DNA from: Pseudorhodobacter sp. PARRP1
GTDB lineage: Bacteria; Pseudomonadota; Alphaproteobacteria; Rhodobacterales; Rhodobacteraceae
Direction: 5' to 3'
Length of the DNA: 64,000 bases
NCBI GenBank assembly: GCA_002256245.1
Contig: NKIU01000008.1
Coordinates: forward strand, 53,333 to 117,332
In this document: piece after piece, positions 1-64,000 of the stretch
How the letters are laid out: each line of letters starts with the position of its first letter
How positions within the stretch are numbered: the first letter of the stretch is position 1
The notes under the pieces: model-generated
Told to the model about the DNA's origin: nothing
The model's database searches: none
What the model saw: only the letters and a program-made list of their open reading frames with translations
Translations under genes and position numbers: made by a program

Positions 1-202
1 CGCCATCGTAGTCAGCCGGGGTGAAGACCTTGACCGGAACGCCGAGTTCCTTCTCAATCGCCGCGCGGTAGCATTCGTTCGAGGTCATGCGGTCTTGTGC
101 GTTCTCGCCGCCCAGGATGCCGATGTTGAACTCTTTGATCTCTTGCGCTTGGGCAGAGGTGATGCAGGTGGTGGCGGCCAGAATGGCGAGCAGCTTTTTC
201 AT
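1..202 (-). CDS. phnD: Phosphonate ABC transporter substrate-binding protein (5' part; runs off window start)
   Basis: Manual translation from ATG at 202: MKKLLAILAATTCITSAQAQEIKEFNIGILGGENAQDR...LGVPVKVFTPADYDG (signal peptide plus PhnD-like N-terminus); directly downstream of phnC. Confidence 0.85.
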   Translation of the reverse strand, partial: MKKLLAILAATTCITSAQAQEIKEFNIGILGGENAQDRMTSNECYRAAIEKELGVPVKVFTPADYDG

Positions 203-234
203 TGTCGTCTCCGGTTTGGGTTGGATCGTTGGGC

Positions 235-1047
235 TCAGGCCAGCATCGCATCGGCATAGGCCGCGTCGCGCGGGCCGGTGATGGCGGTGGATGTGGCGGA
301 TTCGTTGAAACTGGCGTCGGCGCCGTAGATGTCGCGGGCGACGCCTGTGGTCAGTTGATCGGGGGTGCCGTCAAACACCACGCGGCCATCGCGCATCCCG
401 ATCACGCGGTCACAATAGCGGCGCGCGGTATCAAGGGTGTGCAGGTTGGCGATCACCATGCGGCCGTCTTCTTCGTGGATGCGGCGCAGGGCGTCCATCA
501 CCACTTGGGCGTTCATCGGATCAAGGCTGGCGATGGGTTCATCGGCCAAGATCACCGCTGGGTCTTGCATCAGCGCACGCGCAATGGCGACGCGTTGCTG
601 TTGGCCGCCCGACAAAGCCTCGGCACGTTTCGGGGCTTGTTCGGCGATGCCGAGACGTTCCAGAATTTGCAGCGCGCGGGTGATATCGGCATCCGACCAC
701 AGGTTGAACATGGTCGCAAAAGTCGAGCGTTGGTTCAGCAGGCCATGCAGCACGTTAGAGGCCACATCCATGCGCGGCACCAGATTGAACTGCTGAAAAA
801 TCATCGCGCATTGGCCTTGCCACGCGCGCTTGGCCGCACCTTGCAGCGTCAGCACATCGCGGCCTTCAAAGGCGATCACGCCGGAACTGGCATCGGTCAA
901 ACGGTTCATCATCCGCAGCAGGGTCGATTTGCCCGCGCCAGAACGGCCAATCACCCCGACAAAAGCCGAGCGGTCGATCTGGAAGCTGACATTGTCCACG
1001 GCGGCCTTTTGACCGAACAGGCGTGTGACGTTCTCGACCTTCAGCAT
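235..1047 (-). CDS. phnC: Phosphonate ABC transporter ATP-binding protein
   Basis: Walker [47 protein letters not shown]; PhnC-typical. Confidence 0.92.
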
Positions 1048-1087
1048 CGCGGCCCCCTTTTGACTGAGGGGCTGATACGCCAGATTC

Positions 1088-1127
1088 GTGACGGTTGCTT
1101 ATCGGCGATGTGACGGTTGGGTGACAA
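1088..1127 (-). promoter_or_regulatory. Tandem Pho boxes (PhoB sites)
   Basis: Minus strand reads TTGTCAC-ccaa-CCGTCAC-atcg-CCGATAA-gcaa-CCGTCAC, i.e. heptamers at 11-bp period about 40 bp upstream of phnC; resembles the CTGTCAT-N4 consensus. Confidence 0.75.
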
Positions 1128-1266
1128 TGCCCCGGCGTCACAACCTATTGGTGTGACACACAAACTTCATGTTGCCGTTACCTGCCCGTCATGCCGGATG
1201 CCTAAGCCACGCCTCAGCAACCGACCGGGCAAAGGCTCGGTGGGGTCGGCTTAACAGGAGACTGCT

Positions 1267-2370
1267 ATGACGAATTTCAAAACCCTGACCTCGGGCGTCA
1301 GCCTGCTGGCGATGCTGGTGGCTGGTGCCGCACAGGCGCAATCGCTGGACGAGATCACCGCAGCGGCCAAGAAAGAGGGCGCGCTGACCACCATCGCGCT
1401 GCCGCATGACTGGTGCGGTTATGGTGCCGTGATCGAGGGCTTCAAGAAGAAATACCCCGAGATTGCCGTGAACGAGCTGAACCCGGATGGGTCGTCGGCA
1501 GATGAGCTGGAAGCCGTGCGCGCCAACAAGGGCAACACCGGCCCGCAAGCGCCCGACGTTCTGGACATCGGCCTGTCGTTTGGCCCGGCTGCCAAGGATG
1601 AAGGCCTGATCCAGCCGTATAAAGTCAGCACGTGGGACAGCATCCCGGCCGAGGCCAAGGATGCCGATGGCTTCTGGTATGGCGATTACTACGGTGTGAT
1701 GTCGTTCATCGTGAACACCGATATGGTCAAGAACGTGCCCGCCGATTGGGCCGATCTGATGAAGCCGGAATATGCGGGCGCGTTTGCGCTGTCGGGCGAT
1801 CCGCGTTCGGGCAACCAGCCGCTGATGTCGGTGATGGGCGCTGGCATGGCGATGGGTGGTGCGCCGGGGGCGGACTCGGCTGCCAAGGGGCTGGAGTTCT
1901 TTGCCGGGCTGAACAAGGCGGGCAATTTCGTTCCGGTCGCTGGCAAAACCGGCACCATCGCGCAGGGGGCTACCCCGATTGTTGCGGCTTGGGACTATAA
2001 CGCTTTGGCTTGGCGCGATACCCTTGCTGGCAACCCGAAGGCCGAGGTTATCGTGCCGGCTTCCGGCACCGTGGCGGGCGTTTATGTGCAGGCGATCAGC
2101 GCCTATGCCCCGCATCCGAACGCGGCAAAACTGTGGATGGAATACATCTATTCGGATGAAGGTCAGCTTGGCTGGTTGAACGGCTATTGCCACCCGATCC
2201 GTTTCAACGACCTCGCCAAGCGCGACGTGATCCCGGCAGAGATGCTGGCAAAACTGCCGCCTGCCGCTGCCTATGAAAAGGCCGTGTTCCCGACTCTGGA
2301 ACAGCAAGCCGCCCATAAAGAGGCTGTGACCGCGGGTTGGGATGCAACCGTCGGCGTCAAGGTCGAGTAA
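1267..2370 (+). CDS. ABC transporter substrate-binding protein (PotD/AfuA-like family)
   Basis: Signal peptide, AGGAG RBS, cluster-D SBP-like sequence; first gene of SBP-permease-permease-ATPase operon. Confidence 0.85.
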   Translation: MTNFKTLTSGVSLLAMLVAGAAQAQSLDEITAAAKKEGALTTIALPHDWCGYGAVIEGFKKKYPEIAVNELNPDGSSADELEAVRANKGNTGPQAPDVLDIGLSFGPAAKDEGLIQPYKVSTWDSIPAEAKDADGFWYGDYYGVMSFIVNTDMVKNVPADWADLMKPEYAGAFALSGDPRSGNQPLMSVMGAGMAMGGAPGADSAAKGLEFFAGLNKAGNFVPVAGKTGTIAQGATPIVAAWDYNALAWRDTLAGNPKAEVIVPASGTVAGVYVQAISAYAPHPNAAKLWMEYIYSDEGQLGWLNGYCHPIRFNDLAKRDVIPAEMLAKLPPAAAYEKAVFPTLEQQAAHKEAVTAGWDATVGVKVE

Positions 2371-2376
2371 ACCCCT

Positions 2377-2408
2377 AACCCTTCCCCGGCGCAGGCTGGG
2401 GAAGGGTT
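2377..2408 (+). terminator. Intra-operon stem-loop after SBP gene (attenuator or mRNA-stabilising hairpin)
   Basis: aacccttccccggc-gcag-gctggggaagggtt, 14-bp stem with one G-U pair. Confidence 0.6.
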
Positions 2409-2427
2409 TCCTTTCAGGATCATAGAC

Positions 2428-3294
2428 ATGAGAAGTTCCCGCCTTTGGCGTGCCCTGCCGTGGAACGGTTTGGGGGCAGTGCCGTTTTTGCTGTTCGCGC
2501 TGCTGTTTCTACTGCTGCCCACCGCGAACATCGTGGCGGGGGCGTTTGTGGACAGTGACGGCGGCTTCACGCTGAAAAACATTTTCAATCTTTTTACGCC
2601 CGAGATCATGAATGCGTTCTGGCTGTCGATCCGGCTCAGTTTCACCTCGGCGCTGATCGGGTGCATCTTGGGCTTCGCGATTGCCTTGGCGGTGGTTTTG
2701 GGCGGCTTGCCCGGCTGGATACGCGGCATCGTGATGACGTTTTCCGGGGTGACTTCGAATTTTGCCGGGGTGCCGTTGGCGTTTGCCTATGTGGCGACCT
2801 TGGGCCGGGTTGGCTTTGTGACGCTTCTGTTGCGCGATTGGTTTGGCGTCAATATCTACGCTTTGGGCTTCAATATGATCAGCTTCTGGGGGCTGGTCGC
2901 GGCCTATGTGTTCTTCCAGATCCCCTTGATGGTGCTGATCATCACCCCCGCGATTGACGGGCTGAAGCGCGAGTGGCGCGAGGCGGCGGAAGTGCTGGGT
3001 GCCACCGGCGGGCAGTATTGGCGCATGGTGGCGCTGCCGGTGCTGGGGCCGTCGCTGCTGGGGACGCTGGCGCTTTTGTTCGCCAATGCCTTTGGCGCGG
3101 TGGCGACCGCGATTGCGTTGACGGGGTCGCTGTTGTCCATCGCCCCGATCCTGCTGTTCAACCAAATCCGTGGCGACGTGCTGCAAGACCCGCATCTGGG
3201 CTATGCCTTGGCCTTCGCGATGATCGTGATTACGGGCATTTCCAACGGGGTTTATGTGGTGATGCGCACGCGCGCCGAGCGGTGGATCAAATGA
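2428..3294 (+). CDS. ABC transporter permease
   Basis: Multiple TM segments, EAA motif (EAAEVLGA). Confidence 0.9.
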   Translation: MRSSRLWRALPWNGLGAVPFLLFALLFLLLPTANIVAGAFVDSDGGFTLKNIFNLFTPEIMNAFWLSIRLSFTSALIGCILGFAIALAVVLGGLPGWIRGIVMTFSGVTSNFAGVPLAFAYVATLGRVGFVTLLLRDWFGVNIYALGFNMISFWGLVAAYVFFQIPLMVLIITPAIDGLKREWREAAEVLGATGGQYWRMVALPVLGPSLLGTLALLFANAFGAVATAIALTGSLLSIAPILLFNQIRGDVLQDPHLGYALAFAMIVITGISNGVYVVMRTRAERWIK

Positions 3295-4073
3295 AGCGTA
3301 TCCTGTCTTGGGCGACCATCGGCTTTGCGGTGGTGTATTTCTTCCTGCCGCTGGTGGGGATGCTGGAATTCTCGCTGAAGATGCGGCGGGGGGAGTATTC
3401 GTTGGACGCTTACCGCTCCGTGATGGGCGATCCGCAGTTTCAGGCCACCTTTGGGTATTCGGTGCTGATGGCCTGCCTGACCATCGTGTTCGGCGTGTTG
3501 GTGGTGGTGCCGACGGTGTTCTGGGTGCGCCTGAAACTGCCGCGCCTGCGCCCGTTCATGGAGTTTATCACGCTGCTGCCGCTGGTTATTCCGCCCATCG
3601 TGATCGTGTTCGGCTATATCCGTTTGTTCAACACCTCCAGTTGGTTGCCGCTGACGGGCTCGGCTTTGGGCACCGATTTTCTGCTGATGTGCGGCTATGC
3701 GGTGCTGGCGCTGCCCTATATGTATCGCGCCGTCGATACCGGCCTTGCGGCGATTGATTTGGCGACGCTTACCGAGGCTGCGCAAAGCCTTGGCGCGGGG
3801 TGGATCACCGTGCTTGCCCGCGTGATCTTGCCGAATGTGCTGGTTGCGGTGCTGTCCGGCGCTTTCCTGACCTTTGCCATCGTGATTGGCGAGTATGTCT
3901 TTGCGGCGCTGCTGGATCGGCCTGCGTTTGGCCCCTATCTGGTCTGGGCGGGCGGCAACAAAGCCTACGAGCCTGCGGCTTTGGCAGTGATGACCTTTGC
4001 GCTGACCTGGGCCTGCATGATGCTGATTCAATTGGCGACCAAATTCTCTAAACATACAAGGATGCCACGCTAA
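3291..4073 (+). CDS. ABC transporter permease
   Basis: ATGA overlap at 3291; EAAQSLGA motif; hydrophobic. Confidence 0.88.
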   Translation: MKRILSWATIGFAVVYFFLPLVGMLEFSLKMRRGEYSLDAYRSVMGDPQFQATFGYSVLMACLTIVFGVLVVVPTVFWVRLKLPRLRPFMEFITLLPLVIPPIVIVFGYIRLFNTSSWLPLTGSALGTDFLLMCGYAVLALPYMYRAVDTGLAAIDLATLTEAAQSLGAGWITVLARVILPNVLVAVLSGAFLTFAIVIGEYVFAALLDRPAFGPYLVWAGGNKAYEPAALAVMTFALTWACMMLIQLATKFSKHTRMPR

Positions 4074-5140
4074 TGGCGTATCTGGACCTTTCCGGCCTGC
4101 AAAAATCCTTTGGCGCGAACCAGGTGGTGAAGAGCTTTGATCTGGGGGTGGCGAAGGGCGAGTTTGTCTCGCTGCTGGGGCCTTCGGGCTGTGGCAAGAC
4201 CACGGTGCTGCGGATGGTGGCGGGGTTTGAGACGCCGACTGCGGGTGCGATCCGTATCGACGGGCAGGATGTGACGGGGCAGCGGCCCAATCAGCGCAAC
4301 ATCGGCATGGTGTTTCAGGCCTATGCGCTGTTTCCCAACCTGACGGTGGCGCAGAATGTGGGCTTTGGGCTGAAGATCGCCGGGGTTTCGGCCAAGGAAA
4401 CCGCTGATCGGGTGGCCGAAATGCTGGCGCTGATCGGCCTGCCCGAGATGGGCGCGCGCTATCCGTTTCAGCTTTCGGGCGGGCAGCAGCAAAGGGTGGC
4501 CTTGGCGCGCGCCCTTGCGCCGCGTCCGCGCGTGTTGTTGCTGGACGAACCGTTGTCGGCGCTGGATGCGAAAATCCGTGTCAGCTTGCGCAGCGAAATC
4601 CGCGATATTCAGCGCAAACTGGGCATCACCACGATCTTTGTGACGCATGATCAGGAAGAAGCCTTGTCGATGTCGGACCGGGTTGTGGTGATGAACGGGG
4701 GCCGCGCCGATCAGGTGGGCGCGCCGTTTGAGATTTATAACCACCCCGCGACGCGGTTTGTGGCGCAGTTTGTCGGCACGCTGAACACTTTGGACGCGGT
4801 GGTGACCAATGCCGCGCGGGGTGAGGTGACGGTGCAGGGCCAGCCGTTGCAACTGGGTCAGGCGATTGCTGCGGGGCAGGGGGCGACGGTGGGTCTGGCG
4901 CTGCGGCCCGAGGTTGTGCATCTGGAGGCGGATACTGCGCTGATCAGCCGGGGTGATTTTGCGCTGGCGGCGCGCATCGCCTCGGTCGATTTTCTGGGTG
5001 CGGTGATCCGGGTGAAGGCGCAGACGGCGGCGGGGGTGATCGCGCTGGATCTGTTCAACCGCCCCGACGCGCCGCCGCCACCCGTGGGTGCCGAGATGGC
5101 GCTGCGGTTCCGCGGGCAGGACGTGATTGTGCTGGGGTAG
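4073..5140 (+). CDS. ABC transporter ATP-binding protein (PotA-like)
   Basis: [38 protein letters not shown]-terminal TOBE-like region. Confidence 0.92.
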   Translation: MAYLDLSGLQKSFGANQVVKSFDLGVAKGEFVSLLGPSGCGKTTVLRMVAGFETPTAGAIRIDGQDVTGQRPNQRNIGMVFQAYALFPNLTVAQNVGFGLKIAGVSAKETADRVAEMLALIGLPEMGARYPFQLSGGQQQRVALARALAPRPRVLLLDEPLSALDAKIRVSLRSEIRDIQRKLGITTIFVTHDQEEALSMSDRVVVMNGGRADQVGAPFEIYNHPATRFVAQFVGTLNTLDAVVTNAARGEVTVQGQPLQLGQAIAAGQGATVGLALRPEVVHLEADTALISRGDFALAARIASVDFLGAVIRVKAQTAAGVIALDLFNRPDAPPPPVGAEMALRFRGQDVIVLG

Positions 5141-5376
5141 GGAGGTGCGCCCCTGTTATGGCTGCGGCCATTGCCGCTGCCATGCGGTGGGGTTTCGACT
5201 TGCCCGACCGTGGCCCAAAGGCCACGGTCAACGCCCGCCCCCCGCAGGGCGGGTGTTCCACCCGCCGGGGCGGGCTCTGACCTAGCCGGTCTTGTGTGAT
5301 GGGCGGTCCGTCGCGGGCGTTTCCACGCGGGCGGGGGCGAGGCAATGCCTCGCCTTGTCCCGCCCAAAGCCGCCGC

Positions 5377-6441
5377 CTAAAACGCGCCGCGTGACAGCCA
5401 GCGGGCCAGCATCGGCCCCAGCAACAGCACCAGCAAGAACCGCGCCATATGCATCACCATCACAAACGCCACATCCACCGGGGTAGAAGCCGCGATGATG
5501 GCGATGGAATCCATGCCGCCGGGGCTGGTGGCCAGATAGGCCGTCAGCGGATCAACCCCGGCAAACTGCACCAGTGCCACAGCCGCCGCGCCGCAGACCG
5601 CGATCAGCACCAGAATTGACGCGAACACCCGCAGAAACGCCCGCCGCGCACCGCGGATTGTGGCGCGGGTAAAGCGCAATCCAATCGCCCAGCCGATGGC
5701 GGCATAGGTCAACGCCAGCAGCCAAGGCGGCAGATAAAGCGGCATCCACCCGGTGTGCGACAGCGCCATGCCGGTGAAGATCGGCAAAAGAAAGCTGCCT
5801 CCGGGCAGGCGCAGCCGCCCGCCTGCGAAGGCCAGCACCACCGCCAAAGCCACGGTTTGGGCGACGCCAAGCGCGGGCATGGCAGGAAACCAGATGATCT
5901 CGGGCGCAGGCCCCGCCGTCACGCCAAACAGCCGCGCAACGACAGTGGCCACCACCGCCACGCAGGCCACCCGCATATACTGCATGAAGGCCACCAGCCG
6001 CATATCCGCGCCATAAGCCCCCGACAGCAGCGTCATCGCGGCAGCAGCCCCGGGCGATGATCCCCAGATGGCGGTGGTGCCCGGCAGCGCGCCAGACCGC
6101 GCCAAAAGCCAGCCCAGCAGGGACGAGGCGAAGATGGTAAACAGCGTGCCTGCCACCACGATCGGCCAGTCTGCCGCCACCTCGGCCATCAGCGACAGCG
6201 GCAGCACCGAGGCCACCATCAGCCCGACCAGCCCCTGTGCGGCGGTCATCACAGGGGCAGGCAGGCTGACGCCATAGCCCTGCACCGCAAGGATAATCGC
6301 CGCGACCATCGGCCCGAGCAGCAAGGCGGCGGGCAGGTGCAGCAGCTCAAACCCGGCGGTGATCAGGGCCGACAGCAGCACCAGAACGCACCAGCGCAGC
6401 GCGCGGTTGGACGGGGATGGGGGCGGGGGCTGCGGTGACAA
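5377..6441 (-). CDS. AbrB-family (AidB regulator-type) duplicated membrane protein
   Basis: Two homologous hydrophobic halves with SSPGAAAAM and TSPGGMDSI motifs; TTG start at 6441 with AAGGA 6 nt upstream (ORF open to 6498). Confidence 0.8.
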   Translation of the reverse strand: MSPQPPPPSPSNRALRWCVLVLLSALITAGFELLHLPAALLLGPMVAAIILAVQGYGVSLPAPVMTAAQGLVGLMVASVLPLSLMAEVAADWPIVVAGTLFTIFASSLLGWLLARSGALPGTTAIWGSSPGAAAAMTLLSGAYGADMRLVAFMQYMRVACVAVVATVVARLFGVTAGPAPEIIWFPAMPALGVAQTVALAVVLAFAGGRLRLPGGSFLLPIFTGMALSHTGWMPLYLPPWLLALTYAAIGWAIGLRFTRATIRGARRAFLRVFASILVLIAVCGAAAVALVQFAGVDPLTAYLATSPGGMDSIAIIAASTPVDVAFVMVMHMARFLLVLLLGPMLARWLSRGAF

Positions 6442-6563
6442 GGTCTGTCCTTTGGGCAGGCGTTGCGCCTTCCTACGCCGCGCACTGGGCAAGGGCAATG
6501 CACTGGACAGCGCCCGCCCTGCCTGCCAGTTTGGCGAAAACCGCCCGCAGTCAAGGCCCTTCG

Positions 6564-6869
6564 ATGCAGCACACCGCCCCGCTTGATCCGGCAGCCGCGC
6601 ACAGCGAACGCTTTGCGATCTGCGGCGATGTGGGCGCTGCGGTCTTTGCGCCTTGGATCACGCGCCATGCGCGCCGTCTTGGCCTGCGCGGCGCGATTTT
6701 GCGCCATGATGCCACGCGGTTGGAGATGGTTGTCACCGGCCTGCCCGACCTGCTGGATGCGATGGCGCTGGCCTGTAGCCTTGGCCCACGCGAGGTGTTG
6801 GTGGACCGGATTGATCGCGCGCCGATGCCCTTGCAAAACGCGAACGAATTTGCTTCGACTGCCGCTTAA
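6564..6869 (+). CDS. Acylphosphatase-like small protein (degenerate active site)
   Basis: RFAICGDV...FAPWITRHARRLGLRG...LEMVVTG...MALACSLGP pattern follows the acylphosphatase fold, but VQGVGFR and the catalytic Asn are not conserved. Confidence 0.6.
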   Translation: MQHTAPLDPAAAHSERFAICGDVGAAVFAPWITRHARRLGLRGAILRHDATRLEMVVTGLPDLLDAMALACSLGPREVLVDRIDRAPMPLQNANEFASTAA

Positions 6870-6883
6870 CATATGATCATATG
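6870..6883. promoter_or_regulatory. Candidate repressor operator (perfect 14-bp palindrome)
   Basis: CATATGATCATATG, an AT-rich palindrome in GC-rich DNA, 117 bp upstream of the Rieske gene start. Confidence 0.55.
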
Positions 6884-6999
6884 CAGAAGGGGCGCTGATT
6901 TTTTGGGCATCTGCCGCGGTGCGGGCTGGGCTGCTTTGCAATAGCCCTTCCGCTATCGCAGCTTGGCATGACAAATCAGCGTCGGAATGTGGGGAAAAC

Positions 7000-7608
7000 A
7001 TGTCGATCTGGATTGCCAACGGTCTGTCGCAAGATTTGCCGCCGGGCGTTGTGATGGCCGGGGCTTGGCGGGGGGCCGAGCTTGCGATCTGGCGCAGCGC
7101 CTCGGGGCGGCTCTCGGCTTGGGGGGATCGCTGCCCGCATCGCGGAATGCGGCTGTCGCATGGGTTTGTGCGCGGTGAGACGCTGTCGTGCATCTATCAC
7201 GGTTGGGTTTATGGCAGCGACGGCGGTTGTCGGAAGATCCCCGCGCATCCGGCGATGGTGCCCCCTGCCACGATCAAGGCCGAGGTTTATCAATGCGTTG
7301 AGGCGGGTGGGGTGATCTGGGTCGCCCCTGCGGCTGTTGAAAGTGACGCGCCCGATCTGGCGGGGCTGACTCCGGTGCGCTCGGTCACTTTGCGCGCGGA
7401 TCGCGGCGCTTTGGCGCGGGTGCTGGCGGGGGCTGTGGCCGAGGGCGATCTGTGGCGGGTGCCTGCGCTGGGCGCGGTGCTGGCGCTGCAAGACCGGGCG
7501 GAAGGGCTTGGCCTGCACGCGCTTTGCCATGATGCTGCGCAGCGCGTGGCGGTCAGCCGCTGGTTGGACGGCGTGTTGCGGCTGGCGGAAGAGGGGGCTT
7601 TGGCATGA
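7000..7608 (+). CDS. Stand-alone Rieske [2Fe-2S] protein of a split Rieske oxygenase
   Basis: DRCPHRG and SCIYHGW give the complete Cys-x-His/Cys-x2-His ligand set; the roughly 90-aa C-terminus has no mononuclear-Fe motif and no reductase domain. Confidence 0.85.
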   Translation: MSIWIANGLSQDLPPGVVMAGAWRGAELAIWRSASGRLSAWGDRCPHRGMRLSHGFVRGETLSCIYHGWVYGSDGGCRKIPAHPAMVPPATIKAEVYQCVEAGGVIWVAPAAVESDAPDLAGLTPVRSVTLRADRGALARVLAGAVAEGDLWRVPALGAVLALQDRAEGLGLHALCHDAAQRVAVSRWLDGVLRLAEEGALA

Positions 7609-8447
7609 TTGCGGCGGCGGTGCTGAACGAATGGTATCCGGTGGCGATGGCGGCGATGGTCGGGCCGTGGCCGGGGCGGGCCACCACGCTTTTGGGCCAT
7701 GATATCAATGTGTTCTCGGAAGGCGACAAAATCATCGTGCGCGGCGCGGGCGGCGATCTGGCGGTGACGCTGGCCTATGGCCATGTCTGGGCCTGCCCCG
7801 GCACCCCGGCGCATGATCTGTTCCCGGTGCCAGAGGCCGCACAGCCGGGGCGGCGGCTGGTCGATTGCGGCGCGGTGCGGGTGAAATGCTCGCCGCTGCG
7901 GGCGGTCGAAAATTTCCTCGATATCGCGCATTTCCCGTTTGTGCATACCGACGTTTTGGGTGCTGAGCCGCACACCGAAGTGGGGCGATATGAGGTGCAA
8001 ATCCGCGAGGACAGCGACGAGGTTTGGGCGACCAAGGTGCATTTCTACCAACCCCAAGCCGCGAAATCGGCGGCGGGGGGGATTGTGACGGAATATATGT
8101 ATCGCGTCGCCGCCTCGACCTCGGCGGTGCTGTATAAAACCTGCCCGAACAACCCCGATGAATGGGACGTGATCGGGATTTTCGTGCAACCCCTGACCGA
8201 GGAGTTGTGCGAGGTCTGGCCGTGGATGGCGCTGTTCGATGACACCACGCCGCAGGCCGATCTGATCCAGTTTCAGCAGATGATCTTCCTGCAAGACCGC
8301 TCAATTCTGGAAAACCAGATCCCGCGGCTGTTGCCTTTGGACCCCGGCAAGGAGATTCCGACGCAGGCTGACCTCACATCAATCGCCTATCGCCGCTGGC
8401 TGAAACGCAAGGGGCTGACCTATGGCGCGCAGATGGTGGCGGCATGA
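7605..8447 (+). CDS. Rieske-less mononuclear-iron oxygenase subunit (VanA-type catalytic domain; NdmC-like N-demethylase)
   Basis: LNEWYPVA start and a vestigial Rieske region without Cys/His ligands; ENFLDIAHFPFVH (2-His motif plus bridging Asp), QDRSILENQ, YRRWL; 280 aa. Confidence 0.8.
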   Translation: MIAAAVLNEWYPVAMAAMVGPWPGRATTLLGHDINVFSEGDKIIVRGAGGDLAVTLAYGHVWACPGTPAHDLFPVPEAAQPGRRLVDCGAVRVKCSPLRAVENFLDIAHFPFVHTDVLGAEPHTEVGRYEVQIREDSDEVWATKVHFYQPQAAKSAAGGIVTEYMYRVAASTSAVLYKTCPNNPDEWDVIGIFVQPLTEELCEVWPWMALFDDTTPQADLIQFQQMIFLQDRSILENQIPRLLPLDPGKEIPTQADLTSIAYRRWLKRKGLTYGAQMVAA

Positions 8448-9100
8448 AACTGTATGATTATGTGCTAAGCGCCAGTTGCTACAAAATCCGCCTGATGGCG
8501 GCGCTGATGGGCGTCAAGCTGCAGACCGAGGCGGTGGATTTCCACCCCGGTCGCGCGCATCGCAGCGCGGATTTCCGCAGCCTGAACCCCGCCGGAACGC
8601 TGCCGGTGCTGGTGGACGGTGATCTGGTGCTGACCGAAAGCACGGCGATGCTGGTGTATCTGGCACGGCCCGAATGGCTGGGGCAGAGCGCGGCAGAAGC
8701 GGCGCAAGTCCAGCAATGGCTGGCATTTTCGGCACGGCTGGGGGCCAGTTTGGGCATGGCGCGGCTGCATGACATGCTGCTTTATCCCGGCGATATTGAT
8801 GCGTTCCGGCGCGCAGGCGTGGAGTGTCTGCGCGAGCTTGACGCGCATCTGACCGAGGCGCGCTTTGCGGGGCGCACCTATCTGGTGGGCGATACCCCCA
8901 CCATCGCCGACATCGCCTGTTTTCCCAACGTGGCACTTGCCCCCGATGGCGGCGTTGGCCTCGACGATTACCCGTCGATCCGCCTGTGGTCGCGCGCCAT
9001 CCGCGCCCTGCCGGGGTTCATCGAGATGCCCGGCATCCACCGCCTGCACGAGTTGAAACCCGCGCCCGAGGCCGTCCCACCGCTGGAGACGCTGCTATGA
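8444..9100 (+). CDS. Glutathione S-transferase family protein (NdmE-like by context)
   Basis: MKLYDYVLSASCYKIRL, GTLPVLVDG, LTESTAML, TIADIA motifs; ATGA-coupled on both sides. Confidence 0.85.
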   Translation: MKLYDYVLSASCYKIRLMAALMGVKLQTEAVDFHPGRAHRSADFRSLNPAGTLPVLVDGDLVLTESTAMLVYLARPEWLGQSAAEAAQVQQWLAFSARLGASLGMARLHDMLLYPGDIDAFRRAGVECLRELDAHLTEARFAGRTYLVGDTPTIADIACFPNVALAPDGGVGLDDYPSIRLWSRAIRALPGFIEMPGIHRLHELKPAPEAVPPLETLL

Positions 9101-10455
9101 GCATCCTTCTGAAAAACTGCGCGGCGATTGTGCCCTCGGCATCCGATCTGGTGCTGGCGGGGCAGGATATGCTGATCGAGGGCAAGCAGATTGCCGCCAT
9201 CGGCCCCAACCTGCACGCGCCGGGGGCCGAGGTGATCGACGCCTCTGGCTGGTTCATCTACCCCGGCTTGGTCAACACGCATCACCATTTCTTTCAATGC
9301 TTTGTGCGCAACCGCGCCGATCTGGATTGGACCAAAATGTCGGTGATCGAATGGCTGGACCTGATCTATCCGATCTTCTCACGCCTGACCGAGGATCAGT
9401 TTTACCACGCCTCTGTCGTGGCTCTGGCCGAGTTGATCAAACACGGCTGCACCACGGCGTTCGATCACCAATACAACTTTCCCCGCCACGCAGGCAGCCG
9501 CATCGTGGATCGCCAGTTTGAAGCCGCCGATCTGTTCGGCATCCGCTTTCATGCGGGCCGGGGCGGCAATACCCTGCCGAAATCCGAAGGCTCCACGATC
9601 CCCGATGAGATGCTGGAAACCACGGATGAATTCATCGCCGATTGCGCGCGGCTGATTGACGCCTACCACGATGCCAGCCCCTTCAGCATGCGGCAGGTGG
9701 TGGTCTCGCCCTGCCAGCCGGTGAATTGCTACAAGGATACCTTCGTGGAATCCGTGCGGCTGGCGCGTGACAAGGGCGTGTTCCTGCACACCCATGTCGG
9801 TGAGGGCGAAAGCCCGGTGATCGCGGCGCGCACCGGGCGCAGGACGGTGCAATACCTTGAGGAGATGGGATTTTCCGGCCCCGATACCTTCTATGCGCAT
9901 TGCTGGGAATTGAGCCATGCCGAACTGGCGCGCATGGCTGCGACCAACACAGGCGTGTCGCATTGCCCCGAGCCTGTGTATCTGGTGGGGGCCGAAGTCA
10001 CCGATATTCCAGCGATGCAGGCGATGGGCTTGCGGATTGGTCTGGGCTGCGATGGGGCTGCGTCGAATGACAATTCCAACCTGATGCACACCATCCATTC
10101 GGGTTACATGCTGCAATGTCTGGTCGCCAATACGCGCCAGCATCCCGTGCCGGAACCAAGCGCGTTCCTTGGCTATGCCACGCAGGGCGGCGCAGACCTT
10201 TTGGGCCGCCGCGACCTTGGCCGCCTTGCCCCCGGCATGGCGGCGGACCTGTTTGCCATCGACACCCGCCGTCTGGAATATGTCGGCACCCGGCACGATC
10301 CGGCCAGCCTGATCCCCAAGGTGGGCATCGGCCGCCCGGTTGATATGACGATGATCAACGGCCGTATCGTCTGGCGTGACGGCCAATTCCCCGGCCTTGA
10401 TGAGCGCGATCTGTTCACAAAAGCCGAAGCATCCTTCCACTGCATCCTGTCCTGA
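9097..10455 (+). CDS. Metal-dependent amidohydrolase, 8-oxoguanine/guanine-deaminase-like
   Basis: PGLVNTHHHFFQ, FHAGRG, HTHVGE, GLGCDG, PGMAAD motifs; ATG at 9097 overlaps the GST stop. Confidence 0.85.
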   Translation: MSILLKNCAAIVPSASDLVLAGQDMLIEGKQIAAIGPNLHAPGAEVIDASGWFIYPGLVNTHHHFFQCFVRNRADLDWTKMSVIEWLDLIYPIFSRLTEDQFYHASVVALAELIKHGCTTAFDHQYNFPRHAGSRIVDRQFEAADLFGIRFHAGRGGNTLPKSEGSTIPDEMLETTDEFIADCARLIDAYHDASPFSMRQVVVSPCQPVNCYKDTFVESVRLARDKGVFLHTHVGEGESPVIAARTGRRTVQYLEEMGFSGPDTFYAHCWELSHAELARMAATNTGVSHCPEPVYLVGAEVTDIPAMQAMGLRIGLGCDGAASNDNSNLMHTIHSGYMLQCLVANTRQHPVPEPSAFLGYATQGGADLLGRRDLGRLAPGMAADLFAIDTRRLEYVGTRHDPASLIPKVGIGRPVDMTMINGRIVWRDGQFPGLDERDLFTKAEASFHCILS

Positions 10456-10479
10456 TCCCACAATCCCAAAGGAAACCCG

Positions 10480-11571
10480 ATGACCCAAACCCGCCGCTCT
10501 TTCCTGAAAACCTCGCTTGCCGCCAGCACCGCCTTGGCTTTGCCGCTGCCCGCCTTTGCCGAAGGCGAAGTGCTGAATGTGGCCCTGATCGTGCCCTCGC
10601 CCGCAGCCGACGTCGGCTGGTCGCACACGCTGGAACTTGGCACCAAGGCGTTGGAGGCCGAATATGGTGACAAGGTCAAGGTCACGCTGCTGGAGAATAT
10701 CGCCGAAGGCCCGGATGCCGACCGGATTATGAACAAGACCGTGGCCGACGGGAACACCTTCCTGATCCTCGGCTCGTTTGGCTATATGAACGGCGGGTTG
10801 AAACTGGCCAAGGCGCATCCGGAAGTGTCGATCCTGCATGCCTCGGGCTATCAGGTGGCCCCGAATTTCTCGCCGTTTGGCGCGCGCTATTATCAGGGCA
10901 CTTACCTGATGGGGATGGCCGCGGCGTCCTTGTCAAAGTCGAAGAAACTCGGCTGCGTGGGGGCCTTTGCGATCCCCGAACTGATCACCTCGATCAACGC
11001 CTTCACCTTGGGGGCGCAATCGGTGGACCCAAGCATTGAGGTGTCGGTGGTCTGGGTGAACTCTTGGTTCGATCCGGCGTCGGAACAAGAGGCCGCCAAG
11101 GCGCTGCTGGCGCAGGGCTGCGATGTGGTGTTCTCGAACGCGCAGGACACGCCTTCGGTGGTGGCGGCGTGTGAAGAGGCCGGGGCCTATGTGTTCAACC
11201 TGAACTCGTCGATGAAAACCTATGCGCCGAAGAAATATCTGGGCGTGGTGGGCACCGACTGGGCGCCGTATTTCAAGGCATCCGTCGCCGCACATCTGGC
11301 GGGCACCTTTGCCGGGGCAAGCGCGTGGCTGGGCATGGCCGACAACTGCGTGTTTGTCGCCGACTGGAACCCCGATATTGCCCCCGATATGGTGGCGAAG
11401 ATCGAGGCCGTTCACGCCACCCTGATGGACGGCAGCTTCAGCCCGTTCACTGGGCCTTTGACCAACCAAGACGGGGCCGAGGCTGTCGCTGCGGGTGTCA
11501 CCTTGGGCGATGACGCGATCCTGTCGATGGATTGGCATGTCAAGGGCGTGACCACGCCGCTGCCGAAGTAA
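10480..11571 (+). CDS. BMP-family (purine/nucleoside) ABC substrate-binding protein
   Basis: Twin-arginine leader TRRSFLK; DVGWSH, SFGYM, VWVNSWFDP motifs of the BMP/PnrA family. Confidence 0.88.
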   Translation: MTQTRRSFLKTSLAASTALALPLPAFAEGEVLNVALIVPSPAADVGWSHTLELGTKALEAEYGDKVKVTLLENIAEGPDADRIMNKTVADGNTFLILGSFGYMNGGLKLAKAHPEVSILHASGYQVAPNFSPFGARYYQGTYLMGMAAASLSKSKKLGCVGAFAIPELITSINAFTLGAQSVDPSIEVSVVWVNSWFDPASEQEAAKALLAQGCDVVFSNAQDTPSVVAACEEAGAYVFNLNSSMKTYAPKKYLGVVGTDWAPYFKASVAAHLAGTFAGASAWLGMADNCVFVADWNPDIAPDMVAKIEAVHATLMDGSFSPFTGPLTNQDGAEAVAAGVTLGDDAILSMDWHVKGVTTPLPK

Positions 11572-11575
11572 ACCC

Positions 11576-13066
11576 ATGGCCGCGCTGTTGTCTTTGCAAG
11601 CTGTGTCAAAGCGTTACGGCGCGGTGCAGGCCAATGCCGGGATCGACCTTGTGGTTGATCCCGGCTCGATCCATGCCATTCTGGGCGAAAATGGCGCGGG
11701 CAAATCCACGCTGATGAAGCTGATCTATGGCGTGGAATCCCCCGATGCCGGGGTGATGCTGTGGAAGGGCCAGCCGGTGAACCTTGCCAGCCCAGCCGAG
11801 GCGCGGGCGCATGGCATCGGCATGGTGTTTCAGCATTTCTCGCTGTTTGAAACGCTAAGCGTGGTGCAGAACATCGCGCTGATCGTGCCGGGCAAGCAGG
11901 CAGACCTCGCCCGCCGCATCCGGGCCTTGGGCGCGGAATTTGGCCTTGAGGTTGACCCCGAGGCGATGGTGCACGCGCTGTCGGTGGGAGAGCGGCAACG
12001 GGTGGAAATCATCCGTTGCCTGCTGCTGAACCCCGAACTGCTTATTCTGGACGAGCCGACATCAGTGCTGCCGCCGCAAAGCGTGGCGCGGTTGTTTGAG
12101 ACACTCAGGGCCTTGCAGGCGCGCGGCATGGCGATCTTGTTCATCAGCCATAAACTGGAAGAAATCAAAGAGTTATGCGACACCGCCACCATCCTGCGGG
12201 GTGGCCGCGTATCGGGCCGTGTCGATCCGCGCGGCCATTCGGCCAAGGATCTGGCAACGCTGATGATCGGCCGCGCCATGCCGCCGCCGTTGCCTGCAAC
12301 CGCGCAGGACCCGGGCGAGGCGTGGCTGGAACTGGCGGGGCTCAGCTATCGCAACGATGATCCGTTTGGCGTCTCGCTGCATGATCTGTCGCTACAGGCG
12401 CGCAGCGGCGAGATCGTTGGCATCGCGGGCATTTCCGGCAATGGCCAGCAGGAGTTGGCGGCGCTGATCTCGGGTGAAATCGCAGCGCAGGGCGCGGGGT
12501 TGCGGATGATGGGGCAGGGCGTGGGGCGTCTGGGCGTCGCCGCGCGCCGCCGTCTGGGCTTTGCCTTTGTGCCGGAAGAACGTTTGGGCCGCGGCGCTGT
12601 GCCGGAAATGTCTTTGGCCGACAACGCCTTGCTGACCGCCCATCGCGCGGGGCTGGTGGCGCGCGGCTTTATCCGTCGCGCGCCCGAGCGGGCCTTCACC
12701 GCCGCCATTATCACCCGCTATGACGTGCGCACGCCGGGGCCAGAGGCCGAGGCGGCGGCGCTGTCGGGCGGCAATCTGCAAAAGTTCATCATGGGGCGCG
12801 AAATGATGCTGGACCCCAAACTGTTGTTGGTGTCGCAGCCGACATGGGGCGTGGATATTGGGGCGGCCACCGAAATCCGCCAGCGCCTGATCGCGATGCG
12901 CAATGCGGGCGCGGCCATTCTGGTGATTTCCGAGGAGTTGGAGGAGTTGTTCCAGATCTGCGACCGCCTGCATGTGCTGCACAAGGGCCATCTGTCGCCG
13001 TCCCTGCCTGTGGCCGAGACCAATGCCGAGGCCGTGGGGGCCTATATGATCGGAAGTGCGGCATGA
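11576..13066 (+). CDS. Nucleoside-type ABC ATP-binding protein (two ABC domains)
   Basis: GENGAGKST, LSVGERQRVEI, second domain with LSGGNLQK and QPTWGVD. Confidence 0.92.
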   Translation: MAALLSLQAVSKRYGAVQANAGIDLVVDPGSIHAILGENGAGKSTLMKLIYGVESPDAGVMLWKGQPVNLASPAEARAHGIGMVFQHFSLFETLSVVQNIALIVPGKQADLARRIRALGAEFGLEVDPEAMVHALSVGERQRVEIIRCLLLNPELLILDEPTSVLPPQSVARLFETLRALQARGMAILFISHKLEEIKELCDTATILRGGRVSGRVDPRGHSAKDLATLMIGRAMPPPLPATAQDPGEAWLELAGLSYRNDDPFGVSLHDLSLQARSGEIVGIAGISGNGQQELAALISGEIAAQGAGLRMMGQGVGRLGVAARRRLGFAFVPEERLGRGAVPEMSLADNALLTAHRAGLVARGFIRRAPERAFTAAIITRYDVRTPGPEAEAAALSGGNLQKFIMGREMMLDPKLLLVSQPTWGVDIGAATEIRQRLIAMRNAGAAILVISEELEELFQICDRLHVLHKGHLSPSLPVAETNAEAVGAYMIGSAA

Positions 13067-14133
13067 GGATCAGCTTTGTCCGCCGGGATCACGCCTCGCG
13101 CCCCGCCATGCTGCTGGCCCCGGTGGTGGCCTTTGCCTGCGCGATTGTGGCGAGCGTGATCCTGTTCACCGCCTTGGGCAAAGCCCCCGGCCAAGCCTTG
13201 TATTCGCTGCTGCTGGAGCCGTTTCTGACGTGGTATAACTTTTCCGAAGTCTTGCTGAAAATGGCCCCGCTGCTGCTGATTGCCCAAGGGCTTGCCATCG
13301 GTTTTCGCGCCAATGTGTTCAACATCGGGGCCGAGGGGCAGTTGATTATCGGAGCCATCGCGGCTTCGGCTTTACCGGTCTGGTATCCGCAGGGCGACAG
13401 CGCTTTGATGCTGCCTGCGATGCTGGTGATGGGGGCAGGGGCGGGGATGGCTTGGGCCGCGATTGCCGCCATGTTCCGCACAAGGTTCAATGCCAATGAG
13501 ATTCTGGTGACGCTGATGCTGTCGCTGATCGCCGCGCAAGTGCTGAACTATCTGCTGCTGGGCCCGTGGAAAGACCCGCATGGCTTCAACTTTCCGCAAA
13601 GCGTGATGTTTCCCGATGCCGCCCTGCTGCCGATCCTGCTGCCGGGCACGCGGGTGAATATCTCGCTTTTGTTCGCGCTGGTGGCAAGCGTGTTGGCCTA
13701 TGTGCTGATGCGCCACCGCTTTGCCGGGTTTCAACTGCTGGTGGGTGGGCTTGCCCCCCGCGCGGCTCGCTATGCCGGTTTCAGTGAGGCCCGTGCCATT
13801 TGGCTAAGCCTGCTTTTGGGTGGGCTTGCGGCAGGGCTGGCGGGGGCTGCGGAGGTGGCGGGGCCGCTGGGGCAGTTGCAACGCTCGGTTTCCCTTGGCT
13901 ACGGCTATTCCGCGATCATTGTGGCTTACTTGGGCGGGTTGAACCCTTTGGGCATTGTGGTGTCGGCCTTTGTGATGTCGGTGATTTATATCGGCGGCGA
14001 CAATGCGATGGTGTCGGCGGATTTGCCGGTGGCCGCCGTCTGGGTGTTTCAGGGCCTGCTGCTGTGCTTTTACCTCGCCGGCCTGACCTTCATCCGTCAC
14101 CGTGTCAGCTTTAGTCGCAAGGCCCTGCCATGA
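13063..14133 (+). CDS. Nucleoside-type ABC permease
   Basis: FNIGAEGQ, NEILVTLML, GYGYSAIIVA motifs; ATGA overlap. Confidence 0.9.
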   Translation: MRISFVRRDHASRPAMLLAPVVAFACAIVASVILFTALGKAPGQALYSLLLEPFLTWYNFSEVLLKMAPLLLIAQGLAIGFRANVFNIGAEGQLIIGAIAASALPVWYPQGDSALMLPAMLVMGAGAGMAWAAIAAMFRTRFNANEILVTLMLSLIAAQVLNYLLLGPWKDPHGFNFPQSVMFPDAALLPILLPGTRVNISLLFALVASVLAYVLMRHRFAGFQLLVGGLAPRAARYAGFSEARAIWLSLLLGGLAAGLAGAAEVAGPLGQLQRSVSLGYGYSAIIVAYLGGLNPLGIVVSAFVMSVIYIGGDNAMVSADLPVAAVWVFQGLLLCFYLAGLTFIRHRVSFSRKALP

Positions 14134-15041
14134 ACGCTGTTGATTTCATTCTGGCGGGTATGCTGGCCGCCGCCACGCCGATGTTGCTGGCGGCCTTGGG
14201 CGAGATGGTGGTGGAGCGATCCGGCGTGTTGAACCTTGGGCTGGAGGGGATGATGGCCCTGGGTGCGGCTTTGGGGTTTATCACCACCTACAGCACGGGC
14301 AGCCATGCCTTGGGCTTTGTGGTGGCGGCGTTGGGCGGGGCGGCGCTGTCGCTGCTGTTTGCGCTGATCGTGCTGGGGTTTGTCGCCAATCAGGTGGCGG
14401 CGGGGCTGGCGATCGGGATTTTGGGCACCGGGCTGTCGTCGCTGTTTGGCAAGAATTTTGAAAGCCTGACGATTGACGGTTTGCCGAAGCTGGCGCTGCC
14501 GGGGCTGTCTGATCTGCCGGTGGTGGGGGTGTTGTTTGTGCAGGATGCGGTGGTCTGGGCCACCGCTGTGCTGGCGCTGGCGATCTGGGCGGTGATGACC
14601 CATTCGAAACTTGGCCTGATCATCCGCGCGGTGGGCGAGAACCCGCATGCGGCCCGCGCAATTGGCTTTGGGGTGCTGCGGGTGCGCTGCGGCGCGATTG
14701 CGTTTGGCGGCGCGCTTGCGGGCATCGCCGGGGCTTATGCGTCAACGGTTTACACGCCGCTGTGGGCCGATGGCATGATCGCCGGGCGCGGCTGGATCGC
14801 GCTGGCGCTGGTGGTGTTTGGCACCTGGATGACGGGCCGGGTGGTGTTTGGCGCGGTGCTGTTTGGTGCGTTGTCGCTGGGCGAGTTGACCACGCAAGCG
14901 GCGGGGGTGAACATCCCCTCGCAACTGTTGGCTTGCGTGCCCTATGTCGTGACGATTTTGATGCTGGCGGTGATTTCCTCGAACCGCAGGCGGATGCGGC
15001 TGAACACGATTGCCTCACTCGGCCAGCCGTTCGAGCGTTGA
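14130..15041 (+). CDS. Nucleoside-type ABC permease
   Basis: ERSGVLNLGLEGMM, RAVGENP, GRGWIALALV motifs. Confidence 0.9.
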   Translation: MNAVDFILAGMLAAATPMLLAALGEMVVERSGVLNLGLEGMMALGAALGFITTYSTGSHALGFVVAALGGAALSLLFALIVLGFVANQVAAGLAIGILGTGLSSLFGKNFESLTIDGLPKLALPGLSDLPVVGVLFVQDAVVWATAVLALAIWAVMTHSKLGLIIRAVGENPHAARAIGFGVLRVRCGAIAFGGALAGIAGAYASTVYTPLWADGMIAGRGWIALALVVFGTWMTGRVVFGAVLFGALSLGELTTQAAGVNIPSQLLACVPYVVTILMLAVISSNRRRMRLNTIASLGQPFER

Positions 15042-15114
15042 TGCGGGCGGGGGTTTTGCCAACCCCCGCACCCCCGCTTGGTGACCGTTCTGAAGTCGTC
15101 TCGTTTGTGGCAGA

Positions 15115-15163
15115 CCCCGGGGGCTCGCCCCCGGACCCCGAGGATATTTGAGAACGGATGAAA
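15115..15163 (-). repeat. TCATC-N8-9-AAATATCC dispersed repeat, copy a
   Basis: Reverse complement tttcatccgttctcaaatatcctcggggtccgggggcgagcccc matches copies at 18600, 24716, 24764, 51345. Confidence 0.7.
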
Positions 15164-15170
15164 CGCGGCG

Positions 15171-15818
15171 CTATTCGAAGGGTTCGTAGTGCGGGTTCGC
15201 TGTGGGCGGGGCTTTGGCCGCTTGGCGGGCGAGGATTTCGACAAAGCTGCGTCCGGTCTTGATCTCGGCGTGCAGCACCACTTGGGCTGCGGCGCGGGCA
15301 TCTTCTCCGGCGTCATGGTGGTGGAACTGCAGCGACAGCGCGGTTTTCAGATGGCCCAAACCGTGGCCGCCACGGCCCTTGAACTCGGGCCAGGCGCGGC
15401 GGGCGATGGTGACGCTATCGACCCAGTGCAGGCTGGGCACATCGAGGCCATGCCAGCCGCAAGCCGCCGCCACCGCGCGTTCGTCAAAGCGCGAGTGTTG
15501 CACCATGGGTTGCTGCGCCATCAGGGGCGCAAGGGCTGCGATCACTTCGGGAAACAGCGGGGCGTCGCGCACCATCGCCGCGTCAATGCCATGCAGTTGG
15601 GTGTTGAAGGGCGAGAACGCCTCTGCGGGGTTTACCAGCAGGCTGAAGTTGTCGATCTGCCCCCAGTCATCGACGCAGGCAAAGCCCATCTGGCAGATGC
15701 TATGCGCGTTGCGGTTGGCGGTTTCGACATCAAAAGCGATGAAGCGATAGGGCGGGCGCAGGCGTTCTGGCAGCAGCGGGTGGGGCAGCAGCGGGTGGGG
15801 CGGCAGCACGGGCGTCAA
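15171..15818 (-). CDS. DEDDh 3'-5' exonuclease (DnaQ/epsilon-like)
   Basis: FDVET, HSRFD, DSVTIAR, HHDAGEDA motifs; TTG start overlaps the uraH stop. Confidence 0.82.
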   Translation of the reverse strand: MTPVLPPHPLLPHPLLPERLRPPYRFIAFDVETANRNAHSICQMGFACVDDWGQIDNFSLLVNPAEAFSPFNTQLHGIDAAMVRDAPLFPEVIAALAPLMAQQPMVQHSRFDERAVAAACGWHGLDVPSLHWVDSVTIARRAWPEFKGRGGHGLGHLKTALSLQFHHHDAGEDARAAAQVVLHAEIKTGRSFVEILARQAAKAPPTANPHYEPFE

Positions 15819-16168
15819 CTGCCGCGATAGGTCGAATAGGCGAAGGGCGAGATCAGCAGCGGCACATGGTAATGTGCCTCGGCATCCGCCACGCCGAAGC
15901 GGATCGGGATTTCATCCAGAAACAGCACCTCGGCACTGGTCTGACCCGTGCTGCGCAGGTAGTTGCCCGCGCAAAACACCAGCTCATAGCTGCCCGCCGT
16001 CAGCGCCTTGCCTTCCAGCATGGGCGCATCGGTGCGGCCATCGGCGTTGGTCACGGTCTCGGCAATCTTCTTGTGGCTGTTGCCGCCGACCCGGTAGAGC
16101 ATGATCTTCACCCCCGCCGCAGGCTTGCCGCGCGCCGTATCCAGCACATGCGTTGTCAACTTGCCCAT
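15815..16168 (-). CDS. uraH: 5-hydroxyisourate hydrolase (transthyretin-like)
   Basis: LTTHVLDT, TNADGR, HYHVPLL and C-terminal YRGS signature. Confidence 0.95.
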   Translation of the reverse strand: MGKLTTHVLDTARGKPAAGVKIMLYRVGGNSHKKIAETVTNADGRTDAPMLEGKALTAGSYELVFCAGNYLRSTGQTSAEVLFLDEIPIRFGVADAEAHYHVPLLISPFAYSTYRGS

Positions 16169-16323
16169 CATCGCCCCCGTTTTCTGCCGCGCGTATTTCT
16201 GCCAACCTAGCCAAACTTGCCCCTTGCCGCAGCCCCTGCCAAGCCGCAAAACTCCTTTCGGGATTATTTGATAAAACCTTTAGGATCTTCGATATAGTTT
16301 CGCCGAAGAAGAAGGAGAGTTTG

Positions 16324-17739
16324 ATGCCCCGCTACCCCCGTGATTTCCGTGGCTACGGCCCCGATGCCCCTGATGCGGCCTGGCCGGGCGGTGCCAAGAT
16401 CGCGGTGTCGGTGGTGTTGAACTACGAAGAGGGCGGCGAGAACAACATCCTGCACGGCGATGGCAGCTCGGAAGCGTTTTTGTCCGATATTGCAGGGGCT
16501 GCGCCTTGGCCCGGTCAGCGCCATTGGAACATGGAATCGATCTACGATTACGGCGCGCGCGCGGGCTTCTGGCGGTTGCACCGGCTGTTCACCGGCATGG
16601 AGATTCCGGTGACGATCTACGGTGTGTCCACCGCTTTGGCGCGCAACCCCGAGCAGGTGGCCGCGATGAAGGCCGCCGGGTGGGAGATCGCGTCGCACGG
16701 GCTGAAATGGGTCGATCACCGCGACATGCCCCTTGCAGAGGAGCGTGCCCAGATCGCAGAATCCATCCGCCTGCACACCGAAGTCGTAGGCACACCCCCG
16801 CGCGGCTGGTACACCGGGCGCTGCTCGGTCAATACCGTCGATCTGACCGCCGAGACCGGGCAATTCGACTGGATTTCCGACACTTACGACGACGATCTGC
16901 CCTATTGGCGCGAGGTCGGCGCGCGTGATCAGTTGGTGATCCCCTACACGCTGGAAGCCAACGACATGCGCTTTGCCACAGCGCCGGGTTACATCGAGGG
17001 CCAGCAGTTCTTCCAATACCTGAAAGACAGCTTTGACACCCTTTATGCCGAGGGCTGCGAGGGCCGCGCGAAGATGTTCTCGATCGGTCTGCACTGCCGC
17101 CTGATCGGACGCCCGGGCAAAATCGCAGGGCTCAAGCGCTTCCTCGACTATGCAAAATCCCACAATGACGTGTGGTTCCCCCGCCGGATCGAGATCGCCG
17201 AACATTGGGCAAAAACCCATCCGCACAAACGCTTCGCACGGCCTTCTCAGATGACACGCGAAGCTTTCGTTGCGGCTTATGGTCCCATTTTCGAACATTC
17301 ACCCTGGATCGCCGACCGCGCCTTCGATCTGGAACTTGGCCCCGCCCATGACAGCGCCACAGGCCTGCACAACGCGCTCGCCCGTATCTTCCGCTCAGCC
17401 AGCCCCGCAGAACGCTTGGGCGTGCTGCAAGCCCACCCCGATCTTGCCGGCAAACTCGCCGCCGCCAAACAACTGACCGCGGCATCCAGTGCCGAGCAGG
17501 CCAGCGCAGCCCTCGATGCGCTGAGCGATGCCGAGCGTGCCGCGTTCCAAAGCCTGAACGCGGCTTATGTCGCCAAACACGGGTTCCCCTTCATCATCGC
17601 CGTGCGCGATAACACCAAGGCCAGCATCCTTGCGGCTTTTCACGCCCGCATCGCGCATGACACCGAAACCGAACTGCAAACCGCCTGCATGCAGGTCGAA
17701 CGTATCGCCGAACTCCGCCTGAAGGACATCCTGCCATGA
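16324..17739 (+). CDS. puuE: Allantoinase PuuE fused to C-terminal OHCU decarboxylase (UraD)
   Basis: LNYEEGGE, ESIYDYGARAGFWR, SHGLKW, SIGLHCRLIGRPG followed by FEHSPWIA, AHPDLAG, SSAEQ, FPFIIAV, ERIAELRL; AAGGAG RBS. Confidence 0.92.
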   Translation: MPRYPRDFRGYGPDAPDAAWPGGAKIAVSVVLNYEEGGENNILHGDGSSEAFLSDIAGAAPWPGQRHWNMESIYDYGARAGFWRLHRLFTGMEIPVTIYGVSTALARNPEQVAAMKAAGWEIASHGLKWVDHRDMPLAEERAQIAESIRLHTEVVGTPPRGWYTGRCSVNTVDLTAETGQFDWISDTYDDDLPYWREVGARDQLVIPYTLEANDMRFATAPGYIEGQQFFQYLKDSFDTLYAEGCEGRAKMFSIGLHCRLIGRPGKIAGLKRFLDYAKSHNDVWFPRRIEIAEHWAKTHPHKRFARPSQMTREAFVAAYGPIFEHSPWIADRAFDLELGPAHDSATGLHNALARIFRSASPAERLGVLQAHPDLAGKLAAAKQLTAASSAEQASAALDALSDAERAAFQSLNAAYVAKHGFPFIIAVRDNTKASILAAFHARIAHDTETELQTACMQVERIAELRLKDILP

Positions 17740-18578
17740 CCGCTTACTACTCCCCCCCCGGTGGGTTGCCCGCGCAAACCACGCTGATGACCGGCCGCGC
17801 GGTGTTCACCGACGCCTATGCCTTCATCCCGAAGGGCTGCTTTTCCGATATCCTCACCAGTTATCTGCCGGGCTGGCGCGGCACCAAACTGTGGCTGATC
17901 GCGCGGCCGATGTCGGGGTTTTCCGAAACCTTCAGCCAATATGTGATGGAGGTGCAGCCGGGCGGCGGCTCTGACGCCCCCGATGCCGAAACCGGGGCCG
18001 AGCATTTCCTGTTTGTCACCGGCGGCCTGATCACCCTCACCATCGACGGTGTCGGCTATGAGATGGACGCAGGCGGCTACGCCTTCATCCCGCCGGGCGC
18101 GAAATGGCAGCTTCTGGCCGAAGGCACCGAACCCGCCCGCTTCCACTGGCTCCGCAAACTGTATGAACCCGCGCCGGGCGTCGCGATCCCGCCCGCCTTC
18201 GTGATCAACGAAAAGGATGTCGCACTCAGCATGATGCCCGACACAAACGGCGTCTGGGGCACCACCCGCTTTGTCGATCCGACCGACGTGCGCTACGACG
18301 CCCATGTCAACATCGTCACCTTCCAGCCCGGCGGCGTGATCCCGTTTGAAGAAACCCATGTGATGGAGCACGGGCTTTACGTGCTGGAAGGCAAAGCGGT
18401 TTACAAACTGAACAAGGATTGGGTCGAGGTTGAGGCCGGCGATTTCATGTGGCTGCGCGCCTATTGCCCGCAAGCCTGCTACGCCGCAGGGCCGGGCCCT
18501 TTCCGCTACCTTCTCTACAAGGATGTGAACCGCCACGCCAACCTGCGCGGGCCCGGCGGCTATCGCCCGACGCGTTGA
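17736..18578 (+). CDS. allE: (S)-ureidoglycine aminohydrolase-like bicupin (AllE family)
   Basis: Bicupin with ETFSQY, ETHVMEHGLYVLEG, LRAYCPQ; ATGA-coupled to puuE. Confidence 0.85.
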   Translation: MTAYYSPPGGLPAQTTLMTGRAVFTDAYAFIPKGCFSDILTSYLPGWRGTKLWLIARPMSGFSETFSQYVMEVQPGGGSDAPDAETGAEHFLFVTGGLITLTIDGVGYEMDAGGYAFIPPGAKWQLLAEGTEPARFHWLRKLYEPAPGVAIPPAFVINEKDVALSMMPDTNGVWGTTRFVDPTDVRYDAHVNIVTFQPGGVIPFEETHVMEHGLYVLEGKAVYKLNKDWVEVEAGDFMWLRAYCPQACYAAGPGPFRYLLYKDVNRHANLRGPGGYRPTR

Positions 18579-18599
18579 AGCAAATTTGACTAAAATTTG

Positions 18600-18654
18600 T
18601 TTCATCCGTTTCTAAATATCCCACGGGGAGCGCGAGGGGTGTGAAACCCCTCGC
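18600..18654 (+). repeat. TCATC-N8-9-AAATATCC dispersed repeat, copy b
   Basis: tttcatccgtttctaaatatcccacggggagcgcgagggg-tgtgaaa-cccctcgc, ending in a GC hairpin. Confidence 0.7.
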
Positions 18655-18678
18655 TTCGCCGCAAGCCCAAGGCGCACC

Positions 18679-19167
18679 ATGCAGACGATCCACCCCGAAC
18701 CCCTCACCGCCGCCGCCTTCGCCGCGTTCGGCGATGTGCTGGACGCCACAGGCGATTTCCGCCTGATCAATGACGGCATGTGCCAACGCCACCACGACCG
18801 CGCCCGCCTCGATTTCGCGCCCGAGGTCAGCCCCGACAACCGCGCAGGCCTGTCGATCTTTAACGCCGTCCCGCGCGGGCTTCCCTACAGCTTTGATCTG
18901 ATCGAGCGTCACCCCGAAGGCAGCCAGGCCTTTATCCCGATGACCCAGCATCCGTTTCTGGTGATTGTGGCTGCCAGCCCCAATGACAAACCCCGCGCCT
19001 TCCTGACCAATGGCGCGCAAGCGATCAACCTGCACCGCGGTATCTGGCACGGCGTACTTACCCCACTGCACGCCCCCGGCCTGTTCGCCGTGGTGGACCG
19101 TATCGGCCCATCAGCCAACCTTGAAGAACACCGCTATCTGCAACCCTGGACAGTCACGCCCGCGTAG
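18679..19167 (+). CDS. allA: Ureidoglycolate lyase
   Basis: EPLTAAAFAAFGDV, ERHPEGSQAFIP, INLHRGIWH motifs; purine cluster context. Confidence 0.9.
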   Translation: MQTIHPEPLTAAAFAAFGDVLDATGDFRLINDGMCQRHHDRARLDFAPEVSPDNRAGLSIFNAVPRGLPYSFDLIERHPEGSQAFIPMTQHPFLVIVAASPNDKPRAFLTNGAQAINLHRGIWHGVLTPLHAPGLFAVVDRIGPSANLEEHRYLQPWTVTPA

Positions 19168-19187
19168 GGTGCGTGCTCGCACGCACC
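19164..19187 (+). repeat. GTAG-family REP (single)
   Basis: GTAG-GGTGCGTG-ctcg-CACGCACC; same arms as the REP doublet at 47974-48034. Confidence 0.7.
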
Positions 19188-19270
19188 GCGCACCCCCCCG
19201 CCTCATGTTCCCCGCCGCCCCGGATGTGATCGGGGGCCTCATGCCAGTTCAGCAGATAACAGCACGCCGC

Positions 19271-19741
19271 CTAATCCCCCTCAAACCGCCGCGTGAACCG
19301 CTCCCCGTTGAACGTGTGGGTGCAGCAGGCGCAAAACGGCATCATGTCATCCACCGTCAAATCGGGTGCGACCTTTTCCAACTGGTTCGCTGCATTGACC
19401 CGCAAGCCACTGAAATAGCTGCTTTCACCGCAGCGTATGTAATCCTGCTCGTCCTCTTTGCGCAAAGCCACCATCTCGAAAATCGGATCGGGCCGGTCCA
19501 GCCGCGCCACGGCTTCGGCATGAACCGCATCCCAATCCTGCCCGACTTTCGACAGTAAAAACCGATAAAGCGGCGTGTAATCCAGCCCATGCCGATGCCC
19601 CGGATGCATCGAGCCACGAACAGCCTCGCTGGTCTTGGTGGCTTTGGTATTGCGCGCCCACCGCGCTTCGCCGCCGCCGTGATGCACGCCATGCGTCCGG
19701 GTGTTCACGCGGCGATACAAAGGCTCCTTCTGCCCCCTCAT
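19271..19741 (-). CDS. Hypothetical protein
   Basis: 156-aa ORF 3 nt downstream of the GNAT stop; natural-looking sequence with LDYTPLYRFLLSKVG and CACCTHTFNG; no family recognised. Confidence 0.6.
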   Translation of the reverse strand: MRGQKEPLYRRVNTRTHGVHHGGGEARWARNTKATKTSEAVRGSMHPGHRHGLDYTPLYRFLLSKVGQDWDAVHAEAVARLDRPDPIFEMVALRKEDEQDYIRCGESSYFSGLRVNAANQLEKVAPDLTVDDMMPFCACCTHTFNGERFTRRFEGD

Positions 19742-19744
19742 TGC

Positions 19745-20182
19745 CTAAAGCTTGATATCATAAGTCACCCATTTCGCCTTCTCGGCCACCCGATCATACA
19801 GGCCCCGGGCGCGGTAGTTGTCCTCGGCGGTGATCCAGCGGATCAGCGTCCAGCCCCGCGCGCGGCCCATATCGGCCACGCCCTGCACCAAAGCCTCTGC
19901 CGCACCCGTGCCCCGCGCATCCGGCCCCACGAACAGATCATCCAGAAACCCGCCCACACTTGCCGACAAGGGCCGCGCGAAGGCACGGTAATGCGCAAGG
20001 CCCACCACCACGCCGTCAACTTCGGCCACAAGGCCCTCGGTGCCATGGCCTGCGTCCATCAGCCAGCCCCAGACGGTCGCCCGCATCGCATCGGTCTGCG
20101 CCACACCGTAAAACGCCGCATAGCCTGCGTAAAGCGCGGCCCAGGCCGCCCGATCTTTCGCCTCCACAGCCCGCACAATCAT
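19745..20182 (-). CDS. GNAT family N-acetyltransferase
   Basis: FLDDLFVGPDARGTGAA (motif A), NYRARGLYDR (motif B). Confidence 0.88.
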   Translation of the reverse strand: MIVRAVEAKDRAAWAALYAGYAAFYGVAQTDAMRATVWGWLMDAGHGTEGLVAEVDGVVVGLAHYRAFARPLSASVGGFLDDLFVGPDARGTGAAEALVQGVADMGRARGWTLIRWITAEDNYRARGLYDRVAEKAKWVTYDIKL

Positions 20183-20250
20183 CGTGTTTCTCCCCATCCC
20201 ATGTCGCCGGAAGCCTAGCCAACTTGGCGCATCCCCGCTAGCCTTTGGCC

Positions 20251-21135
20251 ATGAAATTGCTCAGCTATAACATCCAATACGGCTTTGGCGCAGACGGCCA
20301 GTATGATCTGTCCCGCGCCGCACGCGTCATCGACGGCGCTGATATCATCGCGCTGCAAGAGGTTGAACGCCACTGGTCGCGCAGCGGGCATGACGACCAG
20401 CCCGCCCTGCTGGAAGCGATGCTGCCGCAGTATTACACCGCCTATGGGCCTGCGTTTGACATGGACGCGTCAACCACCGACGGTGCCCGCGTGATCAACC
20501 GCCGCCGCCAGTTCGGCACGATGATCCTGTCGCGCTGGCCGATCGTCTGGACCCGGCTGCACCTGTTGCCAATGCGGCGGATGATCACGCCCTTGAACAC
20601 CCAGAACCCCGCGCTTGAGGCGCTGATCATAACCCCGCTTGGCCCGATCCGGGTGCTGTCCGTTCACCTTGCCCATGTCGGGGTCGAAGAACGCCTAAGC
20701 CAGATCGACCACCTGCTGCATCTGCATGCCAAGGTGCCGCACACTGGCGGGCCGTGGAGTGGCTGCGATGACGAGCCATCGCGCAACTGGACGCAAAGCC
20801 AACCCGAACCGCCCGCGCCACAAACCGCGATCTGGATGGGCGATTTCAACAGCGAACCGGGAAGCGTTGAGCACGCCCGCATCACCGGCCAGTCGCCCTA
20901 CCACCCCGGCGCTGTCTATGCGGGCGGCCTTGTGAACGCGGTGGCGCATCTGGGCCAAACCCTTCACACGCATGAGAAAATCATCGCCGGAAACACCCGC
21001 CTGCGCCAGTTGGACCACTGCTTTGTCACCGGCGATCTTGTGCCGCATCTGCGCCGGGCCTGGACGGATAACACCGAAATCGCCTCGGATCATCATCCGC
21101 TGTGGGTGGAGATGGAGGCGGCCAAGCCGAGTTAA
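20251..21135 (+). CDS. Endonuclease/exonuclease/phosphatase (EEP) family protein
   Basis: LLSYNIQ, ALQEVE, MGDFN, LDHCF, SDHHP motifs. Confidence 0.88.
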   Translation: MKLLSYNIQYGFGADGQYDLSRAARVIDGADIIALQEVERHWSRSGHDDQPALLEAMLPQYYTAYGPAFDMDASTTDGARVINRRRQFGTMILSRWPIVWTRLHLLPMRRMITPLNTQNPALEALIITPLGPIRVLSVHLAHVGVEERLSQIDHLLHLHAKVPHTGGPWSGCDDEPSRNWTQSQPEPPAPQTAIWMGDFNSEPGSVEHARITGQSPYHPGAVYAGGLVNAVAHLGQTLHTHEKIIAGNTRLRQLDHCFVTGDLVPHLRRAWTDNTEIASDHHPLWVEMEAAKPS

Positions 21136-21157
21136 AACGCTCTGGGAGAGCGTTTTT
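21134..21157. terminator. Intrinsic terminator-like hairpin
   Basis: aaaacgctct-ggg-agagcgtttt(t) at the EEP stop, between convergent genes. Confidence 0.65.
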
Positions 21158-21222
21158 CGGCTTGTTGCGCAAAGGCGGCACGCCGTCGCGCAAGGGGCGT
21201 CGTGCCACAAACCGACGTTTCA

Positions 21223-21316
21223 GAAATCGGGGCGCGCCTGACTGGGCGGGCGCGGTAACGCGCCTGCCGGGGGCAGGCAGGCGCGGCCCGATTTGGCGCG
21301 GGCCAAATCGGGCAAG
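21223..21316 (+). repeat. ~94-bp structured dispersed repeat, copy 1
   Basis: Near-identical to the reverse complement of 33957-34051; differences fall mainly in hairpin loops. Confidence 0.85.
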
Positions 21317-21320
21317 TGGC

Positions 21321-22640
21321 CTAAAGTCGCGCCAAAACCCCCTCAAACGCCGCGATGAAATGATCGACATTGGCCTTCGAGAACATCAACGGCGGCCTGA
21401 TCTTCAGCACATTCGAGCGTGGCCCGGTGGCCGAGATCAGCACCCGCGCCTCGCGCAACCCATTGACAATCCGCGCGCAACTCGCGGCATCTGCCTCCAG
21501 CGGCCCGCCCGCGACAATCTCTTGCCCCAGAAACAACCCCGCCGCCCGCAACGGCCCAAGGCAATCAAACCGCCCCGCCAGCCCCCGCAGGCTATCGGCG
21601 AAATACCCGCCCACCACGCGGGCGTTTTCCTGCAAGCCTTCGGATTGAACCACCTCCAGCACCGCCATCGCCGTCGCCGCCGCCACCGCATTGCCGCCGA
21701 ACGTGTTGAAATAGCGCGCTTTTGCGCCAAAGGCCGCGATCACCCCCGGCTGCATCACCAGCCCCGCCACCGGATAGCCATTGCCCATCGGCTTGCCCAG
21801 ACTGACCATATCGGGCACCAGCCCATGCCGCTGAAAGCCCCACATCGTGTCGCCACACCGCCCGAACCCCGGCTGCACCTCATCGGCGATGAACACGCCC
21901 CCCGCCGCCCGGATCGCCGCCACCGCAGGTGCGAGAAACCCCGCAGGCCCCTCAAACACCCCATCGGATGAGAAGATCGTATCGACGATCAGCCCCGCAG
22001 GCTTGATGCCATGCCGCAGCATGTCGTCAATCGCCGCCTGCACTTCGGCGGCGAATGCAGCCCCCAGATCGCCCGCCATTCGCAACGGATCGGGGGCCTT
22101 CACGGTGCGCACATGCTCGCCCAGAGCCACGCCCTCACCCAAACTCGGCGACATCCCCGCAATCGCGTAAGTGACCCCATGATAAGCGTTTTCCGTCACG
22201 ATAAACCCGGTGCCGCCAGTATGGGCGCGGGCAATCCGAAACGCCAGATCATTGGCTTCCGACCCGGTGCAGGTGAACATCACATGGCTCAACGCGCCCG
22301 GAAACGTCGCCAGCAACCGCTCGGCATAATCCAGCACCGCGTCGTGCAGATAGCGCGTGTGGCTGGACAGGATCGCCGCCTGCCGCGCCGTTGCCGCCAC
22401 CACGGCGGGGTGACAATGGCCCACGCTTGCGACGTTGTTATAGGTATCCAGATAGGCATTGCCGTCGCCATCATAAAGCCAAACGCCCTCACCGCGCACC
22501 AGATGCACCGGGGTTTCATAAAACAACCGATACGCAGGCCCCATCGCGCGGGCGCGCCGCGCCACCAGCGCCTGATCCTCGGGCGAGAGTGATCCGCGCC
22601 CCGGCACATAGGCGTTCACCATGGTTCCGTCGTTTTTCAT
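21321..22640 (-). CDS. Class III PLP enzyme, 5-phosphohydroxylysine phospho-lyase/AGXT2L-like
   Basis: YLDTYNNV, GHCHP, TGSEAND, DEVQPGFGR, SLGKPMGNG, YFNTFGG; coupled to the kinase gene. Confidence 0.82.
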   Translation of the reverse strand: MKNDGTMVNAYVPGRGSLSPEDQALVARRARAMGPAYRLFYETPVHLVRGEGVWLYDGDGNAYLDTYNNVASVGHCHPAVVAATARQAAILSSHTRYLHDAVLDYAERLLATFPGALSHVMFTCTGSEANDLAFRIARAHTGGTGFIVTENAYHGVTYAIAGMSPSLGEGVALGEHVRTVKAPDPLRMAGDLGAAFAAEVQAAIDDMLRHGIKPAGLIVDTIFSSDGVFEGPAGFLAPAVAAIRAAGGVFIADEVQPGFGRCGDTMWGFQRHGLVPDMVSLGKPMGNGYPVAGLVMQPGVIAAFGAKARYFNTFGGNAVAAATAMAVLEVVQSEGLQENARVVGGYFADSLRGLAGRFDCLGPLRAAGLFLGQEIVAGGPLEADAASCARIVNGLREARVLISATGPRSNVLKIRPPLMFSKANVDHFIAAFEGVLARL

Positions 22641-23641
22641 AGGGCCTCCAAGGCGTTAAGCATGTCGCCGCGCGGCACGGCAGCCAACGCGGCCAGCCCC
22701 GCGCGGGCGGTGGCGACGTTGCGCAGGATATAGGCGGCATTGCCCGGATAAGCGCGCGCGCGGGCCGAGGCGATGGTCAGCGTGGTCAGCATCCGCGCAG
22801 CCACCAGATCGGGAAACAGCCGCGCTTCGGCAGGCGTCAGCGGCAGCACCGCATGATAGGCGCGGGCAAAGTTCAGCACACTGTCCAGCGGATGCGCGGC
22901 GTCGATGCAGTAAGACGCCGCAATCGCCGCATCGCACACCAACGGCGTATGCACCATGTCGCCAAAATCCAGCACGCCCGCAATCTCGTCGGGATTATCG
23001 GGCAAGACCAGCACGTTATGCGGGTTCAGATCGTTGTGCACCACCTGCCAGCGCAGGCTTGGCAACTGCGGTGCCAGCGCGTCAAACCGCGCCAGCGCCG
23101 CTTGCGCCAGCGCCTGCATGTCATCCGGCACCGCAGGCAACATCGGGCGCAGGGCGCTGGCCTGCTTGATATCCCATTGCAGCACGTAATCGGCGGCGGG
23201 ATGCGCGAACCCGGCCAGCCCTTGCGTCAACCGCGCCGCCATCCGGGCCATCGCGCGGGCTTGGGCGGGGGTTGCGGGCGTCAGGTGCTGCGGCGTGCCT
23301 TCCAGATAGGTCAGCAGCCGCAAGGTGCCGTGAGGGGTGGCAACCTCGGTCGCCCCCGTGCGCGTGGCGATCACCCGTGGCACCGGCAGGTCTGAGCCTT
23401 GCAGATGCAGCAGCGCCTTGGTCTGAAAATCGGTGACTTCGGGCGGCTCGGCGGGGTTGGCGAGTTTCAGCACATACGACTGCCCCGCAGCGCTGATCCG
23501 CATGTTCAGATCGCGCTCGGATGTCAGCCGCTTCAGCGCGCCTGTGACGCCGAAATGCACCTGCGCAAGCTGCAAAGCCGCATCATCGCTCAGCGTGGGC
23601 GGGGCCGAGGACAACACCTCGCCCAGGGCGGTTTTGTTCAT
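22637..23641 (-). CDS. Aminoglycoside-phosphotransferase-fold kinase, hydroxylysine kinase-like
   Basis: LTSERDLN, VLKLAN, VHNDLNPHN, VLDFGD motifs. Confidence 0.82.
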   Translation of the reverse strand: MNKTALGEVLSSAPPTLSDDAALQLAQVHFGVTGALKRLTSERDLNMRISAAGQSYVLKLANPAEPPEVTDFQTKALLHLQGSDLPVPRVIATRTGATEVATPHGTLRLLTYLEGTPQHLTPATPAQARAMARMAARLTQGLAGFAHPAADYVLQWDIKQASALRPMLPAVPDDMQALAQAALARFDALAPQLPSLRWQVVHNDLNPHNVLVLPDNPDEIAGVLDFGDMVHTPLVCDAAIAASYCIDAAHPLDSVLNFARAYHAVLPLTPAEARLFPDLVAARMLTTLTIASARARAYPGNAAYILRNVATARAGLAALAAVPRGDMLNALEAL

Positions 23642-23773
23642 GGCAGGTCCGATGCGGCAGGTCTGGTCTTGGGTGCCCGCATCAGGCCTTTCCGGGCCGG
23701 AACTGTCAAGCGCCGCGCTCCGATTTTACCGGTGTCCGCGTGGTGGGAAGCGCCGGGTGGGGCGGGGTGGTGT

Positions 23774-23848
23774 GGTTAACAATTGGTGAACGACATTTCC
23801 CAAGTGCTTGAAATCGCACGGGGCAAATCCGGTCCCCGCTTGGGACCA
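23774..23848 (+). repeat. 75-bp GTTAA...GGTCCC-N5-GGGACCA element, copy 1
   Basis: ggttaacaattggtgaacgaca...gcttgaaat...ggtccccgcttgggacca; same length and motif layout as 44028-44102 and 62723-62797. Confidence 0.7.
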
Positions 23849-23951
23849 TGGCTTCACCCCACCCCCAAGGCCCCCACTCCAAGGCCCCCAACCCCAAGAC
23901 CCTTGCCGCCGCCCCCGCTTGCACTATCCTTGCCACAATCAAGGAGCCGCC

Positions 23952-24689
23952 ATGCCCCCCATCCTTCCCGCCAGCTTTCCCCCCATCCTGATCGCCGCCC
24001 ACGGCCAGCCATCAGACCCAGCACCCGCGAGCGCCGAACTCGCCCGGCTGGCGGCCGAGGTGGCCAGCCTGCTGCCCGGCCAGATCGTGACCTCTGCCAC
24101 CCTGGCCGAATCCGAGGCACTGGCGCAAGCCATCGCGCGCCTTGGCCCCGGCGGCCTGCTGTTTCCGATGTTCATGGCCGGGGGTTGGTTCACCCGCACC
24201 CATCTGCCCGCCCGCCTGACCGCCGCAGGCGCGCAGGGCTGGCAAGTGCTGGAACCGCTCGGCTGCCTTGCCACCCTGCACGACCTTGCCGTGCAGGTGA
24301 TCGCCCAGACGCGGACAAGCCATCCCGGCCCGGTGGTTCTGGCCGCACATGGGTCATTCAAAAGCAGCGTGCCCTCGGATATCGCCCAGCACTTGGCCGA
24401 GAAAATCCGCGCAGCACTCGGCTGCGAAGTGATCGCCGCGTTCATCGACCAGACACCGCAACTGGCCGATCTGCCCCCGCTTGGGAAGGATTCGGTCTGC
24501 CTGCCCTATTTCGCAGCCAGCGGCGGCCATGTCACCACCGACATCCCCGCAGCCCTCGCCCAGGCGGGCTTCAAAGGCACCCTGCTGCCCGCCCTCGGCC
24601 TGCGCCCGGAAATCCCCGGCCTGATCGCACAAGCCCTGCGCAGCCCAAGCCCGGTTTGCACGCAAGAATGTCGCTATAAACGCGGCTGA
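23952..24689 (+). CDS. CbiX/SirB-family chelatase (two-domain)
   Basis: IAAHG...ATL...PMFMAGGWF...LP, repeated as LAAHGS...AFIDQ...PYFAASGGHV..DIP; AAGGAG RBS before ATG 23952. Confidence 0.75.
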   Translation: MPPILPASFPPILIAAHGQPSDPAPASAELARLAAEVASLLPGQIVTSATLAESEALAQAIARLGPGGLLFPMFMAGGWFTRTHLPARLTAAGAQGWQVLEPLGCLATLHDLAVQVIAQTRTSHPGPVVLAAHGSFKSSVPSDIAQHLAEKIRAALGCEVIAAFIDQTPQLADLPPLGKDSVCLPYFAASGGHVTTDIPAALAQAGFKGTLLPALGLRPEIPGLIAQALRSPSPVCTQECRYKRG

Positions 24690-24715
24690 GGCGGCCCCTT
24701 GCGCAGACCGAAGCA

Positions 24716-24800
24716 GCCTCCGGCGGGGATATTTAGGCAGAGAGGATGACCAAAACCCGTCAACTTCATCTTGGCCTAAATACTCCCGCGCGGAGCGCAG
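24716..24800. repeat. Back-to-back pair of TCATC-N8-9-AAATA repeats (copies c and d)
   Basis: ggggatatttaggcagagaggatga (minus copy, 24716-24749) and ttcatcttggcctaaatactcccg (plus copy, 24764-24800) between convergent genes. Confidence 0.65.
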
Positions 24801-24815
24801 CCGACCTGTCCGCCC

Positions 24816-26213
24816 TCAGACCGTGTGCAGGTAAAGGTCGAAATCGACCTCTGACACCGTCCGCATCACCCGGGCATATTCCGCCGCCTTGATCGCGCAG
24901 AAGGTGCGGTGCATGTCCTCGCCCAACGCCGCCTTCAGGAAATCCGACGCTTTCGCGGCCTCGATCGCCGAGCGCCAATCCACCGGGATCGGCGGCGCGT
25001 CGCTTGCATCGGTATAGCCGTTGCCGGTGGTTTCGGGGCCGGGGTCCATCCGGTGCGCAAGGCCGTGGCGGATACCGGCCAGCACGGTTGCCGCCACCAG
25101 ATAGGGCTGCGCATCGACACCCGCCGGGCGGTGCTCGATCCGCCGCGCGCGGATATCGCCTGCCGGGATGCGCAATGCGACCGAGCGGTTGTTCACCCCC
25201 CAGGTCGGGCTGACCGGCGCGTAGGAGTTTGAGGCAAACCGCCGCCATGAATTCGCGTGCGGCGCGAAGATCAGCATGGATTCGGCCATCGTGGCGCGCA
25301 ACCCGCCCAAGGCGTGCAGGATGGTGGGGTTATAATGCCCCTCGACATCCTCGATGAACACGTTGCGGCCCGCGTCATCCAGCATCGAGACGTGGAAATG
25401 CATCCCCGATCCGGCGTAATCCTCGTTCGGTTTCGCCATGAAACAGGCGGTGACACCGTGCTGGCGCGCGTGGTAGCGCACCATCCGTTTCAGCCGCAAA
25501 AGATCATCGGCGGCCTGCATCACATCCTCGCGGTAGTGCAGCGTCAGCTCATACTGCCCCGGCGCGAATTCGGAAATCAGCGTTTCCGCCTTGATCCCGG
25601 CCTTGGCGGCATCGGCATAGACATCGTTGAACAAGGGCAACATGCCGTGCAACTGATCGACCGAATAGACGTCGGTTTTGCTGTTGCGCCGCCCGTCGAG
25701 CACATCGCGCGCGGGAACCATCTTGCCATCCGGGCCGCGTTCATTTTGCAGCAGGAAAAACTCCAACTCGAACGCGCCCGCCGGATGCAGGCCTTCGGCG
25801 GCCAGCGCATCAACTTGCCGCTGCAAGGCGTGGCGTGGATCGCTGCTCATCGGGGTGCCGTCAAGGTTATAGACGCACATCAGCACCTCGCCACGCGGCG
25901 GGTTGCTGGCGTGGATCGGGCGCAGGGTGCCGGGCAGGGGCCAGGCACGGCGGTCGCCATCGCCTTCGTCCCAGATCAGCCCGGTTTCATGCACATCCTC
26001 GCCGCAGATATCCAGACCCAGGATCGAGATCGGCAGATGCCGCCCGGATTTGAACATGCCCAGCAATTCATGCCGGCGGATGATCTTGCCGCGCCCGATG
26101 CCATTGGCATCATGCAACACGATATCAAAGGCTTCGATCTCGGGGTGCGCATCAAGAAAGGCTTCGGCCTCGGCTGTGGTGGAACCGGAAGGGCTGGTCA
26201 GGGTCATGGTCAT
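24816..26213 (-). CDS. Glutamine-synthetase-like gamma-glutamyl-amine ligase (PuuA/PauA-like)
   Basis: GRGK, FELEFF, SEFAPGQYE, FMAKP, GSGMHFHVS, WGVNNRSVALRIP, IEHRP motifs. Confidence 0.85.
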   Translation of the reverse strand: MTMTLTSPSGSTTAEAEAFLDAHPEIEAFDIVLHDANGIGRGKIIRRHELLGMFKSGRHLPISILGLDICGEDVHETGLIWDEGDGDRRAWPLPGTLRPIHASNPPRGEVLMCVYNLDGTPMSSDPRHALQRQVDALAAEGLHPAGAFELEFFLLQNERGPDGKMVPARDVLDGRRNSKTDVYSVDQLHGMLPLFNDVYADAAKAGIKAETLISEFAPGQYELTLHYREDVMQAADDLLRLKRMVRYHARQHGVTACFMAKPNEDYAGSGMHFHVSMLDDAGRNVFIEDVEGHYNPTILHALGGLRATMAESMLIFAPHANSWRRFASNSYAPVSPTWGVNNRSVALRIPAGDIRARRIEHRPAGVDAQPYLVAATVLAGIRHGLAHRMDPGPETTGNGYTDASDAPPIPVDWRSAIEAAKASDFLKAALGEDMHRTFCAIKAAEYARVMRTVSEVDFDLYLHTV

Positions 26214-26214
26214 C

Positions 26215-27591
26215 TCAAAACAATTCGGACAGGATTTCATCAAACGCGGCAATCAGGCGATCCACCTGCCGCTTTTTGGTGGCGGGGCTGATCAGCATCA
26301 TGTTGTGGAACGGCGCGATCAGGCAGCCGCGATTAAGCAGCGCCACATGCAGCGCAGATTCCACGCTGGGCTGATGTGCCAAAGCGGCGTCAGTGCCGTT
26401 GTGCAACGGGCCGGGGGCGCAGATGAATTCCACCCGCGCGCCGACGCGCACCACATGCCAAGGCGCCTTGTGGCGGGTGATGGATTTGGCAAGGCCGCTG
26501 GCAAGACGGTCGGCCAGCTTTTCCATATGGGCGTAGTTTTTCGCCGTCATCACCTCGGCCAATGTGGCTTTCAGGCAGGCAAACTGCATCGGATTGGCCG
26601 ACAGCGTGGTGCCCATACCGGAATGGCCGGGCGCGCGGGCCTCGTTTGCGGCGGCGTAGCGGGCGGCCACTTCGGGGGAGAGCCCCCAGACAGCGGTGGG
26701 CATCCCGCCCGCCACGCATTTGCCAACCACGAAAACATCGGGTTGCAAGCCATGCACGCCCGTATAGCCGCCCAAACCACTGGAGATCGTATGCGTCTCA
26801 TCAATCATCAGCAGCGCGCCATACTTCAACGACAGCGCGCGCAGGCCCGCATGAAAGCCCGGATCGGGCAGCACCATGCAGGAATTGGTCATCACAGGCT
26901 CGGTCAGGATCGCCGCGACATCGCCCTTGGCCAAAGCCGCCTCAACCCCGGCCAAGTCATTGAATTCGCAGGCCACCGCACCAAGCGTCAGGTCGGCCAC
27001 TTGCCCCAGCAGGCCCTGGCGGTTCTGCGTTACACCATTGGAAAGCTCGACCATCGCGTCGTCCACCGTGCCATGGTAGCAGCCGTTGAACACAAGGATT
27101 TTCGCGCGCCCCGTGACGGCGCGCGCCACCCGGATGGCAAAGCGATTGGCATCGGTGGCGGTGGTGGCAATCTGCCAGCGAAAATCGCCAAACCGCGTGG
27201 TCAGCAGGCGGCCTGCGTCGAGTGCATCCTCGGAGGGCAGCATATAGGTCAACCCGCGCCCAGCTTGACGGCGGATCGCCTTGGCCACCGGGGCAGGCGA
27301 GTGGCCGAACATGCTGCCGGTGTCGCCCAAGCAGAAATCGTCAATCTCATAGCCGTCGATATCGGTGATCCGCGCGCCCTTTGCCTTTGTGATCAACGGC
27401 AAATGCGGCATCGGCCAGTCTTTCATCCAATGCAGCGGCACACCATCAAGAAAAGCCTCCGCCCCGTGATCCAGTGCCGCAAGCGCCTTCGGGCGGCCCT
27501 GCGCAAAGCGCTTGGCCTCGCGCACGCGCAGCTTTTCCAGACGGTCGCGGCGCATACCGGCGATCAACGTGTCGGGCAAGGATTCGGACAT
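26215..27591 (-). CDS. Class III aminotransferase (GSA-aminomutase-like subgroup)
   Basis: DFCLGDTGSMFGH, TATDANR, GCYHG, IDETHT, VVGKCVAGG, GTTLSANP. Confidence 0.82.
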   Translation of the reverse strand: MSESLPDTLIAGMRRDRLEKLRVREAKRFAQGRPKALAALDHGAEAFLDGVPLHWMKDWPMPHLPLITKAKGARITDIDGYEIDDFCLGDTGSMFGHSPAPVAKAIRRQAGRGLTYMLPSEDALDAGRLLTTRFGDFRWQIATTATDANRFAIRVARAVTGRAKILVFNGCYHGTVDDAMVELSNGVTQNRQGLLGQVADLTLGAVACEFNDLAGVEAALAKGDVAAILTEPVMTNSCMVLPDPGFHAGLRALSLKYGALLMIDETHTISSGLGGYTGVHGLQPDVFVVGKCVAGGMPTAVWGLSPEVAARYAAANEARAPGHSGMGTTLSANPMQFACLKATLAEVMTAKNYAHMEKLADRLASGLAKSITRHKAPWHVVRVGARVEFICAPGPLHNGTDAALAHQPSVESALHVALLNRGCLIAPFHNMMLISPATKKRQVDRLIAAFDEILSELF

Positions 27592-27671
27592 GGGGCTGCA
27601 CCTTTCAGAAGATGCCGCCTTATGCCAAATAATTTGATCAAAAGAAAGGGGCGCGACTGCCAAGCCGAAAT

Positions 27672-27715
27672 CGGAATTCGCGCGAATTCCGTGCACGATT
27701 TTCGCGCGAAAATCG
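27672..27715. repeat. Double 20-bp perfect palindrome element, copy A
   Basis: cggaattcgcgcgaattccg-tgca-cgattttcgcgcgaaaatcg. Confidence 0.85.
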
Positions 27716-27716
27716 G

Positions 27717-29285
27717 CTACTTTGCCACCCGCACCTCGATCATCCTTGCGCCGGTATGCGGCTGCACCAGTGCCGCGTGCAGCGCTTCGGGGTCGAGCGT
27801 GACGGATGCAAACGGCAGATCACACGCGGCGGCAAAGGGTTTCATGTTCAGGGGCGAGGGCGCGCAGCCGATCACTTCGGTATTCGCGCCGCGCATCGCA
27901 TCGGCGATCTCGCCGAAGGCCGCGTTGTTCCATACGACATAGGTGATGGGCAGGCGCTCATCGACCGCGGTGCGCAACTCGCCGGGGCTGAACTGCAAGC
28001 CGCCATCGCCGATCAGGCAGACCACCTCTGCCCCCGGTGCGGCCAGCGCGGCACCCACCGCAGCGCCCGGGCCATAGCCTAACGCGCCAAAGCCGGTGGC
28101 GGCGTTGAAAAAGCCGCCCGCGCGGTCGTGGTCGTAATAAAGGTTCGCGGCATAGATCGCTTGTGTGCTGTCGCCCACGATCAGCGCCCCCGGCATCGCG
28201 CGGCGGATGGTTTCGACCATATCCAGCCGCCCCGGCATCAGCGCGTCCAACTCGGCGAGTTCCGCCCGCGCCGCCTGACGCGCAGCCGAGGCGCGCGCGG
28301 CACCTTGCGCCGCTCTCGCGCCAACCAGCGGCAGCAGCGCCGCCATCACCGCGCCCGCATCTCCGTGCAGCGCCACGCCTGCCTTGTGCCGCGCCAGTTG
28401 CCGCGCGCAAATGTCCACCCGAATCATTCCCGACACATCCGGAAATCCGCCGCGCACATACATATCGTAATCGGTCGGGCCAAATTCGGTGCCGATCGCC
28501 AGCACCTGATCGGCCTGCGCCAGCAGCGCGCGCGGGGCATCAAGGCTGGGCGAGGCCGGAACCACCAGCGGATGCGCGTGCATCATGCCGCGCGCGTTCA
28601 CCGTCTGGATCACCGGCGCGTCCAGCTTTTCGGCCAGCGCCTGCAACGCCGCCTCTTGCCCGCGCGCGCCGCCGCCCGCAAGGATCACCACCGATTGCGC
28701 CGCGTTCAACCGCGCCACCGCAGCGCCGATATCCGGCACTGCCGCCACGGGCAGGGCGGTTGGGGCGGGCAAAGCCTCGCACTCCAGCGGCATCACGTCG
28801 GTCGGCACCTCAAGATGCACTGGGCCGGGACGCCCGGTTGCCATGGTTGCAAACGCCCAGTCGAGCGCGGGGCCGACATCTGACGCAGACAAAATCTGCC
28901 GCGTCGGGCACAGCGGGCGCACCATCGCCGCCTGATCGGGCAACTCGTGCAGCAAGCCCAGGCCCAAGCCCAAAGAATCGCGCCGGTTGACGCCCGAAAT
29001 CACCAGCATCGGCACCGAATCTGCCGCCGCCTGGCCCATCGCGGTCAGCGCGTTCAAAATCCCCGGCCCGGTGATCACCAACGCCACGCCGGGCTTGCCC
29101 GACACCCGCGCATAGCCGTCGGCCATGAAGGCGCAGCCCTGTTCGTGCCGCGCGGTGACATGGCGGATCGGGCTGCCGGACAACCCGCGATACATCTCAA
29201 CCGTGTGCACGCCGGGGATGCCGAAAATCACCTCGACCCCGCGCGCGGCCAAGCCTTCGACCAAACGCTCGCCCACCGTTTTCAT
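27717..29285 (-). CDS. aruI: ThDP-dependent decarboxylase, 5-guanidino-2-oxopentanoate (2-ketoarginine) decarboxylase-like
   Basis: FGIPGVH, RHEQGCAFMADGYAR, GDGG...WNN ThDP motif; coupled to an AruH-like aminotransferase. Confidence 0.72.
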   Translation of the reverse strand: MKTVGERLVEGLAARGVEVIFGIPGVHTVEMYRGLSGSPIRHVTARHEQGCAFMADGYARVSGKPGVALVITGPGILNALTAMGQAAADSVPMLVISGVNRRDSLGLGLGLLHELPDQAAMVRPLCPTRQILSASDVGPALDWAFATMATGRPGPVHLEVPTDVMPLECEALPAPTALPVAAVPDIGAAVARLNAAQSVVILAGGGARGQEAALQALAEKLDAPVIQTVNARGMMHAHPLVVPASPSLDAPRALLAQADQVLAIGTEFGPTDYDMYVRGGFPDVSGMIRVDICARQLARHKAGVALHGDAGAVMAALLPLVGARAAQGAARASAARQAARAELAELDALMPGRLDMVETIRRAMPGALIVGDSTQAIYAANLYYDHDRAGGFFNAATGFGALGYGPGAAVGAALAAPGAEVVCLIGDGGLQFSPGELRTAVDERLPITYVVWNNAAFGEIADAMRGANTEVIGCAPSPLNMKPFAAACDLPFASVTLDPEALHAALVQPHTGARMIEVRVAK

Positions 29286-30469
29286 GCGGCTATTCCCTGC
29301 TTCAAAGCGGCATGGCGCGCGATGCGGGCGCAGGCCTCGGCCACCAGCGCGTCGTCTTGCGTCAGGCTGATCCTGATCCAACCGGACAGCGCCGCGCCAA
29401 AGCTTTCGCCCGGCATCACCGCCACGCCCTGCTCGGCCAGCAGGCTTTGCGCAAAGCACTCGCCGCTAAGACCGGTGGCGTTGATGTTCACCACGGTGAA
29501 CATGCCCGCGTCAGGCTTGTGCACGGCCAAGCCATTCACGCCGTGCAGTTTATCATAAATCAACGCGGCGCGGCGGGCGAAGCGGGCAGCCATCCCCCCC
29601 GCCACTTCCGAAGGCGCCGAGACCGCCATCGCTGTCATATCCGCAATGAAGGGTTGGTTGCCAAACAGCATGGTTTCGGCCACGGGCAGCAGCCGCGCCG
29701 AGAACTCTTGCGGCCCCACGCACCAGCCCGAGCGGAAACCGGGTGCCGCGTGCGATTTTGAGATCGAGGCCGTCACCACCACCCGATCCGCCAGATCGGC
29801 GTTGTCCAGCGGCGAGGCGAAAGTGCCACCTTCGAACACCAACTCTTCATAGACCTCGTCGCTAAGAATCCACAGATCGTGGGCTTTCGCCAAATCTCCC
29901 AGTGCCGCCAGATCAGCGGCGGTCAGGATTGCCCCGGTCGGATTGTGCGGCGTGTTCAGAAAGAGCATCCGGCTGCGCGGGGTGATCCGGGCTGCCACAT
30001 CCGCTGCCTGCATACGAAATCCGGCCTCGGCGCGCAGCGGCACCGGCACCGCAACCGCGCCGGTGGACGCAATCAACCCCTCATACGTCGCATACAAAGG
30101 ATCACCGACCAACACCTCATCCCCCGGCCCGGTCAGGGTCAGCAACACGGCATAAAGCGCGGTTTGCGTGCCGGGCAGGCAGGCGATCTGCTCAGGAGAA
30201 ATCGCGCGCCCGGTGCGTTTGGAATAGCGCGCGGCCAAGGCGGCCAGCAGGGCAGGCTCTCCGCGGCCATTCGAATAGCCCAGACGCCCGGCATCCATCG
30301 CCCGCTTGGCCTCGGCGATCAGGGCGGGCGGCGTGGCCACATCCGGCTCGCCAATCGTCAATTGGATGATCGGCTGGCCCGCCGCTTGCATCGCCTTGGC
30401 GCGGGCGTGAACCTCCCACTTGGCCCCGCCCAAATGGGCAAGACGGTCGGTGATGGCTGCGTATTTCAT
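29282..30469 (-). CDS. aruH: Class I PLP aminotransferase, arginine:pyruvate transaminase-like
   Basis: LTIGEPD, PGTQTALY, NTPHNPTG, SDEVY, SISKSHAAPGFRSGW; AruH-AruI gene order. Confidence 0.7.
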   Translation of the reverse strand: MKYAAITDRLAHLGGAKWEVHARAKAMQAAGQPIIQLTIGEPDVATPPALIAEAKRAMDAGRLGYSNGRGEPALLAALAARYSKRTGRAISPEQIACLPGTQTALYAVLLTLTGPGDEVLVGDPLYATYEGLIASTGAVAVPVPLRAEAGFRMQAADVAARITPRSRMLFLNTPHNPTGAILTAADLAALGDLAKAHDLWILSDEVYEELVFEGGTFASPLDNADLADRVVVTASISKSHAAPGFRSGWCVGPQEFSARLLPVAETMLFGNQPFIADMTAMAVSAPSEVAGGMAARFARRAALIYDKLHGVNGLAVHKPDAGMFTVVNINATGLSGECFAQSLLAEQGVAVMPGESFGAALSGWIRISLTQDDALVAEACARIARHAALKQGIAA

Positions 30470-31110
30470 GGGGTCGTCCGATCTGGCTGATAAGCAGCAA
30501 CAAGGTTAACATTCAGGATGGCGCCCACCGAAGTCAGCGCGATCGAGGCGATTTCGCCGGGTTCAAACGCCTCGGGCAGGATCGAGCCTTCCAGCCACAA
30601 GCCATCAATCACGCCATTGCAGGCGATGGCGTCGCAAAGAAGTTGCCGGTCGTTTACCGCGCGGGGCAGGGCGGCGATCAGGCCCTGCAACATATTGCGG
30701 AACGAAAGATAGTTGGTGGTGTGGACGTGACGCATCTCGGTATCGCGGCGCACATCATGCACAAAGGCCGCCCACAGCCCCACCGCAACCGGGTCCGCCA
30801 CCGGTGGGCTGACCGACGCCACCACGAAATTGGCCAGCCGCGCGGTGGCATCCTCGGGGCCGTCCTGCAGCACCGCTGCGGAATCCGCGGTCATCTGCTC
30901 CATCAGCCGATGATAGGCCACGCGCGTAAGGTCTTCTTTCGACGAGAAATAATGCCGGATCAAGCCCGGCGTCACACCTGCACGGTCGGCAATCGCCCGC
31001 ACGGTGGCGGCATGAAGCCCACCTTCGGCCACCAGATCAAGCGCCGCGGCGATCAGATCATCGCGGCGGCGTTCTTCACTTTCGCGGCGGTAGGGGCGGC
31101 GACTTGCCAT
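30466..31110 (-). CDS. TetR-family regulator (BetI-like C-terminus)
   Basis: HTH TVRAIADRAGVTPGLIRHYFSSKE; DGLWLE in C-terminal domain. Confidence 0.9.
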   Translation of the reverse strand: MASRRPYRRESEERRRDDLIAAALDLVAEGGLHAATVRAIADRAGVTPGLIRHYFSSKEDLTRVAYHRLMEQMTADSAAVLQDGPEDATARLANFVVASVSPPVADPVAVGLWAAFVHDVRRDTEMRHVHTTNYLSFRNMLQGLIAALPRAVNDRQLLCDAIACNGVIDGLWLEGSILPEAFEPGEIASIALTSVGAILNVNLVAAYQPDRTTP

Positions 31111-31125
31111 GATGGCCCTATCTTG

Positions 31126-31141
31126 TTATACGGTTGTGTAA
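31126..31141. promoter_or_regulatory. Candidate TetR auto-operator
   Basis: TTATAC-ggtt-GTGTAA imperfect palindrome 15 bp upstream of the TetR start. Confidence 0.45.
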
Positions 31142-31326
31142 TTCAACGTTAATATGAGACTCACTTGCAGGCGTTTGCAAGGCTTGTGACGCATTTTTGT
31201 GCATCTTGCGCGAAAATCCCAAGATGCATACCTTTTGATTGTAGCGCAAATTGGTCTGCCCACAAAGCGCGCAAGCGCGGCTCCCGCAGCGCATAATGCG
31301 GCACCTGCTGTGCGGCGCGCGTTGTG

Positions 31327-32205
31327 TTATCGGGCCACATCCTTGTGAATGATCACATCGGTTTGCGGATAAGCCTCGAGAATGGCGCGGCGCAGGGCGG
31401 CCCCGATGTCATGCGCCTCGCGCAGGCTTTGCGCGCCATCCAACTCGATATGCAGATTGACGAACACCCGGCTGCCCGCCATGCGGGTTTTCAGATCGTG
31501 GTGGCCATGCACCCCCGGCCATTTGTCCGCAATCGCGGCAATGCCTGCGACGATGTCGGCATCCGCCGTGCGGTCCATCAGCGCATCGAACGCGCCCTTG
31601 CCGATGCGCAGCGCGCCCACCGCCATGATCGCCGCCGCCGTCAGCGCCACCACCGAGTCGATGCTGCCCAGACCAAAGCTTTTCGACGCCCAAAGCGAGA
31701 TGATCGCGCCCATGTTGGGCAACAGATCACCCATGTAATGCAAGCGGTCCGCCGCAACCACGCGGCTGCCGGTGCGCCGGGCCACACGGCCCTGCCACCA
31801 CACCAGCGCCACCGTCAGCGCCACCGACACGCCCATCACCAGCATGCCCTCGCCTTCGCCCACCAGATGCGCCTCGGATGGCCCCAGCAGCCGCGCGATA
31901 GAGGCCCAAGTGATCACCCCGGCCGAGATCAGGATGAAAAACGCCTGCCCCAACGCCGCCAGATCTTCGGCCGAGCTGTGGCCAAAGGCGTGATCTTCAT
32001 CCGCAGGTTTTGCCGCATAGATCAGCGCAGCCATCGCGCCCAACGACACCATCAGATCCATCGCGCTGTCCGCCAGCGACGCCGCGACAGAAAGCGATCC
32101 GGTTGTGCCATAGGCCCACAGCTTCAGCCCCACCATCACCGCAGCGATCGAGACCGAGGCCAGCCCCGCCGAGATGTTCAACTTCATGCTGTCGGCGGTG
32201 CTCAT
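31327..32205 (-). CDS. fieF: Cation diffusion facilitator (FieF/YiiP-like)
   Basis: SLADSAMD, DEDHAFGH, ADRLHYMGD, HDLKTR, LHIELD motifs. Confidence 0.85.
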   Translation of the reverse strand: MSTADSMKLNISAGLASVSIAAVMVGLKLWAYGTTGSLSVAASLADSAMDLMVSLGAMAALIYAAKPADEDHAFGHSSAEDLAALGQAFFILISAGVITWASIARLLGPSEAHLVGEGEGMLVMGVSVALTVALVWWQGRVARRTGSRVVAADRLHYMGDLLPNMGAIISLWASKSFGLGSIDSVVALTAAAIMAVGALRIGKGAFDALMDRTADADIVAGIAAIADKWPGVHGHHDLKTRMAGSRVFVNLHIELDGAQSLREAHDIGAALRRAILEAYPQTDVIIHKDVAR

Positions 32206-32292
32206 GGTTCGCTCCTTAAATCCGGCGCCGTTCTGTCTCTGATGAAACGCGGAGCCGCGCCCTAAACCCCAAGGCGAACCAGCGCAACCCGA

Positions 32293-32838
32293 TTAGTCGA
32301 TCACTTCGCCGGGATCGACACCCCAAAGTGCCGATTTCAAGATCCAGCCCTTTTCACCGCTTGCATTCACGCGGCACCAATCTGCGTTACATTCCAACAG
32401 CTTGGCGATCACCCCAAGCTCTGCCTGAAACGACACCCGCGCCTGCGCGTCCGGGCTGTCGCGAAATTCCGCCATATCTTGCGTCACCAGAACCGAGCGT
32501 GACCCCGACAGCAGGTTGAACTGCATCCAGCCGCCCATGCCCTGATAATCTTCCACCCGCCGCCAGCGGTCATATTCCGCCGTGATCCGCAAAGGCATGC
32601 CTGCGGTGGTGAACACCCAGTCGATGCGGTGCGTCATCCCCGGCCCGCGCCGCACATTGCCCTCGCGCCCTTTCAGGCTGACGTAACGCGGCAGCGGCAG
32701 GTTGGTGACGGGCCCCTTGTTCGGATCGCGCGGCGTCTTGCCGTCATTTGCCGGGGCCATCGGCAGTTCTTCCTGCGCGCCCGCCCGCGTGGCCAGCAAC
32801 GCCCCCGCCATTCCTGCCAAAAACTGCTTCCTGTTCAT
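32293..32838 (-). CDS. Bacterial SH3-domain protein
   Basis: LPLPRYVSLK, NVRRGPG, WRRVED, GWILKSALWGV; divergent from the 2-hydroxyacid dehydrogenase. Confidence 0.85.
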   Translation of the reverse strand: MNRKQFLAGMAGALLATRAGAQEELPMAPANDGKTPRDPNKGPVTNLPLPRYVSLKGREGNVRRGPGMTHRIDWVFTTAGMPLRITAEYDRWRRVEDYQGMGGWMQFNLLSGSRSVLVTQDMAEFRDSPDAQARVSFQAELGVIAKLLECNADWCRVNASGEKGWILKSALWGVDPGEVID

Positions 32839-32936
32839 CCCAAGCCGCCCCAATATCAGACGGGGGCTTGTGCGCGGCCCCGCTTCCCGCCACTTTGCCA
32901 AACATTACGCTGATTTGGAAGTGCAGGGAGGCCTCC

Positions 32937-33923
32937 ATGCCCGCAACACGCCTGAACGTTATCGTGACGCGCCGTTTGCCGGAACCCGTCGAGACCCGGA
33001 TGAAGGAGCTGTTCGATGTCGAGTTGCGCGACCCCGACACAGCCATGAGCCGTGAAGAACTGGCCGCCGCCCTGCGCCGCTGCGATGTGCTGGTGCCCAC
33101 CATCACCGACCAGATTGACGCGGGCCTGATCGCGCAGGCCGGAGAGCGGCTGAAACTGATCGCCAACTATGGCTCGGGCATTGACCATATTGATGTCGCA
33201 ACCGCCCGCCAACGCGGCATTCTGGTGTCAAACACCCCCGGCACGGTGACGGATGACACCGCCGATATGACGCTGGCGCTGATGCTGTCGGTCACCCGCC
33301 GCATCCCCGAGGGCCTCGCCGAAATGCAGGCGGGCAAGTGGCAGGGCTGGTCGCCGATGGCGCATCTGGGGGGCCGGATGGGCGGGCGGCGTCTGGGCAT
33401 CCTTGGCATGGGCCGCATTGGCCAAGCCGTCGCCCGCCGCGCCCGCGCCTTTGGCTGTCAGGTCCACTACCACAACCGCAAACGCGTCCGCCCCGAGATT
33501 GAAGCCGAGCTTGAGGCCACCTATTGGGACAGCCTTGATCAGATGATCGCCCGCATGGACATCATCAGCGTCAACTGCCCGCACACGCCCTCGACCTTCC
33601 ATCTGCTGAACGCACGGCGGCTGAAATTGCTGAAGCCGAAGGCGGTGATCATCAACACCTCGCGCGGGGAAGTGATCGACGAAAACGCCCTCGCACGTGG
33701 CCTGAAAGCCGGAGAGATCGGCGGCGCGGGCCTTGACGTTTATGAGCACGGCACCGAGATCAACCCCACCCTGCGCAGCCTGCCGAATGTGGTGCTCTTG
33801 CCCCACATGGGGTCTGCCACCATCGAGGGCCGGATCGAGATGGGCGAGAAAGTCATCATCAATATCAAGACCTTCGCCGACGGGCACAGGCCGCCAGATC
33901 AGGTCGTGCCGGGGATGCTGTAA
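32937..33923 (+). CDS. D-isomer-specific 2-hydroxyacid dehydrogenase (glyoxylate/D-glycerate type)
   Basis: GILGMGRIG, INTSRG, GLDVYE, LLPHMGS. Confidence 0.9.
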   Translation: MPATRLNVIVTRRLPEPVETRMKELFDVELRDPDTAMSREELAAALRRCDVLVPTITDQIDAGLIAQAGERLKLIANYGSGIDHIDVATARQRGILVSNTPGTVTDDTADMTLALMLSVTRRIPEGLAEMQAGKWQGWSPMAHLGGRMGGRRLGILGMGRIGQAVARRARAFGCQVHYHNRKRVRPEIEAELEATYWDSLDQMIARMDIISVNCPHTPSTFHLLNARRLKLLKPKAVIINTSRGEVIDENALARGLKAGEIGGAGLDVYEHGTEINPTLRSLPNVVLLPHMGSATIEGRIEMGEKVIINIKTFADGHRPPDQVVPGML

Positions 33924-33956
33924 AAGCCGCTTGGCCAAGTCCAAAGTTTTGACGTT

Positions 33957-34051
33957 CTTGCCCGATTTGTTCGAAAACAAATCGGGCCGCGCCTGCCTGC
34001 CCATGGGCAGGCGCGTTTCCGCGCCCACCCAGTCAGGCGCGCCCCGATTTC
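33957..34051 (-). repeat. ~94-bp structured dispersed repeat, copy 2
   Basis: Reverse complement of 21223-21316; lies 33 bp after the dehydrogenase stop. Confidence 0.85.
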
Positions 34052-34276
34052 CCAAACCGATGCTTGCTGCCCAACGCCCCTTGCTCAACGGCCTCCAGCC
34101 TTATGAGCAACGAACCGGAAAACTCTGCCCCGCAGAGTTTTCTTTCGGTTCGCAGTCACGCCCCTTTTGCATGTTGAATAGCACACCTCCCCCAACCTCT
34201 TTCCTGTGCCGGGTTGAAATGCCATCCGCGAAACCTTACCTGTCGCGCGATAACAACAACGTGAGCCGGGACATCA

Positions 34277-34936
34277 ATGGAAATTTTCACTCAGGCGGGC
34301 TTTATAGCCCTGCTTCAGGTCATGGGCATCGACTTGGTGCTTGCGGGCGACAACGCCATCGTGATTGGCCTTGCCGCCGCTGGCCTGCCGAAAGAGCAGC
34401 GCAATAAAGCCATTCTGGTGGGAATTTTGGCCGCAACGGTGATGCGGATCGGCTTTGCACTGATCACCACGCACCTGCTGGCGATTGTGGGCCTGCTACT
34501 GGCCGGGGGTGTGCTGCTGCTTTGGGTCTGCTGGAAAATGTGGCGCGAGCTGCAACAGGGCCACGGCACTGACAACATGGCCGAGGAATCGCTGACCGAC
34601 AGCGATCTGAACGCCGATGGCACCGTCGCCGGCGGTGCGCCGCGCAAGACCTTCGCGCAAGCCGCATGGCAGATCGTGATCGCCGATATCTCGATGAGCC
34701 TAGATAACGTGCTGGCCGTCGCCGGTGCCGCGCGCGAACATCCCACCGTGCTGGTGATCGGTCTGATCCTGTCGATTGCGCTGATGGGCCTTGCCGCCAC
34801 CTTCATCGCGCGCCTGCTGAACAAGCACCGCTGGATCGCCTATATCGGCCTTGCCATCATCGTCTATGTCGCGCTGAAAATGATGTGGGAAGGCTGGCAC
34901 GAGGTGCAGCCCTATGTGATGGCCTACCTGCAATAA
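34277..34936 (+). CDS. TerC family (YjbE-like) membrane protein
   Basis: DLVLAGDNAIVI, ADISMSLDNVLAVAGAA, IGLILSIALM. Confidence 0.9.
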   Translation: MEIFTQAGFIALLQVMGIDLVLAGDNAIVIGLAAAGLPKEQRNKAILVGILAATVMRIGFALITTHLLAIVGLLLAGGVLLLWVCWKMWRELQQGHGTDNMAEESLTDSDLNADGTVAGGAPRKTFAQAAWQIVIADISMSLDNVLAVAGAAREHPTVLVIGLILSIALMGLAATFIARLLNKHRWIAYIGLAIIVYVALKMMWEGWHEVQPYVMAYLQ

Positions 34937-34955
34937 GCCACGCAGTTACCGCAAC

Positions 34956-34985
34956 AAAACCGCCCCCGAAACGGGGCGGTTTTTT
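34956..34985. terminator. Bidirectional intrinsic terminator
   Basis: aaaaccgcccc-cgaaac-ggggcggtttttt after the terC stop. Confidence 0.85.
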
Positions 34986-35304
34986 ATTGCCAGCCGTGCC
35001 CGGCGCTTGGCAGGCGCTGGCAATTTGCAACGCTTGACCTTTCGCGCTGTTCGGGCGGCCAGATCGGCAAGACATGCCTGCCCCAAGGTTTCACCAAGGG
35101 CCGCAACGCGCAAACTGCGGCCCGGTTGGATGGCATCGCGGACGGCGTTAAGGTTGCGCCGCGCGCAAACCGTCACAGCGGGCACGGTCTGGGTTGGCCC
35201 GCGCCAACGCTGCGTGCTCTGTCCGGCAGCTTCGGGGCCCCCCACAAGTTCCGCATCTTGGCGATGCACGCCGATGATTGCCGCCAAAGCCCCTTGCGCC
35301 GGTG

Positions 35305-36924
35305 TCAGGATGCCAAATGCTCGAACAACCTTGCGACTGCCTCTGCCCCCGGATCAACGTGCCCGCTTAACTGATCGGCGTTGATATAGGTGCTGCGCCC
35401 GGCCTTTGCCGTGGTCAGCGTCGCGGTATAGTTGGCACCGTCGCGCGCCGCTTTTGCGGCATGGCCAAGGCCGTGGTCCAACGCATCCAAGGCGGGCAAC
35501 AACGCATCGACCATGGTGCGATCGCCCGGATTTGCCCCACCAATCTGGCGCATCCGCGCAAGGCCGGCTTGCAAGGCCTCGCGCATGGGCAGGCCGGATG
35601 CCGACGCATCGCCCGCGGCGGCAAAGAAGATGGCAAGCAACACCCCCGACGATCCGCCCATGGTCTGGCTCAGCTCAAGCCCGATGGCGCGGTAAAGCTG
35701 CGTGTGATCTGCCAAAGGCAGCGTATCCATCGCCTCGATCAGCGCGCGCGCAGCCCCGGCCAAAGTCGATCCTGTGTCGCCATCGCCAGATTTGGCATCA
35801 AGCAGGTTCAGATCGTCTTCAGCCGCAATCAGCGCCGCACAACAGCCGCGCAAAAAGGCTTTGGTGGGCGCATGGGCCGAGGCAGGCGCGCGGATGGGCG
35901 ACAACCCGTCTGGCAACGGCAGCACCTTGGCGGGCTGGATCTTGTGGCATCCCGGCCAGCCTTGGCATTGAACAGGTTGCGCCAACAGGGCTTGGTCGCC
36001 TTCACTCAACTCCATGACCGAAACCGAGAAGCCGTGCATATCCAGCGCCGTCATCATCGACGCGGGCCCCACGATCAGCCGGATGTGCCCGCCGATCCCC
36101 GAGGCAAGCAATTCATGCGTCAGGATCGACATTTCCAGAACCGACGCCGCGCCAAGGTTGTTGACCAAGGCGACATGCGGGGTCTTGGGCATGGTCGCGG
36201 CCAGCTTTGCGGTGACTTTGGCAAGCGCATCGCGGGCACCGCCCGAGGCGACCTGTTCAACGCCTGCCTCGCCGTGAATGCCCAGCCCCAACTCGGCCAT
36301 GCCATGCGGGATGCGGTCTTCCTTCAGCGACCCCGGAACGGTGCAGGTATCCAAGGACATGCCGATGCTGCGGCTGGCGTTGATCACCCTTTGCGCAGCC
36401 ATTGTGCAGGCCTCAAGGTTGGCGCCATTCTCAGCCATCGCGCCTGCGATCTTGTGGACAAACAGCGTGCCCGCCAGCCCGCGCGCTTGCGGCAGATCGG
36501 GCAGGGCCACGTCGTCATCGACGATCACCATGCTGACGCTTAGCCCAAACGCACGGGCGCGTTCTGCCGCCAGACCAAAATTCAGCCGGTCGCCGGTGTA
36601 ATTCTTCACGATCAGCAGACACCCCGCAGGCCCCGTCACCGCCAGAATGCCTGCCAGCACCGCATCGACAGAAGGCGAGGCAAACACATCACCGCAGACC
36701 GCAGCCGTCAGCATACCCGCCCCGACAAACCCCACATGCGCAGGCTCGTGTCCCGAGCCGCCGCCCGATACCAAAGCCACCTTGGATTTGGTCCAGTCGG
36801 CGCGCACGACGACGCGGATATGCGGATAGCCATCCAGACGCGCAATCGCCCCGCCCGATGCCGCAATAGCGCCGTCGATGGCTTCGGTCACCATGTCTTC
36901 TTTGGCATTGATGAACTGTTTCAT
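35305..36924 (-). CDS. dhaK: Dihydroxyacetone kinase, fused K+L (ATP-dependent type)
   Basis: SGGGSGHEP, KNYTGD, GLGIHGE (Dak1); GDGDTG, GGSSG, GDRTMVD, AGRS, DPGA (Dak2). Confidence 0.9.
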   Translation of the reverse strand: MKQFINAKEDMVTEAIDGAIAASGGAIARLDGYPHIRVVVRADWTKSKVALVSGGGSGHEPAHVGFVGAGMLTAAVCGDVFASPSVDAVLAGILAVTGPAGCLLIVKNYTGDRLNFGLAAERARAFGLSVSMVIVDDDVALPDLPQARGLAGTLFVHKIAGAMAENGANLEACTMAAQRVINASRSIGMSLDTCTVPGSLKEDRIPHGMAELGLGIHGEAGVEQVASGGARDALAKVTAKLAATMPKTPHVALVNNLGAASVLEMSILTHELLASGIGGHIRLIVGPASMMTALDMHGFSVSVMELSEGDQALLAQPVQCQGWPGCHKIQPAKVLPLPDGLSPIRAPASAHAPTKAFLRGCCAALIAAEDDLNLLDAKSGDGDTGSTLAGAARALIEAMDTLPLADHTQLYRAIGLELSQTMGGSSGVLLAIFFAAAGDASASGLPMREALQAGLARMRQIGGANPGDRTMVDALLPALDALDHGLGHAAKAARDGANYTATLTTAKAGRSTYINADQLSGHVDPGAEAVARLFEHLAS

Positions 36925-36936
36925 GGTCTCTCTCCC

Positions 36937-37932
36937 TTAGGCCAAGCGCGCGCCAGCGGCGTCAAAGTAGAATGCCTTGTTTGGACGAATTTTCACGATA
37001 TCGCCCTCTTTGAGCGTGGTATGTGCATCTGTGACGGTGATCAGACCGTGCGATTTCAGCGCCAGATGCAGGCGGGTCTGATCGCCAAGATGCTCGACGC
37101 GCTGCACAAAACTGTCTTCGCCTTCGCCTTGCAGGATATGTTCGGGCCGCAGCCCGATATGTGTGGCATTGCGCGGGGCACCACCAAACACATCGGCAGG
37201 CAGCACATTGATGCGCGGCTGGCCAAGGCGGCTGGCGGCATAGATGCTGACCGGATTTTCGTAAATCTCGCGCGGGCTGCCAAATTGCACCAAACGGCCC
37301 TTGTCCAGCACGCCGACATGGGTCGCCATCGTCATCGCCTCGATCTGGTCATGCGTCACATACAGCAGCGTGGCACCCGAATTGGCCTGAATGCTTTTCA
37401 ACTCGATGCGCAGATCCGACCGCAGCTTGGCATCCAGCGAACTGAGCGGCTCGTCCATCAGATAAACGGATGGGTTCCGCACCAAGGCCCGCCCGATCGA
37501 CACGCGCTGCATCTCGCCCCCCGAAAGTGCGGTGGCCTTGTTGTCCAGCTTGTGGCTGATCTGCAAAACCTCGGCCACCTCGGCGACCTTGCGGTCAATC
37601 TCGGCCTGAGGCGTGCGCAGGATCGGCGATTTCAGCGGAAACTCCAGATTTTGCCGCACCGTCAGATGCGGGTAAAGCGAGTATTGCTGAAACACCATCG
37701 CCACATCGCGCTGCGCAGGCGTCAGGCCCGATGCGTCCCGGCCCCCGATGCGCACCTGGCCCATATCCGGCCTGTCCAACCCCGACACCATCCGCAGCGT
37801 GGTGGTTTTGCCCGCACCCGTGGGGCCAAGCAAGACCACGAACGACCCATCCGGAATGGTCATCGACACATCCTCAAGCGCGGTCTGTTTGCCAAAGGAT
37901 TTGGATATCCCCGCAAGAACGACTTCAGCCAT
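36937..37932 (-). CDS. Carbohydrate ABC ATP-binding protein
   Basis: GPTGAGKTT, LSGGEMQR, LMDEP, VTHDQ. Confidence 0.9.
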   Translation of the reverse strand: MAEVVLAGISKSFGKQTALEDVSMTIPDGSFVVLLGPTGAGKTTTLRMVSGLDRPDMGQVRIGGRDASGLTPAQRDVAMVFQQYSLYPHLTVRQNLEFPLKSPILRTPQAEIDRKVAEVAEVLQISHKLDNKATALSGGEMQRVSIGRALVRNPSVYLMDEPLSSLDAKLRSDLRIELKSIQANSGATLLYVTHDQIEAMTMATHVGVLDKGRLVQFGSPREIYENPVSIYAASRLGQPRINVLPADVFGGAPRNATHIGLRPEHILQGEGEDSFVQRVEHLGDQTRLHLALKSHGLITVTDAHTTLKEGDIVKIRPNKAFYFDAAGARLA

Positions 37933-39022
37933 GTGCCAGCACTCCTTGATTTGCCTGCGAGCGCAGGGCCTTGCCGGATTTTGCGTCAAACAGCGTCACC
38001 GTGCGCGGATCAAACCGCAGCCCCGTGGTGGCCCCAACCCGCACCGCATCCGAACTTGGTGCGCGCGCCTTGATCACGCCATTCGGGGTTTCAAGCGTGA
38101 TGATCTGCGTCGTGCCCAGATATTCCGTGGCCTTCACCACGCCGCGATAGCCCGCGGCATCATCAAGCTGCACATGCTCGGGGCGCACGCCAAAGCTAAG
38201 GGCACCATTCGCGCCATCCAGACATTGCGGGATCGCCATTGCGATATCATTTAGCCGCACTTCGGTTGAACCGTTTCCGACCATGCCGTTGAAATCGAGG
38301 AAATTCATCGGCGGCGACCCAATGAACTGCGCCACGAACTTGGTCGCGGGCCAGTCGTAGATTTCCTGCGGCACGCCAAATTGTTCGACCACGCCGTGGT
38401 TCATCACCACAATCTTGTCGCCCATCTGCATCGCCTCCAGCTGGTCATGCGTGACATAAACCGTGGTCGCCCCCATCCGGTCATGCAGAGCGCGCAATTC
38501 CTCTGACATATGCTCGCGGAATTCGGCATCCAGCGCGCCCAACGGTTCGTCCATGAAGAACGCCTTGGGGTTGCGCACGATGGCGCGCCCCAGCGCCACG
38601 CGCTGCCGATCCCCGCCCGAAAGGCCACCAACCGGCTTTTTCAAAATGTCGGTGATGCCCAAAATCTCGGCGATCTCATCCACCTTCTTTTTCACCTGCG
38701 CTTTGGGCATGCCTTGCGAAACCAGCGGATAGCTGATGTTTTTGCCGACATTCATATGCGGGTAAAGCGCGAACATCTGGAACACAAAGGCGATGTCGCG
38801 CTGGCTTGCGGGCTTTTGCCCCACCTCTTCGCCGTCAATGTAAATCTCGCCCGAGGTCGGCAATTCCAGCCCCGCCATCATTCGCAAGGTGGTGGTTTTG
38901 CCGCAACCAGATGGGCCCAGCAGCATGAAAAACTCGCCGTCTTCAATGGTGAAGGTCGAGGATTTGACCGCATTGAACGACCCGAAATCCTTGCGCACGT
39001 TTTCAATTCTGATCTGTGCCAT
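37925..39022 (-). CDS. Carbohydrate ABC ATP-binding protein
   Basis: GPSGCGKTT, LSGGDRQR, FMDEP, VTHDQ. Confidence 0.92.
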   Translation of the reverse strand: MAQIRIENVRKDFGSFNAVKSSTFTIEDGEFFMLLGPSGCGKTTTLRMMAGLELPTSGEIYIDGEEVGQKPASQRDIAFVFQMFALYPHMNVGKNISYPLVSQGMPKAQVKKKVDEIAEILGITDILKKPVGGLSGGDRQRVALGRAIVRNPKAFFMDEPLGALDAEFREHMSEELRALHDRMGATTVYVTHDQLEAMQMGDKIVVMNHGVVEQFGVPQEIYDWPATKFVAQFIGSPPMNFLDFNGMVGNGSTEVRLNDIAMAIPQCLDGANGALSFGVRPEHVQLDDAAGYRGVVKATEYLGTTQIITLETPNGVIKARAPSSDAVRVGATTGLRFDPRTVTLFDAKSGKALRSQANQGVLAHG

Positions 39023-39025
39023 GGG

Positions 39026-39214
39026 CTACTCCGGGAAATGGCTGACGATGATGAACATCACCGTGCCGACAAGGGTGACAATGAAGGAATAGCTGTAAAG
39101 CCCGATGGCAAAGGGCTGCATCAGCATGAAAACACCCAGCGCAATCAGGATGGTTGCCAGCATTTCCCAAGGGCCACGGCGCAGGCGCAAAAGACCGCTT
39201 ACAATGTTCCTCAT
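39026..39214 (-). CDS. Small (62 aa) two-TM membrane protein within the ABC operon
   Basis: MRNIVSG...WEMLATILIALGVFMLMQPF...FIVTLVGTVMFIIVSHFPE; ATGA-coupled to the permease, 3 nt before the ATPase. Confidence 0.75.
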   Translation of the reverse strand: MRNIVSGLLRLRRGPWEMLATILIALGVFMLMQPFAIGLYSYSFIVTLVGTVMFIIVSHFPE

Positions 39215-40149
39215 TTGCGCACCGCCCCGAATGTAATGCCCCGCAGCAGGTGCTTGCGCAGCATGATGGTGAACACCATGACCGGGACGAGGAATATCGT
39301 GGCCCCCGCTGCAACCGCCGGCCAATCCTTGCCGCCAGTGCCGATGATGGTGGGAATGAAGGGCGGCGCGGTTTGCGCGGTGCCCGAGGTCAGCAGCACC
39401 GCAAAGGCATATTCGTTCCACGCAAAGATCAGGCAAAAAATCGCGGTCGAGGCGATGCCCGTGGCCGCTTGCGGCAGCACAACCTTGTAAAACGCCTGAA
39501 ACCGCGTGTAGCCGTCGATCAGGGCCGCTTCTTCATATTCAATCGGAATCTCGTCGATAAAACCTTTCAGCAACCAGACCGAAAGCGAAAGGTTAACCGC
39601 CGTGTAAAGCAGGATCATGCCAAGATGCGTGTCGTTCAGGCCCAGATTGCGGAACATCAGAAAGATCGGAATAGCGACTGCAATCGGCGGCATCATCCGG
39701 GTGGACAGGATGAAAAACAGCAGATCATCCTTCAGCGGCACCTTGAAGCGGCTGAACGCATAGGCCGCAGCCGTGCCCAGCACCATGCACAGCGCGGTCG
39801 AGCCAAATCCGATGATCACCGAATTCAGAAACCGCTGACCATAGCGCGACGGGCCCGAGATAACCGTGCCGCGATCGCGCGCGATCTGGTCATACCAGGT
39901 GGTCGGCGGCCCTGCGGCGGCAAGCATCTCATCTGTCGCCCGGGTGCGTTCGGTGAACAGGTTGACATAGCCTTCAAGCGTGGGCTGAAACACCACAACG
40001 GGCGGGTAGGCGATTGAATCTGTGGGGGATTTGAACCCGGTGGCGATGATCCACAAAAGCGGGATCAGGGTGATGATCGCATAGCTGACCACCAAAACTC
40101 CGGCCAACCATTTGGTGCCTTTGCTTGGTTCTGTGACGGAATAGCTCAT
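39211..40149 (-). CDS. Carbohydrate ABC permease
   Basis: EEAALIDG motif, FAWNEY. Confidence 0.9.
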   Translation of the reverse strand: MSYSVTEPSKGTKWLAGVLVVSYAIITLIPLLWIIATGFKSPTDSIAYPPVVVFQPTLEGYVNLFTERTRATDEMLAAAGPPTTWYDQIARDRGTVISGPSRYGQRFLNSVIIGFGSTALCMVLGTAAAYAFSRFKVPLKDDLLFFILSTRMMPPIAVAIPIFLMFRNLGLNDTHLGMILLYTAVNLSLSVWLLKGFIDEIPIEYEEAALIDGYTRFQAFYKVVLPQAATGIASTAIFCLIFAWNEYAFAVLLTSGTAQTAPPFIPTIIGTGGKDWPAVAAGATIFLVPVMVFTIMLRKHLLRGITFGAVRK

Positions 40150-41093
40150 CTTTCTTTCACCTTGTTCAGGGCTTTGACATAGATCGACGCAAGGCCGAAC
40201 ACGGTGACAAACAGCATAACGGCATAGGCAGACGAATATCCTGTCCGCCATTTCTCAAACGCCTCGCGCTTAAGGTCGATCGAGGTCAGGGTGGTGGTAT
40301 TGCCCGGCCCACCGCCCGTAAGCTGCACCACAAGGTCAAACATCTTGAAATTCTCAATGCCGCGAAACAACACCGCCAGCATCAAAAACGGCAGCGCCAT
40401 CGGCAGGGTAATGGTCCAGAACTGACGCCACGCACTCGCACGGTCACATTCGGCGGCCTCATAGATACTGTCAGGAATAGACCGCAGCCCCGCGAGGCAA
40501 ATCAGCATCACAAACGGCGTCCACATCCAGGTGTCAGCAATGATGATCGCCCAAGGTGCCAGGTTCACATCGCCAATCATCGAAAAACTGGCAGGGTCCG
40601 CGCCGGTCAGAAACTCGACCACATAGTTGAACAGACCAATCTGCGGCTGATACAAAAACGTCCAGAAATTGCCCACCACAGCCGGAGACAGCATCATCGG
40701 AAACACGATGATCGTGGTCCACATGTCATTGCCACGGAATTTCTTGTTGATCAGAAACGCCAGCGCAAACCCGATCAGAACCTGCAACGTGATGGTCCAG
40801 ATCAGGAAATGCGCCGTCGCCTGCATGGTCTGCCAAACCGTTGGATCGCTCAGAATGCGGCGGTAATTTTCCAACCCCACCCATTCGACGGCATTGTTCG
40901 GGCGATTGACCCGAAAGTTGGTAAAACTCAGCCGGATGGTCCAGATCAGCGGAAAGATGTTGACGGCCAACAACAAAAAGATCGTCGGCGCCACGAAAAT
41001 CCACGCGATGGTGCGATCAGACAACCCACGGATTTTGCGCGCGATACCGTCAGGCGTTGCCGCCGCAACCCGTGTGAGGGGGGATAAGCTCAT
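40146..41093 (-). CDS. Carbohydrate ABC permease
   Basis: DTWMWTPF, IYEAAECD, GGGPG. Confidence 0.9.
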   Translation of the reverse strand: MSLSPLTRVAAATPDGIARKIRGLSDRTIAWIFVAPTIFLLLAVNIFPLIWTIRLSFTNFRVNRPNNAVEWVGLENYRRILSDPTVWQTMQATAHFLIWTITLQVLIGFALAFLINKKFRGNDMWTTIIVFPMMLSPAVVGNFWTFLYQPQIGLFNYVVEFLTGADPASFSMIGDVNLAPWAIIIADTWMWTPFVMLICLAGLRSIPDSIYEAAECDRASAWRQFWTITLPMALPFLMLAVLFRGIENFKMFDLVVQLTGGGPGNTTTLTSIDLKREAFEKWRTGYSSAYAVMLFVTVFGLASIYVKALNKVKER

Positions 41094-41224
41094 ATCTTGA
41101 TTTCCTTCAAACGCCGCCCGGTTGTGGACGGCGGAGGTCGTTCAACGGAAAGCTCCTCTGGCCGAACGCGGGTTCAGCCAGAGGCAAGGTCAGACACCGT
41201 CTTGCAGATGTGCGACGGGCAGGC

Positions 41225-42547
41225 TTACAGCTTGCCCTCATCTGTGAAGATCTTTGTCCAATCCTGAACAACCCCATCCAGCGCCTCTTTTGCGGTGCCT
41301 TGCCCGGCGACAACATAGTTGTGCATCCGCTCCTGCATCGCCAGCAACAGATCGGCATAGGCGGGCTCGGCCCAGAAATCCTTCACGATGGCCATGCTAT
41401 CAAGGAAGGTCTGCGCATAGGGCTGGCTGCTGGCAAAGCCCGGATCATTGACCACCGCATTCAGCGCGGAATAGCCGCCAAGTTTCCACCATTGCGTCTG
41501 CACGCTCGGCTGGGCAAACCACTTGATATAGTCAAGCGCCGCCTGCTGGTGATCCGAGTTTGCAACCACCGAAATCCCTTGACCACCAAGCTGGGCAAAC
41601 TGGCCCGCGGGGCCGGCCGGATTTGCGAAATAGCCCGATTTGCCACCGCCGACATTCGGATCAGATTCAACCCCCGGCCACACGAAAGCAAAGTTCATCT
41701 GAAGCGCCACCTGACCCGATTTATAGGCGTCGATGTCTTCGCCCATATACCAGTTCGAGGATCCCGGAGGCGTCGCGGTGTCATAGAGGCTCTTGTAAAA
41801 CTCAAGCCCCGCCACCGCGCCGTCCGAGTTTACAAAGCCCTCAAGATCATAGGGTTTTGCCGGGTTTTCATACTGAAACCCATAGTTATAAAGCGCATTG
41901 GTCACGCCCATCGTGATGCCTTCCGACCCGCGCTCGGTATAGATCGCGGCGCCGTAAACGGTCTTGCCGTCAATATCGCGACCCTGGAAGAATTGTGCAA
42001 TGTCGCGCAGCTCCTCCAAGGTAGCCGGAACGCCAAGGTCGCGGCCATATTTGGTTTTGAACTCTGCCTGAATTTCGGGGCGATCAAACCAGTCTTTGCG
42101 ATAGGTCCAGCCCACCACATCGCCAAACGCAGGCAAGGCGTAATAGTTGGGCGTGCCCTTGGGCCATTCGGCATAGCCCGTCACCGTCGCCGGGATGAAA
42201 TCTGCCATCTTGATGCCATTGGCATCGAAAAAGTCGTTCAGTTTCAGATACTGGCCGTTCTCCGCCGCACCACCGATCCACTGGCTGTCACCGATCAGCA
42301 GGTCGCAAAGCTTGCCGCCCGAATTCAGCTCGTTCAACATGCGGTCGGCAAAGTTCGGCCACGGCACGAATTCGAAATGCATGGTGTTGCCCGATTGCTT
42401 TTCGAAGTCCTTGCTCAACTCGATCAGCGCATTGGCCGGGTCCCAGGCAGCCCAGCACAGGGTCAGATCTTCGGCCTGCGCAGCCGAAGACAGCCCGCCG
42501 ACAAGCAAAGCGCCAGCGGCAGCCGTCATCATCAGGTTCATCTTCAT
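41225..42547 (-). CDS. Carbohydrate ABC substrate-binding protein
   Basis: Signal peptide, GGAG RBS, cluster-B SBP features. Confidence 0.88.
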   Translation of the reverse strand: MKMNLMMTAAAGALLVGGLSSAAQAEDLTLCWAAWDPANALIELSKDFEKQSGNTMHFEFVPWPNFADRMLNELNSGGKLCDLLIGDSQWIGGAAENGQYLKLNDFFDANGIKMADFIPATVTGYAEWPKGTPNYYALPAFGDVVGWTYRKDWFDRPEIQAEFKTKYGRDLGVPATLEELRDIAQFFQGRDIDGKTVYGAAIYTERGSEGITMGVTNALYNYGFQYENPAKPYDLEGFVNSDGAVAGLEFYKSLYDTATPPGSSNWYMGEDIDAYKSGQVALQMNFAFVWPGVESDPNVGGGKSGYFANPAGPAGQFAQLGGQGISVVANSDHQQAALDYIKWFAQPSVQTQWWKLGGYSALNAVVNDPGFASSQPYAQTFLDSMAIVKDFWAEPAYADLLLAMQERMHNYVVAGQGTAKEALDGVVQDWTKIFTDEGKL

Positions 42548-42618
42548 TCGGTTTCTCCTCCCACGGATTTTTCCAGGCTCAGCTTTTGCGCCGCACCTTG
42601 TCGTGCAACAACTGTTAA

Positions 42619-42666
42619 TGAGGCACGTGCCTCAAAGCAAGTTATTTTTGAGACACGTGCCTCAAA
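42619..42666. promoter_or_regulatory. Twin LacI-family operators
   Basis: TGAGGCACGTGCCTCA (perfect, 42619-42634) and TGAGACACGTGCCTCA (42649-42664), 30 bp apart, between the SBP gene and the divergent LacI gene. Confidence 0.8.
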
Positions 42667-42765
42667 CCTTGCTAGCTTGGCAGGGCGCGCGCAGAACGGC
42701 TGCGTTGAAGGTCGCCAAAACTATGATAGTAAGGGGAAAATACAAAAGTGATCTTGCTGGAACCG

Positions 42766-43788
42766 ATGCTGAGACCAACCACAAAAGATCTTGCAAAGGC
42801 CGCAGGCGTAAGCCGGGCAACGGTTGATCGGGTGTTGAACGAACGCGACGGCGTCAAGCAAGACACGGTCGAGCGCGTCCACAAGGCCATCGAGGCCATC
42901 GGATTTGAGCGCAACATCCAAGCCGCGAATCTTGCCAAATCGCAAAGTTATCGCTTCATCTTTGCATTGCCGCGCTCTGGGGATCAGTTTTTACAAGAGA
43001 TCATCAAGCGCATTGACGAAGCGCGCAGCCTGTTTGCTTCCGATCAAATCTGGTGCGACGTGCATCAGATCGACGAAAACGATCCGCACAGCATCGCAAC
43101 CTATCTGTCGTCGCTCGACAAGTCGCAGGTCGCCGGGGTGGCCATCATGGCACCCGAGACGCCGCAAGTCCGCGATGCGATCCGGCGGGTGCAAGAAAGG
43201 GGCGTGGCGGCGCTGCCCTTCATTTCGAACCAGACCACGATGGATGCGAACTGGGTCGGTATCGACAACCGCGCGGCAGGGGCCACGGCGGGGCTGCTGA
43301 TGGGCCAGTTTATCGGTCAAAAGCCGGGCGCGATCATGGTTATCGCAGAAAGCATGCAGTCGCGCGACAGCCTAGAGCGGCGCTTGGGCTTTGATCAGGA
43401 AATCAACGAGGGCTTTGCACAACTGCGCGCGTTGCCGTCGCTGGAAACCTACGCCAACGAAGACCGCGCCCGCACCATCATCGCGGCAAGCCTGCGCGCG
43501 AACCCCGATATTGTGGGCATCTATGTCATGGCCTCGGAAGCGCGCTCGCCGCTGTCGATCCTGAAGGATTTGAACATCGCGCAGTCGATTGTCAAAATCG
43601 CGCACGAACGCACCCCGTTTACCGAGCATGAATTGAAGGCCAAGATGCTGCATGGCCTGATCGCACAAGACCCCGGGCATCTTGTCCGCAGCGCGATCCG
43701 ACGCCTGAAAGGCATGGTGGATCGCCGCCAGACCTTTGGCTCACAAGAGCAGATTCGCATCGAGATTTTGCTTAGAACCAATATCTAG
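42766..43788 (+). CDS. LacI-family transcriptional regulator
   Basis: PTTKDLAKAAGVSRATVDRVLN HTH plus sugar-binding domain (alternative GTG start at 42748). Confidence 0.9.
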   Translation: MLRPTTKDLAKAAGVSRATVDRVLNERDGVKQDTVERVHKAIEAIGFERNIQAANLAKSQSYRFIFALPRSGDQFLQEIIKRIDEARSLFASDQIWCDVHQIDENDPHSIATYLSSLDKSQVAGVAIMAPETPQVRDAIRRVQERGVAALPFISNQTTMDANWVGIDNRAAGATAGLLMGQFIGQKPGAIMVIAESMQSRDSLERRLGFDQEINEGFAQLRALPSLETYANEDRARTIIAASLRANPDIVGIYVMASEARSPLSILKDLNIAQSIVKIAHERTPFTEHELKAKMLHGLIAQDPGHLVRSAIRRLKGMVDRRQTFGSQEQIRIEILLRTNI

Positions 43789-44027
43789 CCCGCGCTTGGT
43801 GCGCGTCAGCCTAGCCCAAGCCCGCATGGCGGCTTCGGGGCAGTTTGGTGCAGCGTGCCGCCAAAGCGCATCGTCGGGCAACAGCGCCGTTCCGATAGAT
43901 TGCCCATCGAATTTCCGGGGCCAAAAGGTGAAACCTTCCATCGCCCGGAACCATCCCTGCCGCGCCTGCCCTTGCGTGCGCGCAGCCCTTTGCTTGGCGT
44001 GGGTCGGGCGGGCGCATCGCTGCCAAA

Positions 44028-44102
44028 CGTTAAAAATTCGTTAAAATGACAGGGCTATCCTATTGTTTTTGCTGAAACAAATTTGGTCCCGAGTTGGGAC
44101 CA
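44028..44102 (+). repeat. 75-bp GTTAA...GGTCCC-N5-GGGACCA element, copy 2
   Basis: cgttaaaaattcgttaaaatgaca...ctattgtttt...ggtcccgagttgggacca; contains a perfect TTAA-N7-TTAA. Confidence 0.7.
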
Positions 44103-44104
44103 CC

Positions 44105-45346
44105 CTAAAACCGCCCCGGCAGATAGGGCGAGATATCCAATTCCGGTGCCCGCCCCACCACCAAATCCGCCACCAGCGCCGCCGTGATCGGGGCCAGGGT
44201 CAGCCCGATATGGCCGTGCCCGTAAGCATGGATAACCTCTGCCCCCGCGCGCGAAGGCCCGATCACCGGCACCGAATCCGGCATGGATGGCCGGAACCCC
44301 ATCCACTCGCGATCCGGCGCGCCCAGATCCGGAAAGATCGCCCGCGCGCCCTCCACCAGTTTCCGGGTCCGGTGCGCCGAGGGCGGGGCCGTCAGCCCCC
44401 CCAACTCCACCGTCCCCGCCACCCTGAGCCGCCCCGTCATCGGGCACAGATAAAACCCGCGTGACGTGGGGCAGGCGGGCCGGGTCAACCTCGGCGCGGC
44501 CATGTCCCACTCCACATGATAGCCCCGCTCGGTATCCAACGGCACCTTATCCCCCGCCTGCAAAGCCAGCGCCCGCGAATGCGCCCCCGCCGCGATCACC
44601 ACCCGCCGCGCCCGCAACCGCAGATCGGGGCCTTCCACCACGATGCCATCAAACTGCCGCGTGATCGTCCGTGCCTCGGCCTGCACAAACCCCGCCTGCT
44701 TGAAGATATGCGCGGCCAAGGTCTGCACCATCAGGCCGGGGTCAGACAGAAACACCGCCTTCGGAAAGAACGCAGCCCCGCCTTCCACGGCAGGCAACCC
44801 CGGTTCCATCCCGGCCAGCACATCCGGCGAGATCAACTCCACCGTAATCCCCTGCGTGCGCCGGAAAGCCATGTCGGCCTCGGCAGCCCTGAACGCAGCA
44901 GCCGTCTCATAAAGATACAAACATCCCTTGTGCTGCAAGATCGCGCTGCCGCCGATCCGCTCGGCCAGCGCGATCCAGCGCGGGCAGGCATCCGCCACCA
45001 ACGCCGCAATCGCCGCCGCATTGCGCCGGGTAGGGGCGGGCAGGGACTGGCGGGCAAACCGCAGCAGCCACGGCATAAGCGCGGGCAGGCCAGCGCGGCG
45101 GATCGCCAGCGGCGAGTTTTTGTCCAGCAGCAGCGACGGCAGGTTCCGCAGCACTTCCGGGCTGCCCACTGGCATCACCGCATAATCGGCAATCGTGCCC
45201 GCATTGCCATAGCTGGCCCCCATGCCGGGCTGGCCGGGATCAACCAGCACCACATCGCGGCCTTCAGCGGTCAGCGCCTCGGCCACGGCAAGCCCCACGA
45301 CCCCCGCCCCAAGGATCGCAATATCGGTGGTGACGTGTTGGGTCAT
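44105..45346 (-). CDS. FAD-dependent oxidoreductase, D-amino acid dehydrogenase (DadA/DAO) family
   Basis: GAGVVG, ASYGNAG, RGYH, WMGFRP..PD, GHGHIGLTLA. Confidence 0.88.
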   Translation of the reverse strand: MTQHVTTDIAILGAGVVGLAVAEALTAEGRDVVLVDPGQPGMGASYGNAGTIADYAVMPVGSPEVLRNLPSLLLDKNSPLAIRRAGLPALMPWLLRFARQSLPAPTRRNAAAIAALVADACPRWIALAERIGGSAILQHKGCLYLYETAAAFRAAEADMAFRRTQGITVELISPDVLAGMEPGLPAVEGGAAFFPKAVFLSDPGLMVQTLAAHIFKQAGFVQAEARTITRQFDGIVVEGPDLRLRARRVVIAAGAHSRALALQAGDKVPLDTERGYHVEWDMAAPRLTRPACPTSRGFYLCPMTGRLRVAGTVELGGLTAPPSAHRTRKLVEGARAIFPDLGAPDREWMGFRPSMPDSVPVIGPSRAGAEVIHAYGHGHIGLTLAPITAALVADLVVGRAPELDISPYLPGRF

Positions 45347-45415
45347 GCTGGCATCTTTTCCGTAAAGAAACGGGCACCGTCGCCGATGCCCGCCACAGGT
45401 TAGGTTTGGCCGCTG

Positions 45416-46576
45416 TTACAGGCAAGCCTCGAACAACGCGCGGGTATTCTCGCGCGTCATCACCACCGGGTTGCCGCCGCAGGACGGATCTTCCAGCGCC
45501 ATCTCGGTCAGCGTGTCGAGATCGGGGTTGGTAACGCCCAAGGCTGTCAGGTTTTCCGGGATGTTCAGCGTCTTGCGCAGGTCCATCACAGCGGCACGGA
45601 AGCCATCAAAACCGCCCTTGATGCCCAGATAAGCGGCGGCGGCGTTGATGCGATCCTCAATCGCCGCACGGTTCATATCCAGCACCATCGGCATCACCAC
45701 AGCGTTGGTGGTGCCGTGGTGGGTGCCATAGACAGCACCAATCGGGTGGGAAAGCGAGTGGATCGCGCCCAGACCCTTTTGGAAGGCCGTTGCCCCCATC
45801 GCCGCCGCCGACATCATATGCGCGCGGGCATCCAGATCGTTCGGGTTGGCATAGACTTTGGCCAAATTTTCGAACACCAACCGCATGCCTTCCAAGGCGA
45901 TGCCCTGGCTCATCGGGTGGTAGAACGGGCTGCAATAGGCCTCAAGGCAATGCGCCAGCGCATCCATGCCGGTGCCTGCGGTGATGAATTTCGGCATCCC
46001 CACGGTCAGCGCCGGGTCGCAGATCGTCACCACGGGCAGCAGTTTGGGGTGGAAGATGATCTTTTTCTTATGCGTGACCGAGTTGGTCAAAACGCCTGCG
46101 CGCCCCACTTCCGAACCCGTGCCAGCGGTGGTGGGCACCGCGATGATCGGGGCGATTTTGCTGGCATCGGCGCGGGTGAACCAGTCGTCGATGTCTTCCA
46201 GATCCCACACCGAAAGGTCTTTGCGCTGATGCGCCATCAGGGCGATCATCTTGCCAAGGTCGAGCGCCGAACCGCCGCCAAAGCAGATCACGCCGTCATG
46301 GCCGCCCGCCAGATACACGGCGATGCCGTCGGCCATGTTCTTCTCATTCGGGTTCGGATCGACCTCCGAGAATACCGCCGTGCCAAGGCCATGCGCTTTC
46401 AGGATCGCCACGGCTTCGGCGGTGATCGGCAGGGATGCAAGCGCCTTGTCGGTGACGAACAGCGGCTTTTTCACGCCCGCAGCGGCGCAATGCTCGGCCA
46501 GCTCGCTGATGCGGCCCACGCCGAATTTGATCGCGGTGGGATAGGACCAGTTCCGGTTGGGGACTGAGTGCGTCAT
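45416..46576 (-). CDS. Iron-containing alcohol dehydrogenase
   Basis: GGGSALD, PTTAGTGSE, DALAHCLE, GAIHSLSH, HHG motifs. Confidence 0.9.
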   Translation of the reverse strand: MTHSVPNRNWSYPTAIKFGVGRISELAEHCAAAGVKKPLFVTDKALASLPITAEAVAILKAHGLGTAVFSEVDPNPNEKNMADGIAVYLAGGHDGVICFGGGSALDLGKMIALMAHQRKDLSVWDLEDIDDWFTRADASKIAPIIAVPTTAGTGSEVGRAGVLTNSVTHKKKIIFHPKLLPVVTICDPALTVGMPKFITAGTGMDALAHCLEAYCSPFYHPMSQGIALEGMRLVFENLAKVYANPNDLDARAHMMSAAAMGATAFQKGLGAIHSLSHPIGAVYGTHHGTTNAVVMPMVLDMNRAAIEDRINAAAAYLGIKGGFDGFRAAVMDLRKTLNIPENLTALGVTNPDLDTLTEMALEDPSCGGNPVVMTRENTRALFEACL

Positions 46577-46579
46577 GGT

Positions 46580-47959
46580 TCAGACTTTCTTCAGATGGTA
46601 GGATTTCGGACGGGTGACGCTGAGGAAACCCAAATAGGAAAGCGAGCCGCCGCGCCCGGTGTCTTTGCAGCCGGTCCAGCACAACGCGGGGTCGAGATAA
46701 TCGGCGCGGTTCATGAAAATCGTGCCGGTCTCGATCTGCGCGCCCAAGTCGGCGGCGGTGTCGTAATCGGTCGTCCAGATGCTGGCGGTCAGGCCGTAAG
46801 GCGAGTCGTTCATCAGGCGCAAAGCCTCGGCATCGTCCTTGACCTTCATGATGCCGACGACCGGGCCAAAGGATTCCTCCATCATCACCCGCATGGAATG
46901 ATCCACGTTCACAAGCACTTGCGGGGCAAGATAGGCGCCACCGTCATCAGCGGGGAACAGTGCGGGGTCGATCAGGGCTTTGGCGCCTGCCGCCACAGCC
47001 TCGGCAATCTGGCCGCGCACCACGGCGGCGAAGCGTTTGTTGGCCATCGGGCCGAGGGTGCTGCCCGCGTCAAACGGGTTGCCGAGCGTCAACGTTTTCA
47101 CCCAAGCCACGGCCTTTTCCACGAAGGCATCGTAGAGGCTTTCATGCACATAAATCCGCTCAATCCCGCAGCAGCATTGGCCCGCGTTGAACATCGCGCC
47201 ATCCATCAGCGTATCGACGGCGGCATCCAAGTTGGCGTCGGCGCGGACATAGCCGGGGTCTTTGCCGCCGAGTTCAAGGCCAAGCGGCGTGAAAGTGCCA
47301 GCAGCGGCACGTTCAATCGCCTGACCGCCGCCGACCGAGCCGGTGAAGTTGACGAAATTGAACGCGCGATTGGCGATCAGGTGTTCGGTGGTGGCATGGT
47401 CCAGCACAACATTCTGGAACACATCGGCAGGGACGCCAGCGGCGTGGAAGGCTTCGGCCAGACGCTCACCCACCAGCATGGTTTGGCTTGCGTGTTTCAG
47501 CACGACCGTGTTTCCGGCGATCAGGGCGGGGACAAGCGTGTTGATCGTGGTCAGATACGGGTAGTTCCACGGGGCCACGATAAACACCACGCCCAAGGCT
47601 TCGCGCGCAAGGTAGCGGCGGAATTTATCGCTGTCTTCAATGGTTTGCGGGGCAAGTGTGGCCTCGGCAATCTCGGACATATACTCGGTCCGGGCGTTCA
47701 CACCGCCGAATTCGCCGCCAAAGCGGGTGGGGCGGCCCATTTGCCATGCCAGTTCTTCGACGATCTTCTCGGCATTGGCGTTCAGGTTGGCGACCCCGGC
47801 TTTCACCAGCGCAATGCGTTCGGCCAAGGGGCGCGCGGCCCAGCCCTTTTGGGCGGCTTTGGCGCGGGCGGCTGCGGCGCGGGCGGCGTCTAGGGTCAGC
47901 GGCGTGCGCTCGGCATAGACCGAGCCATCGACCGGGGAAATCAGTTGGATGGGTTTCAT
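46580..47959 (-). CDS. Aldehyde dehydrogenase
   Basis: PWNYP, LKH, FTGS, LELGGKD, GQCCC, EESFGP. Confidence 0.92.
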   Translation of the reverse strand: MKPIQLISPVDGSVYAERTPLTLDAARAAAARAKAAQKGWAARPLAERIALVKAGVANLNANAEKIVEELAWQMGRPTRFGGEFGGVNARTEYMSEIAEATLAPQTIEDSDKFRRYLAREALGVVFIVAPWNYPYLTTINTLVPALIAGNTVVLKHASQTMLVGERLAEAFHAAGVPADVFQNVVLDHATTEHLIANRAFNFVNFTGSVGGGQAIERAAAGTFTPLGLELGGKDPGYVRADANLDAAVDTLMDGAMFNAGQCCCGIERIYVHESLYDAFVEKAVAWVKTLTLGNPFDAGSTLGPMANKRFAAVVRGQIAEAVAAGAKALIDPALFPADDGGAYLAPQVLVNVDHSMRVMMEESFGPVVGIMKVKDDAEALRLMNDSPYGLTASIWTTDYDTAADLGAQIETGTIFMNRADYLDPALCWTGCKDTGRGGSLSYLGFLSVTRPKSYHLKKV

Positions 47960-47973
47960 CGTCTTGGTCCTTG

Positions 47974-48034
47974 GTAGGGTGCGTGATGTCACGCACCTTT
48001 GTCCGAAAAAGGTGCGTGAAATCACGCACCCTAC
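47974..48034. repeat. GTAG-family REP doublet (REPIN-like)
   Basis: GTAGGGTGCGTGA-tg-TCACGCACC...GGTGCGTGA-aa-TCACGCACCCTAC, two inverted REPs 13 bp apart inside an operon. Confidence 0.8.
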
Positions 48035-48038
48035 ACAT

Positions 48039-49403
48039 TCACGCCCGCTCGAGCAGGCGCTGGATTTCAAAATCGGTCACCACGCGGTCGGTTTCCGAAA
48101 TCTCCCACTGGGCGGCGTGGTGGTAGTGGTCCACCACATCGTCGCCAAAGGCTTTGCGATACATCGCCGATTGGTTCAACAGATCGGCCGCCTCGCGCAG
48201 GTTATGCGGGATTTCGCGCACATCGCCCGCGGCATACATATCGCCCTGCATTTCGGGTTCCAACTCCAGTTTCTGCTCGATGCCGTCAAGGCCAGCGGCG
48301 AGCAGGGCGGCACAGGTCAGATAGGGGTTCACATCGCTGCCGGGAATGCGACATTCCACCCGGATCGCCTTGGTATGCTCACCACAAACGCGGAAACCTG
48401 CGGTGCGATTGTCGGCGGACCAGACGGCTTTGGTGGGGGCGAACATGCCCACGGTGAAGCGTTTGTAGCTGTTGACGTAAGGTGCCAGAAACACCGTCAT
48501 CTCCCGCGCATAGGCCAACTGCCCTGCGATGTAGTGCTTCATAAGCTGGCTCATGCCGTGCTTGTCGGATGCGTCAAAGAACGCGGGCTTGCCGTCCAGC
48601 GTCCACAAAGACTGGTGGCAATGCGACGACGACCCGGCCTTGCGATGATCGTATTTCGCCATGAAGGTCACCGACTTGCCCTTCGACCAAGCGATTTCCT
48701 TGATGCCGTGCTTGACGATGCTGTGGTTGTCGGCTGTATCCAAAGCGTCGGAGTATTTGTAGTTCACCTCCTCTTGCCCGGCATCGGCCTCACCCTTGGA
48801 GTTTTCAATCGTGATGCCCGCGCCATAGAGGCCATTACGCACGGCGCGCATCACGTCTTCTTCCTTGGTGGTCTGGAAGATGTGGTAATCTTCATTATAG
48901 GCGCTGACGGGTTTCAGGCCTGCGAAATTGCTGTCGCGCAGGGATTCGTAGCTGTTTTCAAACAGATAGAATTCCAACTCGGTCGCCATCATCGCGTCGA
49001 ACCCCATCGCGCGGGCACGTTCAACCTGCTTCTTCAGGATATTGCGCGGCGCGTGTGGCACCGGGTTGTGGTGGTGATCCAGCGTGTCGCCCAGCACCAT
49101 CGCGGTGCCTTCCAGCCACGGCACCCGGCGCAGCGTGCTCATGTCGGTTTTCAGGATATAGTCGCCATATCCCGTCTGCCAGTTCGACGATTTATAGCCC
49201 TGAACGGTATTCATCTCCATATCGACGGCAAGAAGGTAGTTGCAGCAATGCGTCTCCTCCCATCCGCCATCGACGAAGAATTGCGCGTGAAAACGCTTGC
49301 CCATCAGGCGGCCTTGCATGTCGATGCCAGCCACCAGAACGGTGTCAATTTCGCCAGCCTTCACGGCGGCTTTCAGTTCTGCGAGTGTCAAATTGCCGGG
49401 CAT
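48039..49403 (-). CDS. Glutamine-synthetase-like gamma-glutamyl-amine ligase
   Basis: DMQGRLMGKR, ATELEF, KGEADAGQEE, FMAK, GSSSHCHQS, DNRTAGFR, VECRIPG. Confidence 0.88.
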   Translation of the reverse strand: MPGNLTLAELKAAVKAGEIDTVLVAGIDMQGRLMGKRFHAQFFVDGGWEETHCCNYLLAVDMEMNTVQGYKSSNWQTGYGDYILKTDMSTLRRVPWLEGTAMVLGDTLDHHHNPVPHAPRNILKKQVERARAMGFDAMMATELEFYLFENSYESLRDSNFAGLKPVSAYNEDYHIFQTTKEEDVMRAVRNGLYGAGITIENSKGEADAGQEEVNYKYSDALDTADNHSIVKHGIKEIAWSKGKSVTFMAKYDHRKAGSSSHCHQSLWTLDGKPAFFDASDKHGMSQLMKHYIAGQLAYAREMTVFLAPYVNSYKRFTVGMFAPTKAVWSADNRTAGFRVCGEHTKAIRVECRIPGSDVNPYLTCAALLAAGLDGIEQKLELEPEMQGDMYAAGDVREIPHNLREAADLLNQSAMYRKAFGDDVVDHYHHAAQWEISETDRVVTDFEIQRLLERA

Positions 49404-49493
49404 ATCCGGGATCTCCGCTGTTGAGTTCCCCGTCTGGTGCGGGGTCATGTGCATTCGGGGCCACGGCCCCACCGACAAGCCTTCAGCCGCGCC

Positions 49494-50312
49494 TCAACTG
49501 GCCTTTGCCTGCCGCTGGATTTCCACCAGACCCATGTTCAGCACGGCTGCCAACTGATCGGCCATCCCCTCGGCGGCCTCTGGCGTGGCAATCAGATCGT
49601 TGCGGATTTCCAGCATGGCGTTGGGCAGACCGTAAGGCGTCGCCTGCACCCGCAACGTATGCGTCACATCATCCGCCGCCGAATAGGGCGCGTTCAATTC
49701 GGCCTGCAGCCGCGTCAGCTTGCGCGCGGCGTTCAGGATTGCCACCGACAAATGCGGATCAGCGTCGTGGATCACACCAAACTCCACCCGCCGCTGCTTA
49801 CCGTGATAGACCGGCGTGAAGGAATGGATGGTCACAATGACGGGCTTCAGGCCCAAGGCGATGCGCTTGGCGATCAGCCCGTGCAACCCGGTGGCCCAAG
49901 GCAGATAGACCGCTTCGGTGCGGCCCAGACGCTCGGCTGTGGAAACGCTGGCATTGCCGGGAATGTCGTGGATTTCCGACCGCGCGGGCATCGCCCCGGC
50001 CATATCAGGCGCGCGGTTGCAGTCATAGACAAGGCGGCTGATGGGCGCATGGATCAACACCGCATCCAACCGCTGCGCCAATCCGCGCGATACCGCCAAA
50101 GCGCCCGGGTCCCAGGCGATATGGGCTTGGCGCTGATCGGCCGTCAGCCCCAGATCACCCCAGCGCGCCGGGATGTGGTTGGACGCATGTTCACAGACCA
50201 GCACGATCCGGCCCGTGGCGGCTGCATTCTCGATCACCGGCATGAATGCCTCGGCCGCGGGCGCGGTGGCCTTCGGTTTTGCGGGCGCTTTTGTGTGTGT
50301 AGCCGCGCGCAT
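49494..50312 (-). CDS. N-formylglutamate amidohydrolase family protein
   Basis: VCEHASN, HIAWDPGA, SRLVYDCNR, TIHSFTP, LEIRNDL. Confidence 0.88.
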   Translation of the reverse strand: MRAATHTKAPAKPKATAPAAEAFMPVIENAAATGRIVLVCEHASNHIPARWGDLGLTADQRQAHIAWDPGALAVSRGLAQRLDAVLIHAPISRLVYDCNRAPDMAGAMPARSEIHDIPGNASVSTAERLGRTEAVYLPWATGLHGLIAKRIALGLKPVIVTIHSFTPVYHGKQRRVEFGVIHDADPHLSVAILNAARKLTRLQAELNAPYSAADDVTHTLRVQATPYGLPNAMLEIRNDLIATPEAAEGMADQLAAVLNMGLVEIQRQAKAS

Positions 50313-50466
50313 GGGGGCGAGTCATCCTTTGAAACTGCGGGAAGGCTCACTCTTTGGCTGGCCTCTGTCAAGAATGTTTCTGAGGGGGCGGCGTTGATAC
50401 GATCTTTTCCAAACTGGCTTTTCCAAATCCCCTGATCTGCTAGTCTGCCACAAAGCGGAGAGCGAT

Positions 50467-51336
50467 ATGGACGCCAGACTGCCCCTAGACGAGCAACTGC
50501 GCAACGCCTTGCCAGACCTGACGCGGGCCGAGCGGCAACTGGCCAGCCATGTGCTGTCGCATTACCCGGTGGCGGCACTCGGTTCGATCACCATTCTGGC
50601 GAAGGCCGCGTCTGTCTCTACCCCCACCGTGGTGCGGCTGGCGCAAAAGCTGGGCTACAAAGGCTATCCCGATTTTCAGGCAGCCCTGCGCGGCGAGGTC
50701 GAGGCGATGCTGATCTCACCGCTGGCCAAGCATGACCGGTGGGCGGGCGGGGTGCCGGAAACCCATATCCTGAACCGCTTTGCCGATGCGGTGATGAGCA
50801 ATCTGCAAGCCACCTTGGGCCAGATCGACCACGCCGAATTTGACGCCGCAGCCCAGTTGCTGGCCGATCCATCGCGGCATGTGTTTGCGATGGGCGGGCG
50901 GATCACCCATTCGATGGCGGATTACTTCACTTCGCTGATGACCATCGTGCGGCCGGAAGTTACCTTGCTGTCCGACAGCTCCTCCACCTGGCAACCGGCG
51001 CTGCTGGATATGCAGCCCGGCGATGTGCTGCTGGTATTCGACATCCGCCGCTACGAAAACGCCGTGCTGCAAGTGACGGAAATGGCGAAAGAACGCGGCG
51101 CGGACATCATCCTGATCACCGACCGCTGGATCTCGCCAGCTTCGGCCCACGCGCGCCACACGCTGGCCTGCCATATCGAAGCGCCCTCGGCTTGGGACAG
51201 CAACGTATCGCTGATGGTGTTGGTGGAAACTCTGCTGGCAGCGGTGCAGGATCTGACATGGGAGGTCACCGAAGGCCGGATGAAGCGGCTGGAAGACCTC
51301 TACGCGCGCACAAGGTTCTTCCGCCGCCACCGCTAG
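50467..51336 (+). CDS. MurR/RpiR-family regulator
   Basis: LTRAERQLA, VSTPTVVRLAQKLGYKGY HTH plus SIS domain. Confidence 0.92.
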   Translation: MDARLPLDEQLRNALPDLTRAERQLASHVLSHYPVAALGSITILAKAASVSTPTVVRLAQKLGYKGYPDFQAALRGEVEAMLISPLAKHDRWAGGVPETHILNRFADAVMSNLQATLGQIDHAEFDAAAQLLADPSRHVFAMGGRITHSMADYFTSLMTIVRPEVTLLSDSSSTWQPALLDMQPGDVLLVFDIRRYENAVLQVTEMAKERGADIILITDRWISPASAHARHTLACHIEAPSAWDSNVSLMVLVETLLAAVQDLTWEVTEGRMKRLEDLYARTRFFRRHR

Positions 51337-51344
51337 GGCTTTGG

Positions 51345-51404
51345 TCATCCTCTCTGTTCAAATATCCTGGGGGTGAGGCCGCAGGCCGAGGGGGCTAGCC
51401 CCCT
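51345..51404 (+). repeat. TCATC-N8-9-AAATATCC dispersed repeat, copy e (overlaps the DMT 3' end)
   Basis: tcatcctctctgttcaaatatcctgggggtgagg...gggggctagccccct. Confidence 0.7.
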
Positions 51405-52269
51405 GCGCCTTTACAGCCCGTCCGCCATAGGCATTCAACAGCACCGCCGCCAGCAACACCGCGCCGCCAATCAGCGTGCCCCGCGATACCGTCTCGCCCA
51501 TCAGCAACCAGACCCACAGCGGCGCCAGCAACACCTCGACCAGCGACAGCAATGTCGCCTGCGCGGCGGGCACAACTTTGCTGCCGATGGTGTAAAGCAG
51601 CATCCCCCCGGTCAGCGTCACCGCCCCCATCGCGCCCGAGATCGCAATCTCGGGCAACGGGATCAGCATGGGTTTGCCCAAGATGGCCAAAGCAATCGCC
51701 CCTGCAATCATCGAGAACACACCGCCCAAAGCCACCGCGGGCAGCATGTTGGCCAGCTTGCCCCAGCGCAGCGTCACGGTGAAAATTGCAAATCCCAAGG
51801 CCGAGGCAAGCGCCGCGATATTGCCATCCATCGCCCCGCCCGCAAGGCCGCCGCCGACCATCACCAGAATCCCTATCGCTGCCAGCACGATGGCAAACCA
51901 TGTCAGCGGGCTGACCCATTCGGCCAGCAGCACACGGCCCAGAATGGCGGCAAAGAACGGCGAGGCCGCAAACAGCAGCACCGCATTGGCGACGCTTGTG
52001 GCCTGAAACGCATAGATCGCGCCGGAAAACGCCATCACCAACCCAAAGCCACCCAACACCCCGGCCCAACCGACGGCGCGGATTTCGGCGATGATGTTGC
52101 CGCGAGAGGAGAACCCAATCCACAGCGCCAAAACCGGCAGCATACCGGCCGAGCGCCAGAACAAGATGGCCCAAGATCCGGTTTCCGGGATCAACCGGAT
52201 GATCAAGCCTTGGGTTGACCACAGCACCCCGGCAAGGATGATCAGAACTGCGCCGCCAATGTATGACAT
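51358..52269 (-). CDS. DMT/EamA family transporter
   Basis: Ten hydrophobic segments in two EamA-like repeats; SPFF, EVLLAPLW. Confidence 0.88.
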   Translation of the reverse strand: MSYIGGAVLIILAGVLWSTQGLIIRLIPETGSWAILFWRSAGMLPVLALWIGFSSRGNIIAEIRAVGWAGVLGGFGLVMAFSGAIYAFQATSVANAVLLFAASPFFAAILGRVLLAEWVSPLTWFAIVLAAIGILVMVGGGLAGGAMDGNIAALASALGFAIFTVTLRWGKLANMLPAVALGGVFSMIAGAIALAILGKPMLIPLPEIAISGAMGAVTLTGGMLLYTIGSKVVPAAQATLLSLVEVLLAPLWVWLLMGETVSRGTLIGGAVLLAAVLLNAYGGRAVKAQGASPLGLRPHPQDI

Positions 52270-52368
52270 GATTGCCCCCGTTTGCGGCAAGCTGGGCGCG
52301 TGGCGCGGGCGGGTCTGGCCTATTCGCGACCTTTGCCGCATTGATCCTGCCGAAACCGCACGCGAAAC

Positions 52369-52411
52369 CGATTTCCGCGCGGAAATCGTGCCGAAATTCG
52401 CGCGAATTTCG
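52369..52411. repeat. Double 20-bp perfect palindrome element, copy B
   Basis: cgatttccgcgcggaaatcg-tgc-cgaaattcgcgcgaatttcg. Confidence 0.85.
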
Positions 52412-52416
52412 TCTGG

Positions 52417-53349
52417 TTAGTAACCGCGCGCGCGATCAACCAGATGCAGCAGGGGGGCACCCGCCTCGCTGCGGCGGATATTTTTGACCAAGACTTTCGC
52501 CGCCCCGGTGGCACGGGTATCCGCCGCGATATGCGGGGTGACGGTGACGCGCGGATGGCCCCAGAACGGATGATCCAGCGGCAAAGGCTCGATGCGGAAC
52601 ACATCCAGCGTCGCGTGGCCGACTTGGCCTGTCTCCAGCGCCGCCAGCAAGGCTGCATCGTCGATCAGCGGCCCGCGTCCGGGGTTAAGGATAAACGCGC
52701 CGGGTTTCAGCCAAGCCAGACGCTGCGCGTTCAGGATATTCTCGGTTTCAGGGGTTTTCGGCAGCAGCGTCACCACGATCTCTGCGCCGCGCAACGCGGC
52801 TTCAAGCCCTGCCTCGCCGTGAAAGCCTTGGATGCCGGGGGTGTGCTTCTCGGTCCGGCTCCACCCCACCACGTTGAAATTCAGCGCAGCCAAGCCTTGC
52901 GCGCAGGCGGTGCCCAAAGCGCCCATGCCCAGCATCGCCACCTTACGCTCGCGTGCCAAGGGCGGGCAGGTCGCATCCCAGACATGGCCCGGATTGACGA
53001 TGTGACGGTCCATGCCAAGGTGATGGCGCAGCGCGTGGCCCACCACCCATTCCAGCATGCCCTCGGTCAGGCCAGTATCAACCATCCGGCACAAAGGCTG
53101 CGTCAGGGTGGTGTTGCCAACGATCCGCTCCACCCCGGCCCACAGGCTGAGCACCGCCTTGCAGCGGGTAAACGGCGTGAAATCCTGCAACGGGGCCGAG
53201 GGCGCGTAGATGATGTAATCCACCGCAGCCGGGTCGGGGGCCAAGGTCACCACGCGGGCGTCGATCCCGGCATCGGCCAGCAGGCCCGGCAGCAGGTCGC
53301 GGTATTCCTCCCACACGGCGGGGGCTGCGAAAAACACGGTGATGGTCAT
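52417..53349 (-). CDS. ghrA: Glyoxylate/hydroxypyruvate reductase A
   Basis: SLWAGVE, LGMGALG, GWSR, LNPGRG, LDVFRIEPLP, TPHIAA. Confidence 0.88.
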   Translation of the reverse strand: MTITVFFAAPAVWEEYRDLLPGLLADAGIDARVVTLAPDPAAVDYIIYAPSAPLQDFTPFTRCKAVLSLWAGVERIVGNTTLTQPLCRMVDTGLTEGMLEWVVGHALRHHLGMDRHIVNPGHVWDATCPPLARERKVAMLGMGALGTACAQGLAALNFNVVGWSRTEKHTPGIQGFHGEAGLEAALRGAEIVVTLLPKTPETENILNAQRLAWLKPGAFILNPGRGPLIDDAALLAALETGQVGHATLDVFRIEPLPLDHPFWGHPRVTVTPHIAADTRATGAAKVLVKNIRRSEAGAPLLHLVDRARGY

Positions 53350-53367
53350 GGGCTTGGTCCTGTCAGC

Positions 53368-53991
53368 TCATCCGGCGCTGGTGACAGCAGCGTTCACCGC
53401 AAGCGCAAGTATGATGGTGTTGTAAAAGAATGTCCCGACGGAATGCAGCAGCACCACCTTGCGCATCTCAGCCGACGAGGTGGTGACATCGCTGACCTGT
53501 GCGGTCATGCCGATGACGAATGAGAAATACAGAAAATCCCATGGGTCGGGTGCGTCAGTGCCCGGAAACTCCAGCCCGGCGGGCGTTTTCGCCTTGCGGG
53601 GCTGATAGAACAGATAGGCGTAGTGAAATCCCGCCAGCACATGCACCGCGGCCCAGCCCAGCGGCACCGATGCCAGCGCGATCAACCGCACATGGGTGCT
53701 GTCGCTTGGCGCGCCCAGCACCAGGATGATCGAGGTCAGGCTAACCGCACCCGCCGCCAGTGCCAGCACAAGGATGGCCGCCGCCCCTGCGTCATTCTGT
53801 TCGGCATGGTTGCGCAATTCGTCCGACGATGTCGATACCGCAAAGTGCAGCATCAAGCCGAGGTAACTGACGAAAAACGCATTTGCCGCGGCCAGCACGC
53901 GCAACTCGAACGGCAGCGGCGTCAGTTGCACCAGCAGCGCCACCGCTGTCCCAATAAGAAAGGCCAGCACGAACCGGATATGGCGCCGCAT
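53368..53991 (-). CDS. DUF1345-like membrane protein
   Basis: FHYAYLFY, LEFPG, DFLYFSFVIGMTAQVSD, FFYNTIILALAVN. Confidence 0.8.
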   Translation of the reverse strand: MRRHIRFVLAFLIGTAVALLVQLTPLPFELRVLAAANAFFVSYLGLMLHFAVSTSSDELRNHAEQNDAGAAAILVLALAAGAVSLTSIILVLGAPSDSTHVRLIALASVPLGWAAVHVLAGFHYAYLFYQPRKAKTPAGLEFPGTDAPDPWDFLYFSFVIGMTAQVSDVTTSSAEMRKVVLLHSVGTFFYNTIILALAVNAAVTSAG

Positions 53992-53995
53992 CAAA

Positions 53996-55135
53996 TCACC
54001 TTGGCCTGTGCACAATCGCACTTTGCACCAACCCGAAGGCCAGCAAGATCACCAAAGTGGCCGACCCGCCATAGGATAGCAAGGGCAGCGGCACCCCCAC
54101 CACTGGGGCCATCCCCATCACCATCGACAGATTGACGGCCAGATACAGAAAGAAATTCATCGCCACGCCGATGATCAAAAGCTGGCTGAAACGGTCCTTG
54201 TTCTGGATAGCGGCGGTGATGCAGAACACCAGAACCAGCGTGTAAAGTGCCAGCAGGGAAATCGCGCCGACAAAGCCAAACTCCTCACCCAAGGTGGTGA
54301 AGATGAAGTCGGTGTGCTTTTCGGGCAGAAAGTTCAGCCGGCTTTGCGTGCCCTGCATGAAACCCTTGCCCGCCCAGCCACCAGACCCCAGCGCGATCTT
54401 GGCTTGGATGATGTTGTATCCGGTGCCCAGCGGGTCTGCGGCAGGGTCCAGAAATGTATGGATGCGCTTATATTGGTAATCATGCAGCACCTGCCATGGC
54501 GTGCCTTCCGACATGATAATCGCCGCGATGCCGCCACCGCCCAAGGCCCCCACCACGCCGAAATACCACAAAGACACCCCCGCCGCGAACATCACCCCGG
54601 CCCCGGCCAGAATAAGCATCATCGAGGTGCCAAGGTTGGGTTGCTTCAACACAAAGTAGGTTGGCAGCAAAATCAGCACCACCGGGATCAGCACCCACAA
54701 CGGCCGCGAGACTTTCTTGTCGTCCAGCCAATCGTAATAGGCGGCCAGGATCATCACCAACGTCACCTTCATCAGTTCCGAAGGCTGCAAGCGCATGAAG
54801 CCCAGATCAATCCAGCGCTGCGCGCCCATGCCAACCGTGCCGAAGAAATGCACCACCAGCAGCAAAAGCATCGCGACAATGTAGGACACCCCCGACATGC
54901 TGCGCCAGAACCAGATCGGGATGAAGGCCACGAAGAACAACAGCCCCAAGCCCATGCCAAACCGCTTGATCTGCGGCAAAGCCCAGGTGTCCATATCGCC
55001 GCCCGCGATGGAATACAGCATCAGCCAGCCAATCGCCGCAATCGCGATCAGCACAAGGATCAGCGCCCATTGGATGTAGAACACCTTGGCGATGCCACTG
55101 GGGGCGAGTTTCAGCCGATACTCCAGAAAGCTCAT
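53996..55135 (-). CDS. rodA: Rod shape-determining peptidoglycan glycosyltransferase RodA
   Basis: GAQRWI, QPSE, QPNLGT, FLPEKHTDFIF, GVPLPLLSYGGS. Confidence 0.95.
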   Translation of the reverse strand: MSFLEYRLKLAPSGIAKVFYIQWALILVLIAIAAIGWLMLYSIAGGDMDTWALPQIKRFGMGLGLLFFVAFIPIWFWRSMSGVSYIVAMLLLLVVHFFGTVGMGAQRWIDLGFMRLQPSELMKVTLVMILAAYYDWLDDKKVSRPLWVLIPVVLILLPTYFVLKQPNLGTSMMLILAGAGVMFAAGVSLWYFGVVGALGGGGIAAIIMSEGTPWQVLHDYQYKRIHTFLDPAADPLGTGYNIIQAKIALGSGGWAGKGFMQGTQSRLNFLPEKHTDFIFTTLGEEFGFVGAISLLALYTLVLVFCITAAIQNKDRFSQLLIIGVAMNFFLYLAVNLSMVMGMAPVVGVPLPLLSYGGSATLVILLAFGLVQSAIVHRPR

Positions 55136-55139
55136 CGCG

Positions 55140-57119
55140 CTACACCTTCGAGGCTTCGGGCTGGCTGCCATCGGGCAGGCGCAGGCGCAAATCGTTCATC
55201 CGCGACTCGATGGTGCCGCGCTGATCGGCCGGATACGCGTCCAGCGGTGGAATGCCGCCGGTCAGTGCGCGCAGCAAGGCGTCGCGCGCAATCGGGCCTG
55301 CCACCGCCGATCCGCCGCCGCCGTGCTCCACCACCACCGACACCGCGTAGCGCGGTGCATTGGCGGGGGCAAAGCCGACGAACAGCGCATGGTCGCGCAA
55401 ACGCCACGGCAGGGCGTCGTTCTTGGTCGCGCCATCACGCTTTTCGGCATCCGAAAAGTTGCGCACCTGCGCGGTGCCCGATTTGCCGCACATCTGCATC
55501 GAGGCATCGACAATCCGCGATCCGCGCCCGGTGCCATGCTGGCCGTTCATCACCTCAAACATCCCCATCTGCACGGCGCGCAGCTTTGATCCGTCCAGAT
55601 CAAGGCCTGCGACCTCGGCGATGGGCACTTCGATGTCGTTCACCGAATGGATAATCCGGGGTGCCACCTGACGACCTGCCGCAATGCGCGAGGCCATCAC
55701 CGCCAGTTGCAAAGGCGTCGCCAGCACATAGCCTTGGCCGATCGAGGCGTTGATGGTGTCGCCGATCACCCAATCTTGCTTGAACTTTTCCTGCTTCCAC
55801 GCCTTGTTCGGCATTGCACCGGTGGAAATTGCCGACATCGGCAGATCGTGGCGCTGACCCAAGCCCAGCTTGTTGCCCATTTCGGCCATCATATCGATGC
55901 CAACCCGTTGGCTAACATCGTAAAAGAACACGTCGCAGCTTTCCGACAACCCGCGCTTGAGGTTCACCGAACCATGGCCGCCGCGCTTCCAGCAGTTAAA
56001 GCGGATGCCGCCGACCTCGATATAGCCGGGGCAGCGGACGGTGGTGTTTTCGTCAATCACCCCGGCCTCCAACGCTGCCAGCGCCGTCACCATCTTGAAG
56101 GTTGACCCCGGCGGATAGGCGCCCTGAACCACCTTGTTGGCCAGCGGGCGGTGATCGTGTTCGGTCAGAGCGGCATAATCGGCGCTGGAAATCCCGCGCA
56201 CGAACAGGTTGGGGTCAAACGACGGTGACGAGACCGCCGCGATGATGTCGCCGTTGTTGACATCCATCACCACGCAGGCGGCACTTTCCTCGCCCAGACG
56301 GGCCTGCACGAAATTCTGCACATCGGCGTCAATGGTCAGCCGCAGGTCTTTGCCCTTCAGGCCTTCCTCGCGGTCCAACTCGCGCATCACGCGGCCCACG
56401 GCGTTGACCTCAATCCGCTTGGTGCCTGCCGAGCCGCGCAGAGTGTCTTCCATCCACTTCTCAACACCGATCTTGCCGATCTGAAAGCGCGGGATCATCA
56501 GCAGCGGATCGACGTTTTCCGCGCCTTCCTTGTCCTTCAATTCGGTCAGGTCTTTTTCCGAAACCGGGCCGACATAGCCCACCACATGCGCAAAATCTAT
56601 ATCGCGCGGATAGACGCGGCTTAACCCAACCTCGGGCGAGACACCGGGCAGTGCAGGGGCGTTGATGGCGATTTTGCTGAAATCGGTCCAGCTTAGCCGT
56701 TCGGCCACGGTGATCGGCACGAAGGCAGAGTTGACGCGCGGGTTCAGCTCTTTCATCGCATCGGTCAGATCCTGCGCCGTCATCGGGATGATATTGCTGA
56801 GACGGTTCAGCACACCTTCCACCTCGGCATCGGTCTTGCCGGCATTTTCGCGTGTGATCACAACGCGGTAGTTCTGTTCATTGCCCGCAATCAGCTTGCC
56901 GTTGCGATCCTGAATAAGCCCACGCGCGGGCGGGATCAGCCGGATGTTGATGCGATTTTCCTCGGCCAGCAGGCGAAACTGATCGGCCTGCTCTACCCCC
57001 AGAAACCGCATCCGCGCGCCCAAGGCGGCCACCATCGCCGCCATGCCGCCGCCCATCAGCAACGCCCGGCGCGTGACAGAGCGTGCGGTGGCTTCGGTAT
57101 CGCGTGGCGCCCGTCTCAC
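55140..57119 (-). CDS. mrdA: Penicillin-binding protein 2
   Basis: PARGLI, PPGSTFK (SxxK), SCD (SxD), GKSGTAQ (KxG). Confidence 0.95.
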   Translation of the reverse strand: MRRAPRDTEATARSVTRRALLMGGGMAAMVAALGARMRFLGVEQADQFRLLAEENRINIRLIPPARGLIQDRNGKLIAGNEQNYRVVITRENAGKTDAEVEGVLNRLSNIIPMTAQDLTDAMKELNPRVNSAFVPITVAERLSWTDFSKIAINAPALPGVSPEVGLSRVYPRDIDFAHVVGYVGPVSEKDLTELKDKEGAENVDPLLMIPRFQIGKIGVEKWMEDTLRGSAGTKRIEVNAVGRVMRELDREEGLKGKDLRLTIDADVQNFVQARLGEESAACVVMDVNNGDIIAAVSSPSFDPNLFVRGISSADYAALTEHDHRPLANKVVQGAYPPGSTFKMVTALAALEAGVIDENTTVRCPGYIEVGGIRFNCWKRGGHGSVNLKRGLSESCDVFFYDVSQRVGIDMMAEMGNKLGLGQRHDLPMSAISTGAMPNKAWKQEKFKQDWVIGDTINASIGQGYVLATPLQLAVMASRIAAGRQVAPRIIHSVNDIEVPIAEVAGLDLDGSKLRAVQMGMFEVMNGQHGTGRGSRIVDASMQMCGKSGTAQVRNFSDAEKRDGATKNDALPWRLRDHALFVGFAPANAPRYAVSVVVEHGGGGSAVAGPIARDALLRALTGGIPPLDAYPADQRGTIESRMNDLRLRLPDGSQPEASKV

Positions 57120-57706
57120 ATCCGTCTCCCATATGCATCAATCTCTCCCATCGCGGGCTTGTGCAGGTCCAGCACATAGCGCGACAGGAACACCACCAAA
57201 GGATAGCACATCACCGACCACAGCACTTGCAACATCGCAAAGCCAAAGCCCGCCTGCGGCAGCAGCACCATGGCAAAAGTCAGCCGATACACCACCAACA
57301 TCGCCACCATCAGCCCCGAGACCAATAGCCATTCGACCCCGAAGTTCAACTCACGAGTCAGTGCAACCCGCCCACGCACGAATTCCGACGCCAGCAGCAC
57401 CAGCGCCGTCCACAGCCCCGGTGGGCGATCCAGCAGCATATCTTCCAGCAGCACCACCGCCGCAATCAACAGGGCGGGCAGGTAATCCGGGCGGCGCATC
57501 GTCCAGGCAAAGATCACGCACAGCAACAGATCCGGCCCCGGCGTGCGGTTCAGCCAGACGGTAAAGCGGCACCAGCCCTCGGCCTCGGCGCAATCCGACA
57601 TCATCGCCATCGGCAAGGGCAGCAGCCGCCAGAACAGCAGCAACAGCGCAATGCCCACAAACAGCGCGCGGTGCAGCCAAACCTCGCGCGTCGCCTCATC
57701 AACCAT
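57116..57706 (-). CDS. mreD: Rod shape-determining protein MreD
   Basis: PGPDLLL, RRPDY, EDMLLDRPPG; position between mreC and mrdA. Confidence 0.88.
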   Translation of the reverse strand: MVDEATREVWLHRALFVGIALLLLFWRLLPLPMAMMSDCAEAEGWCRFTVWLNRTPGPDLLLCVIFAWTMRRPDYLPALLIAAVVLLEDMLLDRPPGLWTALVLLASEFVRGRVALTRELNFGVEWLLVSGLMVAMLVVYRLTFAMVLLPQAGFGFAMLQVLWSVMCYPLVVFLSRYVLDLHKPAMGEIDAYGRRM

Positions 57707-58628
57707 TGCTCGCCCCCGCTTCCGACGCAGGCTCGGGCGAGGTTGGTGGCTTCGGCGGGCCTTGGATGGGGGGCGATGTCACCAACGCCCCCGGATCGGT
57801 GATCGGGGTCAATTCATGGCTGCGCAGCACGCGCAGAAACTCCAGCCGCTGATAATCGGCTGACAACGTCACCCGCAGCCGCTTGTCGGTGCCCAGAACG
57901 ACCGAGCCGACCAGCAGCCCCGCCGGAAACATCCCGCCGTCGCCCGATGTCACCACCCGGTCGCCGGGGCGCACCTCATCGGGGTCTTCCAGAAAATCCA
58001 AGGGCGGCAGGTCGGAATTGTCGCCAGAAAGCAGCGCCTTCTGCCCCGAGGGCTGCACCGTCACTGGCACACGGCTGTTGCTGTCGGTCAGCAAGATCAC
58101 CCGGCTGATCTGCTGCCCCACGCCCGAGATGCGGCCCACAAGGCCAATACCGTCCATCGTCGCCCAGCCATCCTTGATGCCGTCGCGCGCGCCGACATTC
58201 AGCAACACCGATTGGCGGAAGGGCGAGCCGCTGTCGGCCAAAACCACGCCCGTCACATGCGTCAGCATCGGGTCCAGCCGCACATGGTTCAAATCCAGCA
58301 GCCGGGCGTTTTTCTGCTCCAGCTGCAAGGCGGCCTCTTTCCACGCCTTCATCTGGCGCAATTCCTCGCGCAGTTGCTGGTTCTGCTCATAGAGCCGCGA
58401 ATAGGATTGGAAGTTGTCCAGCACTCCGGCCGTCCATGTGACCGGCGCCGCAGCCCATTGAAAACTGGGCACAAAGCGGTCAACCAAGGCGGTGCGAAAG
58501 CGTTCAACCCGTGGGCTGTCGATCCGCCACAAAAAGAACAACCCCACCATCAACAGAATCAGAAGACCCACCAGAACCCGGCGCAGCGGGCGGTGGAATT
58601 CTTCGGGATCTATGCGGTTTCTTGCCAT
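57699..58628 (-). CDS. mreC: Rod shape-determining protein MreC
   Basis: N-terminal TM, coiled coil, GLVGRI, VVTSG..G.FP.GL.VG. Confidence 0.93.
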   Translation of the reverse strand: MARNRIDPEEFHRPLRRVLVGLLILLMVGLFFLWRIDSPRVERFRTALVDRFVPSFQWAAAPVTWTAGVLDNFQSYSRLYEQNQQLREELRQMKAWKEAALQLEQKNARLLDLNHVRLDPMLTHVTGVVLADSGSPFRQSVLLNVGARDGIKDGWATMDGIGLVGRISGVGQQISRVILLTDSNSRVPVTVQPSGQKALLSGDNSDLPPLDFLEDPDEVRPGDRVVTSGDGGMFPAGLLVGSVVLGTDKRLRVTLSADYQRLEFLRVLRSHELTPITDPGALVTSPPIQGPPKPPTSPEPASEAGASNG

Positions 58629-58683
58629 AACTGGCCCGTTTCACTTGAAAGACAAAAGGACCGCGACCTTGACGCGCGCCAAC

Positions 58684-59775
<1,092 letters not shown>

Positions 59776-60024
59776 CTAAGGCGGGCGTGTTCATATAAAG
59801 CCATGCCGGGGCCGGGGAAAGGCCCGCAAGACTTTAGGCGCGCCTTTCCGCCTTGAACGATGGGCTGTTCATTTACCGCCATTATGGCCGGGAATTGGCC
59901 GCAAGATTGGCAAAACACTTGCACTAATCAAACTTTCCTGACCACCAGCGTCATTCGGCAGGCGCGGGCCATCGTAAACCCGCTATCATTTCCGCGTGTA
60001 GGATGGCGGTTTCAAGGGGCCCAA

Positions 60025-60786
60025 ATGTTCAGTTTCAACAATCGGGTGGCACTGGTCACAGGCGCTGGCAGCGCCGACGGCATTGGCTTTGCCATCGCAA
60101 AAGCCCTCGTCTCGGCGGGTGCGCGGGTCTGCATCACCGCCACCAGCGCACGGATTTTTGACCGTGCCGCCGCGTTGGGCTGCATGGCCCACACCGCCGA
60201 TTTGACTGACCCGGCGCAAGTCGCAGATCTGTTCGCGGCGGTCACCAAGCAGTTGGGCGCGGTCGAGGTGTTGATCAACAACGCGGGCATGGTCCAAAGC
60301 GGCAAACCGATGCAAGCGGTGAAACTGGCCGAGGTCACCGATGTCGATTGGGCCACCCATCTGGCGCTGAACATCGGCACCACGTTTCACTGCATCCGCG
60401 CGGCCCTGCCCGCGATGCAAGCGGCAGGCTACGGTCGCATCGTCAACATAGGCTCGGTGACCGGGCCTGTCGTAGCCATCGAAGGCGCGTCCGCCTATGC
60501 CACCGCCAAAGCCGGGGTCACTGGCATGACCCGGTCGGTTGCGCTGGAATAGGGCCGCTATGGCATCACCTGCAACGCCGTGCTGCCGGGTTGGATTGCC
60601 ACAGCATCCTCTACTGAAGCCGAGTTGCGCGCGGGCCATGCGACCCCCGCAGGCAGGCCGGGCAGCCCCGCCGAAGTCGCCGCTTGTGCGGCGTTTCTCG
60701 CCTCAGAGGCCGCCGCCTATGTCAATGGTGCGACGCTGGTGGTCGATGGTGGCAACACCCTGACCGAGATGAAGGGCGCGTTCTGA
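60025..60786 (+). pseudogene. Short-chain dehydrogenase (FabG-like) interrupted by an in-frame TAG at 60550-60552
   Basis: VTGAGSADGIG, NNAG, YATAK; the frame continues past TAG as GRYGITCNAVLPGWI...GRPG.P.EVA...AYVNGATLVVDGG to TGA 60786. Confidence 0.82.
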
Positions 60787-60826
60787 GCAGCAGCGCGGCC
60801 CCTTGGCAGGGCCGCGCCTTTGGAAA

Positions 60827-62458
60827 TCACTGGTCTTTGTAGTTCACCGATTTCTTGTCGCTGTCTGGTGCCGATTTGGTCCGGCGTACGATCAACTTGT
60901 TCAGCGCGTTGACATAGGCTTTCACGCTTGCCACCACGGTATCGGTATCCGCCGAGGCCCCGGTGACGATGCGGCCTTCTTCTTCCATCCGCACCGAAAC
61001 CGTCGCCTGCGCGTCGGTGCCTTCGGTCACGGCTTGCACCTGATACAGTTGCAACCGTGCGCTGTGTGGGAACAGCATTTTCACCGCATTGAACGCCGCA
61101 TCCACCGGGCCATCGCCTGTGGCATCAACCGAGTGATCCACCCCCTCGATGGTCAGCGTCAACTCTGCCTCACGCGGGCCTTCGGTGCCGCAAACCACGC
61201 GCAGGCGTTTGACCTGAATGGTGTCATGCGCGTCATTGGTGGCTTCATCGGCGACGAGGGCCAACAAATCCTCGTCATAGACCTCTTTCTTGCTGTCGGC
61301 CAAAGCCTTGAAGCGCACGAACACGTCGTTCAACTGATTGTCGGCCAATTCATAGCCGAGTTCCTTCAGCTTTGAGCGCAGCGCAGCGCGGCCCGAGTGT
61401 TTGCCCATCGAGATGTTATGCGCGTTCAGGCCGATGTCGGCGGGGCGCATGATCTCGAAGGTTTCGATGTTTTTCAGCACGCCATCCTGATGGATGCCGG
61501 ACTCGTGCAGGAAGGCATTCTTGCCGACGATGGCCTTGTTGAACTGCACCGCAAAGCCCGACACCGAGGAAACCCGACGCGACAGGTTCATGATCTTGGT
61601 GGTGTCGATCTGGGTGCGGTAGGGCATGATGTCGTTCCTGACCTTCATCGCCATCACGACTTCTTCCAACGCGGTGTTGCCCGCGCGTTCGCCCAAACCG
61701 TTGATGGTGCATTCGATCTGCCGCGCGCCAGCCTCAACCGCGGCGAGGGAGTTCGCCGTCGCCATCCCCAAATCGTTGTGGCAATGGGTGGCAAAGATCA
61801 CCCCATCCGCCCCCGGCACGCGTTCCAGCAGCATACGGATCAGGTCAGCGGATTCGCGCGGCGCGGTGTAGCCGACGGTGTCGGGGATGTTGATGGTGCT
61901 GGCCCCGGCCTTGATCGCGATTTCGACCACGCGGCAGAGGTAATCATGTTCCGTCCGCGTCGCATCCATCGCCGACCATTGCACGTTGTCGCACAGGTTG
62001 CGGGCGTGGGTGACGGTGTCGTGGATGCGGGTGGCCATCTGATCCATATCAAGGTTCGGGATGGCGCGGTGCAGCGGCGAGGTGCCGATGAAGGTGTGGA
62101 TGCGCGGGCTGGCCGCGTGTTTCACGGCCTCCCAGCAGCGATCAATGTCTTTGTAATTGGCGCGCGCAAGGCCGCAGATGGTGGAGTTTTTCGAGCGCTT
62201 TGCGATCTCAGTCACGGCGGCGAAATCGCCTTCGGAGGCGATGGGAAAGCCCGCCTCGATCACATCGACGCCCATTTCATCCAGCAGGCTGGCGATTTCC
62301 AGCTTTTCGTCGTGGGTCATGGTGGCGCCGGGCGATTGCTCGCCGTCGCGCAGGGTGGTGTCGAAGATGATGACTTTGGGCTGAGATTGCGCCTTTTCGG
62401 CGCGGGCGGGCTGCGATTTAGCGGCTTCGGCGCGGGTTTGCGCGGGCGTGGCGGTCAT
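60827..62458 (-). CDS. leuA: 2-isopropylmalate synthase
   Basis: FDTTLRDGEQ, EAGFP, HCHNDLG, GLGERAGN, HESGIHQDG, GKHSG, C-terminal regulatory domain. Confidence 0.97.
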   Translation of the reverse strand: MTATPAQTRAEAAKSQPARAEKAQSQPKVIIFDTTLRDGEQSPGATMTHDEKLEIASLLDEMGVDVIEAGFPIASEGDFAAVTEIAKRSKNSTICGLARANYKDIDRCWEAVKHAASPRIHTFIGTSPLHRAIPNLDMDQMATRIHDTVTHARNLCDNVQWSAMDATRTEHDYLCRVVEIAIKAGASTINIPDTVGYTAPRESADLIRMLLERVPGADGVIFATHCHNDLGMATANSLAAVEAGARQIECTINGLGERAGNTALEEVVMAMKVRNDIMPYRTQIDTTKIMNLSRRVSSVSGFAVQFNKAIVGKNAFLHESGIHQDGVLKNIETFEIMRPADIGLNAHNISMGKHSGRAALRSKLKELGYELADNQLNDVFVRFKALADSKKEVYDEDLLALVADEATNDAHDTIQVKRLRVVCGTEGPREAELTLTIEGVDHSVDATGDGPVDAAFNAVKMLFPHSARLQLYQVQAVTEGTDAQATVSVRMEEEGRIVTGASADTDTVVASVKAYVNALNKLIVRRTKSAPDSDKKSVNYKDQ

Positions 62459-62532
62459 GGGATCGTTCCTTGGTGTTTGTTGCTGCTTTCCGGGCGCTGA
62501 TCACTTCCGAGCGGTCGCACCCAAGGGCACGC

Positions 62533-62625
62533 TCAGAAGCGGGTAAGAAGCAGCAGGCCACGGGAAAGCGACGCGCCGGAATTGGGCGCGGTGTGGGTAA
62601 AGGCGATGATGGTTTCCCGTGTCAT
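62533..62625 (-). promoter_or_regulatory. leuA leader peptide (Leu-sensing attenuator)
   Basis: 30-codon ORF MTRETIIAFTHTAPNSGASLSRGLLLLTRF with CTG CTG CTT CTT near its end, 74 nt upstream of leuA. Confidence 0.78.
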
Positions 62626-62722
62626 GGCCGTGACTATACGGCGGATTTACTGGAAGGGAAGGGGGTGGCGGTGAAAAAGTAGCAGGGCTGCGGGCCTGCA
62701 CCGGGGCGGGGGATTTGCGGTG

Positions 62723-62797
62723 TGGTCCCAACTCGGGACCTTTTTCGAGTGTTTGTTTTCAATGGGTTAAGGGGGTGTCGTTTAGGATGTGTTAACC
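62723..62797 (-). repeat. 75-bp GTTAA...GGTCCC-N5-GGGACCA element, copy 3
   Basis: Minus strand: ggttaacacatcctaaacgaca...cccattgaaa...ggtcccgagttgggacca. Confidence 0.7.
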
Positions 62798-62929
62798 TTT
62801 GGCCGCGAAATCCGCACCACCGGCATCTTGCGCAGGCGCAGAATTCAGCGCGGCGTCGTGGCGATGGCGGGGCTTTGCGCTAGGTTTTGGCGGCGTGGTT
62901 GCGCAGAGAAATGGCGAAGGGGGATCAAG

Positions 62930-63574
62930 GTGCGGGCATTGGTGATCGGAGCCTCGGGCGGGATTGGCGGGGCCTTGGCCACGGCGCTGGCGGGGCAGGG
63001 CGACGTGGTGGCGCTGTCACGCGCGCGCGACGGGCTGGATATTACCGATGAGACATCTGTCGCCCGGGTGCTGGAGGGCGTGACGGGCGCGTTTGACTGG
63101 GTGTTCATCGCATCGGGCGCTTTGGGGGTGCCGGAGAAATCGCTGCGCGCCTTGGATGCGCAGGCGATGCTGGCACAGTTTGCCGTCAATGCGGTGGGGC
63201 CTGCGCTGGTGATCAAGCATGTGCTGCGGCTGATGCCCAAGGATCGGGTGGCGCGGTTGGGCGTGCTGTCGGCGCGGGTCGGCTCGATTGGTGACAATGC
63301 GTTGGGGGGGTGGTATTCCTACCGGGCGGCGAAGGCGGCGCTTAACCAACTGGTGCATACGGCGGCGATCGAAGTGGCGCGCAGCCATCCGTTGGCGGTG
63401 CTGGCCTGTCTGCACCCCGGCACGGTAGAGACTGCGTTCACAGCGGGATATCCCGCCAAGCACAAGGATACCCCTGCGCAAGCGGCGGCGCGGTTGATCG
63501 CCGTGCTGGGCGATCTGACCCCGGCGCAATCGGGGGGATTTTACGATTATGCGGGCAAGATGGTGGCGTGGTAG
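62930..63574 (+). CDS. CsgA (C-factor)-like short-chain dehydrogenase
   Basis: IGASGGIG, LSARVGSIGDNALGGWYSYRAAKAALN, HPGTVET; GTG start inferred. Confidence 0.85.
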   Translation: MRALVIGASGGIGGALATALAGQGDVVALSRARDGLDITDETSVARVLEGVTGAFDWVFIASGALGVPEKSLRALDAQAMLAQFAVNAVGPALVIKHVLRLMPKDRVARLGVLSARVGSIGDNALGGWYSYRAAKAALNQLVHTAAIEVARSHPLAVLACLHPGTVETAFTAGYPAKHKDTPAQAAARLIAVLGDLTPAQSGGFYDYAGKMVAW

Positions 63575-63654
63575 CCCGGCACGCGGTTGCTGGCTTGCGG
63601 TGTGGCGTGAACCTTCGCTAAACCGGCGGGGCAAACCCGGGGCAGGAGAATGAC

Positions 63655-64000
63655 ATGACCCAACAGACCGAACCGCTTTCCACCCATGCCGCGCAAAAGC
63701 GCATCGTCTTGTCCAGCGATCATGCCGCGATTGCTTTGCGGCAGGCCGTGGGCGCGCATATCGCGGCGCAGGGCTGGCAGGTGGTGGATATTGGCCCGAC
63801 AACCCCGGAAAGCACGCATTATCCAAAGCATGGCGCGGCGGCGGCGCGGCTGGTGGCATCGGGCGATTGCCGGTTTGGCATTGTGTTGTGTGGCACCGGG
63901 CAGGGCATCATGATGGCGGCGAACAAGGTCAGGGGCATCCGCTGCGGGGTTTGCATGGATACGTTCTCGGCCCGGATGATCCGCCAGCACAACGATGCCA
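63655..64000 (+). CDS. rpiB: Ribose-5-phosphate isomerase B (runs off window end)
   Basis: Manual translation: ...IVLSSDHAA...DIGP...HYP...CGTGQGIMMAANKVRGIRC; AGGAG RBS. Confidence 0.9.
   Translation, partial: MTQQTEPLSTHAAQKRIVLSSDHAAIALRQAVGAHIAAQGWQVVDIGPTTPESTHYPKHGAAAARLVASGDCRFGIVLCGTGQGIMMAANKVRGIRCGVCMDTFSARMIRQHNDA

Follow-up and report, generated by a model that had tools for sequence, protein, structure and literature searches.

An unfused NdmCDE-type oxygenase encoded beside NdmH and a guanine-type importer in an alphaproteobacterial operon

Three consecutive genes in the window, the whole 64,000-nucleotide stretch of Pseudorhodobacter sp. PARRP1 DNA that we analysed, encode what is, by its sequence, a real but unfused NdmCDE-type oxygenase, for which we infer the substrate. 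They are most likely part of a single nine-gene operon on the plus strand (6564-15041, Table 1), and we think it reasonably probable, if far from certain, that this operon serves to take up and break down methylated guanine bases. Judging only from homology and context, the trio most likely removes a ring N-methyl group from a methylguanine or a methylxanthine; the context favours methylated guanines released by RNA turnover over methylxanthines.

Enzymes of the NdmCDE type are hallmarked by a tight three-protein complex, in which a glutathione S-transferase (GST) is needed for solubility and activity, and they N-demethylate methylpurines with release of formaldehyde. NdmCDE itself, from Pseudomonas putida CBB5, demethylates 7-methylxanthine at N7 in a GST-dependent manner (Summers et al. 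2013, summarised in PMC4408171).

Organization of the operon

The preliminary description had reported three ATGA-coupled genes, and all three open reading frames are indeed found on the plus strand, with overlaps at 7605-7608 and 8444-8447. A further ATGA overlap occurs past the GST gene, at 9097-9100, and therefore a fourth gene is coupled likewise. The same junction is present at 13063-13066 and probably at 14130.

The first gene of the operon, a small acylphosphatase-like ORF, is open from 6417, with the ATG at 6564 as its probable start. Its product has a degenerate phosphate-binding motif, with FA in place of the FR of acylphosphatases, and a homologous small ORF is located 5' of the Rieske gene in most of the main-clade loci. 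A scan of positions 6300-7100 for promoters and terminators found none. Regarding expression, the sole RNA run of the source sample, a small polyA library, contained 0 of the sampled words.

Table 1 Genes of the putative operon in the window.
Feature	Coordinates	Strand	Characteristics
Acylphosphatase-like small protein, degenerate	6564..6869	+	PF00708, 29.9 bits
P0001, Rieske-bearing subunit, 202 aa	7000..7608	+	PF00355, intact [2Fe-2S] site, vestigial catalytic domain
P0002, NdmC-like catalytic subunit, 280 aa	7605..8447	+	VanA_C PF19112, intact 2-His-1-Asp iron site
P0003, NdmE-like glutathione S-transferase-fold subunit, 218 aa	8444..9100	+	GST N- and C-terminal domains
P0004, NdmH orthologue, 452 aa	9097..10455	+	78.6% identical to rbNdmH, 74.5% to poNdmH
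BMP-family periplasmic binding protein, purine-base type, TAT signal	10480..11571	+	PF02608
ABC transporter ATPase, two ABC domains	11576..13066	+	PF00005, two stretches
ABC permease 1	13063..14133	+	PF02653
ABC permease 2	14130..15041	+	PF02653

The three subunits of the oxygenase

The homology that had been proposed to NdmC, to the Rieske part of NdmD, and to NdmE is confirmed. P0001, P0002, and P0003 are 36%, 43%, and 44% identical to residues 6-115 of NdmD, to CBB5 NdmC (over 275 aa), and to NdmE (E 2e-25, 8e-79, and 4e-61, respectively). The NdmA-NdmE reference sequences were reached via a homologue search (UniRef M1EY73) and a Pseudomonas caffeine cluster; those of NdmD and NdmE come from this cluster, whose NdmC is 87% identical to CBB5 NdmC. 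NdmA and NdmB, already reported as missing from the window, were not found anywhere in the genome.

P0001 matches the Rieske family (PF00355, 68.6 bits) and contains the four cluster ligands that had been attributed to the first gene, C45, H47, C64, and H67, which are invariant in 28 homologues and intact in the alignment with NdmD. An alignment of 182 aa links P0001 also to the NdmD-like protein of pKF715A, at the N-terminus of the latter. By sequence, P0001 is the counterpart of the module at the N-terminus of NdmD, where that module is joined to a reductase. The reductase fusion itself (an FNR-type and a plant-type ferredoxin domain in the NdmD architecture) is absent from P0001. The Rieske domain had been described as a polypeptide of its own, which is correct insofar as P0001 is a free protein ending at residue 202, but it comprises more than a Rieske domain. 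In the predicted structure, a small domain of sheet plus helix is formed with confidence by residues 120-202 (pLDDT 95.9), and the whole model superposes on the full SxtT and GxtA chains (TM 0.74-0.76 over about 265 columns). According to this model, P0001 mirrors P0002: it is an entire oxygenase paralogue whose catalytic domain is stunted.

P0002 matches the VanA_C family (PF19112, 72.3 bits), shows no Rieske hit in the Pfam search, and lacks the CxH...CxxH motif. Its iron ligands H109, H114, and D231 and the bridging residue D106 show no or almost no variation among 30-41 homologues. A catalytic site behind a Rieske-like N-terminus devoid of Cys/His ligands had been described; both elements are seen, but the N-terminus is also shortened: relative to SxtT, about 55 residues are missing from the stretch that leads from the first strand to the catalytic domain. 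Despite this short N-terminus, the predicted fold of P0002 superposes on the whole SxtT chain (TM 0.86). The model indicates that P0002 combines a vestigial, cluster-free Rieske domain with a mononuclear iron site.

In the phylogenetic tree, P0002 falls within a 52-member Rieske-less clade (support 99) shared with NdmC, while SxtT-like proteins, HpxD, and NdmA/B are all outside. Affiliation with VanA or other O-demethylases had been named as a result that would speak against the NdmC-like assignment; P0002 came out with NdmC and not with NdmA/B, HpxD, or O-demethylases, so this objection falls away. P0002 and its closest relatives nevertheless form a clade of their own (17 rows, support 98), separate from a 26-row clade with NdmC and the Klebsiella, pKF715A, and S. 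meliloti proteins. This separate, well-supported position rules out that P0002 is an NdmC orthologue, i.e., the 7-methylxanthine N7-demethylase proper. P0002 is only 43% identical to NdmC and belongs to a sister clade, so its regiospecificity, and even its reaction type, may differ.

P0003, which had been recognised as a GST, matches both the N-terminal and the C-terminal GST domains in Pfam. The hallmarks of its glutathione site (S9, C12, Y13, R16, P54, and E65-S66) are conserved across 62 orthologues.

NdmH and the guanine-type importer

The fourth coupled gene was not recognised in the preliminary description. On sequence grounds, its product P0004 is an orthologue of NdmH, the N2,N2-dimethylguanine hydrolase. 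The characterised enzymes poNdmH, rbNdmH, and hsNdmH convert N2,N2-dimethylguanine into xanthine and dimethylamine, with 1e5-1e6 per M per s, and AtzB is an offshoot of the NdmH enzymes (Drexler et al. 2026, PMC13054789). P0004 is 55.6% identical to hsNdmH and 57.4% to AtzB, the NdmH reference sequences used here and in Table 1 being machine-read from a PDF, with poNdmH one residue short. It keeps the CQNN signature as well as the catalytic and substrate-flanking residues, and 13 of the 13 residues probed in the NdmH study are conserved (Q67, W78, W86, Y91, Y126, N158, C206, Q207, N210, E236, H268, P293, and D319). In loci L017 and L022, the gene in the same position of the operon encodes a near-identical orthologue of poNdmH (90.7%) and of rbNdmH (92.7%), respectively. 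The NdmH paper does not describe the gene neighbourhood and names genomic context as planned work (PMC13054789), whereas here NdmH adjoins the oxygenase trio. A link between NdmH and a Rieske/GST oxygenase was not found in the searchable literature.

The following genes were also overlooked. The best solved relatives of the periplasmic binding protein are AtzT (6pi5, E 1e-81) and 3s99, and AtzT was crystallised with guanine bound (6pi5, PMC6834077). By sequence, the protein is the guanine-type binding protein of an ABC importer.

Distribution and genomic context

We compared 80 related genome loci, whose gene content was determined by tblastn with defined queries, as GC-rich DNA gives antisense artefacts in ORF clustering. 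The P0001-P0002-P0003 trio, GST included, is present in all 80, and the BMP-type ABC system accompanies it in nearly all. NdmH adjoins the trio in 51 loci. In 13 others, all devoid of an NdmH orthologue, a canonical guanine deaminase (433 bits vs a 375-bit cut-off) is found near the trio, and several complete-looking loci have neither enzyme. The operon is widespread among marine, freshwater, and soil alphaproteobacteria, and its many carrier genera include Rhizobium, Mesorhizobium, and Paracoccus, as well as roseobacters.

A reductase is encoded within 10 kb of the trio in a single locus out of 80. No dedicated reductase was found in the operon or by the genome search, where the best matches to the NdmD C-terminus are on other contigs. 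Contig C10 carries a DmmB-like reductase gene beside heme-dependent N-demethylase-like, DmmA-like, and GcvT-like genes, and on C24 a GbcB-like reductase gene is next to a Rieske oxygenase.

The genome that carries the window comes from an algal metagenome. Outside the operon it encodes a canonical guanine deaminase (503.5 bits) as well as a canonical XdhB (1200.8 bits), so plain guanine can be handled without the operon. We rejected as main reading that the trio replaces xanthine dehydrogenase or guanine deaminase in the manner of HpxDE, because both canonical enzymes are encoded elsewhere. Ureide-pathway genes lie 1-4 kb downstream of the operon.

Relation to known systems

Like NdmCDE, the trio has a Rieske-less catalytic subunit, a cluster provided by another polypeptide, an adjacent GST-fold third subunit, and a purine-related genomic context. 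Unlike in NdmCDE, where the Rieske module is the N-terminus of a 588-aa reductase (NdmD), this module is a free 202-aa protein with no linked reductase, and the catalytic subunit belongs to a clade separate from NdmC. The genomic partners also differ, with NdmH and a BMP-type ABC importer here and NdmA, NdmB, and frmAB in the case of NdmCDE.

Other ndmCDE-like clusters have been noted, with function unassigned there, in Klebsiella pneumoniae plasmids, P. putida pKF715A, and Sinorhizobium meliloti pSymA (PMC4408171). Common to them and the trio are a GST, an NdmC-like protein with 42-44% identity to P0002, and neighbours of a purine type, such as BMP binding proteins, nucleobase permeases, and HpxO. 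In contrast to the trio, they keep the fused NdmD-type Rieske-reductase, NdmH adjoins none of them, and the S. meliloti cluster has two catalytic paralogues.

Among solved structures, the saxitoxin hydroxylases SxtT and GxtA (PDB 6wn3 and 6wnc) come closest to P0001 as well as to P0002, both in sequence and in predicted fold. They are, however, single polypeptides with both metal sites, hydroxylate carbon, and have no GST partner. HpxDE, the molybdenum-independent xanthine hydroxylase of Klebsiella, is also of the Rieske type and acts on a purine, but HpxD is a distant relative (29.6% identity to P0002) with an intact Rieske domain. This low identity, the position of HpxD outside the Rieske-less clade, and the absence of Rieske ligands in P0002 rule out that P0002 is HpxD.

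Proposed pathway and alternatives

In the pathway we propose, the operon would import methylated guanine bases and convert them to xanthine. P0001, P0002, and P0003 would form a hetero-oligomer, in which electrons from an unlinked NAD(P)H reductase would pass from the cluster of P0001 to the iron of P0002 across the subunit interface, via the conserved Asp106. The oxygenase would then hydroxylate a ring N-methyl group, which would be lost as formaldehyde. Our best guess for the site is N7, on either 7-methylguanine or 7-methylxanthine derived from it, and the resulting guanine or xanthine would be passed on to the xanthine dehydrogenase and ureide genes of the bacterium. NdmH alone turns its known substrate into xanthine, and therefore the oxygenase needs a second substrate; NdmH may deal with the exocyclic methylations, and the oxygenase with the ring methylations, of guanine from eukaryotic RNA, for instance that of an algal host. 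In the literature searched, we found no report of 7-methylguanine deaminase activity for NdmH, nor any that connects 7-methylguanine or dimethylguanine to Rieske enzymes or demethylases. This lack of a reported NdmH activity, the need for a second substrate, the near-general absence of a linked reductase, and the loci with neither NdmH nor guanine deaminase all count against the proposed pathway.

The trio could instead remove the exocyclic N2-methyl groups of N2-methylguanine and N2,N2-dimethylguanine oxidatively, yielding guanine that a deaminase would convert to xanthine, by a route that would be parallel to NdmH hydrolysis or would predate it. Guanine as the product of the trio would fit the 13 loci in which the trio and the ABC importer are paired not with NdmH but with a guanine deaminase of the canonical, narrow-scope kind, and N2,N2-dimethylguanine is the sole native substrate shown for this operon type. 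Such an activity would, however, be redundant in the 51 loci with NdmH, which already acts efficiently on N2,N2-dimethylguanine, and NdmC, the only characterised relative, takes off a ring N-methyl group, which makes this route improbable. We likewise regard as unlikely that the trio is an HpxD-like or SxtT-like hydroxylase of a purine-ring carbon, e.g., C8 in a methylated guanine or xanthine that is no substrate of xanthine dehydrogenase. The nearest solved relatives of P0002, SxtT and GxtA, are C-hydroxylases, which counts against the demethylase reading, and the xanthine hydroxylase HpxD is a detectable relative; but P0002 is far nearer to NdmC than to HpxD, clusters with NdmC in the Rieske-less clade, and occurs in a genome with a canonical xanthine dehydrogenase.

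Homology to NdmCDE would also be expected if the trio served degradation of plant methylxanthines (caffeine-type alkaloids), acting as in CBB5 on imported 7-methylxanthine with no link to RNA methylguanines. This is very unlikely given the absence of NdmA and NdmB from the genome, the coupling of the operon to a guanine-specific hydrolase and a guanine-type binding protein, the algal origin of the metagenome, and the wide marine, freshwater, and soil occurrence, which has no known link to caffeine plants. Hardly more probable is a non-purine amino-N-heterocycle as substrate, such as a pterin, an s-triazine, or a methylated pyrimidine, the purine context being a mere family resemblance. Enzymes of the NdmH cluster are promiscuous, and the triazine-acting AtzB and AtzT are close relatives; nevertheless, the atrazine enzymes are recent offshoots, the native substrate of NdmH is a guanine, guanine deaminase takes the place of NdmH in variant operons, and ureide-pathway genes adjoin the operon.

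A more far-reaching version of the methylguanine pathway is tentative, and we would sooner doubt than assert it as a whole: P0001 and P0002 would be reciprocally decayed paralogues that form, together with a glutathione-binding GST, an obligate hetero-oligomeric demethylase of ring-methylated guanine, probably 7-methylguanine; with NdmH, this enzyme would make up a general, widespread pathway for the recycling of eukaryotic-RNA methylguanines in alphaproteobacteria, and the same operon type would be the source of atzB and atzT.

Significance

Ring-methylated guanines are released wherever RNA turns over, and no catabolic route for them, such as one for 7-methylguanine, turned up in the literature searched. 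The NdmCDE design, with cluster and iron on separate proteins plus a GST, appears as a broad natural family and not as a peculiarity of caffeine degraders, and its unfused layout is possibly ancestral. It offers a natural case for how Rieske oxygenases tolerate split metal centres. The operon provides a physiological setting for the newly described NdmH, has a bearing on the assembly of the atrazine pathway, and represents a testable candidate route for the catabolism of ring-methylated guanines in many genera.

The NdmCDE-like trio

Three genes had been read in the preliminary description as ATGA-coupled and as encoding a protein with Rieske ligands, a protein with the catalytic iron site but lacking those ligands, and a GST, and each of these assignments holds. 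The overlaps occur at 7605 and 8444, with a third at 9097 joining the fourth gene. In alignments of 28-41 homologues across the Rieske-bearing subunit (P0001) and the catalytic subunit (P0002), the P0001 cluster ligands C45, H47, C64, and H67 are invariant, as are H114, D231, and the bridging D106 of P0002, where H109 occurs in at least 90% of the rows. P0002 gave no Rieske match in the Pfam domain search. Both metal sites are intact across the pair, and R127, R193, and E197 in the P0001 tail are nearly invariant.

Features of the operon, its flanks, and the DmmB-like cluster (positions in the window unless a contig is named)
Feature	Coordinates	Strand	Remarks
AbrB-family (PF05145) membrane protein	5377-6498	-	divergent from the operon
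P0001	7000-7608	+	Pfam Rieske, 68.6 bits
P0002	7605-8447	+	Pfam VanA_C only, 72.3 bits
P0003	8444-9100	+	Pfam GST N- and C-terminal domains
RNase T-family exonuclease	15171-15818	-	between methylguanine operon and ureide genes
Ureide-pathway genes	16153-19167		just downstream of operon
DmmB-like cluster	C10 ~373,000-377,000 (L008 7153-11033)	-	beside amino-acid permease gene

The reference NdmC of Pseudomonas putida CBB5 (UniRef M1EY73, P0284) came from searching for homologues of the pKF715A protein. By the same route we reached a Pseudomonas caffeine cluster (L006) with NdmA, NdmB, NdmC, NdmD, NdmE, and frm genes, whose NdmC shares 87% identity with the CBB5 protein. P0002 is 43% identical to NdmC over 275 aa (E 8e-79), P0001 36% identical to residues 6-115 of NdmD, and the GST P0003 44% identical to NdmE. 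At the level of sequence, all three proteins are homologous to the NdmCDE system, as proposed beforehand. Among solved structures, P0001 and P0002 are each closest to the saxitoxin hydroxylases SxtT and GxtA, NdmA being a weaker match.

In a tblastn search against plasmids, the relatives of P0002 fall into three tiers: Rhizobium orthologues (66-71% identity), proteins of S. meliloti pSymA, K. pneumoniae, and P. putida pKF715A (42-44%), and HpxD (29.6%). In Klebsiella and pKF715A, the gene order is NdmC-like, 585-aa Rieske-reductase, GST; these clusters correspond to the "ndmCDE homologues of unknown function" noted in a 2015 review (PMC4408171). pSymA has two tandem NdmC-like catalytic paralogues with one common NdmD-like Rieske-reductase (L003 9968-13570), next to a BMP-type ABC system and a GntR regulator gene in divergent orientation. 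In a maximum-likelihood tree of 97 sequences, P0002 lies inside a 52-member Rieske-less clade (support 99), outside which fall SxtT-like complete oxygenases, HpxD, and NdmA/B. Within it, the clade of P0002 (17 rows, support 98) is separate from that of NdmC (26 rows, support 98), and P0002 is therefore a member of the NdmC family rather than an NdmC orthologue.

Architecture of the subunits

The AlphaFold model of P0002 (pLDDT 92.4) superposes on whole SxtT chains (TM 0.86), with a Rieske region about 55 residues shorter; as modeled, P0002 keeps the Rieske scaffold and has lost its cluster-binding part. In the P0001 model (pLDDT 95.9), residues 124-201, after the Rieske domain, form a small sheet and a long C-terminal helix, and the model in its entirety fits full SxtT/GxtA chains (TM ~0.75, ~265 columns). 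Its top sequence matches are oxygenase alpha subunits (E 1e-26), Rieske ferredoxins being weaker (E 6e-6). The predicted folds display reciprocal domain loss. Our reading is that P0001 and P0002 are paralogous alpha subunits, each decayed in the part that the other retains. On that view, NdmD would join the Rieske module of P0001 to a reductase. One Rhizobiaceae genome has an additional, paralogous cluster adjoining its main trio (L088 4829-7897), with an individual gene for each of oxygenase, Rieske protein, GST, and NdmD-type reductase. This cluster is intermediate between the unfused and NdmD-fused layouts, both of which are therefore natural.

P0003 has the glutathione-site hallmarks S9, C12, Y13, R16, cis-Pro54, and E65-S66, which most of the 62 orthologues compared share; in NdmE, D-A stands in place of E65-S66. 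P0003 may be a glutathione binder, or be structural only, as proposed for NdmE.

The remainder of the operon

The product of the fourth gene, P0004, scores 370 bits against the NCBIfam 8-oxoguanine deaminase, below the cut-off of 532. AtzB homologues from Pleomorphomonas oryzae, a Rhodobacteraceae bacterium, and Haliea, termed NdmH, hydrolyze N2,N2-dimethylguanine to xanthine and dimethylamine with kcat/KM of 1e5-1e6 per M per s, the nucleoside not being a substrate (Drexler et al., ACS Catal. 2026, PMC13054789); neither Rieske proteins nor operons come up in that paper, whose authors leave genomic context to later work. Against its supplementary sequences, P0004 has identities of 78.6% (rbNdmH) and 74.5% (poNdmH), and it keeps 13 of the 13 residues probed in the paper. 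Genes 90.7% identical to poNdmH (L017, Pleomorphomonas) and 92.7% identical to rbNdmH (L022) occupy the slot directly 3' of the GST. P0004 is an NdmH orthologue.

Downstream of P0004, a binding protein resembles AtzT (E 1e-81), which was crystallized with guanine bound (PMC6834077), and one ABC ATPase and two permeases end the operon. P0004 is 57% identical to AtzB. Two atrazine-pathway proteins have their closest natural relatives encoded here as neighbors (9097-11571), which suggests recruitment of atzB and atzT from a single operon of this kind.

The ORF preceding the trio is small, degenerate, and acylphosphatase-like; we favor a start at 6564 because the 5' end of the AbrB-family gene overlaps its long upstream reading frame. 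The ureide-pathway genes comprise one for a 528-aa protein that joins a PuuE-type polysaccharide-deacetylase domain to OHCU decarboxylase, one for a bicupin similar to ureidoglycine aminohydrolase, and one for ureidoglycolate lyase. A separate upstream ABC importer (1267-5140; SBP_bac_6 binding protein, two permeases, ATPase with TOBE domain) has no visible link to the trio.

Conservation and probable substrate

A scan of species-representative genomes gave 80 loci (53-94% identity), nearly all from Alphaproteobacteria, the closest being from a Cypionkella. The standalone Rieske gene, oxygenase, and GST occur together in all 80, and a BMP-type ABC system in nearly all. An NdmH orthologue (≥55% identity) adjoins the trio in 51 of the 80. 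Canonical guanine deaminase (TIGR02967, 433 bits, cut-off 375) is found in 13, none with a close NdmH orthologue; four loci have a distant NdmH-like gene (35-38% identity), one of them also with canonical guanine deaminase, and 13, some on truncated contigs, have neither. Only one locus in 80 has an NdmD-type reductase within 10 kb. The operon is conserved.

The case for a guanine derivative as the oxygenase substrate rests mainly on the steady company of guanine-specific hydrolases and a purine-base importer; a role on methylxanthines only and a non-purine substrate are rival readings. We infer complex formation among P0001, P0002, and P0003, the electron path, and N-demethylation as the reaction of the trio, as well as the physiological source of its substrate. 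N7 is the favored methyl position only because the one characterized enzyme of the family demethylates at N7 and, among ring-methylated guanines, 7-methylguanine is the most common; N2-demethylation and C-hydroxylation are the rival reactions.

NdmCDE, along with the existence of uncharacterized homologues, dates in the literature from 2013, and NdmH from 2026. In the searchable literature, we found neither the unfused layout in which a decayed alpha-paralogue carries the cluster, nor the fixed coupling of the trio to NdmH or guanine deaminase and a purine importer, nor mention of the absence of a linked reductase for such trios.

The genome, from an algal metagenome, encodes canonical XdhB and guanine deaminase on other contigs, and the operon is therefore dispensable for ordinary guanine. 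NdmA and NdmB, previously noted as absent from the window, were not found in a search widened to the whole genome. Closest to the NdmD reductase are one DmmB-like protein, the top match to its reductase part, and one GbcB-like protein. The DmmB-like gene clusters on contig C10 with heme-dependent N-demethylase-like, DmmA-like, and GcvT-like genes, in what resembles a dimethylamine monooxygenase system, which, if it is one, could also use up the dimethylamine released by NdmH.

Follow-up and report, generated by a model that had tools for sequence, protein, structure and literature searches.

The closest described counterpart of the oxygenase genes analysed here is NdmCDE of Pseudomonas putida CBB5, a glutathione-S-transferase (GST)-dependent N7-demethylase of 7-methylxanthine (Summers et al. 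2013, reviewed in PMC4408171); homologues of unknown function have been noted in Klebsiella, Sinorhizobium and Mesorhizobium (PMC4408171). A second relevant enzyme, NdmH, is represented by the characterised poNdmH, rbNdmH and hsNdmH (Drexler et al., ACS Catal. 2026, PMC13054789). According to the searchable text of that paper, its native reaction is the hydrolysis of N2,N2-dimethylguanine to xanthine and dimethylamine; guanine is deaminated 150-3600 times less well, the nucleoside is not converted, -NH2, -NHR and -NR2 are all accepted as leaving groups, and each enzyme is promiscuous, with about six substrates. The same text names guanine and N2,N2-dimethylguanine as the only natural compounds fully turned over by all three enzymes, the latter at 1e5-1e6 M-1 s-1, and N2-methylated guanine as the sole demonstrated substrate class; it deals with the enzyme in isolation and leaves its genomic context to future work. 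Among transport proteins, AtzT (6pi5) and a Brucella BMP protein (3s99) belong to the purine-base-binding cluster B-I, and AtzT binds guanine with a KD of 110 nM and ammeline with one of 360 nM. Further points of comparison are the 8-oxoguanine deaminases (Pa0142, 3hpa; VCZ 7ww2) and HpxDE, the molybdenum-independent hypoxanthine/xanthine hydroxylase of Klebsiella and Pantoea.

The locus examined here lies in a 64,000-nucleotide stretch of Pseudorhodobacter sp. PARRP1 DNA (the window). It combines NdmH, a hydrolase not characterised until 2026, with a relative of the caffeine enzyme NdmCDE in which the parts are unfused. An earlier note had put it forward as a candidate undescribed pathway. 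'Undescribed' holds for the operon as a pathway, for which we found no description in the literature, but not for its parts, since NdmH (2026) and the rhizobial NdmCDE homologues (2013; PMC4408171) are already published. The features of the operon are the following (window coordinates).

6564..6869, + strand: degenerate acylphosphatase-fold protein, 101 aa, the ninth conserved gene (PF00708)
6870..6883, no strand: candidate operator, perfect 14-bp palindrome CATATGATCATATG, between the acylphosphatase-like and Rieske genes
7000..7608, + strand: stand-alone Rieske [2Fe-2S] protein, 202 aa (PF00355; matches the N-terminal ~190 aa of NdmD)
7605..8447, + strand: NdmC-like non-haem-iron oxygenase subunit, 280 aa (PF19112, VanA_C only, without a Rieske domain)
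8444..9100, + strand: NdmE-like GST-fold protein, 218 aa (GST_N/GST_C)
9097..10455, + strand: NdmH, N2,N2-dimethylguanine hydrolase by close homology to characterised enzymes, 452 aa (Amidohydro_1)
10480..11571, + strand: periplasmic BMP-family binding protein, purine-base subgroup, Tat-type signal (PF02608)
11576..13066, + strand: ABC transporter ATPase with two nucleotide-binding domains (PF00005, ABC_tran, twice)
13063..14133, + strand: ABC transporter permease 1 (PF02653, BPD_transp_2; ATGA overlap)
14130..15041, + strand: ABC transporter permease 2, last operon gene (PF02653, BPD_transp_2; ATGA overlap)

Between 7000 and 15041, five ATGA start/stop overlaps connect the eight plus-strand genes, along with gaps of 24 nt and 4 nt, which the coordinates place at the amidohydrolase/BMP and BMP/ATPase junctions, respectively; our gene calls agree with the earlier note on this arrangement and on the neighbouring uraH, puuE-uraD, allE and allA. 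The unit nevertheless comprises nine genes, not eight, the acylphosphatase-fold ORF at 6564-6869 being added upstream. It lies upstream of the Rieske gene in 65 of the 80 loci found with the oxygenase as query and in 61 of 78 found with a distant NdmH. Gene order is kept in about 70 of the 80 species genomes of the first set and in 73-74 of the 78 loci of the second, and this recurrence of identical genes in identical order places their linkage far beyond chance; in these loci the trio (Rieske, oxygenase, GST) stands with the amidohydrolase and the BMP transporter. The ATPase gene is syntenic in every complete locus. Whole-operon synteny extends to about 140 species, well over a hundred of them alphaproteobacterial, with Rhodobacterales, Hyphomicrobiales and the gammaproteobacterial Granulosicoccaceae represented, and the operon is of ancient origin and occurs widely in non-polluted habitats. 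Five species keep the trio and the transporter with NdmH absent genome-wide, and Halieaceae keep NdmH, within a purine-catabolism island, with the trio absent. NdmH and the trio are therefore separable and do not form an obligate two-step chain.

The amidohydrolase is 78.6% identical to rbNdmH and 74.5% to poNdmH. In Pleomorphomonas the operon genes share 91-92% identity with poNdmH; the characterised enzyme is thus this operon's own gene in that genus. The CQNN signature (C206, Q207, N210, N158) and the catalytic residues Q67, E236, H268 and D319 are invariant among 70 orthologues, and the residues that recognise the isocytosine core are also invariant. No enzyme-level difference from characterised NdmH was detected (74-79% identity, the same signature, catalytic Gln/Glu/His/Asp and metal ligands), and the predicted reaction is identical, with xanthine and dimethylamine as products; in the window NdmH is one gene of a conserved nine-gene operon. 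Like the 8-oxoguanine deaminases, it belongs to the cog0402 amidohydrolase clade and carries the isocytosine-core recognition residues. However, F88, M159, L168 and F210 are replaced in all NdmH orthologues, and the protein scores 370 bits against an NCBIfam 8-oxoguanine deaminase cut-off of 532, while a separate, bona fide paralogue in the genome scores 691 bits. There is a consistent difference from 8-oxoguanine deaminases at five pocket positions, the paralogue of the same genome included, and the pocket is widened relative to theirs. The enzyme is not a generic purine deaminase. The nearest named relative is AtzB of the atrazine plasmid (57% identical).

The earlier note had this enzyme deaminate 7-methylguanine to 7-methylxanthine, with NdmCDE-like N7-demethylation to xanthine to follow; as the main function of the operon we consider this route unlikely. 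It has in its favour that 7-methylguanine is an abundant natural base. NdmC, the sole characterised member of its kind, is specific for 7-methylxanthine (PMC4408171), and the NdmH pocket is wider than that of 8-oxoguanine deaminases and, as far as the searchable text goes, takes -NH2 along with -NHR and -NR2 (PMC13054789). Yet guanine, which likewise loses -NH2, is the substrate that NdmH handles 150-3600 times less well, and the trio runs without any NdmH in five species. The searchable text of both NdmH papers, in which the compound lists are figures, mentions neither 7-methylguanine nor trimethylguanine, and 7-methylguanine is likewise missing from the text of both supplements. The reaction of NdmH, its poor use of guanine and this textual absence together leave the order of deaminase first, then N7-demethylase, a hypothesis. 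The note's general idea of a route from methylpurines to xanthine is supported.

For the trio, the Klebsiella plasmid Ndm cluster served as comparator; it is a real Ndm cluster, with an NdmB that scores 623 bits to 6icl and an NdmD C-terminus that matches 6icm_D. The Rieske ligands C45, H47, C64 and H67 are invariant among 31 orthologues, and the protein is 34-40% identical to residues ~9-190 of NdmD-like fusions of 585-588 aa. The NdmC-like subunit carries the iron motif D-IA-H-FPFV-H, its N-terminal Rieske region being vestigial and without ligands; it shares 42.6% identity with the Klebsiella NdmC-like protein across 272 aa and 41-44% with S. meliloti copies, and its best solved relatives are SxtDIOX/SxtT (6.7e-23). 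The NdmE-like protein is 46.8% identical to its Klebsiella and 41% to its S. meliloti counterpart. Judged by these alignments, the trio is a true NdmCDE homologue in all three parts, full-length (43%, 34-40% and 47% to the Klebsiella set) and in a purine-related context, and the earlier note was right to propose an NdmCDE-like trio without ndmA/B. Both systems have a Rieske-less VanA_C catalytic subunit, with the Rieske cluster carried by a separate polypeptide, and a GST-fold partner that looks obligatory. Unlike in NdmCDE, the Rieske part in the window stands on its own as a 202-aa protein with no FMN/ferredoxin reductase attached; the operon encodes no reductase, includes an additional acylphosphatase-fold protein, lacks ndmA/B and combines the trio with NdmH and a BMP ABC importer. 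In the AF2 model of the Rieske protein (pLDDT 95.1) the Rieske domain is followed by a C-terminal alpha/beta domain, and the whole model aligns to full-length alpha3 oxygenases over 240-290 columns (TMq 0.6-0.73). On this fold evidence the Rieske protein and the NdmC-like subunit resemble two copies of a single alpha3-type oxygenase that have degenerated in complementary ways, the first retaining the Rieske cluster and a cut-down catalytic domain, the second the iron site and a dead Rieske stub.

In related clusters, several oxygenase paralogues that lack a Rieske domain often share one Rieske/GST set, much as NdmA, NdmB and NdmC share NdmD, which favours position-specific demethylation over ring hydroxylation. 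That the oxygenase is instead a molybdenum-independent C8 hydroxylase, taking xanthine to urate or guanine-type bases to their 8-oxo forms as HpxD would, appears quite unlikely. HpxD, also a VanA_C-family Rieske oxygenase of purine catabolism, does hydroxylate the purine ring, the N7-methyl and C8 are neighbours on the purine, and uraH, uraD and puuE adjoin the operon in the window; the products of such a hydroxylase would feed directly into these urate genes. In a sister operon of Paracoccus alcaliphilus, moreover, equivalent parts are paired with an enzyme of 8-oxoguanine-deaminase type, 75% identical to the bona fide paralogue of the window's genome, a combination that also fits C8 hydroxylation and counts against demethylation. 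Nevertheless, the oxygenase shares only 28-29% identity with HpxD but 42-44% with NdmC-like proteins. HpxD carries a Rieske domain of its own and comes with the reductase HpxE and no GST partner, whereas the window trio and NdmCDE have a GST partner and a split Rieske in common as derived traits. In addition, XDH is already encoded in the genome, and adjacency to urate genes is not conserved. The Paracoccus operon also includes a stand-alone VanB reductase, 39-42% identical to the C-half of NdmD; the sole reductase candidate in the window's genome lies within a dimethylamine monooxygenase cluster.

Removal of exocyclic N2-methyls by the oxygenase (dimethylguanine to methylguanine to guanine), as an O2-dependent alternative to NdmH, would explain the five NdmH-less species with trio and transporter, where N2-methylated guanines would become usable via ordinary guanine deaminase. 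This function would duplicate that of NdmH in the roughly 140 species with both, and it lacks a precedent among Ndm enzymes, which act on ring N-methyls (PMC4408171); we regard it as highly improbable.

The binding protein has an RRSFLK leader, scores just below threshold to TAT_signal (20.9 bits against a cut-off of 22.7) and matches AtzT 6pi5 (1e-81, 40% identity) and Brucella 3s99 (2.3e-78), its closest solved relatives binding guanine or adenine bases. Five of the seven guanine contacts of AtzT are identical (S97, F98, E165, W194, N218), and Y45 is replaced by W, so that the stacking aromatics are kept along with the Ser/Phe/Glu/Asn contacts. At the remaining guanine contact, Asn220 of AtzT is an Asp accompanied by a one-residue insertion, a change that may suit a modified base. 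The importer that the earlier note listed as a BMP nucleoside ABC is of the purine-base type. Kinship to AtzT, which binds ammeline at 360 nM, and to AtzB of the same atrazine plasmid, together with the promiscuity reported in the searchable NdmH text, could also point to another N-heterocycle as substrate (a natural s-triazine, ammeline for instance, or a pterin, a 7-deazaguanine or a purine alkaloid of plants or algae), with dimethylguanine as a proxy activity. We consider this very unlikely: N2,N2-dimethylguanine is, in that text, the one natural compound besides guanine that all three NdmHs turn over fully, the isocytosine-core residues do not vary, and the operon is ancient and found widely where there is no pollution.

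The acylphosphatase-fold ORF scores 31.4 bits to PF00708 (cut-off 22.5). Its AF2 model (pLDDT 84.8) has the beta-alpha-beta-beta-alpha-beta fold, with acylphosphatase 1w2i as the top Foldseek match (TMq 0.75, rmsd 1.9), and in the alignment its canonical GxVQGVxFR loop is without the Arg. No counterpart was found in the fused NdmCDE clusters compared.

We put at about 0.58 the probability that the nine genes form an accessory operon which scavenges free methylated guanine bases, such as debris from tRNA, rRNA and cap turnover, and converts them to xanthine. The Tat-exported binding protein and the ABC transporter would bring in the free base, not the nucleoside. By close homology to the characterised enzymes, NdmH would hydrolyse the C2 (di)methylamino group, releasing xanthine and dimethylamine from N2,N2-dimethylguanine. 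Family membership suggests that the Rieske, NdmC-like and NdmE-like proteins, probably with the acylphosphatase-fold protein, make up a split Rieske monooxygenase that would hydroxylate a ring N-methyl, N7 by analogy with NdmC, the methyl leaving as formaldehyde. Most likely N2-(di)methylamino groups are taken off by NdmH and the ring N-methyl by the split oxygenase; 7-methylguanine, N2,7-dimethylguanine and N2,N2,7-trimethylguanine, or methylxanthines made from these by NdmH, would likewise end as xanthine or guanine. Electrons would come from a PDR/VanB-type reductase encoded elsewhere. Against this scheme, the oxygenase is superfluous for the one demonstrated substrate, because NdmH alone takes N2,N2-dimethylguanine to xanthine. 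The operon also contains no reductase, regulator or formaldehyde-handling gene, and no reductase lies nearby. The NdmC of P. putida is the sole assayed member, the window oxygenase being 43% identical to its Klebsiella proxy, and a few lineages have NdmH but no trio, or the trio but no NdmH.

Xanthine would then pass through XDH and PuuD to the neighbouring uraH, uraD-puuE, allE and allA genes. The flank, listed below, also holds an RNase T-like exonuclease gene.

15171-15818, - strand: RNase T-like exonuclease
15815-16249, - strand: uraH, HIU hydrolase (PF00576)
~16153-17739, + strand: puuE-uraD fusion, polysaccharide-deacetylase/OHCU-decarboxylase (PF01522+PF09349)
17736-18578, + strand: allE bicupin (Cupin_2/Cupin_3)
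18679-19167, + strand: allA, ureidoglycolate lyase (PF04115)

XDH (XdhB, XdhC), PuuD and a GuaD-like gene are encoded elsewhere in the genome, so the route into ring degradation envisaged by the earlier note is complete there. Its adjacency does not generalise: the urate genes adjoin the operon only in this genome and in Cypionkella sinensis, and not in the other Cypionkella species or any other taxon compared. The urate-to-glyoxylate genes (15815..19167) are a downstream pathway outside the conserved unit.

The palindrome CATATGATCATATG at 6870..6883, a candidate operator, has one exact copy in the 4.35-Mb genome, and a near-identical site is present in another Cypionkella. Rhizobiales have a conserved AT-rich TGC-N11-GCA motif in the same intergenic place. 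In the one RNA run from the same sample, which is polyA-selected, next to none of the window's sampled words were present. The permease 2 gene, the last of the operon, is followed by a G+C-rich hairpin.

Positions 7000-15041 of the window hold eight plus-strand open reading frames whose codon usage is that of real genes. Five of their junctions are ATGA overlaps, and the other two are gaps of 24 and 4 nt. The earlier note had described eight same-strand genes, linked by such overlaps or short gaps and lying beside genes of urate breakdown, and this description is correct according to the ORF calls, Pfam matches and junctions. The unit also includes a ninth gene, an acylphosphatase-fold ORF ahead of the Rieske gene. 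The genes of the operon (the eight plus-strand products assigned with Pfam) and those downstream of it are as follows.

6564-6869, acylphosphatase-like protein
7000-7608, +, Rieske protein, 202 aa
7605-8447, +, oxygenase subunit with VanA_C only, 280 aa
8444-9100, +, GST
9097-10455, +, Amidohydro_1 protein, 452 aa
next gene, +, BMP binding protein with a Tat-type leader, RRSFLK (TAT_signal match slightly below cut-off)
next gene, +, double-domain ABC ATPase
last two genes, to 15041, +, two permeases
downstream, RNase T-like exonuclease, then HIU hydrolase
downstream, PuuE-type allantoinase fused to OHCU decarboxylase
downstream, bicupin of the ureidoglycine aminohydrolase type, and ureidoglycolate lyase

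The adjacency to urate genes is present here, but it is peculiar to this species and Cypionkella sinensis. The window lies in a Cypionkella genome (Paracoccaceae), and its oxygenase shares 98% identity with the protein from C. sinensis KCTC 52039. XdhB/C, PuuD and a GuaD-like gene are encoded elsewhere in the genome and the later urate steps adjoin the operon, therefore the genome can complete xanthine breakdown. An Rfam search of the leader (6300-7200) for known RNAs or riboswitches gave a chance-level match only, and scans for sigma-70 promoters and intrinsic terminators at both operon ends gave nothing exceeding shuffled sequences. The assembly originates from an algal-culture metagenome, and next to none of the sampled words of the stretch occur in the reads of the only RNA run from the same sample, which is polyA-selected. 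Between the acylphosphatase-like and Rieske genes lies a perfect, AT-rich, 14-bp palindrome, CATATGATCATATG (6870-6883), at the place where Rhizobiales carry a conserved TGC-N11-GCA motif. The palindrome is present as a single copy in this 65% G+C genome, and a regulon that shares it was rejected on this ground.

When contigs representing one genome per species were searched with the oxygenase, more than 570 relatives were found, and gene order was examined in the best 80. The operon genes occur in the same order in approximately 70 of these 80 loci, which include Rhodobacterales as well as Rhizobium, Mesorhizobium and Pleomorphomonas; in the last three genera the operon is often plasmid-borne. 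A search begun from the distant hsNdmH, one of the characterised NdmH references, recovered the full operon in 73-74 of 78 loci, including gammaproteobacterial Granulosicoccaceae. The genes co-occur across genomes, as the earlier note had asked to check, and ndmA/B are absent from the window's genome. The trait is patchy: within the family to which the window belongs, 121 genera were sampled and only five have the oxygenase at E <= 1e-80. All-against-all ORF clustering of the best 80 oxygenase loci revealed no conserved reductase or regulator near the operon.

The amidohydrolase is assigned by its sequence to NdmH, a known enzyme described in 2026. Drexler et al. (ACS Catal. 2026; PMC13054789) characterised AtzB homologues from Pleomorphomonas oryzae, Haliea and a Rhodobacteraceae bacterium, which convert N2,N2-dimethylguanine to xanthine and dimethylamine with a kcat/KM of 1e5-1e6 M-1 s-1, 150-3600 times that on guanine, and have no activity on the nucleoside. 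The gene neighbors of NdmH are unmentioned in that work, which names genomic context as future work (PMC13054789). Compared with the sequences from its supplement, the window protein shares 78.6% identity with rbNdmH, 74.5% with poNdmH, 55.6% with hsNdmH and 57.4% with AtzB; the characterised NdmH enzymes are 57-78% identical among themselves. In two Pleomorphomonas species the operon encodes a protein with 91-92% identity to poNdmH. NdmH is separated from AtzB (SSII) by a CQNN signature (C213, Q214, N217 and N165 in poNdmH; PMC13054789), and the window protein carries C206, Q207, N210 and N158, as read from the translation stretch SPCQPVNC. C206 and N158 are invariant in 70 NdmH orthologues, while 8-oxoguanine deaminases have C-S-S-M at the signature positions. 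The catalytic residues Q67, E236, H268 and D319 (Q74, E243, H275 and D326 in poNdmH) are likewise invariant in the 70.

The nearest NCBIfam family is 8-oxoguanine deaminase (NF006055), though the match is below cut-off. A plain 8-oxoguanine deaminase was rejected on that score (370 bits against a cut-off of 532), on differing pocket residues and on the presence of the true paralogue elsewhere. Mapping on the VCZ structure (PMC10481359) showed that all residues that hold the 2-amino-4-oxopyrimidine core and all catalytic residues are kept, and that five pocket positions differ consistently from 8-oxoguanine deaminase in all 70 orthologues. The true 8-oxoguanine deaminase is encoded on another contig of the genome (C24:189991-191265; minus strand, 17941-19275 of the extracted locus L086), scores 691 bits against NF006055 and is 37% identical to NdmH. 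XdhB/XdhC (C24:164132-167351) and a second BMP-type binding protein (C24:173500-174480) are encoded about 25 kb away, and this region looks like the main purine-catabolism region of the genome.

The Rieske protein, oxygenase and GST are full-length homologues of the N-terminal module of NdmD, NdmC and NdmE, respectively. A 2015 review lists ndmCDE homologues of unknown function in Klebsiella, Sinorhizobium and Mesorhizobium (PMC4408171). Identity to a Klebsiella pneumoniae plasmid cluster is 42.6% for the oxygenase, 34% for the Rieske protein and 46.8% for the GST, and is similar against the P. fulva and S. meliloti pSymA clusters. The Klebsiella cluster stands in for P. putida CBB5 NdmCDE in this comparison; the proxy is sound because the Klebsiella NdmB scores 623 bits to the solved NdmB and the Klebsiella NdmD C-terminus matches the solved NdmD. 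As in NdmCDE, an iron-site catalytic subunit without a Rieske cluster is combined with a Rieske center on a separate polypeptide and an adjacent GST-fold partner, whose gene shows ATGA translational coupling on both sides. In NdmD, however, the Rieske module is fused to an FMN/NADH/plant-ferredoxin reductase, whereas the 202-aa protein of the window is free and has no reductase domain. The trio is a new architectural variant of the known NdmCDE system. Names from a large protein collection gave only generic "ring-hydroxylating dioxygenase" labels.

The oxygenase has the DxxHxxxxH motif, and its residues 1-90 lack the CxH/CxxH ligands, so that the N-terminus of the catalytic subunit is a Rieske-like stub without any of the four. 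The Rieske protein, whose cluster ligands are invariant among orthologues, is 34-40% identical to residues ~9-190 of NdmD-like proteins, which exceeds its match to the Rieske domains of NdmA/B. In its structural model (pLDDT 95) the Rieske domain is followed by an alpha/beta domain at the C-terminus, and in Foldseek the whole model spans full-length alpha3 oxygenases (GxtA/SxtT, KshA, DdmC and NdmA; TMq 0.6-0.73). From the model and the missing ligands we infer that the Rieske protein and the catalytic subunit may be complementary degenerate copies of one oxygenase.

The ORF at 6564-6869 matches Pfam Acylphosphatase (PF00708) with 31.4 bits against a cut-off of 22.5, and its model (pLDDT 84.8) superposes on acylphosphatase 1w2i (Foldseek, TMq 0.75). 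The Rieske gene is directly preceded by an orthologue in 65 of the 80 oxygenase loci and in 61 of the 78 loci of the second sample. Acylphosphatases bind phosphate with a GxVQGVxFR loop that contains a catalytic Arg. The window loop is G-D-V-G-A-A-V-F-A-P-W, and inspection of the alignment of 33 orthologues shows that none has an Arg after the invariant Phe; therefore, the protein is probably not a phosphatase. It is also not a lost piece of NdmD, as an HMM of the 65 orthologues matches no NdmD-like protein or fused cluster.

The sole gene in the genome resembling the C-terminal half of NdmD (C10:374209-375201, on another contig) lies within a dimethylamine monooxygenase/TMAO cluster and is the one candidate in this genome for supplying the orphan Rieske protein with electrons. 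This cluster (C10:~371000-379000; 5183-12991 of locus L085) encodes a TMAO permease, a GcvT-like protein of the TMAO-demethylase type, a DmmA-family protein and the PDR/VanB-type reductase, and it might break down the dimethylamine that NdmH forms. The expected type of donor is indicated by a sister operon (L167) on Paracoccus alcaliphilus plasmid NZ_CP067125 (3091-13730), which carries a divergent LysR gene and encodes a stand-alone PDR/VanB reductase (39-42% identity to the NdmD C-terminal half) in addition to a Rieske protein, an oxygenase (44% identical), a GST, a BMP ABC system (binding protein 47%) and an acylphosphatase-like protein. Among 80 loci with relatives of the sister oxygenase, a GST is present in 75, a free Rieske protein in 62, a BMP binding protein in 60, an acylphosphatase-like protein in 54 and a guanine-type amidohydrolase in about 50 (counted when at least half the length matched either of two queries, often at 24-38% identity). 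A linked reductase is found in only eight, and borrowing of the reductase is thus the rule for the unfused form. These loci (L168-L247) form a large and varied alphaproteobacterial family (Kaistia, Bradyrhizobium, Methylobacterium, Acetobacter, Gluconobacter and others) that combines NdmC-like oxygenases, free Rieske proteins, GSTs, acylphosphatase-like proteins and BMP transporters with different guanine-type amidohydrolases; in many of them the amidohydrolase lies immediately upstream of a second oxygenase paralogue.

The sister operon on the Paracoccus plasmid has an amidohydrolase of the 8-oxoguanine-deaminase type in place of NdmH, and may represent another specialisation within this pathway family. 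This pairing lends some weight to the main rival reading, in which the oxygenase is an HpxD-like hydroxylase of ring C8. However, identity to HpxD is only 28-29%, with 76-78% of the query aligned, NdmCDE has the GST and split-Rieske traits as well, and several oxygenase paralogues often use one Rieske/GST set. Furthermore, HpxD has its own Rieske domain and an HpxE partner, whereas the catalytic subunit here has no Rieske domain; by its identity and its missing domain the subunit is not a member of HpxD, a Mo-independent xanthine hydroxylase.

Conversion of N2-methylated guanine to xanthine needs NdmH alone, therefore the oxygenase must contribute something further. The most economical role, by analogy with NdmC, would be removal of a ring N-methyl, and it would follow that the operon handles methylated guanines released from RNA. 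Five species keep the transporter and the trio with NdmH found nowhere in their genomes, and in Halieaceae NdmH is encoded inside a purine island (with adenine/adenosine deaminases, PuuD, a GuaD-like gene and XDH) from which the trio is absent. NdmH and the trio are separable enzymes, and their separate occurrence argues for parallel or partly overlapping roles and not for an obligate two-step chain.

The transporter is predicted to import bases. The closest solved relatives of the binding protein are AtzT (1e-81), which co-purified with guanine (KD 110 nM), and a Brucella BMP protein modelled with adenine (2.3e-78). Five of the seven AtzT guanine contacts are identical in the window protein, and the other two are Y45 to W, which keeps the stacking, and N220 to D, which is accompanied by a one-residue insertion; stacking aromatics and Ser/Phe/Glu/Asn contacts are preserved. 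The protein belongs to the purine-base-binding BMP subgroup (AtzT/3s99), and its predicted ligand is a purine base. A base importer fits NdmH, since this enzyme is inactive on the nucleoside.

We therefore tentatively propose, at a probability of roughly two in five, an undescribed but widespread pathway that recycles methylguanines of RNA (m2G, m2,2G, m7G and the m2,2,7G cap base) for nitrogen. In this pathway NdmH would act on exocyclic methyl groups, and a three-way-split NdmCDE-type demethylase would act on those of the ring. Two oxygenase paralogues, degenerate in complementary ways, would make up this demethylase together with a GST as scaffold and an acylphosphatase-fold protein as a subunit without catalytic function, and a VanB-type reductase would be borrowed to feed it. 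The earlier note had proposed a deaminase and an N7-demethylase that convert 7-methylguanine through 7-methylxanthine to xanthine; the general idea of a route from methylated purine to xanthine is supported, but 7-methylguanine as the substrate and the order of steps are not. We found no literature on bacterial catabolism of 7-methylguanine or on methylguanine-linked Rieske enzymes, and no description of the whole operon in the searchable literature.

The operon bears on two questions, the role of NdmCDE homologues outside caffeine degraders, open since 2013, and the physiological setting of NdmH. If the proposal is true, NdmCDE-like enzymes have a natural, non-caffeine role, NdmH gains a physiological context, and modified RNA bases, which animals excrete unused, serve as a genuine source of nitrogen for alphaproteobacteria that live in soil, in fresh water, in the sea or with plants or algae. 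The unfused oxygenase is also a natural experiment in dismantling Rieske oxygenases, with the Rieske subunit set apart, a GST as scaffold, an acylphosphatase-fold protein as an additional subunit and a reductase borrowed from elsewhere. Because the parts can be cloned and the candidate substrates purchased, the idea can be tested directly.

Several loci beyond the operon touch on the same enzymes. In a Halieaceae bacterium (L088, 3452-20053) an hsNdmH-type gene and two further amidohydrolases share one purine island with adenosine-deaminase-family and adenine-deaminase-family proteins, a HupE/UreJ metal transporter, a 2OG-Fe(II) oxygenase, PuuD, XdhC and XDH, and this could be a broader island for the salvage of modified purines. 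In Paraburkholderia caffeinilytica, a known caffeine degrader, the ndm-type caffeine island on plasmid p1 (L166) includes an orphan BMP-family binding protein 34% identical to that of the window, which hints that this family serves methylpurines more widely. For AtzB (57% identical to NdmH) and AtzT (40% to the binding protein) of the atrazine plasmid of Pseudomonas sp. ADP, the nearest characterised relatives are found in this operon. The atrazine pathway may have recruited both its hydrolase and its transporter from a methylguanine operon; if the proposed pathway is true, AtzB, and possibly AtzT, descend from an operon of this kind.

Follow-up and report, generated by a model that had tools for sequence, protein, structure and literature searches.

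The DNA analysed here (the window) is a 64,000-nucleotide stretch of the genome of Pseudorhodobacter sp. PARRP1 (G000:C5:53333-117332). Pfam and NCBIfam searches identified an operon of nine genes on its + strand at positions 6564-15041 (Table 1), in agreement with the gene content given in an earlier note on this DNA. The start of the catalytic-subunit gene overlaps the stop codon of the Rieske gene (ATGA), the GST gene is translationally coupled to the catalytic-subunit gene, and the ATG of the amidohydrolase gene overlaps the GST stop codon, as read at the junction in the sequence. The last four genes make up a BMP-type ABC importer. The amidohydrolase scored 370 bits against the NCBIfam model of 8-oxoguanine deaminase (NF006055), which is below the cut-off of 532. 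From the purine context alone, we infer that the substrate of the operon is an imported purine-like compound; a characterised methylguanine hydrolase or demethylase was not found in a literature search.

Table 1. Genes and candidate regulatory element of the operon (positions in the window)
Feature	Position	Strand	Match or remark
Small acylphosphatase-fold protein, 101 aa from ATG at 6564	6564..6869	+	PF00708
Perfect 14-nt palindrome CATATGATCATATG	6870..6883	n/a	Candidate operator
Stand-alone Rieske [2Fe-2S] subunit, 202 aa	7000..7608	+	PF00355, E 5.7e-19
NdmC-like catalytic subunit, 280 aa	7605..8447	+	PF19112 VanA_C, E 7.5e-20
GST-fold protein, NdmE-like position	8444..9100	+	GST_N + GST_C matches
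Amidohydrolase, 8-oxoguanine/guanine deaminase group	9097..10455	+	PF01979, E 2.2e-47
BMP-family (PnrA-like) periplasmic binding protein, Tat signal	10480..11571	+	PF02608, E 8.2e-35
ABC transporter ATPase, two cassettes	11576..13066	+	PF00005, two stretches
ABC permease 1	13063..14133	+	PF02653
ABC permease 2	14130..15041	+	PF02653

The Rieske protein was read from the ATG at 7000; an alternative GTG at 6919 gives 229 aa. Its Rieske domain covers residues ~4-110, and the protein stops about 90 residues later, as the earlier note had observed. The ligand motifs C-x-H and C-x2-H were invariant across 40 homologues, and the AF2 model of the subunit had a pLDDT of 94.9. Over its full length, the protein aligned with the complete Rieske oxygenase alpha subunits SxtT, GxtA, DdmC and NdmA, and its ~90-aa tail is a truncated remnant of the catalytic domain. 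The N-terminus of an NdmD-type fusion showed 41% identity to the subunit, which is equivalent to the N-terminal part of NdmD minus the reductase. In NCBIfam comparisons it scored 68 bits with the Rieske domains of oxygenase alpha subunits versus 23.5 bits with the Rieske ferredoxin AndAb. A search for longer relatives yielded one match only, a fusion of Rieske and VanA_C domains.

The catalytic subunit carries the non-haem-iron motif E-x3-D-x2-H-x4-H, as read in the translation, and lacks the Rieske cluster ligands; Pfam searches matched VanA_C only, with no PF00355 Rieske match. Its best solved relatives were SxtT/GxtA, followed by NdmA. Paralogy of its N-terminus with the Rieske protein was considered and rejected, as the matches were weak, collinear and non-significant. 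The GST-fold protein aligned with 3m3m, a GST from bacteria, the alignment taking in both the S-x-x-C-Y-K-I motif near the N-terminus and the ES motif, and it looks like an ordinary glutathione-binding GST. Its gene was kept beside the oxygenase pair in 81 of 81 orthologous loci and in 15 paralogous loci.

In Pseudomonas putida CBB5, 7-methylxanthine is N7-demethylated by the NdmCDE complex, and homologous clusters of unassigned function had been noted in Sinorhizobium and Mesorhizobium (Summers et al., 2013, as described in PMC4408171). The present operon resembles this complex, which we compared through its published description, in that the catalytic non-haem-iron subunit lacks a Rieske cluster, the cluster sits on a second polypeptide encoded by the adjoining gene, a third protein has the GST fold (obligatory in NdmCDE) and the setting is purine-catabolic. 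It differs in that the Rieske protein is free-standing and ends at residue 202, unfused to the FMN/NADH/plant-type [2Fe-2S] reductase found in NdmD; in that a reductase is absent from the operon and the window and an NdmD-like gene from the genome; and in its additional genes, which encode an acylphosphatase-fold protein, an amidohydrolase resembling purine deaminases and a BMP-type importer. Among solved structures, both halves are closest to the saxitoxin Rieske oxygenases SxtT/GxtA (Rieske half versus SxtT, E 1.4e-26; catalytic half versus GxtA, E 6.7e-23) and to NdmA, of the VanA-type alpha3 group. These enzymes hold both domains in one chain, whereas the operon encodes two chains, each still bearing the other domain as a degenerate stub.

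Whole-genome Pfam scans for six reductase and ferredoxin families gave no match within the window to NAD_binding_1 (PF00175), Fer2 (PF00111), FAD_binding_6 (PF00970), Pyr_redox_2 (PF07992), Reductase_C (PF14759) or Flavin_Reduct (PF01613). Window genes beyond ~30 kb were covered by these domain scans rather than gene by gene. The closest Pyr_redox_2 match lay at C5:25643, ~27 kb outside. The scans thus bore out the earlier reading that neither a flavin/NAD(P)H reductase nor a plant-type ferredoxin domain is encoded in the operon or the window. The same absence was seen in relatives: tblastn and reductase profiles found a phthalate-dioxygenase-reductase (PDR)-type reductase in or beside the operon (flanks of up to 10 kb) in none of 81 orthologous alphaproteobacterial loci, the single reductase match being partial and at the far edge of locus L069. 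The gap is therefore conserved and not peculiar to Pseudorhodobacter sp. PARRP1. Among paralogous loci, L092 and L096 carried a separate PDR-type reductase gene, and L093, L104 and L105 a Rieske-reductase fusion as in NdmD. On these gene arrangements, the reductase belongs to the wider family and is not encoded with the operon in the present lineage. At least 569 genome stretches in a one-genome-per-species collection, Rhizobium leguminosarum included, matched this operon type. Three further Rieske oxygenase genes of the genome also lacked an adjacent reductase, and oxygenases without a neighbouring reductase are normal in this genome.

Since no reductase is encoded with the operon, a non-dedicated reductase with its gene at another place would have to supply the electrons; the data support the conclusion that the oxygenase must draw its electrons from outside the operon. 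Pfam and tblastn searches found only two FNR-[2Fe-2S] reductases in the genome, each within another operon: a DmmB-like reductase (C10:374209-375174) in a dimethylamine monooxygenase operon and a GbcB-like reductase (C24:689444-690511) in a glycine-betaine-type oxygenase operon. When an NdmD-type fusion and two in-operon reductases were used as tblastn queries, only the DmmB-like (36-38% identity) and GbcB-like (24-25%) proteins were recovered, and the NdmD-like reductase elsewhere in the genome that the earlier note had set against its own reading was not found. The palindrome CATATGATCATATG lies in the 130-nt gap ahead of the Rieske gene, and other Cypionkella loci retain its core TATGATCATA. 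With up to one mismatch allowed, it occurred nowhere else in the 4.35-Mb genome, so no reductase shares this candidate operator, and co-regulation of a reductase through a common operator was rejected.

The DmmB-like or the GbcB-like reductase could be borrowed to supply the Rieske subunit in the cell, as in class IA Rieske oxygenase systems, which have a PDR/VanB-type partner. Related clusters use exactly PDR-type reductases, fused or separate; of the proteins encoded in the genome, the DmmB-like one is most similar to the in-operon reductases of those clusters; and several P. putida oxygenases are supplied by NdmD itself (PMC4408171). Both, however, lie inside other substrate-specific operons, and a DmmB-like orthologue was present in 15 of 26 operon-bearing genomes and missing from 11. 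Single-protein, Pfam and profile searches found no full-length FNR-Fer2 reductase at all in 4 of the 26, three of which are draft assemblies and the fourth a metagenome-assembled chromosome whose plasmids could be unbinned. Alitabrizicola rongguiensis and Pleomorphomonas sp. NRK KF1 are examples of operon carriers with no PDR-type reductase. A hidden NdmD-like partner can therefore not be the general answer, and borrowing from a PDR-type enzyme is not the conserved solution, although it may operate in the present genome; as the physiological route we consider it rather unlikely. Of the earlier proposal of a distant, shared reductase of the PDR/VanB type, a distant and non-dedicated source stands as the most likely one, whereas the restriction to PDR/VanB enzymes fails on the four genomes that lack them.

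A different type of enzyme was found in all of the operon-bearing genomes tested (27/27). This FAD-dependent ferredoxin-NAD(+) reductase of the HcaD/AndAa type (FdR; G000:C24:721107-722312) is present in one copy with Pyr_redox_2 and Reductase_C domains, is the only Reductase_C-type enzyme of the genome, and had HcaD (E 6e-92) and AndAa (E 1e-90) as its best NCBIfam matches, names that denote the ferredoxin-NAD(+) reductase subunit in dioxygenases of several components. In the same scan, the ferredoxin subunits HcaC and AndAb matched the MocE-type Rieske ferredoxin of the genome. FdR is surrounded by housekeeping genes, with no cognate oxygenase. Within the family, 150 of 151 genomes also carried it, with or without the operon, so its co-occurrence with the operon is permissive rather than specific, and uninformative.

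Class IIB three-component dioxygenases consist of a glutathione-reductase-type FAD reductase and a Rieske-type ferredoxin, in addition to the oxygenase, and class IIB reductases reduce Rieske ferredoxins. The operon resembles these systems (HcaCD, AndAaAb, BphA3A4 type) in that the reductase and the catalytic iron are linked by a small, separate Rieske protein. It differs from them in that its Rieske protein derives from an oxygenase alpha subunit and retains a catalytic-domain stub, and in that the candidate reductase is an unlinked housekeeping enzyme.

On balance, we favour, with modest confidence, an NdmCDE-type split Rieske monooxygenase for a purine-like substrate that is fed by a non-dedicated, distant reductase, likeliest FdR. 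By analogy with NdmCDE, whose N7-demethylation of 7-methylxanthine requires both NADH and assembly of the complex, the [2Fe-2S] cluster of the stand-alone Rieske protein would pass electrons to the non-haem iron of the NdmC-like subunit, and the GST-fold protein would hold the two subunits together. FdR, which we infer to be the likeliest conserved donor, could reduce the Rieske subunit directly or via the ISC-type [2Fe-2S] ferredoxin, with a possible further contribution from the DmmB-like or GbcB-like reductase in the present genome. The Rieske protein probably stays docked and does not shuttle.

Against FdR, the Rieske protein is far nearer to the Rieske domains of oxygenase alpha subunits than to Rieske ferredoxins. 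Its relatives receive their electrons from the plant-type [2Fe-2S] domain of PDR-type reductases; a glutathione-reductase-type enzyme is therefore a putative direct donor. In a generic ferredoxin chain, Fpr, a plain ferredoxin-NADP(+) reductase (C7, 273 aa), would pass electrons to the ISC-type [2Fe-2S] ferredoxin (C7, 107 aa) and this in turn to the Rieske subunit. Such a [2Fe-2S] ferredoxin would imitate the Fer2 domain from which the Rieske cluster is fed in the fused relatives. Both components are encoded in the genome, and in the four genomes devoid of a PDR-type reductase there was an Fpr-like ORF along with small Fer2 ORFs. Both genes are housekeeping genes, however, so their presence is uninformative, and we regard this chain as improbable.

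In most of the 81 orthologous loci, the small protein (76 distinct sequences) is encoded immediately ahead of the Rieske protein. That of the present operon scored 31.4 bits against PF00708 (cut-off 22.5), and 43 of 45 homologues also matched this family. Its AF2 model (pLDDT 87.5) showed a beta-alpha-beta-beta-alpha-beta fold, and its top PDB matches were acylphosphatases. The position of the loop Arg was Ala/Pro when judged by eye in the translation and the consensus, and the catalytic Arg of true acylphosphatases thus appears not to be kept. A BLUF-like flavin binder was rejected as its identity, since there was no BLUF Pfam match and BLUF structures ranked 39 or lower, far behind the acylphosphatases. 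Mutual exclusion of the small gene and an in-operon reductase, suggested by tblastn, was likewise rejected after a profile search found both in L092 and L096.

The earlier note had suggested that the GST or this small protein might take part in the electron route. In such a scheme, the GST (with glutathione) or the acylphosphatase-fold protein would replace the reductase. Both genes are kept beside the oxygenase genes across ~80 species, the GST retains residues typical of glutathione binding, and the small protein forms a distinct subfamily of 166 clusters without an assigned role. Glutathione, on the other hand, is a poor one-electron donor. The small protein showed no invariant Cys or cofactor motif among its homologues and no match to a cofactor-binding Pfam family, and all 166 clusters of the profile search were small and stand-alone, with no fusion to a redox domain. 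Its coexistence with in-operon reductases in L092 and L096 argues that it is no substitute for one. GST partners are found equally in reductase-bearing clusters, and a structural role is described for NdmE (PMC4408171). The suggestion therefore found no support, and entry of electrons by this route is very improbable. Tentatively, and at clearly lower confidence than the favoured reading, the operon could represent an undescribed electron-transfer class, in which a GST-docked, alpha-derived Rieske protein is reduced directly by a housekeeping FAD reductase or by an acylphosphatase-fold-dependent route, with no dedicated reductase or ferredoxin in any carrier.

To our knowledge, NdmCDE is the only studied Rieske oxygenase in which the cluster domain is split from the catalytic subunit; the unfused, reductase-less form described here is far more widespread. 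Reconstitution of such systems, whether for finding the methylated purine that serves as substrate or as a demethylation biocatalyst, needs a choice of reductase, and a dedicated one is not to be expected. That choice is narrowed to three testable candidates; partners of the NdmD/VanB type are excluded as a general solution. The same gap in ~80 related bacteria suggests that a general-purpose cellular reductase is drawn on.

The earlier note had reported that no electron-transfer reductase is encoded in the oxygenase operon or elsewhere in the window. This was borne out when the whole genome was searched for six domain families (NAD_binding_1, Fer2, FAD_binding_6, Pyr_redox_2, Reductase_C and Flavin_Reduct): none had a match inside the window. 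The nine-gene order was retained, fully or largely, in 81 alphaproteobacterial loci of Rhodobacterales and Rhizobiales whose catalytic proteins were at least 69% identical, and a phthalate-dioxygenase-reductase (PDR)-type profile detected no reductase in these loci except a partial match at the far edge of L069. The missing reductase is a correct observation, and it is conserved. The closest genome record was Cypionkella sinensis (98% identity). By sequence reading, GGGGA lies 6-7 nt upstream of the Rieske gene ATG, and ATGA overlaps join the Rieske, catalytic, GST and amidohydrolase genes, indicating translational coupling. The genes downstream of the operon indicate a setting of purine breakdown.

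Features of the window and of the compared loci (window positions unless a locus is named; L002 and L005-L007, stretches of the same genome; operon genes from domain and family matches and translation)
Feature	Location	Strand	Remarks
Operon	6564-15041	+	nine genes
Acylphosphatase-fold protein	6564-6869	+	
Palindrome CATATGATCATATG	6870-6883		between small gene and Rieske gene
Rieske-only protein	7000-7608	+	202 aa; 130-nt gap from small gene
VanA_C-only catalytic protein	7605-8447	+	280 aa
GST-fold protein	8444-9100	+	
Amidohydrolase	9097-10455	+	nearest to 8-oxoguanine and guanine deaminases
BMP/PnrA-type binding protein, ABC ATPase, two permeases	after amidohydrolase, up to 15041	+	
PuuE allantoinase-OHCU decarboxylase fusion (528 aa), then bicupin	16153-18578		directly 3' of operon; ureide pathway
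Dimethylamine monooxygenase-type operon	L002:5153-10991 (G000:C10)		complete; adjoins amino-acid permease
Rieske oxygenase alpha subunit	L005:6236-7369	-	no adjacent reductase
Rieske oxygenase alpha subunit	L006:5496-7421	-	no adjacent reductase
Rieske oxygenase alpha subunit	L007:5259-6323	-	no adjacent reductase
Glutathione-reductase-type enzyme with Reductase_C	L106:7108-8313 (G000:C24:721107-722312)		401 aa; one in genome
Paralogous multi-oxygenase locus	L092:3585-16073 (G095:C1, ~2.62 Mb)		

The Rieske protein kept its C-x-H and C-x2-H ligands, invariant across 40 homologues. The translated catalytic protein carried the E-x3-D-x2-H-x4-H iron motif, and no Rieske domain was matched in it by Pfam domain search. 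Both halves had the same solved relatives, SxtT/GxtA first and NdmA next. The Rieske protein model, of high confidence (pLDDT 94.9), aligned over its full length with complete alpha subunits, so what follows the cluster domain, some 90 residues, is a truncated stub of a catalytic domain and no new module. In NdmCDE, the cluster is absent from NdmC and located on NdmD; aligning the two is the presumed role of the GST-like NdmE (PMC4408171). The window operon divides labour in the same way, but its Rieske protein has no attached reductase; its design is that of NdmCDE in an unfused form lacking the reductase.

Among 15 more distant, paralogous loci (44-64% identity), five encoded a PDR-type FNR-[2Fe-2S] reductase. 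The reductase was a separate gene 3' of the GST gene in L092 and L096; in L093 (574 aa), L104 and L105 it was fused behind the Rieske protein, as in NdmD, with the catalytic gene before the fusion and the GST gene after it. Between the window Rieske protein and the N-terminal part of the L093 fusion, identity was 41%. Because these relatives encode a PDR-type enzyme, fused or separate, a class IA-type reductase is the family's native donor, no longer encoded with the operon in the window's lineage. In L092 the single PDR-type reductase lies between two separate Rieske/NdmC-like/GST triads, and the locus further encodes a full-length Rieske+VanA_C oxygenase, a BMP-type importer and an acylphosphatase-fold protein; several oxygenases apparently share the one reductase there.

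A part for the GST or the upstream small protein in electron transfer, as had been suggested, was not upheld, as neither shows an electron-carrier feature. The GST resembles ordinary glutathione-binding GSTs. Of the small-protein homologues, 43/45 scored above the Pfam acylphosphatase cut-off; the model had a beta-alpha-beta-beta-alpha-beta fold with acylphosphatases as best structural matches, and the homologue alignment contained no invariant cysteine. A profile search (50% identity clusters, E 1e-10 or better) recovered 166 related clusters, all small stand-alone proteins of 61-197 aa; together with P0122-P0271, the protein defines a distinct acylphosphatase-fold subfamily. It was the only match to its profile in this genome, and a canonical acylphosphatase was not picked up. 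Its presence in the reductase-bearing L092 and L096 refutes the reading that it replaces the reductase.

The perfect 14-nt palindrome occurs nowhere else in the genome. Other Cypionkella loci kept its core; the equivalent gap in Rhizobiales loci held a different conserved stretch, TTTGATCA ... ATGCAA. The palindrome probably serves the oxygenase operon as operator or promoter, so that the small gene would be a separate transcription unit. Occurring once in the genome, this candidate operator is shared with no unlinked reductase.

Rieske oxygenases commonly have unlinked reductases; in this genome, where three further alpha-subunit genes have no adjacent reductase, unlinked donors are the rule. 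The L005 gene adjoins an FMO-like flavoprotein and an OYE/Pyr_redox_2 fusion. Whole-genome scans found only two FNR-Fer2 reductases: a GbcB-like enzyme adjoining a GbcA-like Rieske oxygenase, and a DmmB-like enzyme within the dimethylamine monooxygenase operon, alongside a GcvT-like protein, DmmA and a haem-dependent N-demethylase subunit. The relatives' in-operon reductases were 36-38% identical to the DmmB-like and 24-25% to the GbcB-like enzyme, and a search of this genome gave nothing nearer. Other possible donors were a plain Fpr (273 aa), an ISC-type ferredoxin (107 aa), a CysJ-like protein, a MocE-type Rieske ferredoxin and the glutathione-reductase-type enzyme, best matched by HcaD and AndAa. 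The latter is an orphan among housekeeping genes (pterin-4a-carbinolamine dehydratase, RsmD-like methyltransferase, HAD hydrolase, methionine aminopeptidase).

Among 26 operon-bearing genomes searched, 15 had a DmmB-like orthologue and four (Pleomorphomonas sp. NRK KF1, Alitabrizicola rongguiensis, a Tabrizicola metagenome-assembled chromosome and Oryzifoliimicrobium ureilyticus) had no match. In these four, NAD_binding_1 matched only Fpr-sized ORFs or a CysJ-like protein with no Fer2 match beside them, and a seven-sequence reductase profile gave partial matches or none. A hidden NdmD/VanB-type partner is therefore ruled out as the conserved solution. The HcaD-like reductase was present in 27/27 operon-bearing genomes tested; as it also occurred (Reductase_C match) in 150/151 sampled genomes of the family, this co-occurrence is permissive evidence only. 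Of the two routes envisaged in the earlier note, the distant shared reductase is favoured and the GST/small-protein route is not: the most likely source of electrons is a non-dedicated reductase. Among conserved candidates the HcaD-like enzyme ranks first, and the DmmB-like or GbcB-like reductase may act as a local donor.

Follow-up and report, generated by a model that had tools for sequence, protein, structure and literature searches.

Three N2,N2-dimethylguanine hydrolases, poNdmH (Pleomorphomonas oryzae), rbNdmH (MBD1203459) and hsNdmH (Haliea/Mangrovimicrobium), have been characterised (Drexler, Duran, Osuna, Sterner, ACS Catal 2026; PMC13054789). They convert the RNA-derived base N2,N2-dimethylguanine to xanthine and dimethylamine with kcat/KM values of 9.4e5 (rbNdmH), 5.4e5 (poNdmH) and 1.7e5 (hsNdmH) per M per s; the corresponding values on guanine are 260, 2200 and 1100 per M per s, guanine being 250-3600 times worse than N2,N2-dimethylguanine for rbNdmH and poNdmH. 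The enzymes are promiscuous, do not take the nucleoside as a substrate, and are defined by the residue signature CQNN (all PMC13054789). N2,N2-dimethylguanine was the pick from a panel of 24 compounds; a natural compound such as N2-methylguanine, N2,N2,7-trimethylguanine, or 7- or 1-methylguanine could equal or surpass it. We found no report in the literature of ring-methylated guanines (7-, 1- or 3-methyl) as tested NdmH substrates, and NdmH physiology is not addressed in the published papers, whose authors state that they are studying it. A second relevant system is NdmCDE of P. putida CBB5, which carries out the GST-dependent N7-demethylation of 7-methylxanthine. Here we describe a locus with likenesses to both, located in a 64-kb window (the whole stretch of DNA analysed).

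Assignment of the hydrolase gene

The reading frame of the hydrolase gene is free of stops, and its translation contains the motifs THHHFFQ (residues 61-67), FHAGRG (151-156), HTHVGE (231-236) and GLGCDG (315-320). All four had been pointed out in an earlier note on this DNA, as had the coupling to the GST gene, which we find as ctATGAgc: the ATG at 9097 shares bases with the GST stop codon TGA. Homologs are 451-465 aa long with N-termini at the position equal to the 9097 start, which argues for this ATG as the true start over the upstream GTG at 8986. Hundreds of these homologs show 75-96% identity, well above chance. The protein matches Pfam Amidohydro_1 (E 1.7e-47) and has every subtype III metal ligand and catalytic residue (H62, H64, H233, E236, H268 and D319), none of which varies among 189 homologs. 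By sequence, it is a member of the amidohydrolase superfamily, deaminase subtype III, of the mononuclear-metal kind.

Within the superfamily, the evidence points to NdmH. The protein shares 78.6% identity with rbNdmH and 74.5-76% with poNdmH, and is identical to the three characterised NdmHs at 16 of 16 catalytic, metal-binding, substrate-flanking and CQNN sites. The CQNN residues C206, Q207, N210 and N158 correspond to C213, Q214, N217 and N165 of poNdmH and are kept in 188 of the 189 homologs. The substrate-flanking W78, W86, Y91, Y126 and P293 and the catalytic Q67 correspond to W85, W93, Y98, Y133, P300 and Q74. In the phylogenetic tree, a long branch (SH-aLRT 99) parts the NdmH/AtzB clade from the 8-oxoguanine deaminases; the protein lies inside an alphaproteobacterial subclade with poNdmH and rbNdmH. 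Since hsNdmH falls in the sister subclade, the characterised enzymes bracket the protein on the tree, and it clusters with them rather than with 8-oxoguanine or guanine deaminases.

Orthology, residue conservation and a common operon position are thus observed here, and from them we infer the activity: with a probability of about 0.8, the gene encodes an NdmH-type N2,N2-dimethylguanine hydrolase. The earlier note had read the protein as a purine-type amidohydrolase of the 8-oxoguanine/AtzB subgroup, in agreement with our tree and profile matches, and had suggested a possibly new specificity. The specificity is real but already known, because the 2026 work established N2,N2-dimethylguanine hydrolase activity for orthologs that are 76-79% identical to the protein. 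The idea of an enzyme for methylated guanine survives in part: a methylguanine, and not guanine or 8-oxoguanine, is the preferred substrate, but it carries its methyls on the exocyclic N2 instead of a ring nitrogen. Dimethylamine would be the leaving group, where the note had proposed a deamination releasing ammonia.

A mechanism can be carried over from poNdmH. D319 would take a proton from the metal-bound water, H268 would pass it on to E236, and Q67 would stabilise the O6 oxyanion. The water would attack N2,N2-dimethylguanine, as the free base, at its C2, with the substrate lined by W78, W86, Y91, Y126 and P293, so that dimethylamine departs and xanthine is left. From the second shell, the CQNN residues probably shape a pocket that favours a dialkylamino leaving group over NH2.

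The operon and its proposed role

The hydrolase gene belongs to a nine-gene operon (Table 1).

Table 1. Genes of the cassette, with positions in the window, strand and basis of annotation
Feature	Position	Strand	Basis
Acylphosphatase-fold small protein, operon gene 1	6564..6869	+	Pfam PF00708, E 2.4e-7
Stand-alone Rieske [2Fe-2S] protein, ~202 aa	7000..7608	+	Pfam Rieske; CPH and CIYH ligands
Rieske-type oxygenase catalytic subunit, NdmC-like, own Rieske domain lost	7605..8447	+	Pfam VanA_C only
GST-fold protein, NdmE-like	8444..9100	+	Pfam GST_N/GST_C; stop overlaps NdmH start
NdmH ortholog, probable N2,N2-dimethylguanine hydrolase (amidohydrolase superfamily, subtype III), 452 aa	9097..10455	+	Identity, 16 sites, tree clade
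BMP-family periplasmic binding protein, TAT signal, purine-base type	10480..11571	+	Pfam Bmp, TAT_signal; AtzT match
ABC transporter ATPase, duplicated ATP-binding domains	11576..13066	+	Pfam ABC_tran, two stretches
ABC transporter permease 1	13063..14133	+	Pfam BPD_transp_2; ATGA 13063-13066 overlaps ATPase stop
ABC transporter permease 2, last cassette gene	14130..15041	+	Pfam BPD_transp_2; synteny

Along the operon, acylphosphatase-like, Rieske, NdmC-like, GST and NdmH genes are followed by the four genes of a BMP purine-base importer. Of 82 tabulated alphaproteobacterial loci, 81 are collinear with this arrangement, and the poNdmH locus of Pleomorphomonas oryzae shares all nine genes and their order. 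The GST gene is kept in 81 of the 82 tabulated loci and the ABC ATPase is syntenic in 79, and in 70 loci, as well as in that of P. oryzae, an acylphosphatase-like homolog immediately precedes the Rieske gene. The Rieske reading frame is open from 6919, with the ATG at 7000 as the likely start. The NdmC-like protein has the iron motif DIAHFPFVH, and its PDB matches, SxtT and GxtA, span the catalytic half only. Other arrangements exist: gammaproteobacterial NdmHs are found without oxygenase genes, and the hsNdmH cluster has neither a Rieske nor a GST gene. On pSymA of Sinorhizobium meliloti, an NdmC/D/E-like set and a BMP transporter occur without NdmH, so the NdmH and oxygenase modules occur independently. 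At gathering thresholds, Rfam matched neither a riboswitch nor any other RNA in the whole 64-kb window, and a promoter and terminator scan of 6300-15300 returned sites no more frequent than in shuffled sequence.

The operon suggests a role in the uptake of methylated guanine bases and their conversion to xanthine. The co-transcribed BMP-type ABC importer would bring in methylated guanine bases from the tRNA and rRNA turnover of other organisms, and NdmH would turn them into xanthine. Purine catabolism could then take over the xanthine, through molybdenum hydroxylases from elsewhere in the genome and the urate-to-glyoxylate genes that follow the cassette, and dimethylamine could be handled by an HODM-like enzyme that is likewise encoded elsewhere. 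The source genome, a Cypionkella, encodes both molybdenum hydroxylases and an HODM-like candidate dimethylamine monooxygenase; directly downstream of the cassette lie genes for HIU hydrolase, OHCU decarboxylase and allantoinase of the urate pathway. The tight tie of NdmH to the NdmC/D/E-like oxygenase is left unexplained by this role, because xanthine needs no demethylation.

Alternative readings of the locus

One way to account for the oxygenase is tentative, and we regard it as possible but rather doubtful: the operon may be an undescribed catabolic route for methylguanines, with NdmH and an unfused NdmC/Rieske/GST N-demethylase both working on the same imported molecules. The substrate could be N2,N2,7-trimethylguanine, which occurs in eukaryotic snRNA caps, or else m2,2G, m2G, m7G and m1G taken up together. 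Oxidation of the released dimethylamine by the oxygenase was also considered and ranked low, since the trio is homologous to parts of purine N-demethylases and the genome has its HODM-like candidate for that step elsewhere.

The earlier note had placed the hydrolase upstream of the oxygenase: 7-methylguanine (or its 1- or 3-methyl analogue) would be deaminated to a methylxanthine, which the NdmC/Rieske/GST oxygenase then demethylates to xanthine. We found nothing relevant in the literature on such a 7-methylguanine deaminase/demethylase pathway or on the NdmH operon. In favour of this order of events, NdmH is translationally coupled, in 81 of 82 tabulated loci, to three genes for homologs of NdmC, of the Rieske domain of NdmD and of NdmE; the promiscuity of NdmH and the fact that ring-methylated guanines are not stated to be in the published panel speak for it too. 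Against it, the orthologs prefer an N2-dimethylamino group over NH2 by 250-3600 fold, and the group released from 7-methylguanine, like that from guanine, would be NH3. The xanthine product needs no demethylase, and hsNdmH, with the same pocket residues and no oxygenase neighbours, prefers the same substrate; NdmH therefore does not depend on supplying one. The pSymA set likewise points to independent modules. We consider the proposal improbable as a whole, and possibly right in part: the range of NdmH may include ring-methylated guanines, with feeding of the demethylase as a secondary role.

An 8-oxoguanine deaminase making urate for the neighbouring urate-degradation genes is less probable still. 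The top NCBIfam model is indeed that of 8-oxoguanine deaminase (NF006055), and the top PDB matches, 7ww2 and 3hpa, are enzymes of the same name, followed by 2paj and TrzN; HIU hydrolase, OHCU decarboxylase and allantoinase genes follow downstream, and poNdmH acts on 8-oxoguanine in end-point assays of 24 h. However, the NF006055 score of 369.9 bits is below the cut-off of 532, identity to the P. aeruginosa enzyme is 35.5%, and 8-oxoguanine deaminases differ from the protein at the pocket sites W78, N158, Q207, N210 and P293. The same genome holds a closer 8-oxoguanine-deaminase paralog (on C24, 45.5% identity), which the tree joins to the P. aeruginosa enzyme, and hsNdmH has no 8-oxoguanine activity. 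The urate genes were set aside as pathway-defining, since among the tabulated loci they flank the cassette in Cypionkella alone.

Least credible, and practically dismissed, is a role as housekeeping enzyme for guanine deamination or as triazine (hydroxyatrazine) hydrolase: JGI homologs are named 'hydroxyatrazine ethylaminohydrolase', AtzB is 57% identical and NdmHs have weak activity on guanine and hydroxyatrazine, but kcat/KM is only 260-2200 on the former and ~40 per M per s on the latter, the protein has CQNN and not the SSII that makes AtzB a hydroxyatrazine hydrolase, it lies outside the GuaD clade with 116 and 113 bits against the guanine deaminase models TIGR02967 and NF006679 (cut-offs 375 and 351), and a canonical guanine deaminase (GuaD) is present on C10 of the same genome.

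Comparison with known systems

Assignment to NdmH corrects the database names 'hydroxyatrazine ethylaminohydrolase', '8-oxoguanine deaminase-like' and 'amidohydrolase' for a type of protein that is widespread in Rhodobacterales and Rhizobiaceae. It also shows that the enzyme described in 2026 belongs to an operon that is strongly conserved and encodes, besides, a purine-base importer and a caffeine N7-demethylase relative, a context absent from published work. Nitrogen recovery from modified RNA bases by soil and water bacteria thereby becomes directly testable.

The closest likeness is to poNdmH and rbNdmH, with which the protein shares the 16 residues and the clade; we observe no difference at the sequence level. 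The nine-gene operon is also that of poNdmH, except that the operon here additionally adjoins urate-catabolism genes. The 8-oxoguanine deaminases (Pa0142; 7ww2, 3hpa), likewise enzymes of purine bases, agree with the protein in fold, in metal ligands and in the Q/E/H/D catalytic set and provide the best structural template, but identity to them is 35-40% and the five pocket sites differ.

The earlier note saw a resemblance of the neighbours to NdmC, NdmD and NdmE, and this is borne out by 38-44% identity to the plasmid caffeine cluster of Paraburkholderia caffeinilytica CF1: 44% at the NdmC position (full length, p1), 42% over 205 aa between the GST and the protein at the NdmE position, and 38% between the Rieske protein and the N-terminal Rieske domain of the reductase at the NdmD position. 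The logic is that of NdmCDE: the catalytic subunit lacks a Rieske cluster, receives one in trans and has a partner of the GST fold. The Rieske domain here, however, is a free protein of 202 aa, unfused to a reductase, and unlike the caffeine cluster, the operon has no reductase, NdmA/B or formaldehyde-detoxification genes.

Two further likenesses lead to the atrazine plasmid, whose AtzB and AtzT both find their nearest characterised relatives in operons of this type. AtzB of Pseudomonas sp. ADP, a hydroxyatrazine N-ethylaminohydrolase, lies in one clade with the protein and shares the motifs HHHFFQ, FHAGRG and HTH-GE, yet has SSII in place of CQNN; it prefers hydroxyatrazine (2.4e5 per M per s), dimethylguanine being a poor substrate (820), and is thought to descend from an NdmH-like ancestor. 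AtzT (PDB 6pi5) is the best PDB match of the BMP protein (E 1e-81), and both carry a TAT signal. Six of the nine AtzT ligand sites are kept (S97, F98, T139, E165, W194 and N218), whereas Y45 is replaced by W, N169 by S and N220 by D, and there is an insertion of one residue. AtzT binds free guanine (PMC6834077), and an AtzT-like binding protein fits the uptake of a free base. The relationship of both proteins to the operon may be relevant to the assembly of the atrazine pathway.

Assignment of P0001 to the N2,N2-dimethylguanine hydrolases

The translated amidohydrolase P0001 contains all four motifs claimed for it in the earlier note (THHHFFQ at residues 61-67, FHAGRG at 151-156, HTHVGE at 231-236 and GLGCDG at 315-320), and the coupling to the upstream GST gene is visible as an overlap of its ATG with the GST stop codon TGA (ctATGAgc); the start position is the same as in homologs. 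The top NCBIfam model, 8-oxoguanine deaminase NF006055, falls short of its 532-bit cut-off at 369.9 bits, and guanine deaminase models are far under theirs. Among solved structures, 8-oxoguanine deaminases 7ww2 and 3hpa match best, followed by 2paj and TrzN. The sub-cut-off score and the structure matches place P0001 in the 8-oxoguanine deaminase/AtzB subgroup, as had been proposed, but outside the 8-oxoguanine deaminase equivalog. Database searches return many homologs at 75-96% identity in Cypionkella, other Rhodobacterales and Rhizobiaceae, named only 'amidohydrolase' or 'hydroxyatrazine ethylaminohydrolase'. With 96% identity to C. sinensis, the window is assigned to a Cypionkella genome.

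AtzB homologs of this kind have been characterised as N2,N2-dimethylguanine hydrolases (NdmH), which convert the free base N2,N2-dimethylguanine to xanthine and dimethylamine (Drexler, Duran, Osuna, Sterner, ACS Catal 2026, PMC13054789). The reported kcat/KM values (per M per s) for N2,N2-dimethylguanine and guanine are 5.4e5 and 2200 for poNdmH of Pleomorphomonas oryzae, 1.7e5 and 1100 for hsNdmH, and 9.4e5 and 260 for rbNdmH; NdmH has no activity on the nucleoside, and dimethylguanine is not turned over by P. aeruginosa 8-oxoguanine deaminase or canonical guanine deaminases (PMC13054789). Compared with the NdmH and AtzB sequences printed in the supplement of that paper, P0001 shows 78.6% identity to rbNdmH, 74.5% to poNdmH (76% against its database copy, P0190), 57% to AtzB and 56% to hsNdmH; identity to P. 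aeruginosa 8-oxoguanine deaminase is 35.5%. All residues named for poNdmH (PMC13054789) recur in P0001, uniformly shifted by 7 positions: the catalytic Q67, E236, H268 and D319, the substrate-flanking W78, W86, Y91, Y126 and P293, and the 'CQNN' residues C206, Q207, N210 and N158. With the metal ligands included, 16 of 16 sites are identical across P0001, poNdmH, rbNdmH and hsNdmH, and CQNN is kept in 188 of 189 homologs. By contrast, two 8-oxoguanine deaminases differ from P0001 at W78, N158 (M), Q207 (S), N210 (S) and P293 (S), and AtzB carries S, S and I at 206, 207 and 210, as well as I at 158 in P0001 numbering (PMC13054789).

A maximum-likelihood tree (64 sequences) shows a long branch (SH-aLRT 99) between the NdmH/AtzB clade and the 8-oxoguanine deaminase clade. 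P0001 lies in an alphaproteobacterial subclade with poNdmH and rbNdmH, and the sister subclade holds hsNdmH and AtzB; P0001 is therefore bracketed by characterised NdmHs. The finding is real, and P0001 is a plain ortholog of NdmH. The earlier view of a methylguanine-specific member of the subgroup fits this orthology, but the specificity is not new, having been published in March 2026 (PMC13054789).

In the same genome, C10:71243-72451 codes for a canonical guanine deaminase with 42-45% identity to GuaD of E. coli and P. oryzae, and C24 (about 189991-191274) for a separate 8-oxoguanine-deaminase-like protein, which is 45.5% identical to the P. aeruginosa enzyme and groups with it in the tree. 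P0001 thus represents a third specificity in the organism, which fits NdmH. A molybdenum-hydroxylase gene lies within about 6-25 kb of each of the two paralogs.

A conserved nine-gene operon

The P0001 gene is the fifth in a run of nine same-strand genes.

Genes of the NdmH operon (positions in the window)
Feature	Position	Strand	Remarks
Small acylphosphatase-fold protein	6564-6869	+	~100 aa; PF00708 E 2.4e-7; directly upstream of Rieske gene
Free Rieske protein	7000-7608	+	
VanA_C catalytic subunit without Rieske domain	7605-8447	+	
GST-fold protein	8444-9100	+	
P0001, amidohydrolase NdmH	9097-10455	+	452 aa; Amidohydro_1 E 1.7e-47 (Pfam)
BMP-family binding protein	10480-11571	+	
ABC ATPase	11576-13066	+	
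Permease	13063-14133	+	
Permease	14130-15041	+	

Collinear copies of the eight larger genes occur in 81 of 82 tabulated alphaproteobacterial loci, among which the cassette flanks vary between genomes. The only exception is Rubellimicrobium arenae (L070), where a 77%-identical NdmH occurs without the oxygenase and transporter genes. The acylphosphatase-fold protein is the ninth conserved member of the operon and has no obvious role; homologs occupy the corresponding place in 70 related loci as well as at the P. oryzae locus. Characterised poNdmH is encoded in the same nine-gene operon, which makes P0001 its positional as well as its sequence ortholog. In Rhizobium sp. L1K21 (L001, 6106-7691), a second amidohydrolase gene (431 aa), read in the same direction, stands ahead of the operon and its small first ORF (7407-7691). 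According to the authors who described NdmH, its physiology and genomic context are still under study (PMC13054789), and our literature search for a description of this context found no paper. The remaining novelty therefore lies in the operon and not in the amidohydrolase.

Relation of the hydrolase to the oxygenase

The Ndm-type context proposed for P0001 is sound at the sequence level. The reference for comparison was the caffeine cluster that Paraburkholderia caffeinilytica CF1 carries on plasmid p1: the VanA_C protein aligns along its whole length with the short NdmC-position oxygenase (44% identity), the GST shares 42% identity with the NdmE-position GST, and the free Rieske protein shares 38% with the N-terminal Rieske domain of the NdmD-position reductase. 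The p1 cluster comprises two full-length oxygenases, the short one, a VanB-type reductase, the GST and formaldehyde-detoxification genes.

The suggestion that P0001 deaminates 7-methylguanine to feed the demethylase does not describe the best reaction of the characterised orthologs, which is N2,N2-dimethylguanine to xanthine; it may be a side activity. Obligate coupling of NdmH to the oxygenase is not supported by the data. The product xanthine has no methyl group left. hsNdmH and its gammaproteobacterial relatives share the pocket residues of P0001, and hsNdmH also shares the substrate preference of poNdmH and rbNdmH, but their clusters (L083, L084, L085) contain no Rieske or GST gene. These clusters carry adenine-/adenosine-deaminase-like genes, allophanate hydrolase and a 2OG-Fe(II) oxygenase, with a HupE/UreJ-type membrane protein (HupE_UreJ_2) directly upstream of NdmH, and either purine nucleoside phosphorylase or xanthine dehydrogenase and urate-pathway genes nearby; they look like modified-purine catabolism with another transporter and another oxygenase. 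Conversely, a Sinorhizobium meliloti 1021 cluster (L088, pSymA 821318-838133) lacks NdmH but combines a tandem pair of NdmC-like genes (44% and 41% identity) with a fused NdmD-like Rieske-reductase of 588 aa, a GST (41%) and, in divergent orientation, the genes of a BMP ABC transporter. The two modules therefore occur independently. The most natural guess is that the oxygenase demethylates other imported methylguanines, or the xanthines formed from them, at ring nitrogens; N2,N2,7-trimethylguanine would require both enzymes.

The products of NdmH may pass to molybdenum hydroxylases (six catalytic domains in the genome), to the urate genes at 15815-19167 of the window—HIU hydrolase (-), a PuuE allantoinase-OHCU decarboxylase fusion, a bicupin and ureidoglycolate lyase—and to a HODM-like candidate dimethylamine monooxygenase (C10:373227-374036). 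Among the tabulated loci, the urate block adjoins the cassette in Cypionkella only. The region just past the operon (15171-19167) begins with an RNase T-family exonuclease (-), followed by this urate-to-glyoxylate block, and its bicupin is ureidoglycine aminohydrolase-like.

Importer and the atrazine pathway

The best matches of the operon binding protein are AtzT (6pi5, E 1e-81) and Brucella 3s99. AtzT, which is encoded on the atrazine plasmid, has a KD of about 110 nM for free guanine, and the 3s99 structure contains a purine (PMC6834077). Six of nine AtzT ligand-site residues are kept in the operon protein, the three changes being Y45 to W, N169 to S and N220 to D. The importer would accordingly suit uptake of a guanine-like free base, which fits the finding that NdmH does not act on the nucleoside. 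NdmH is presumably the ancestor type of AtzB; with a binding protein closest to AtzT, the nearest characterised relatives of two atrazine-pathway proteins are thus found together in one operon type.
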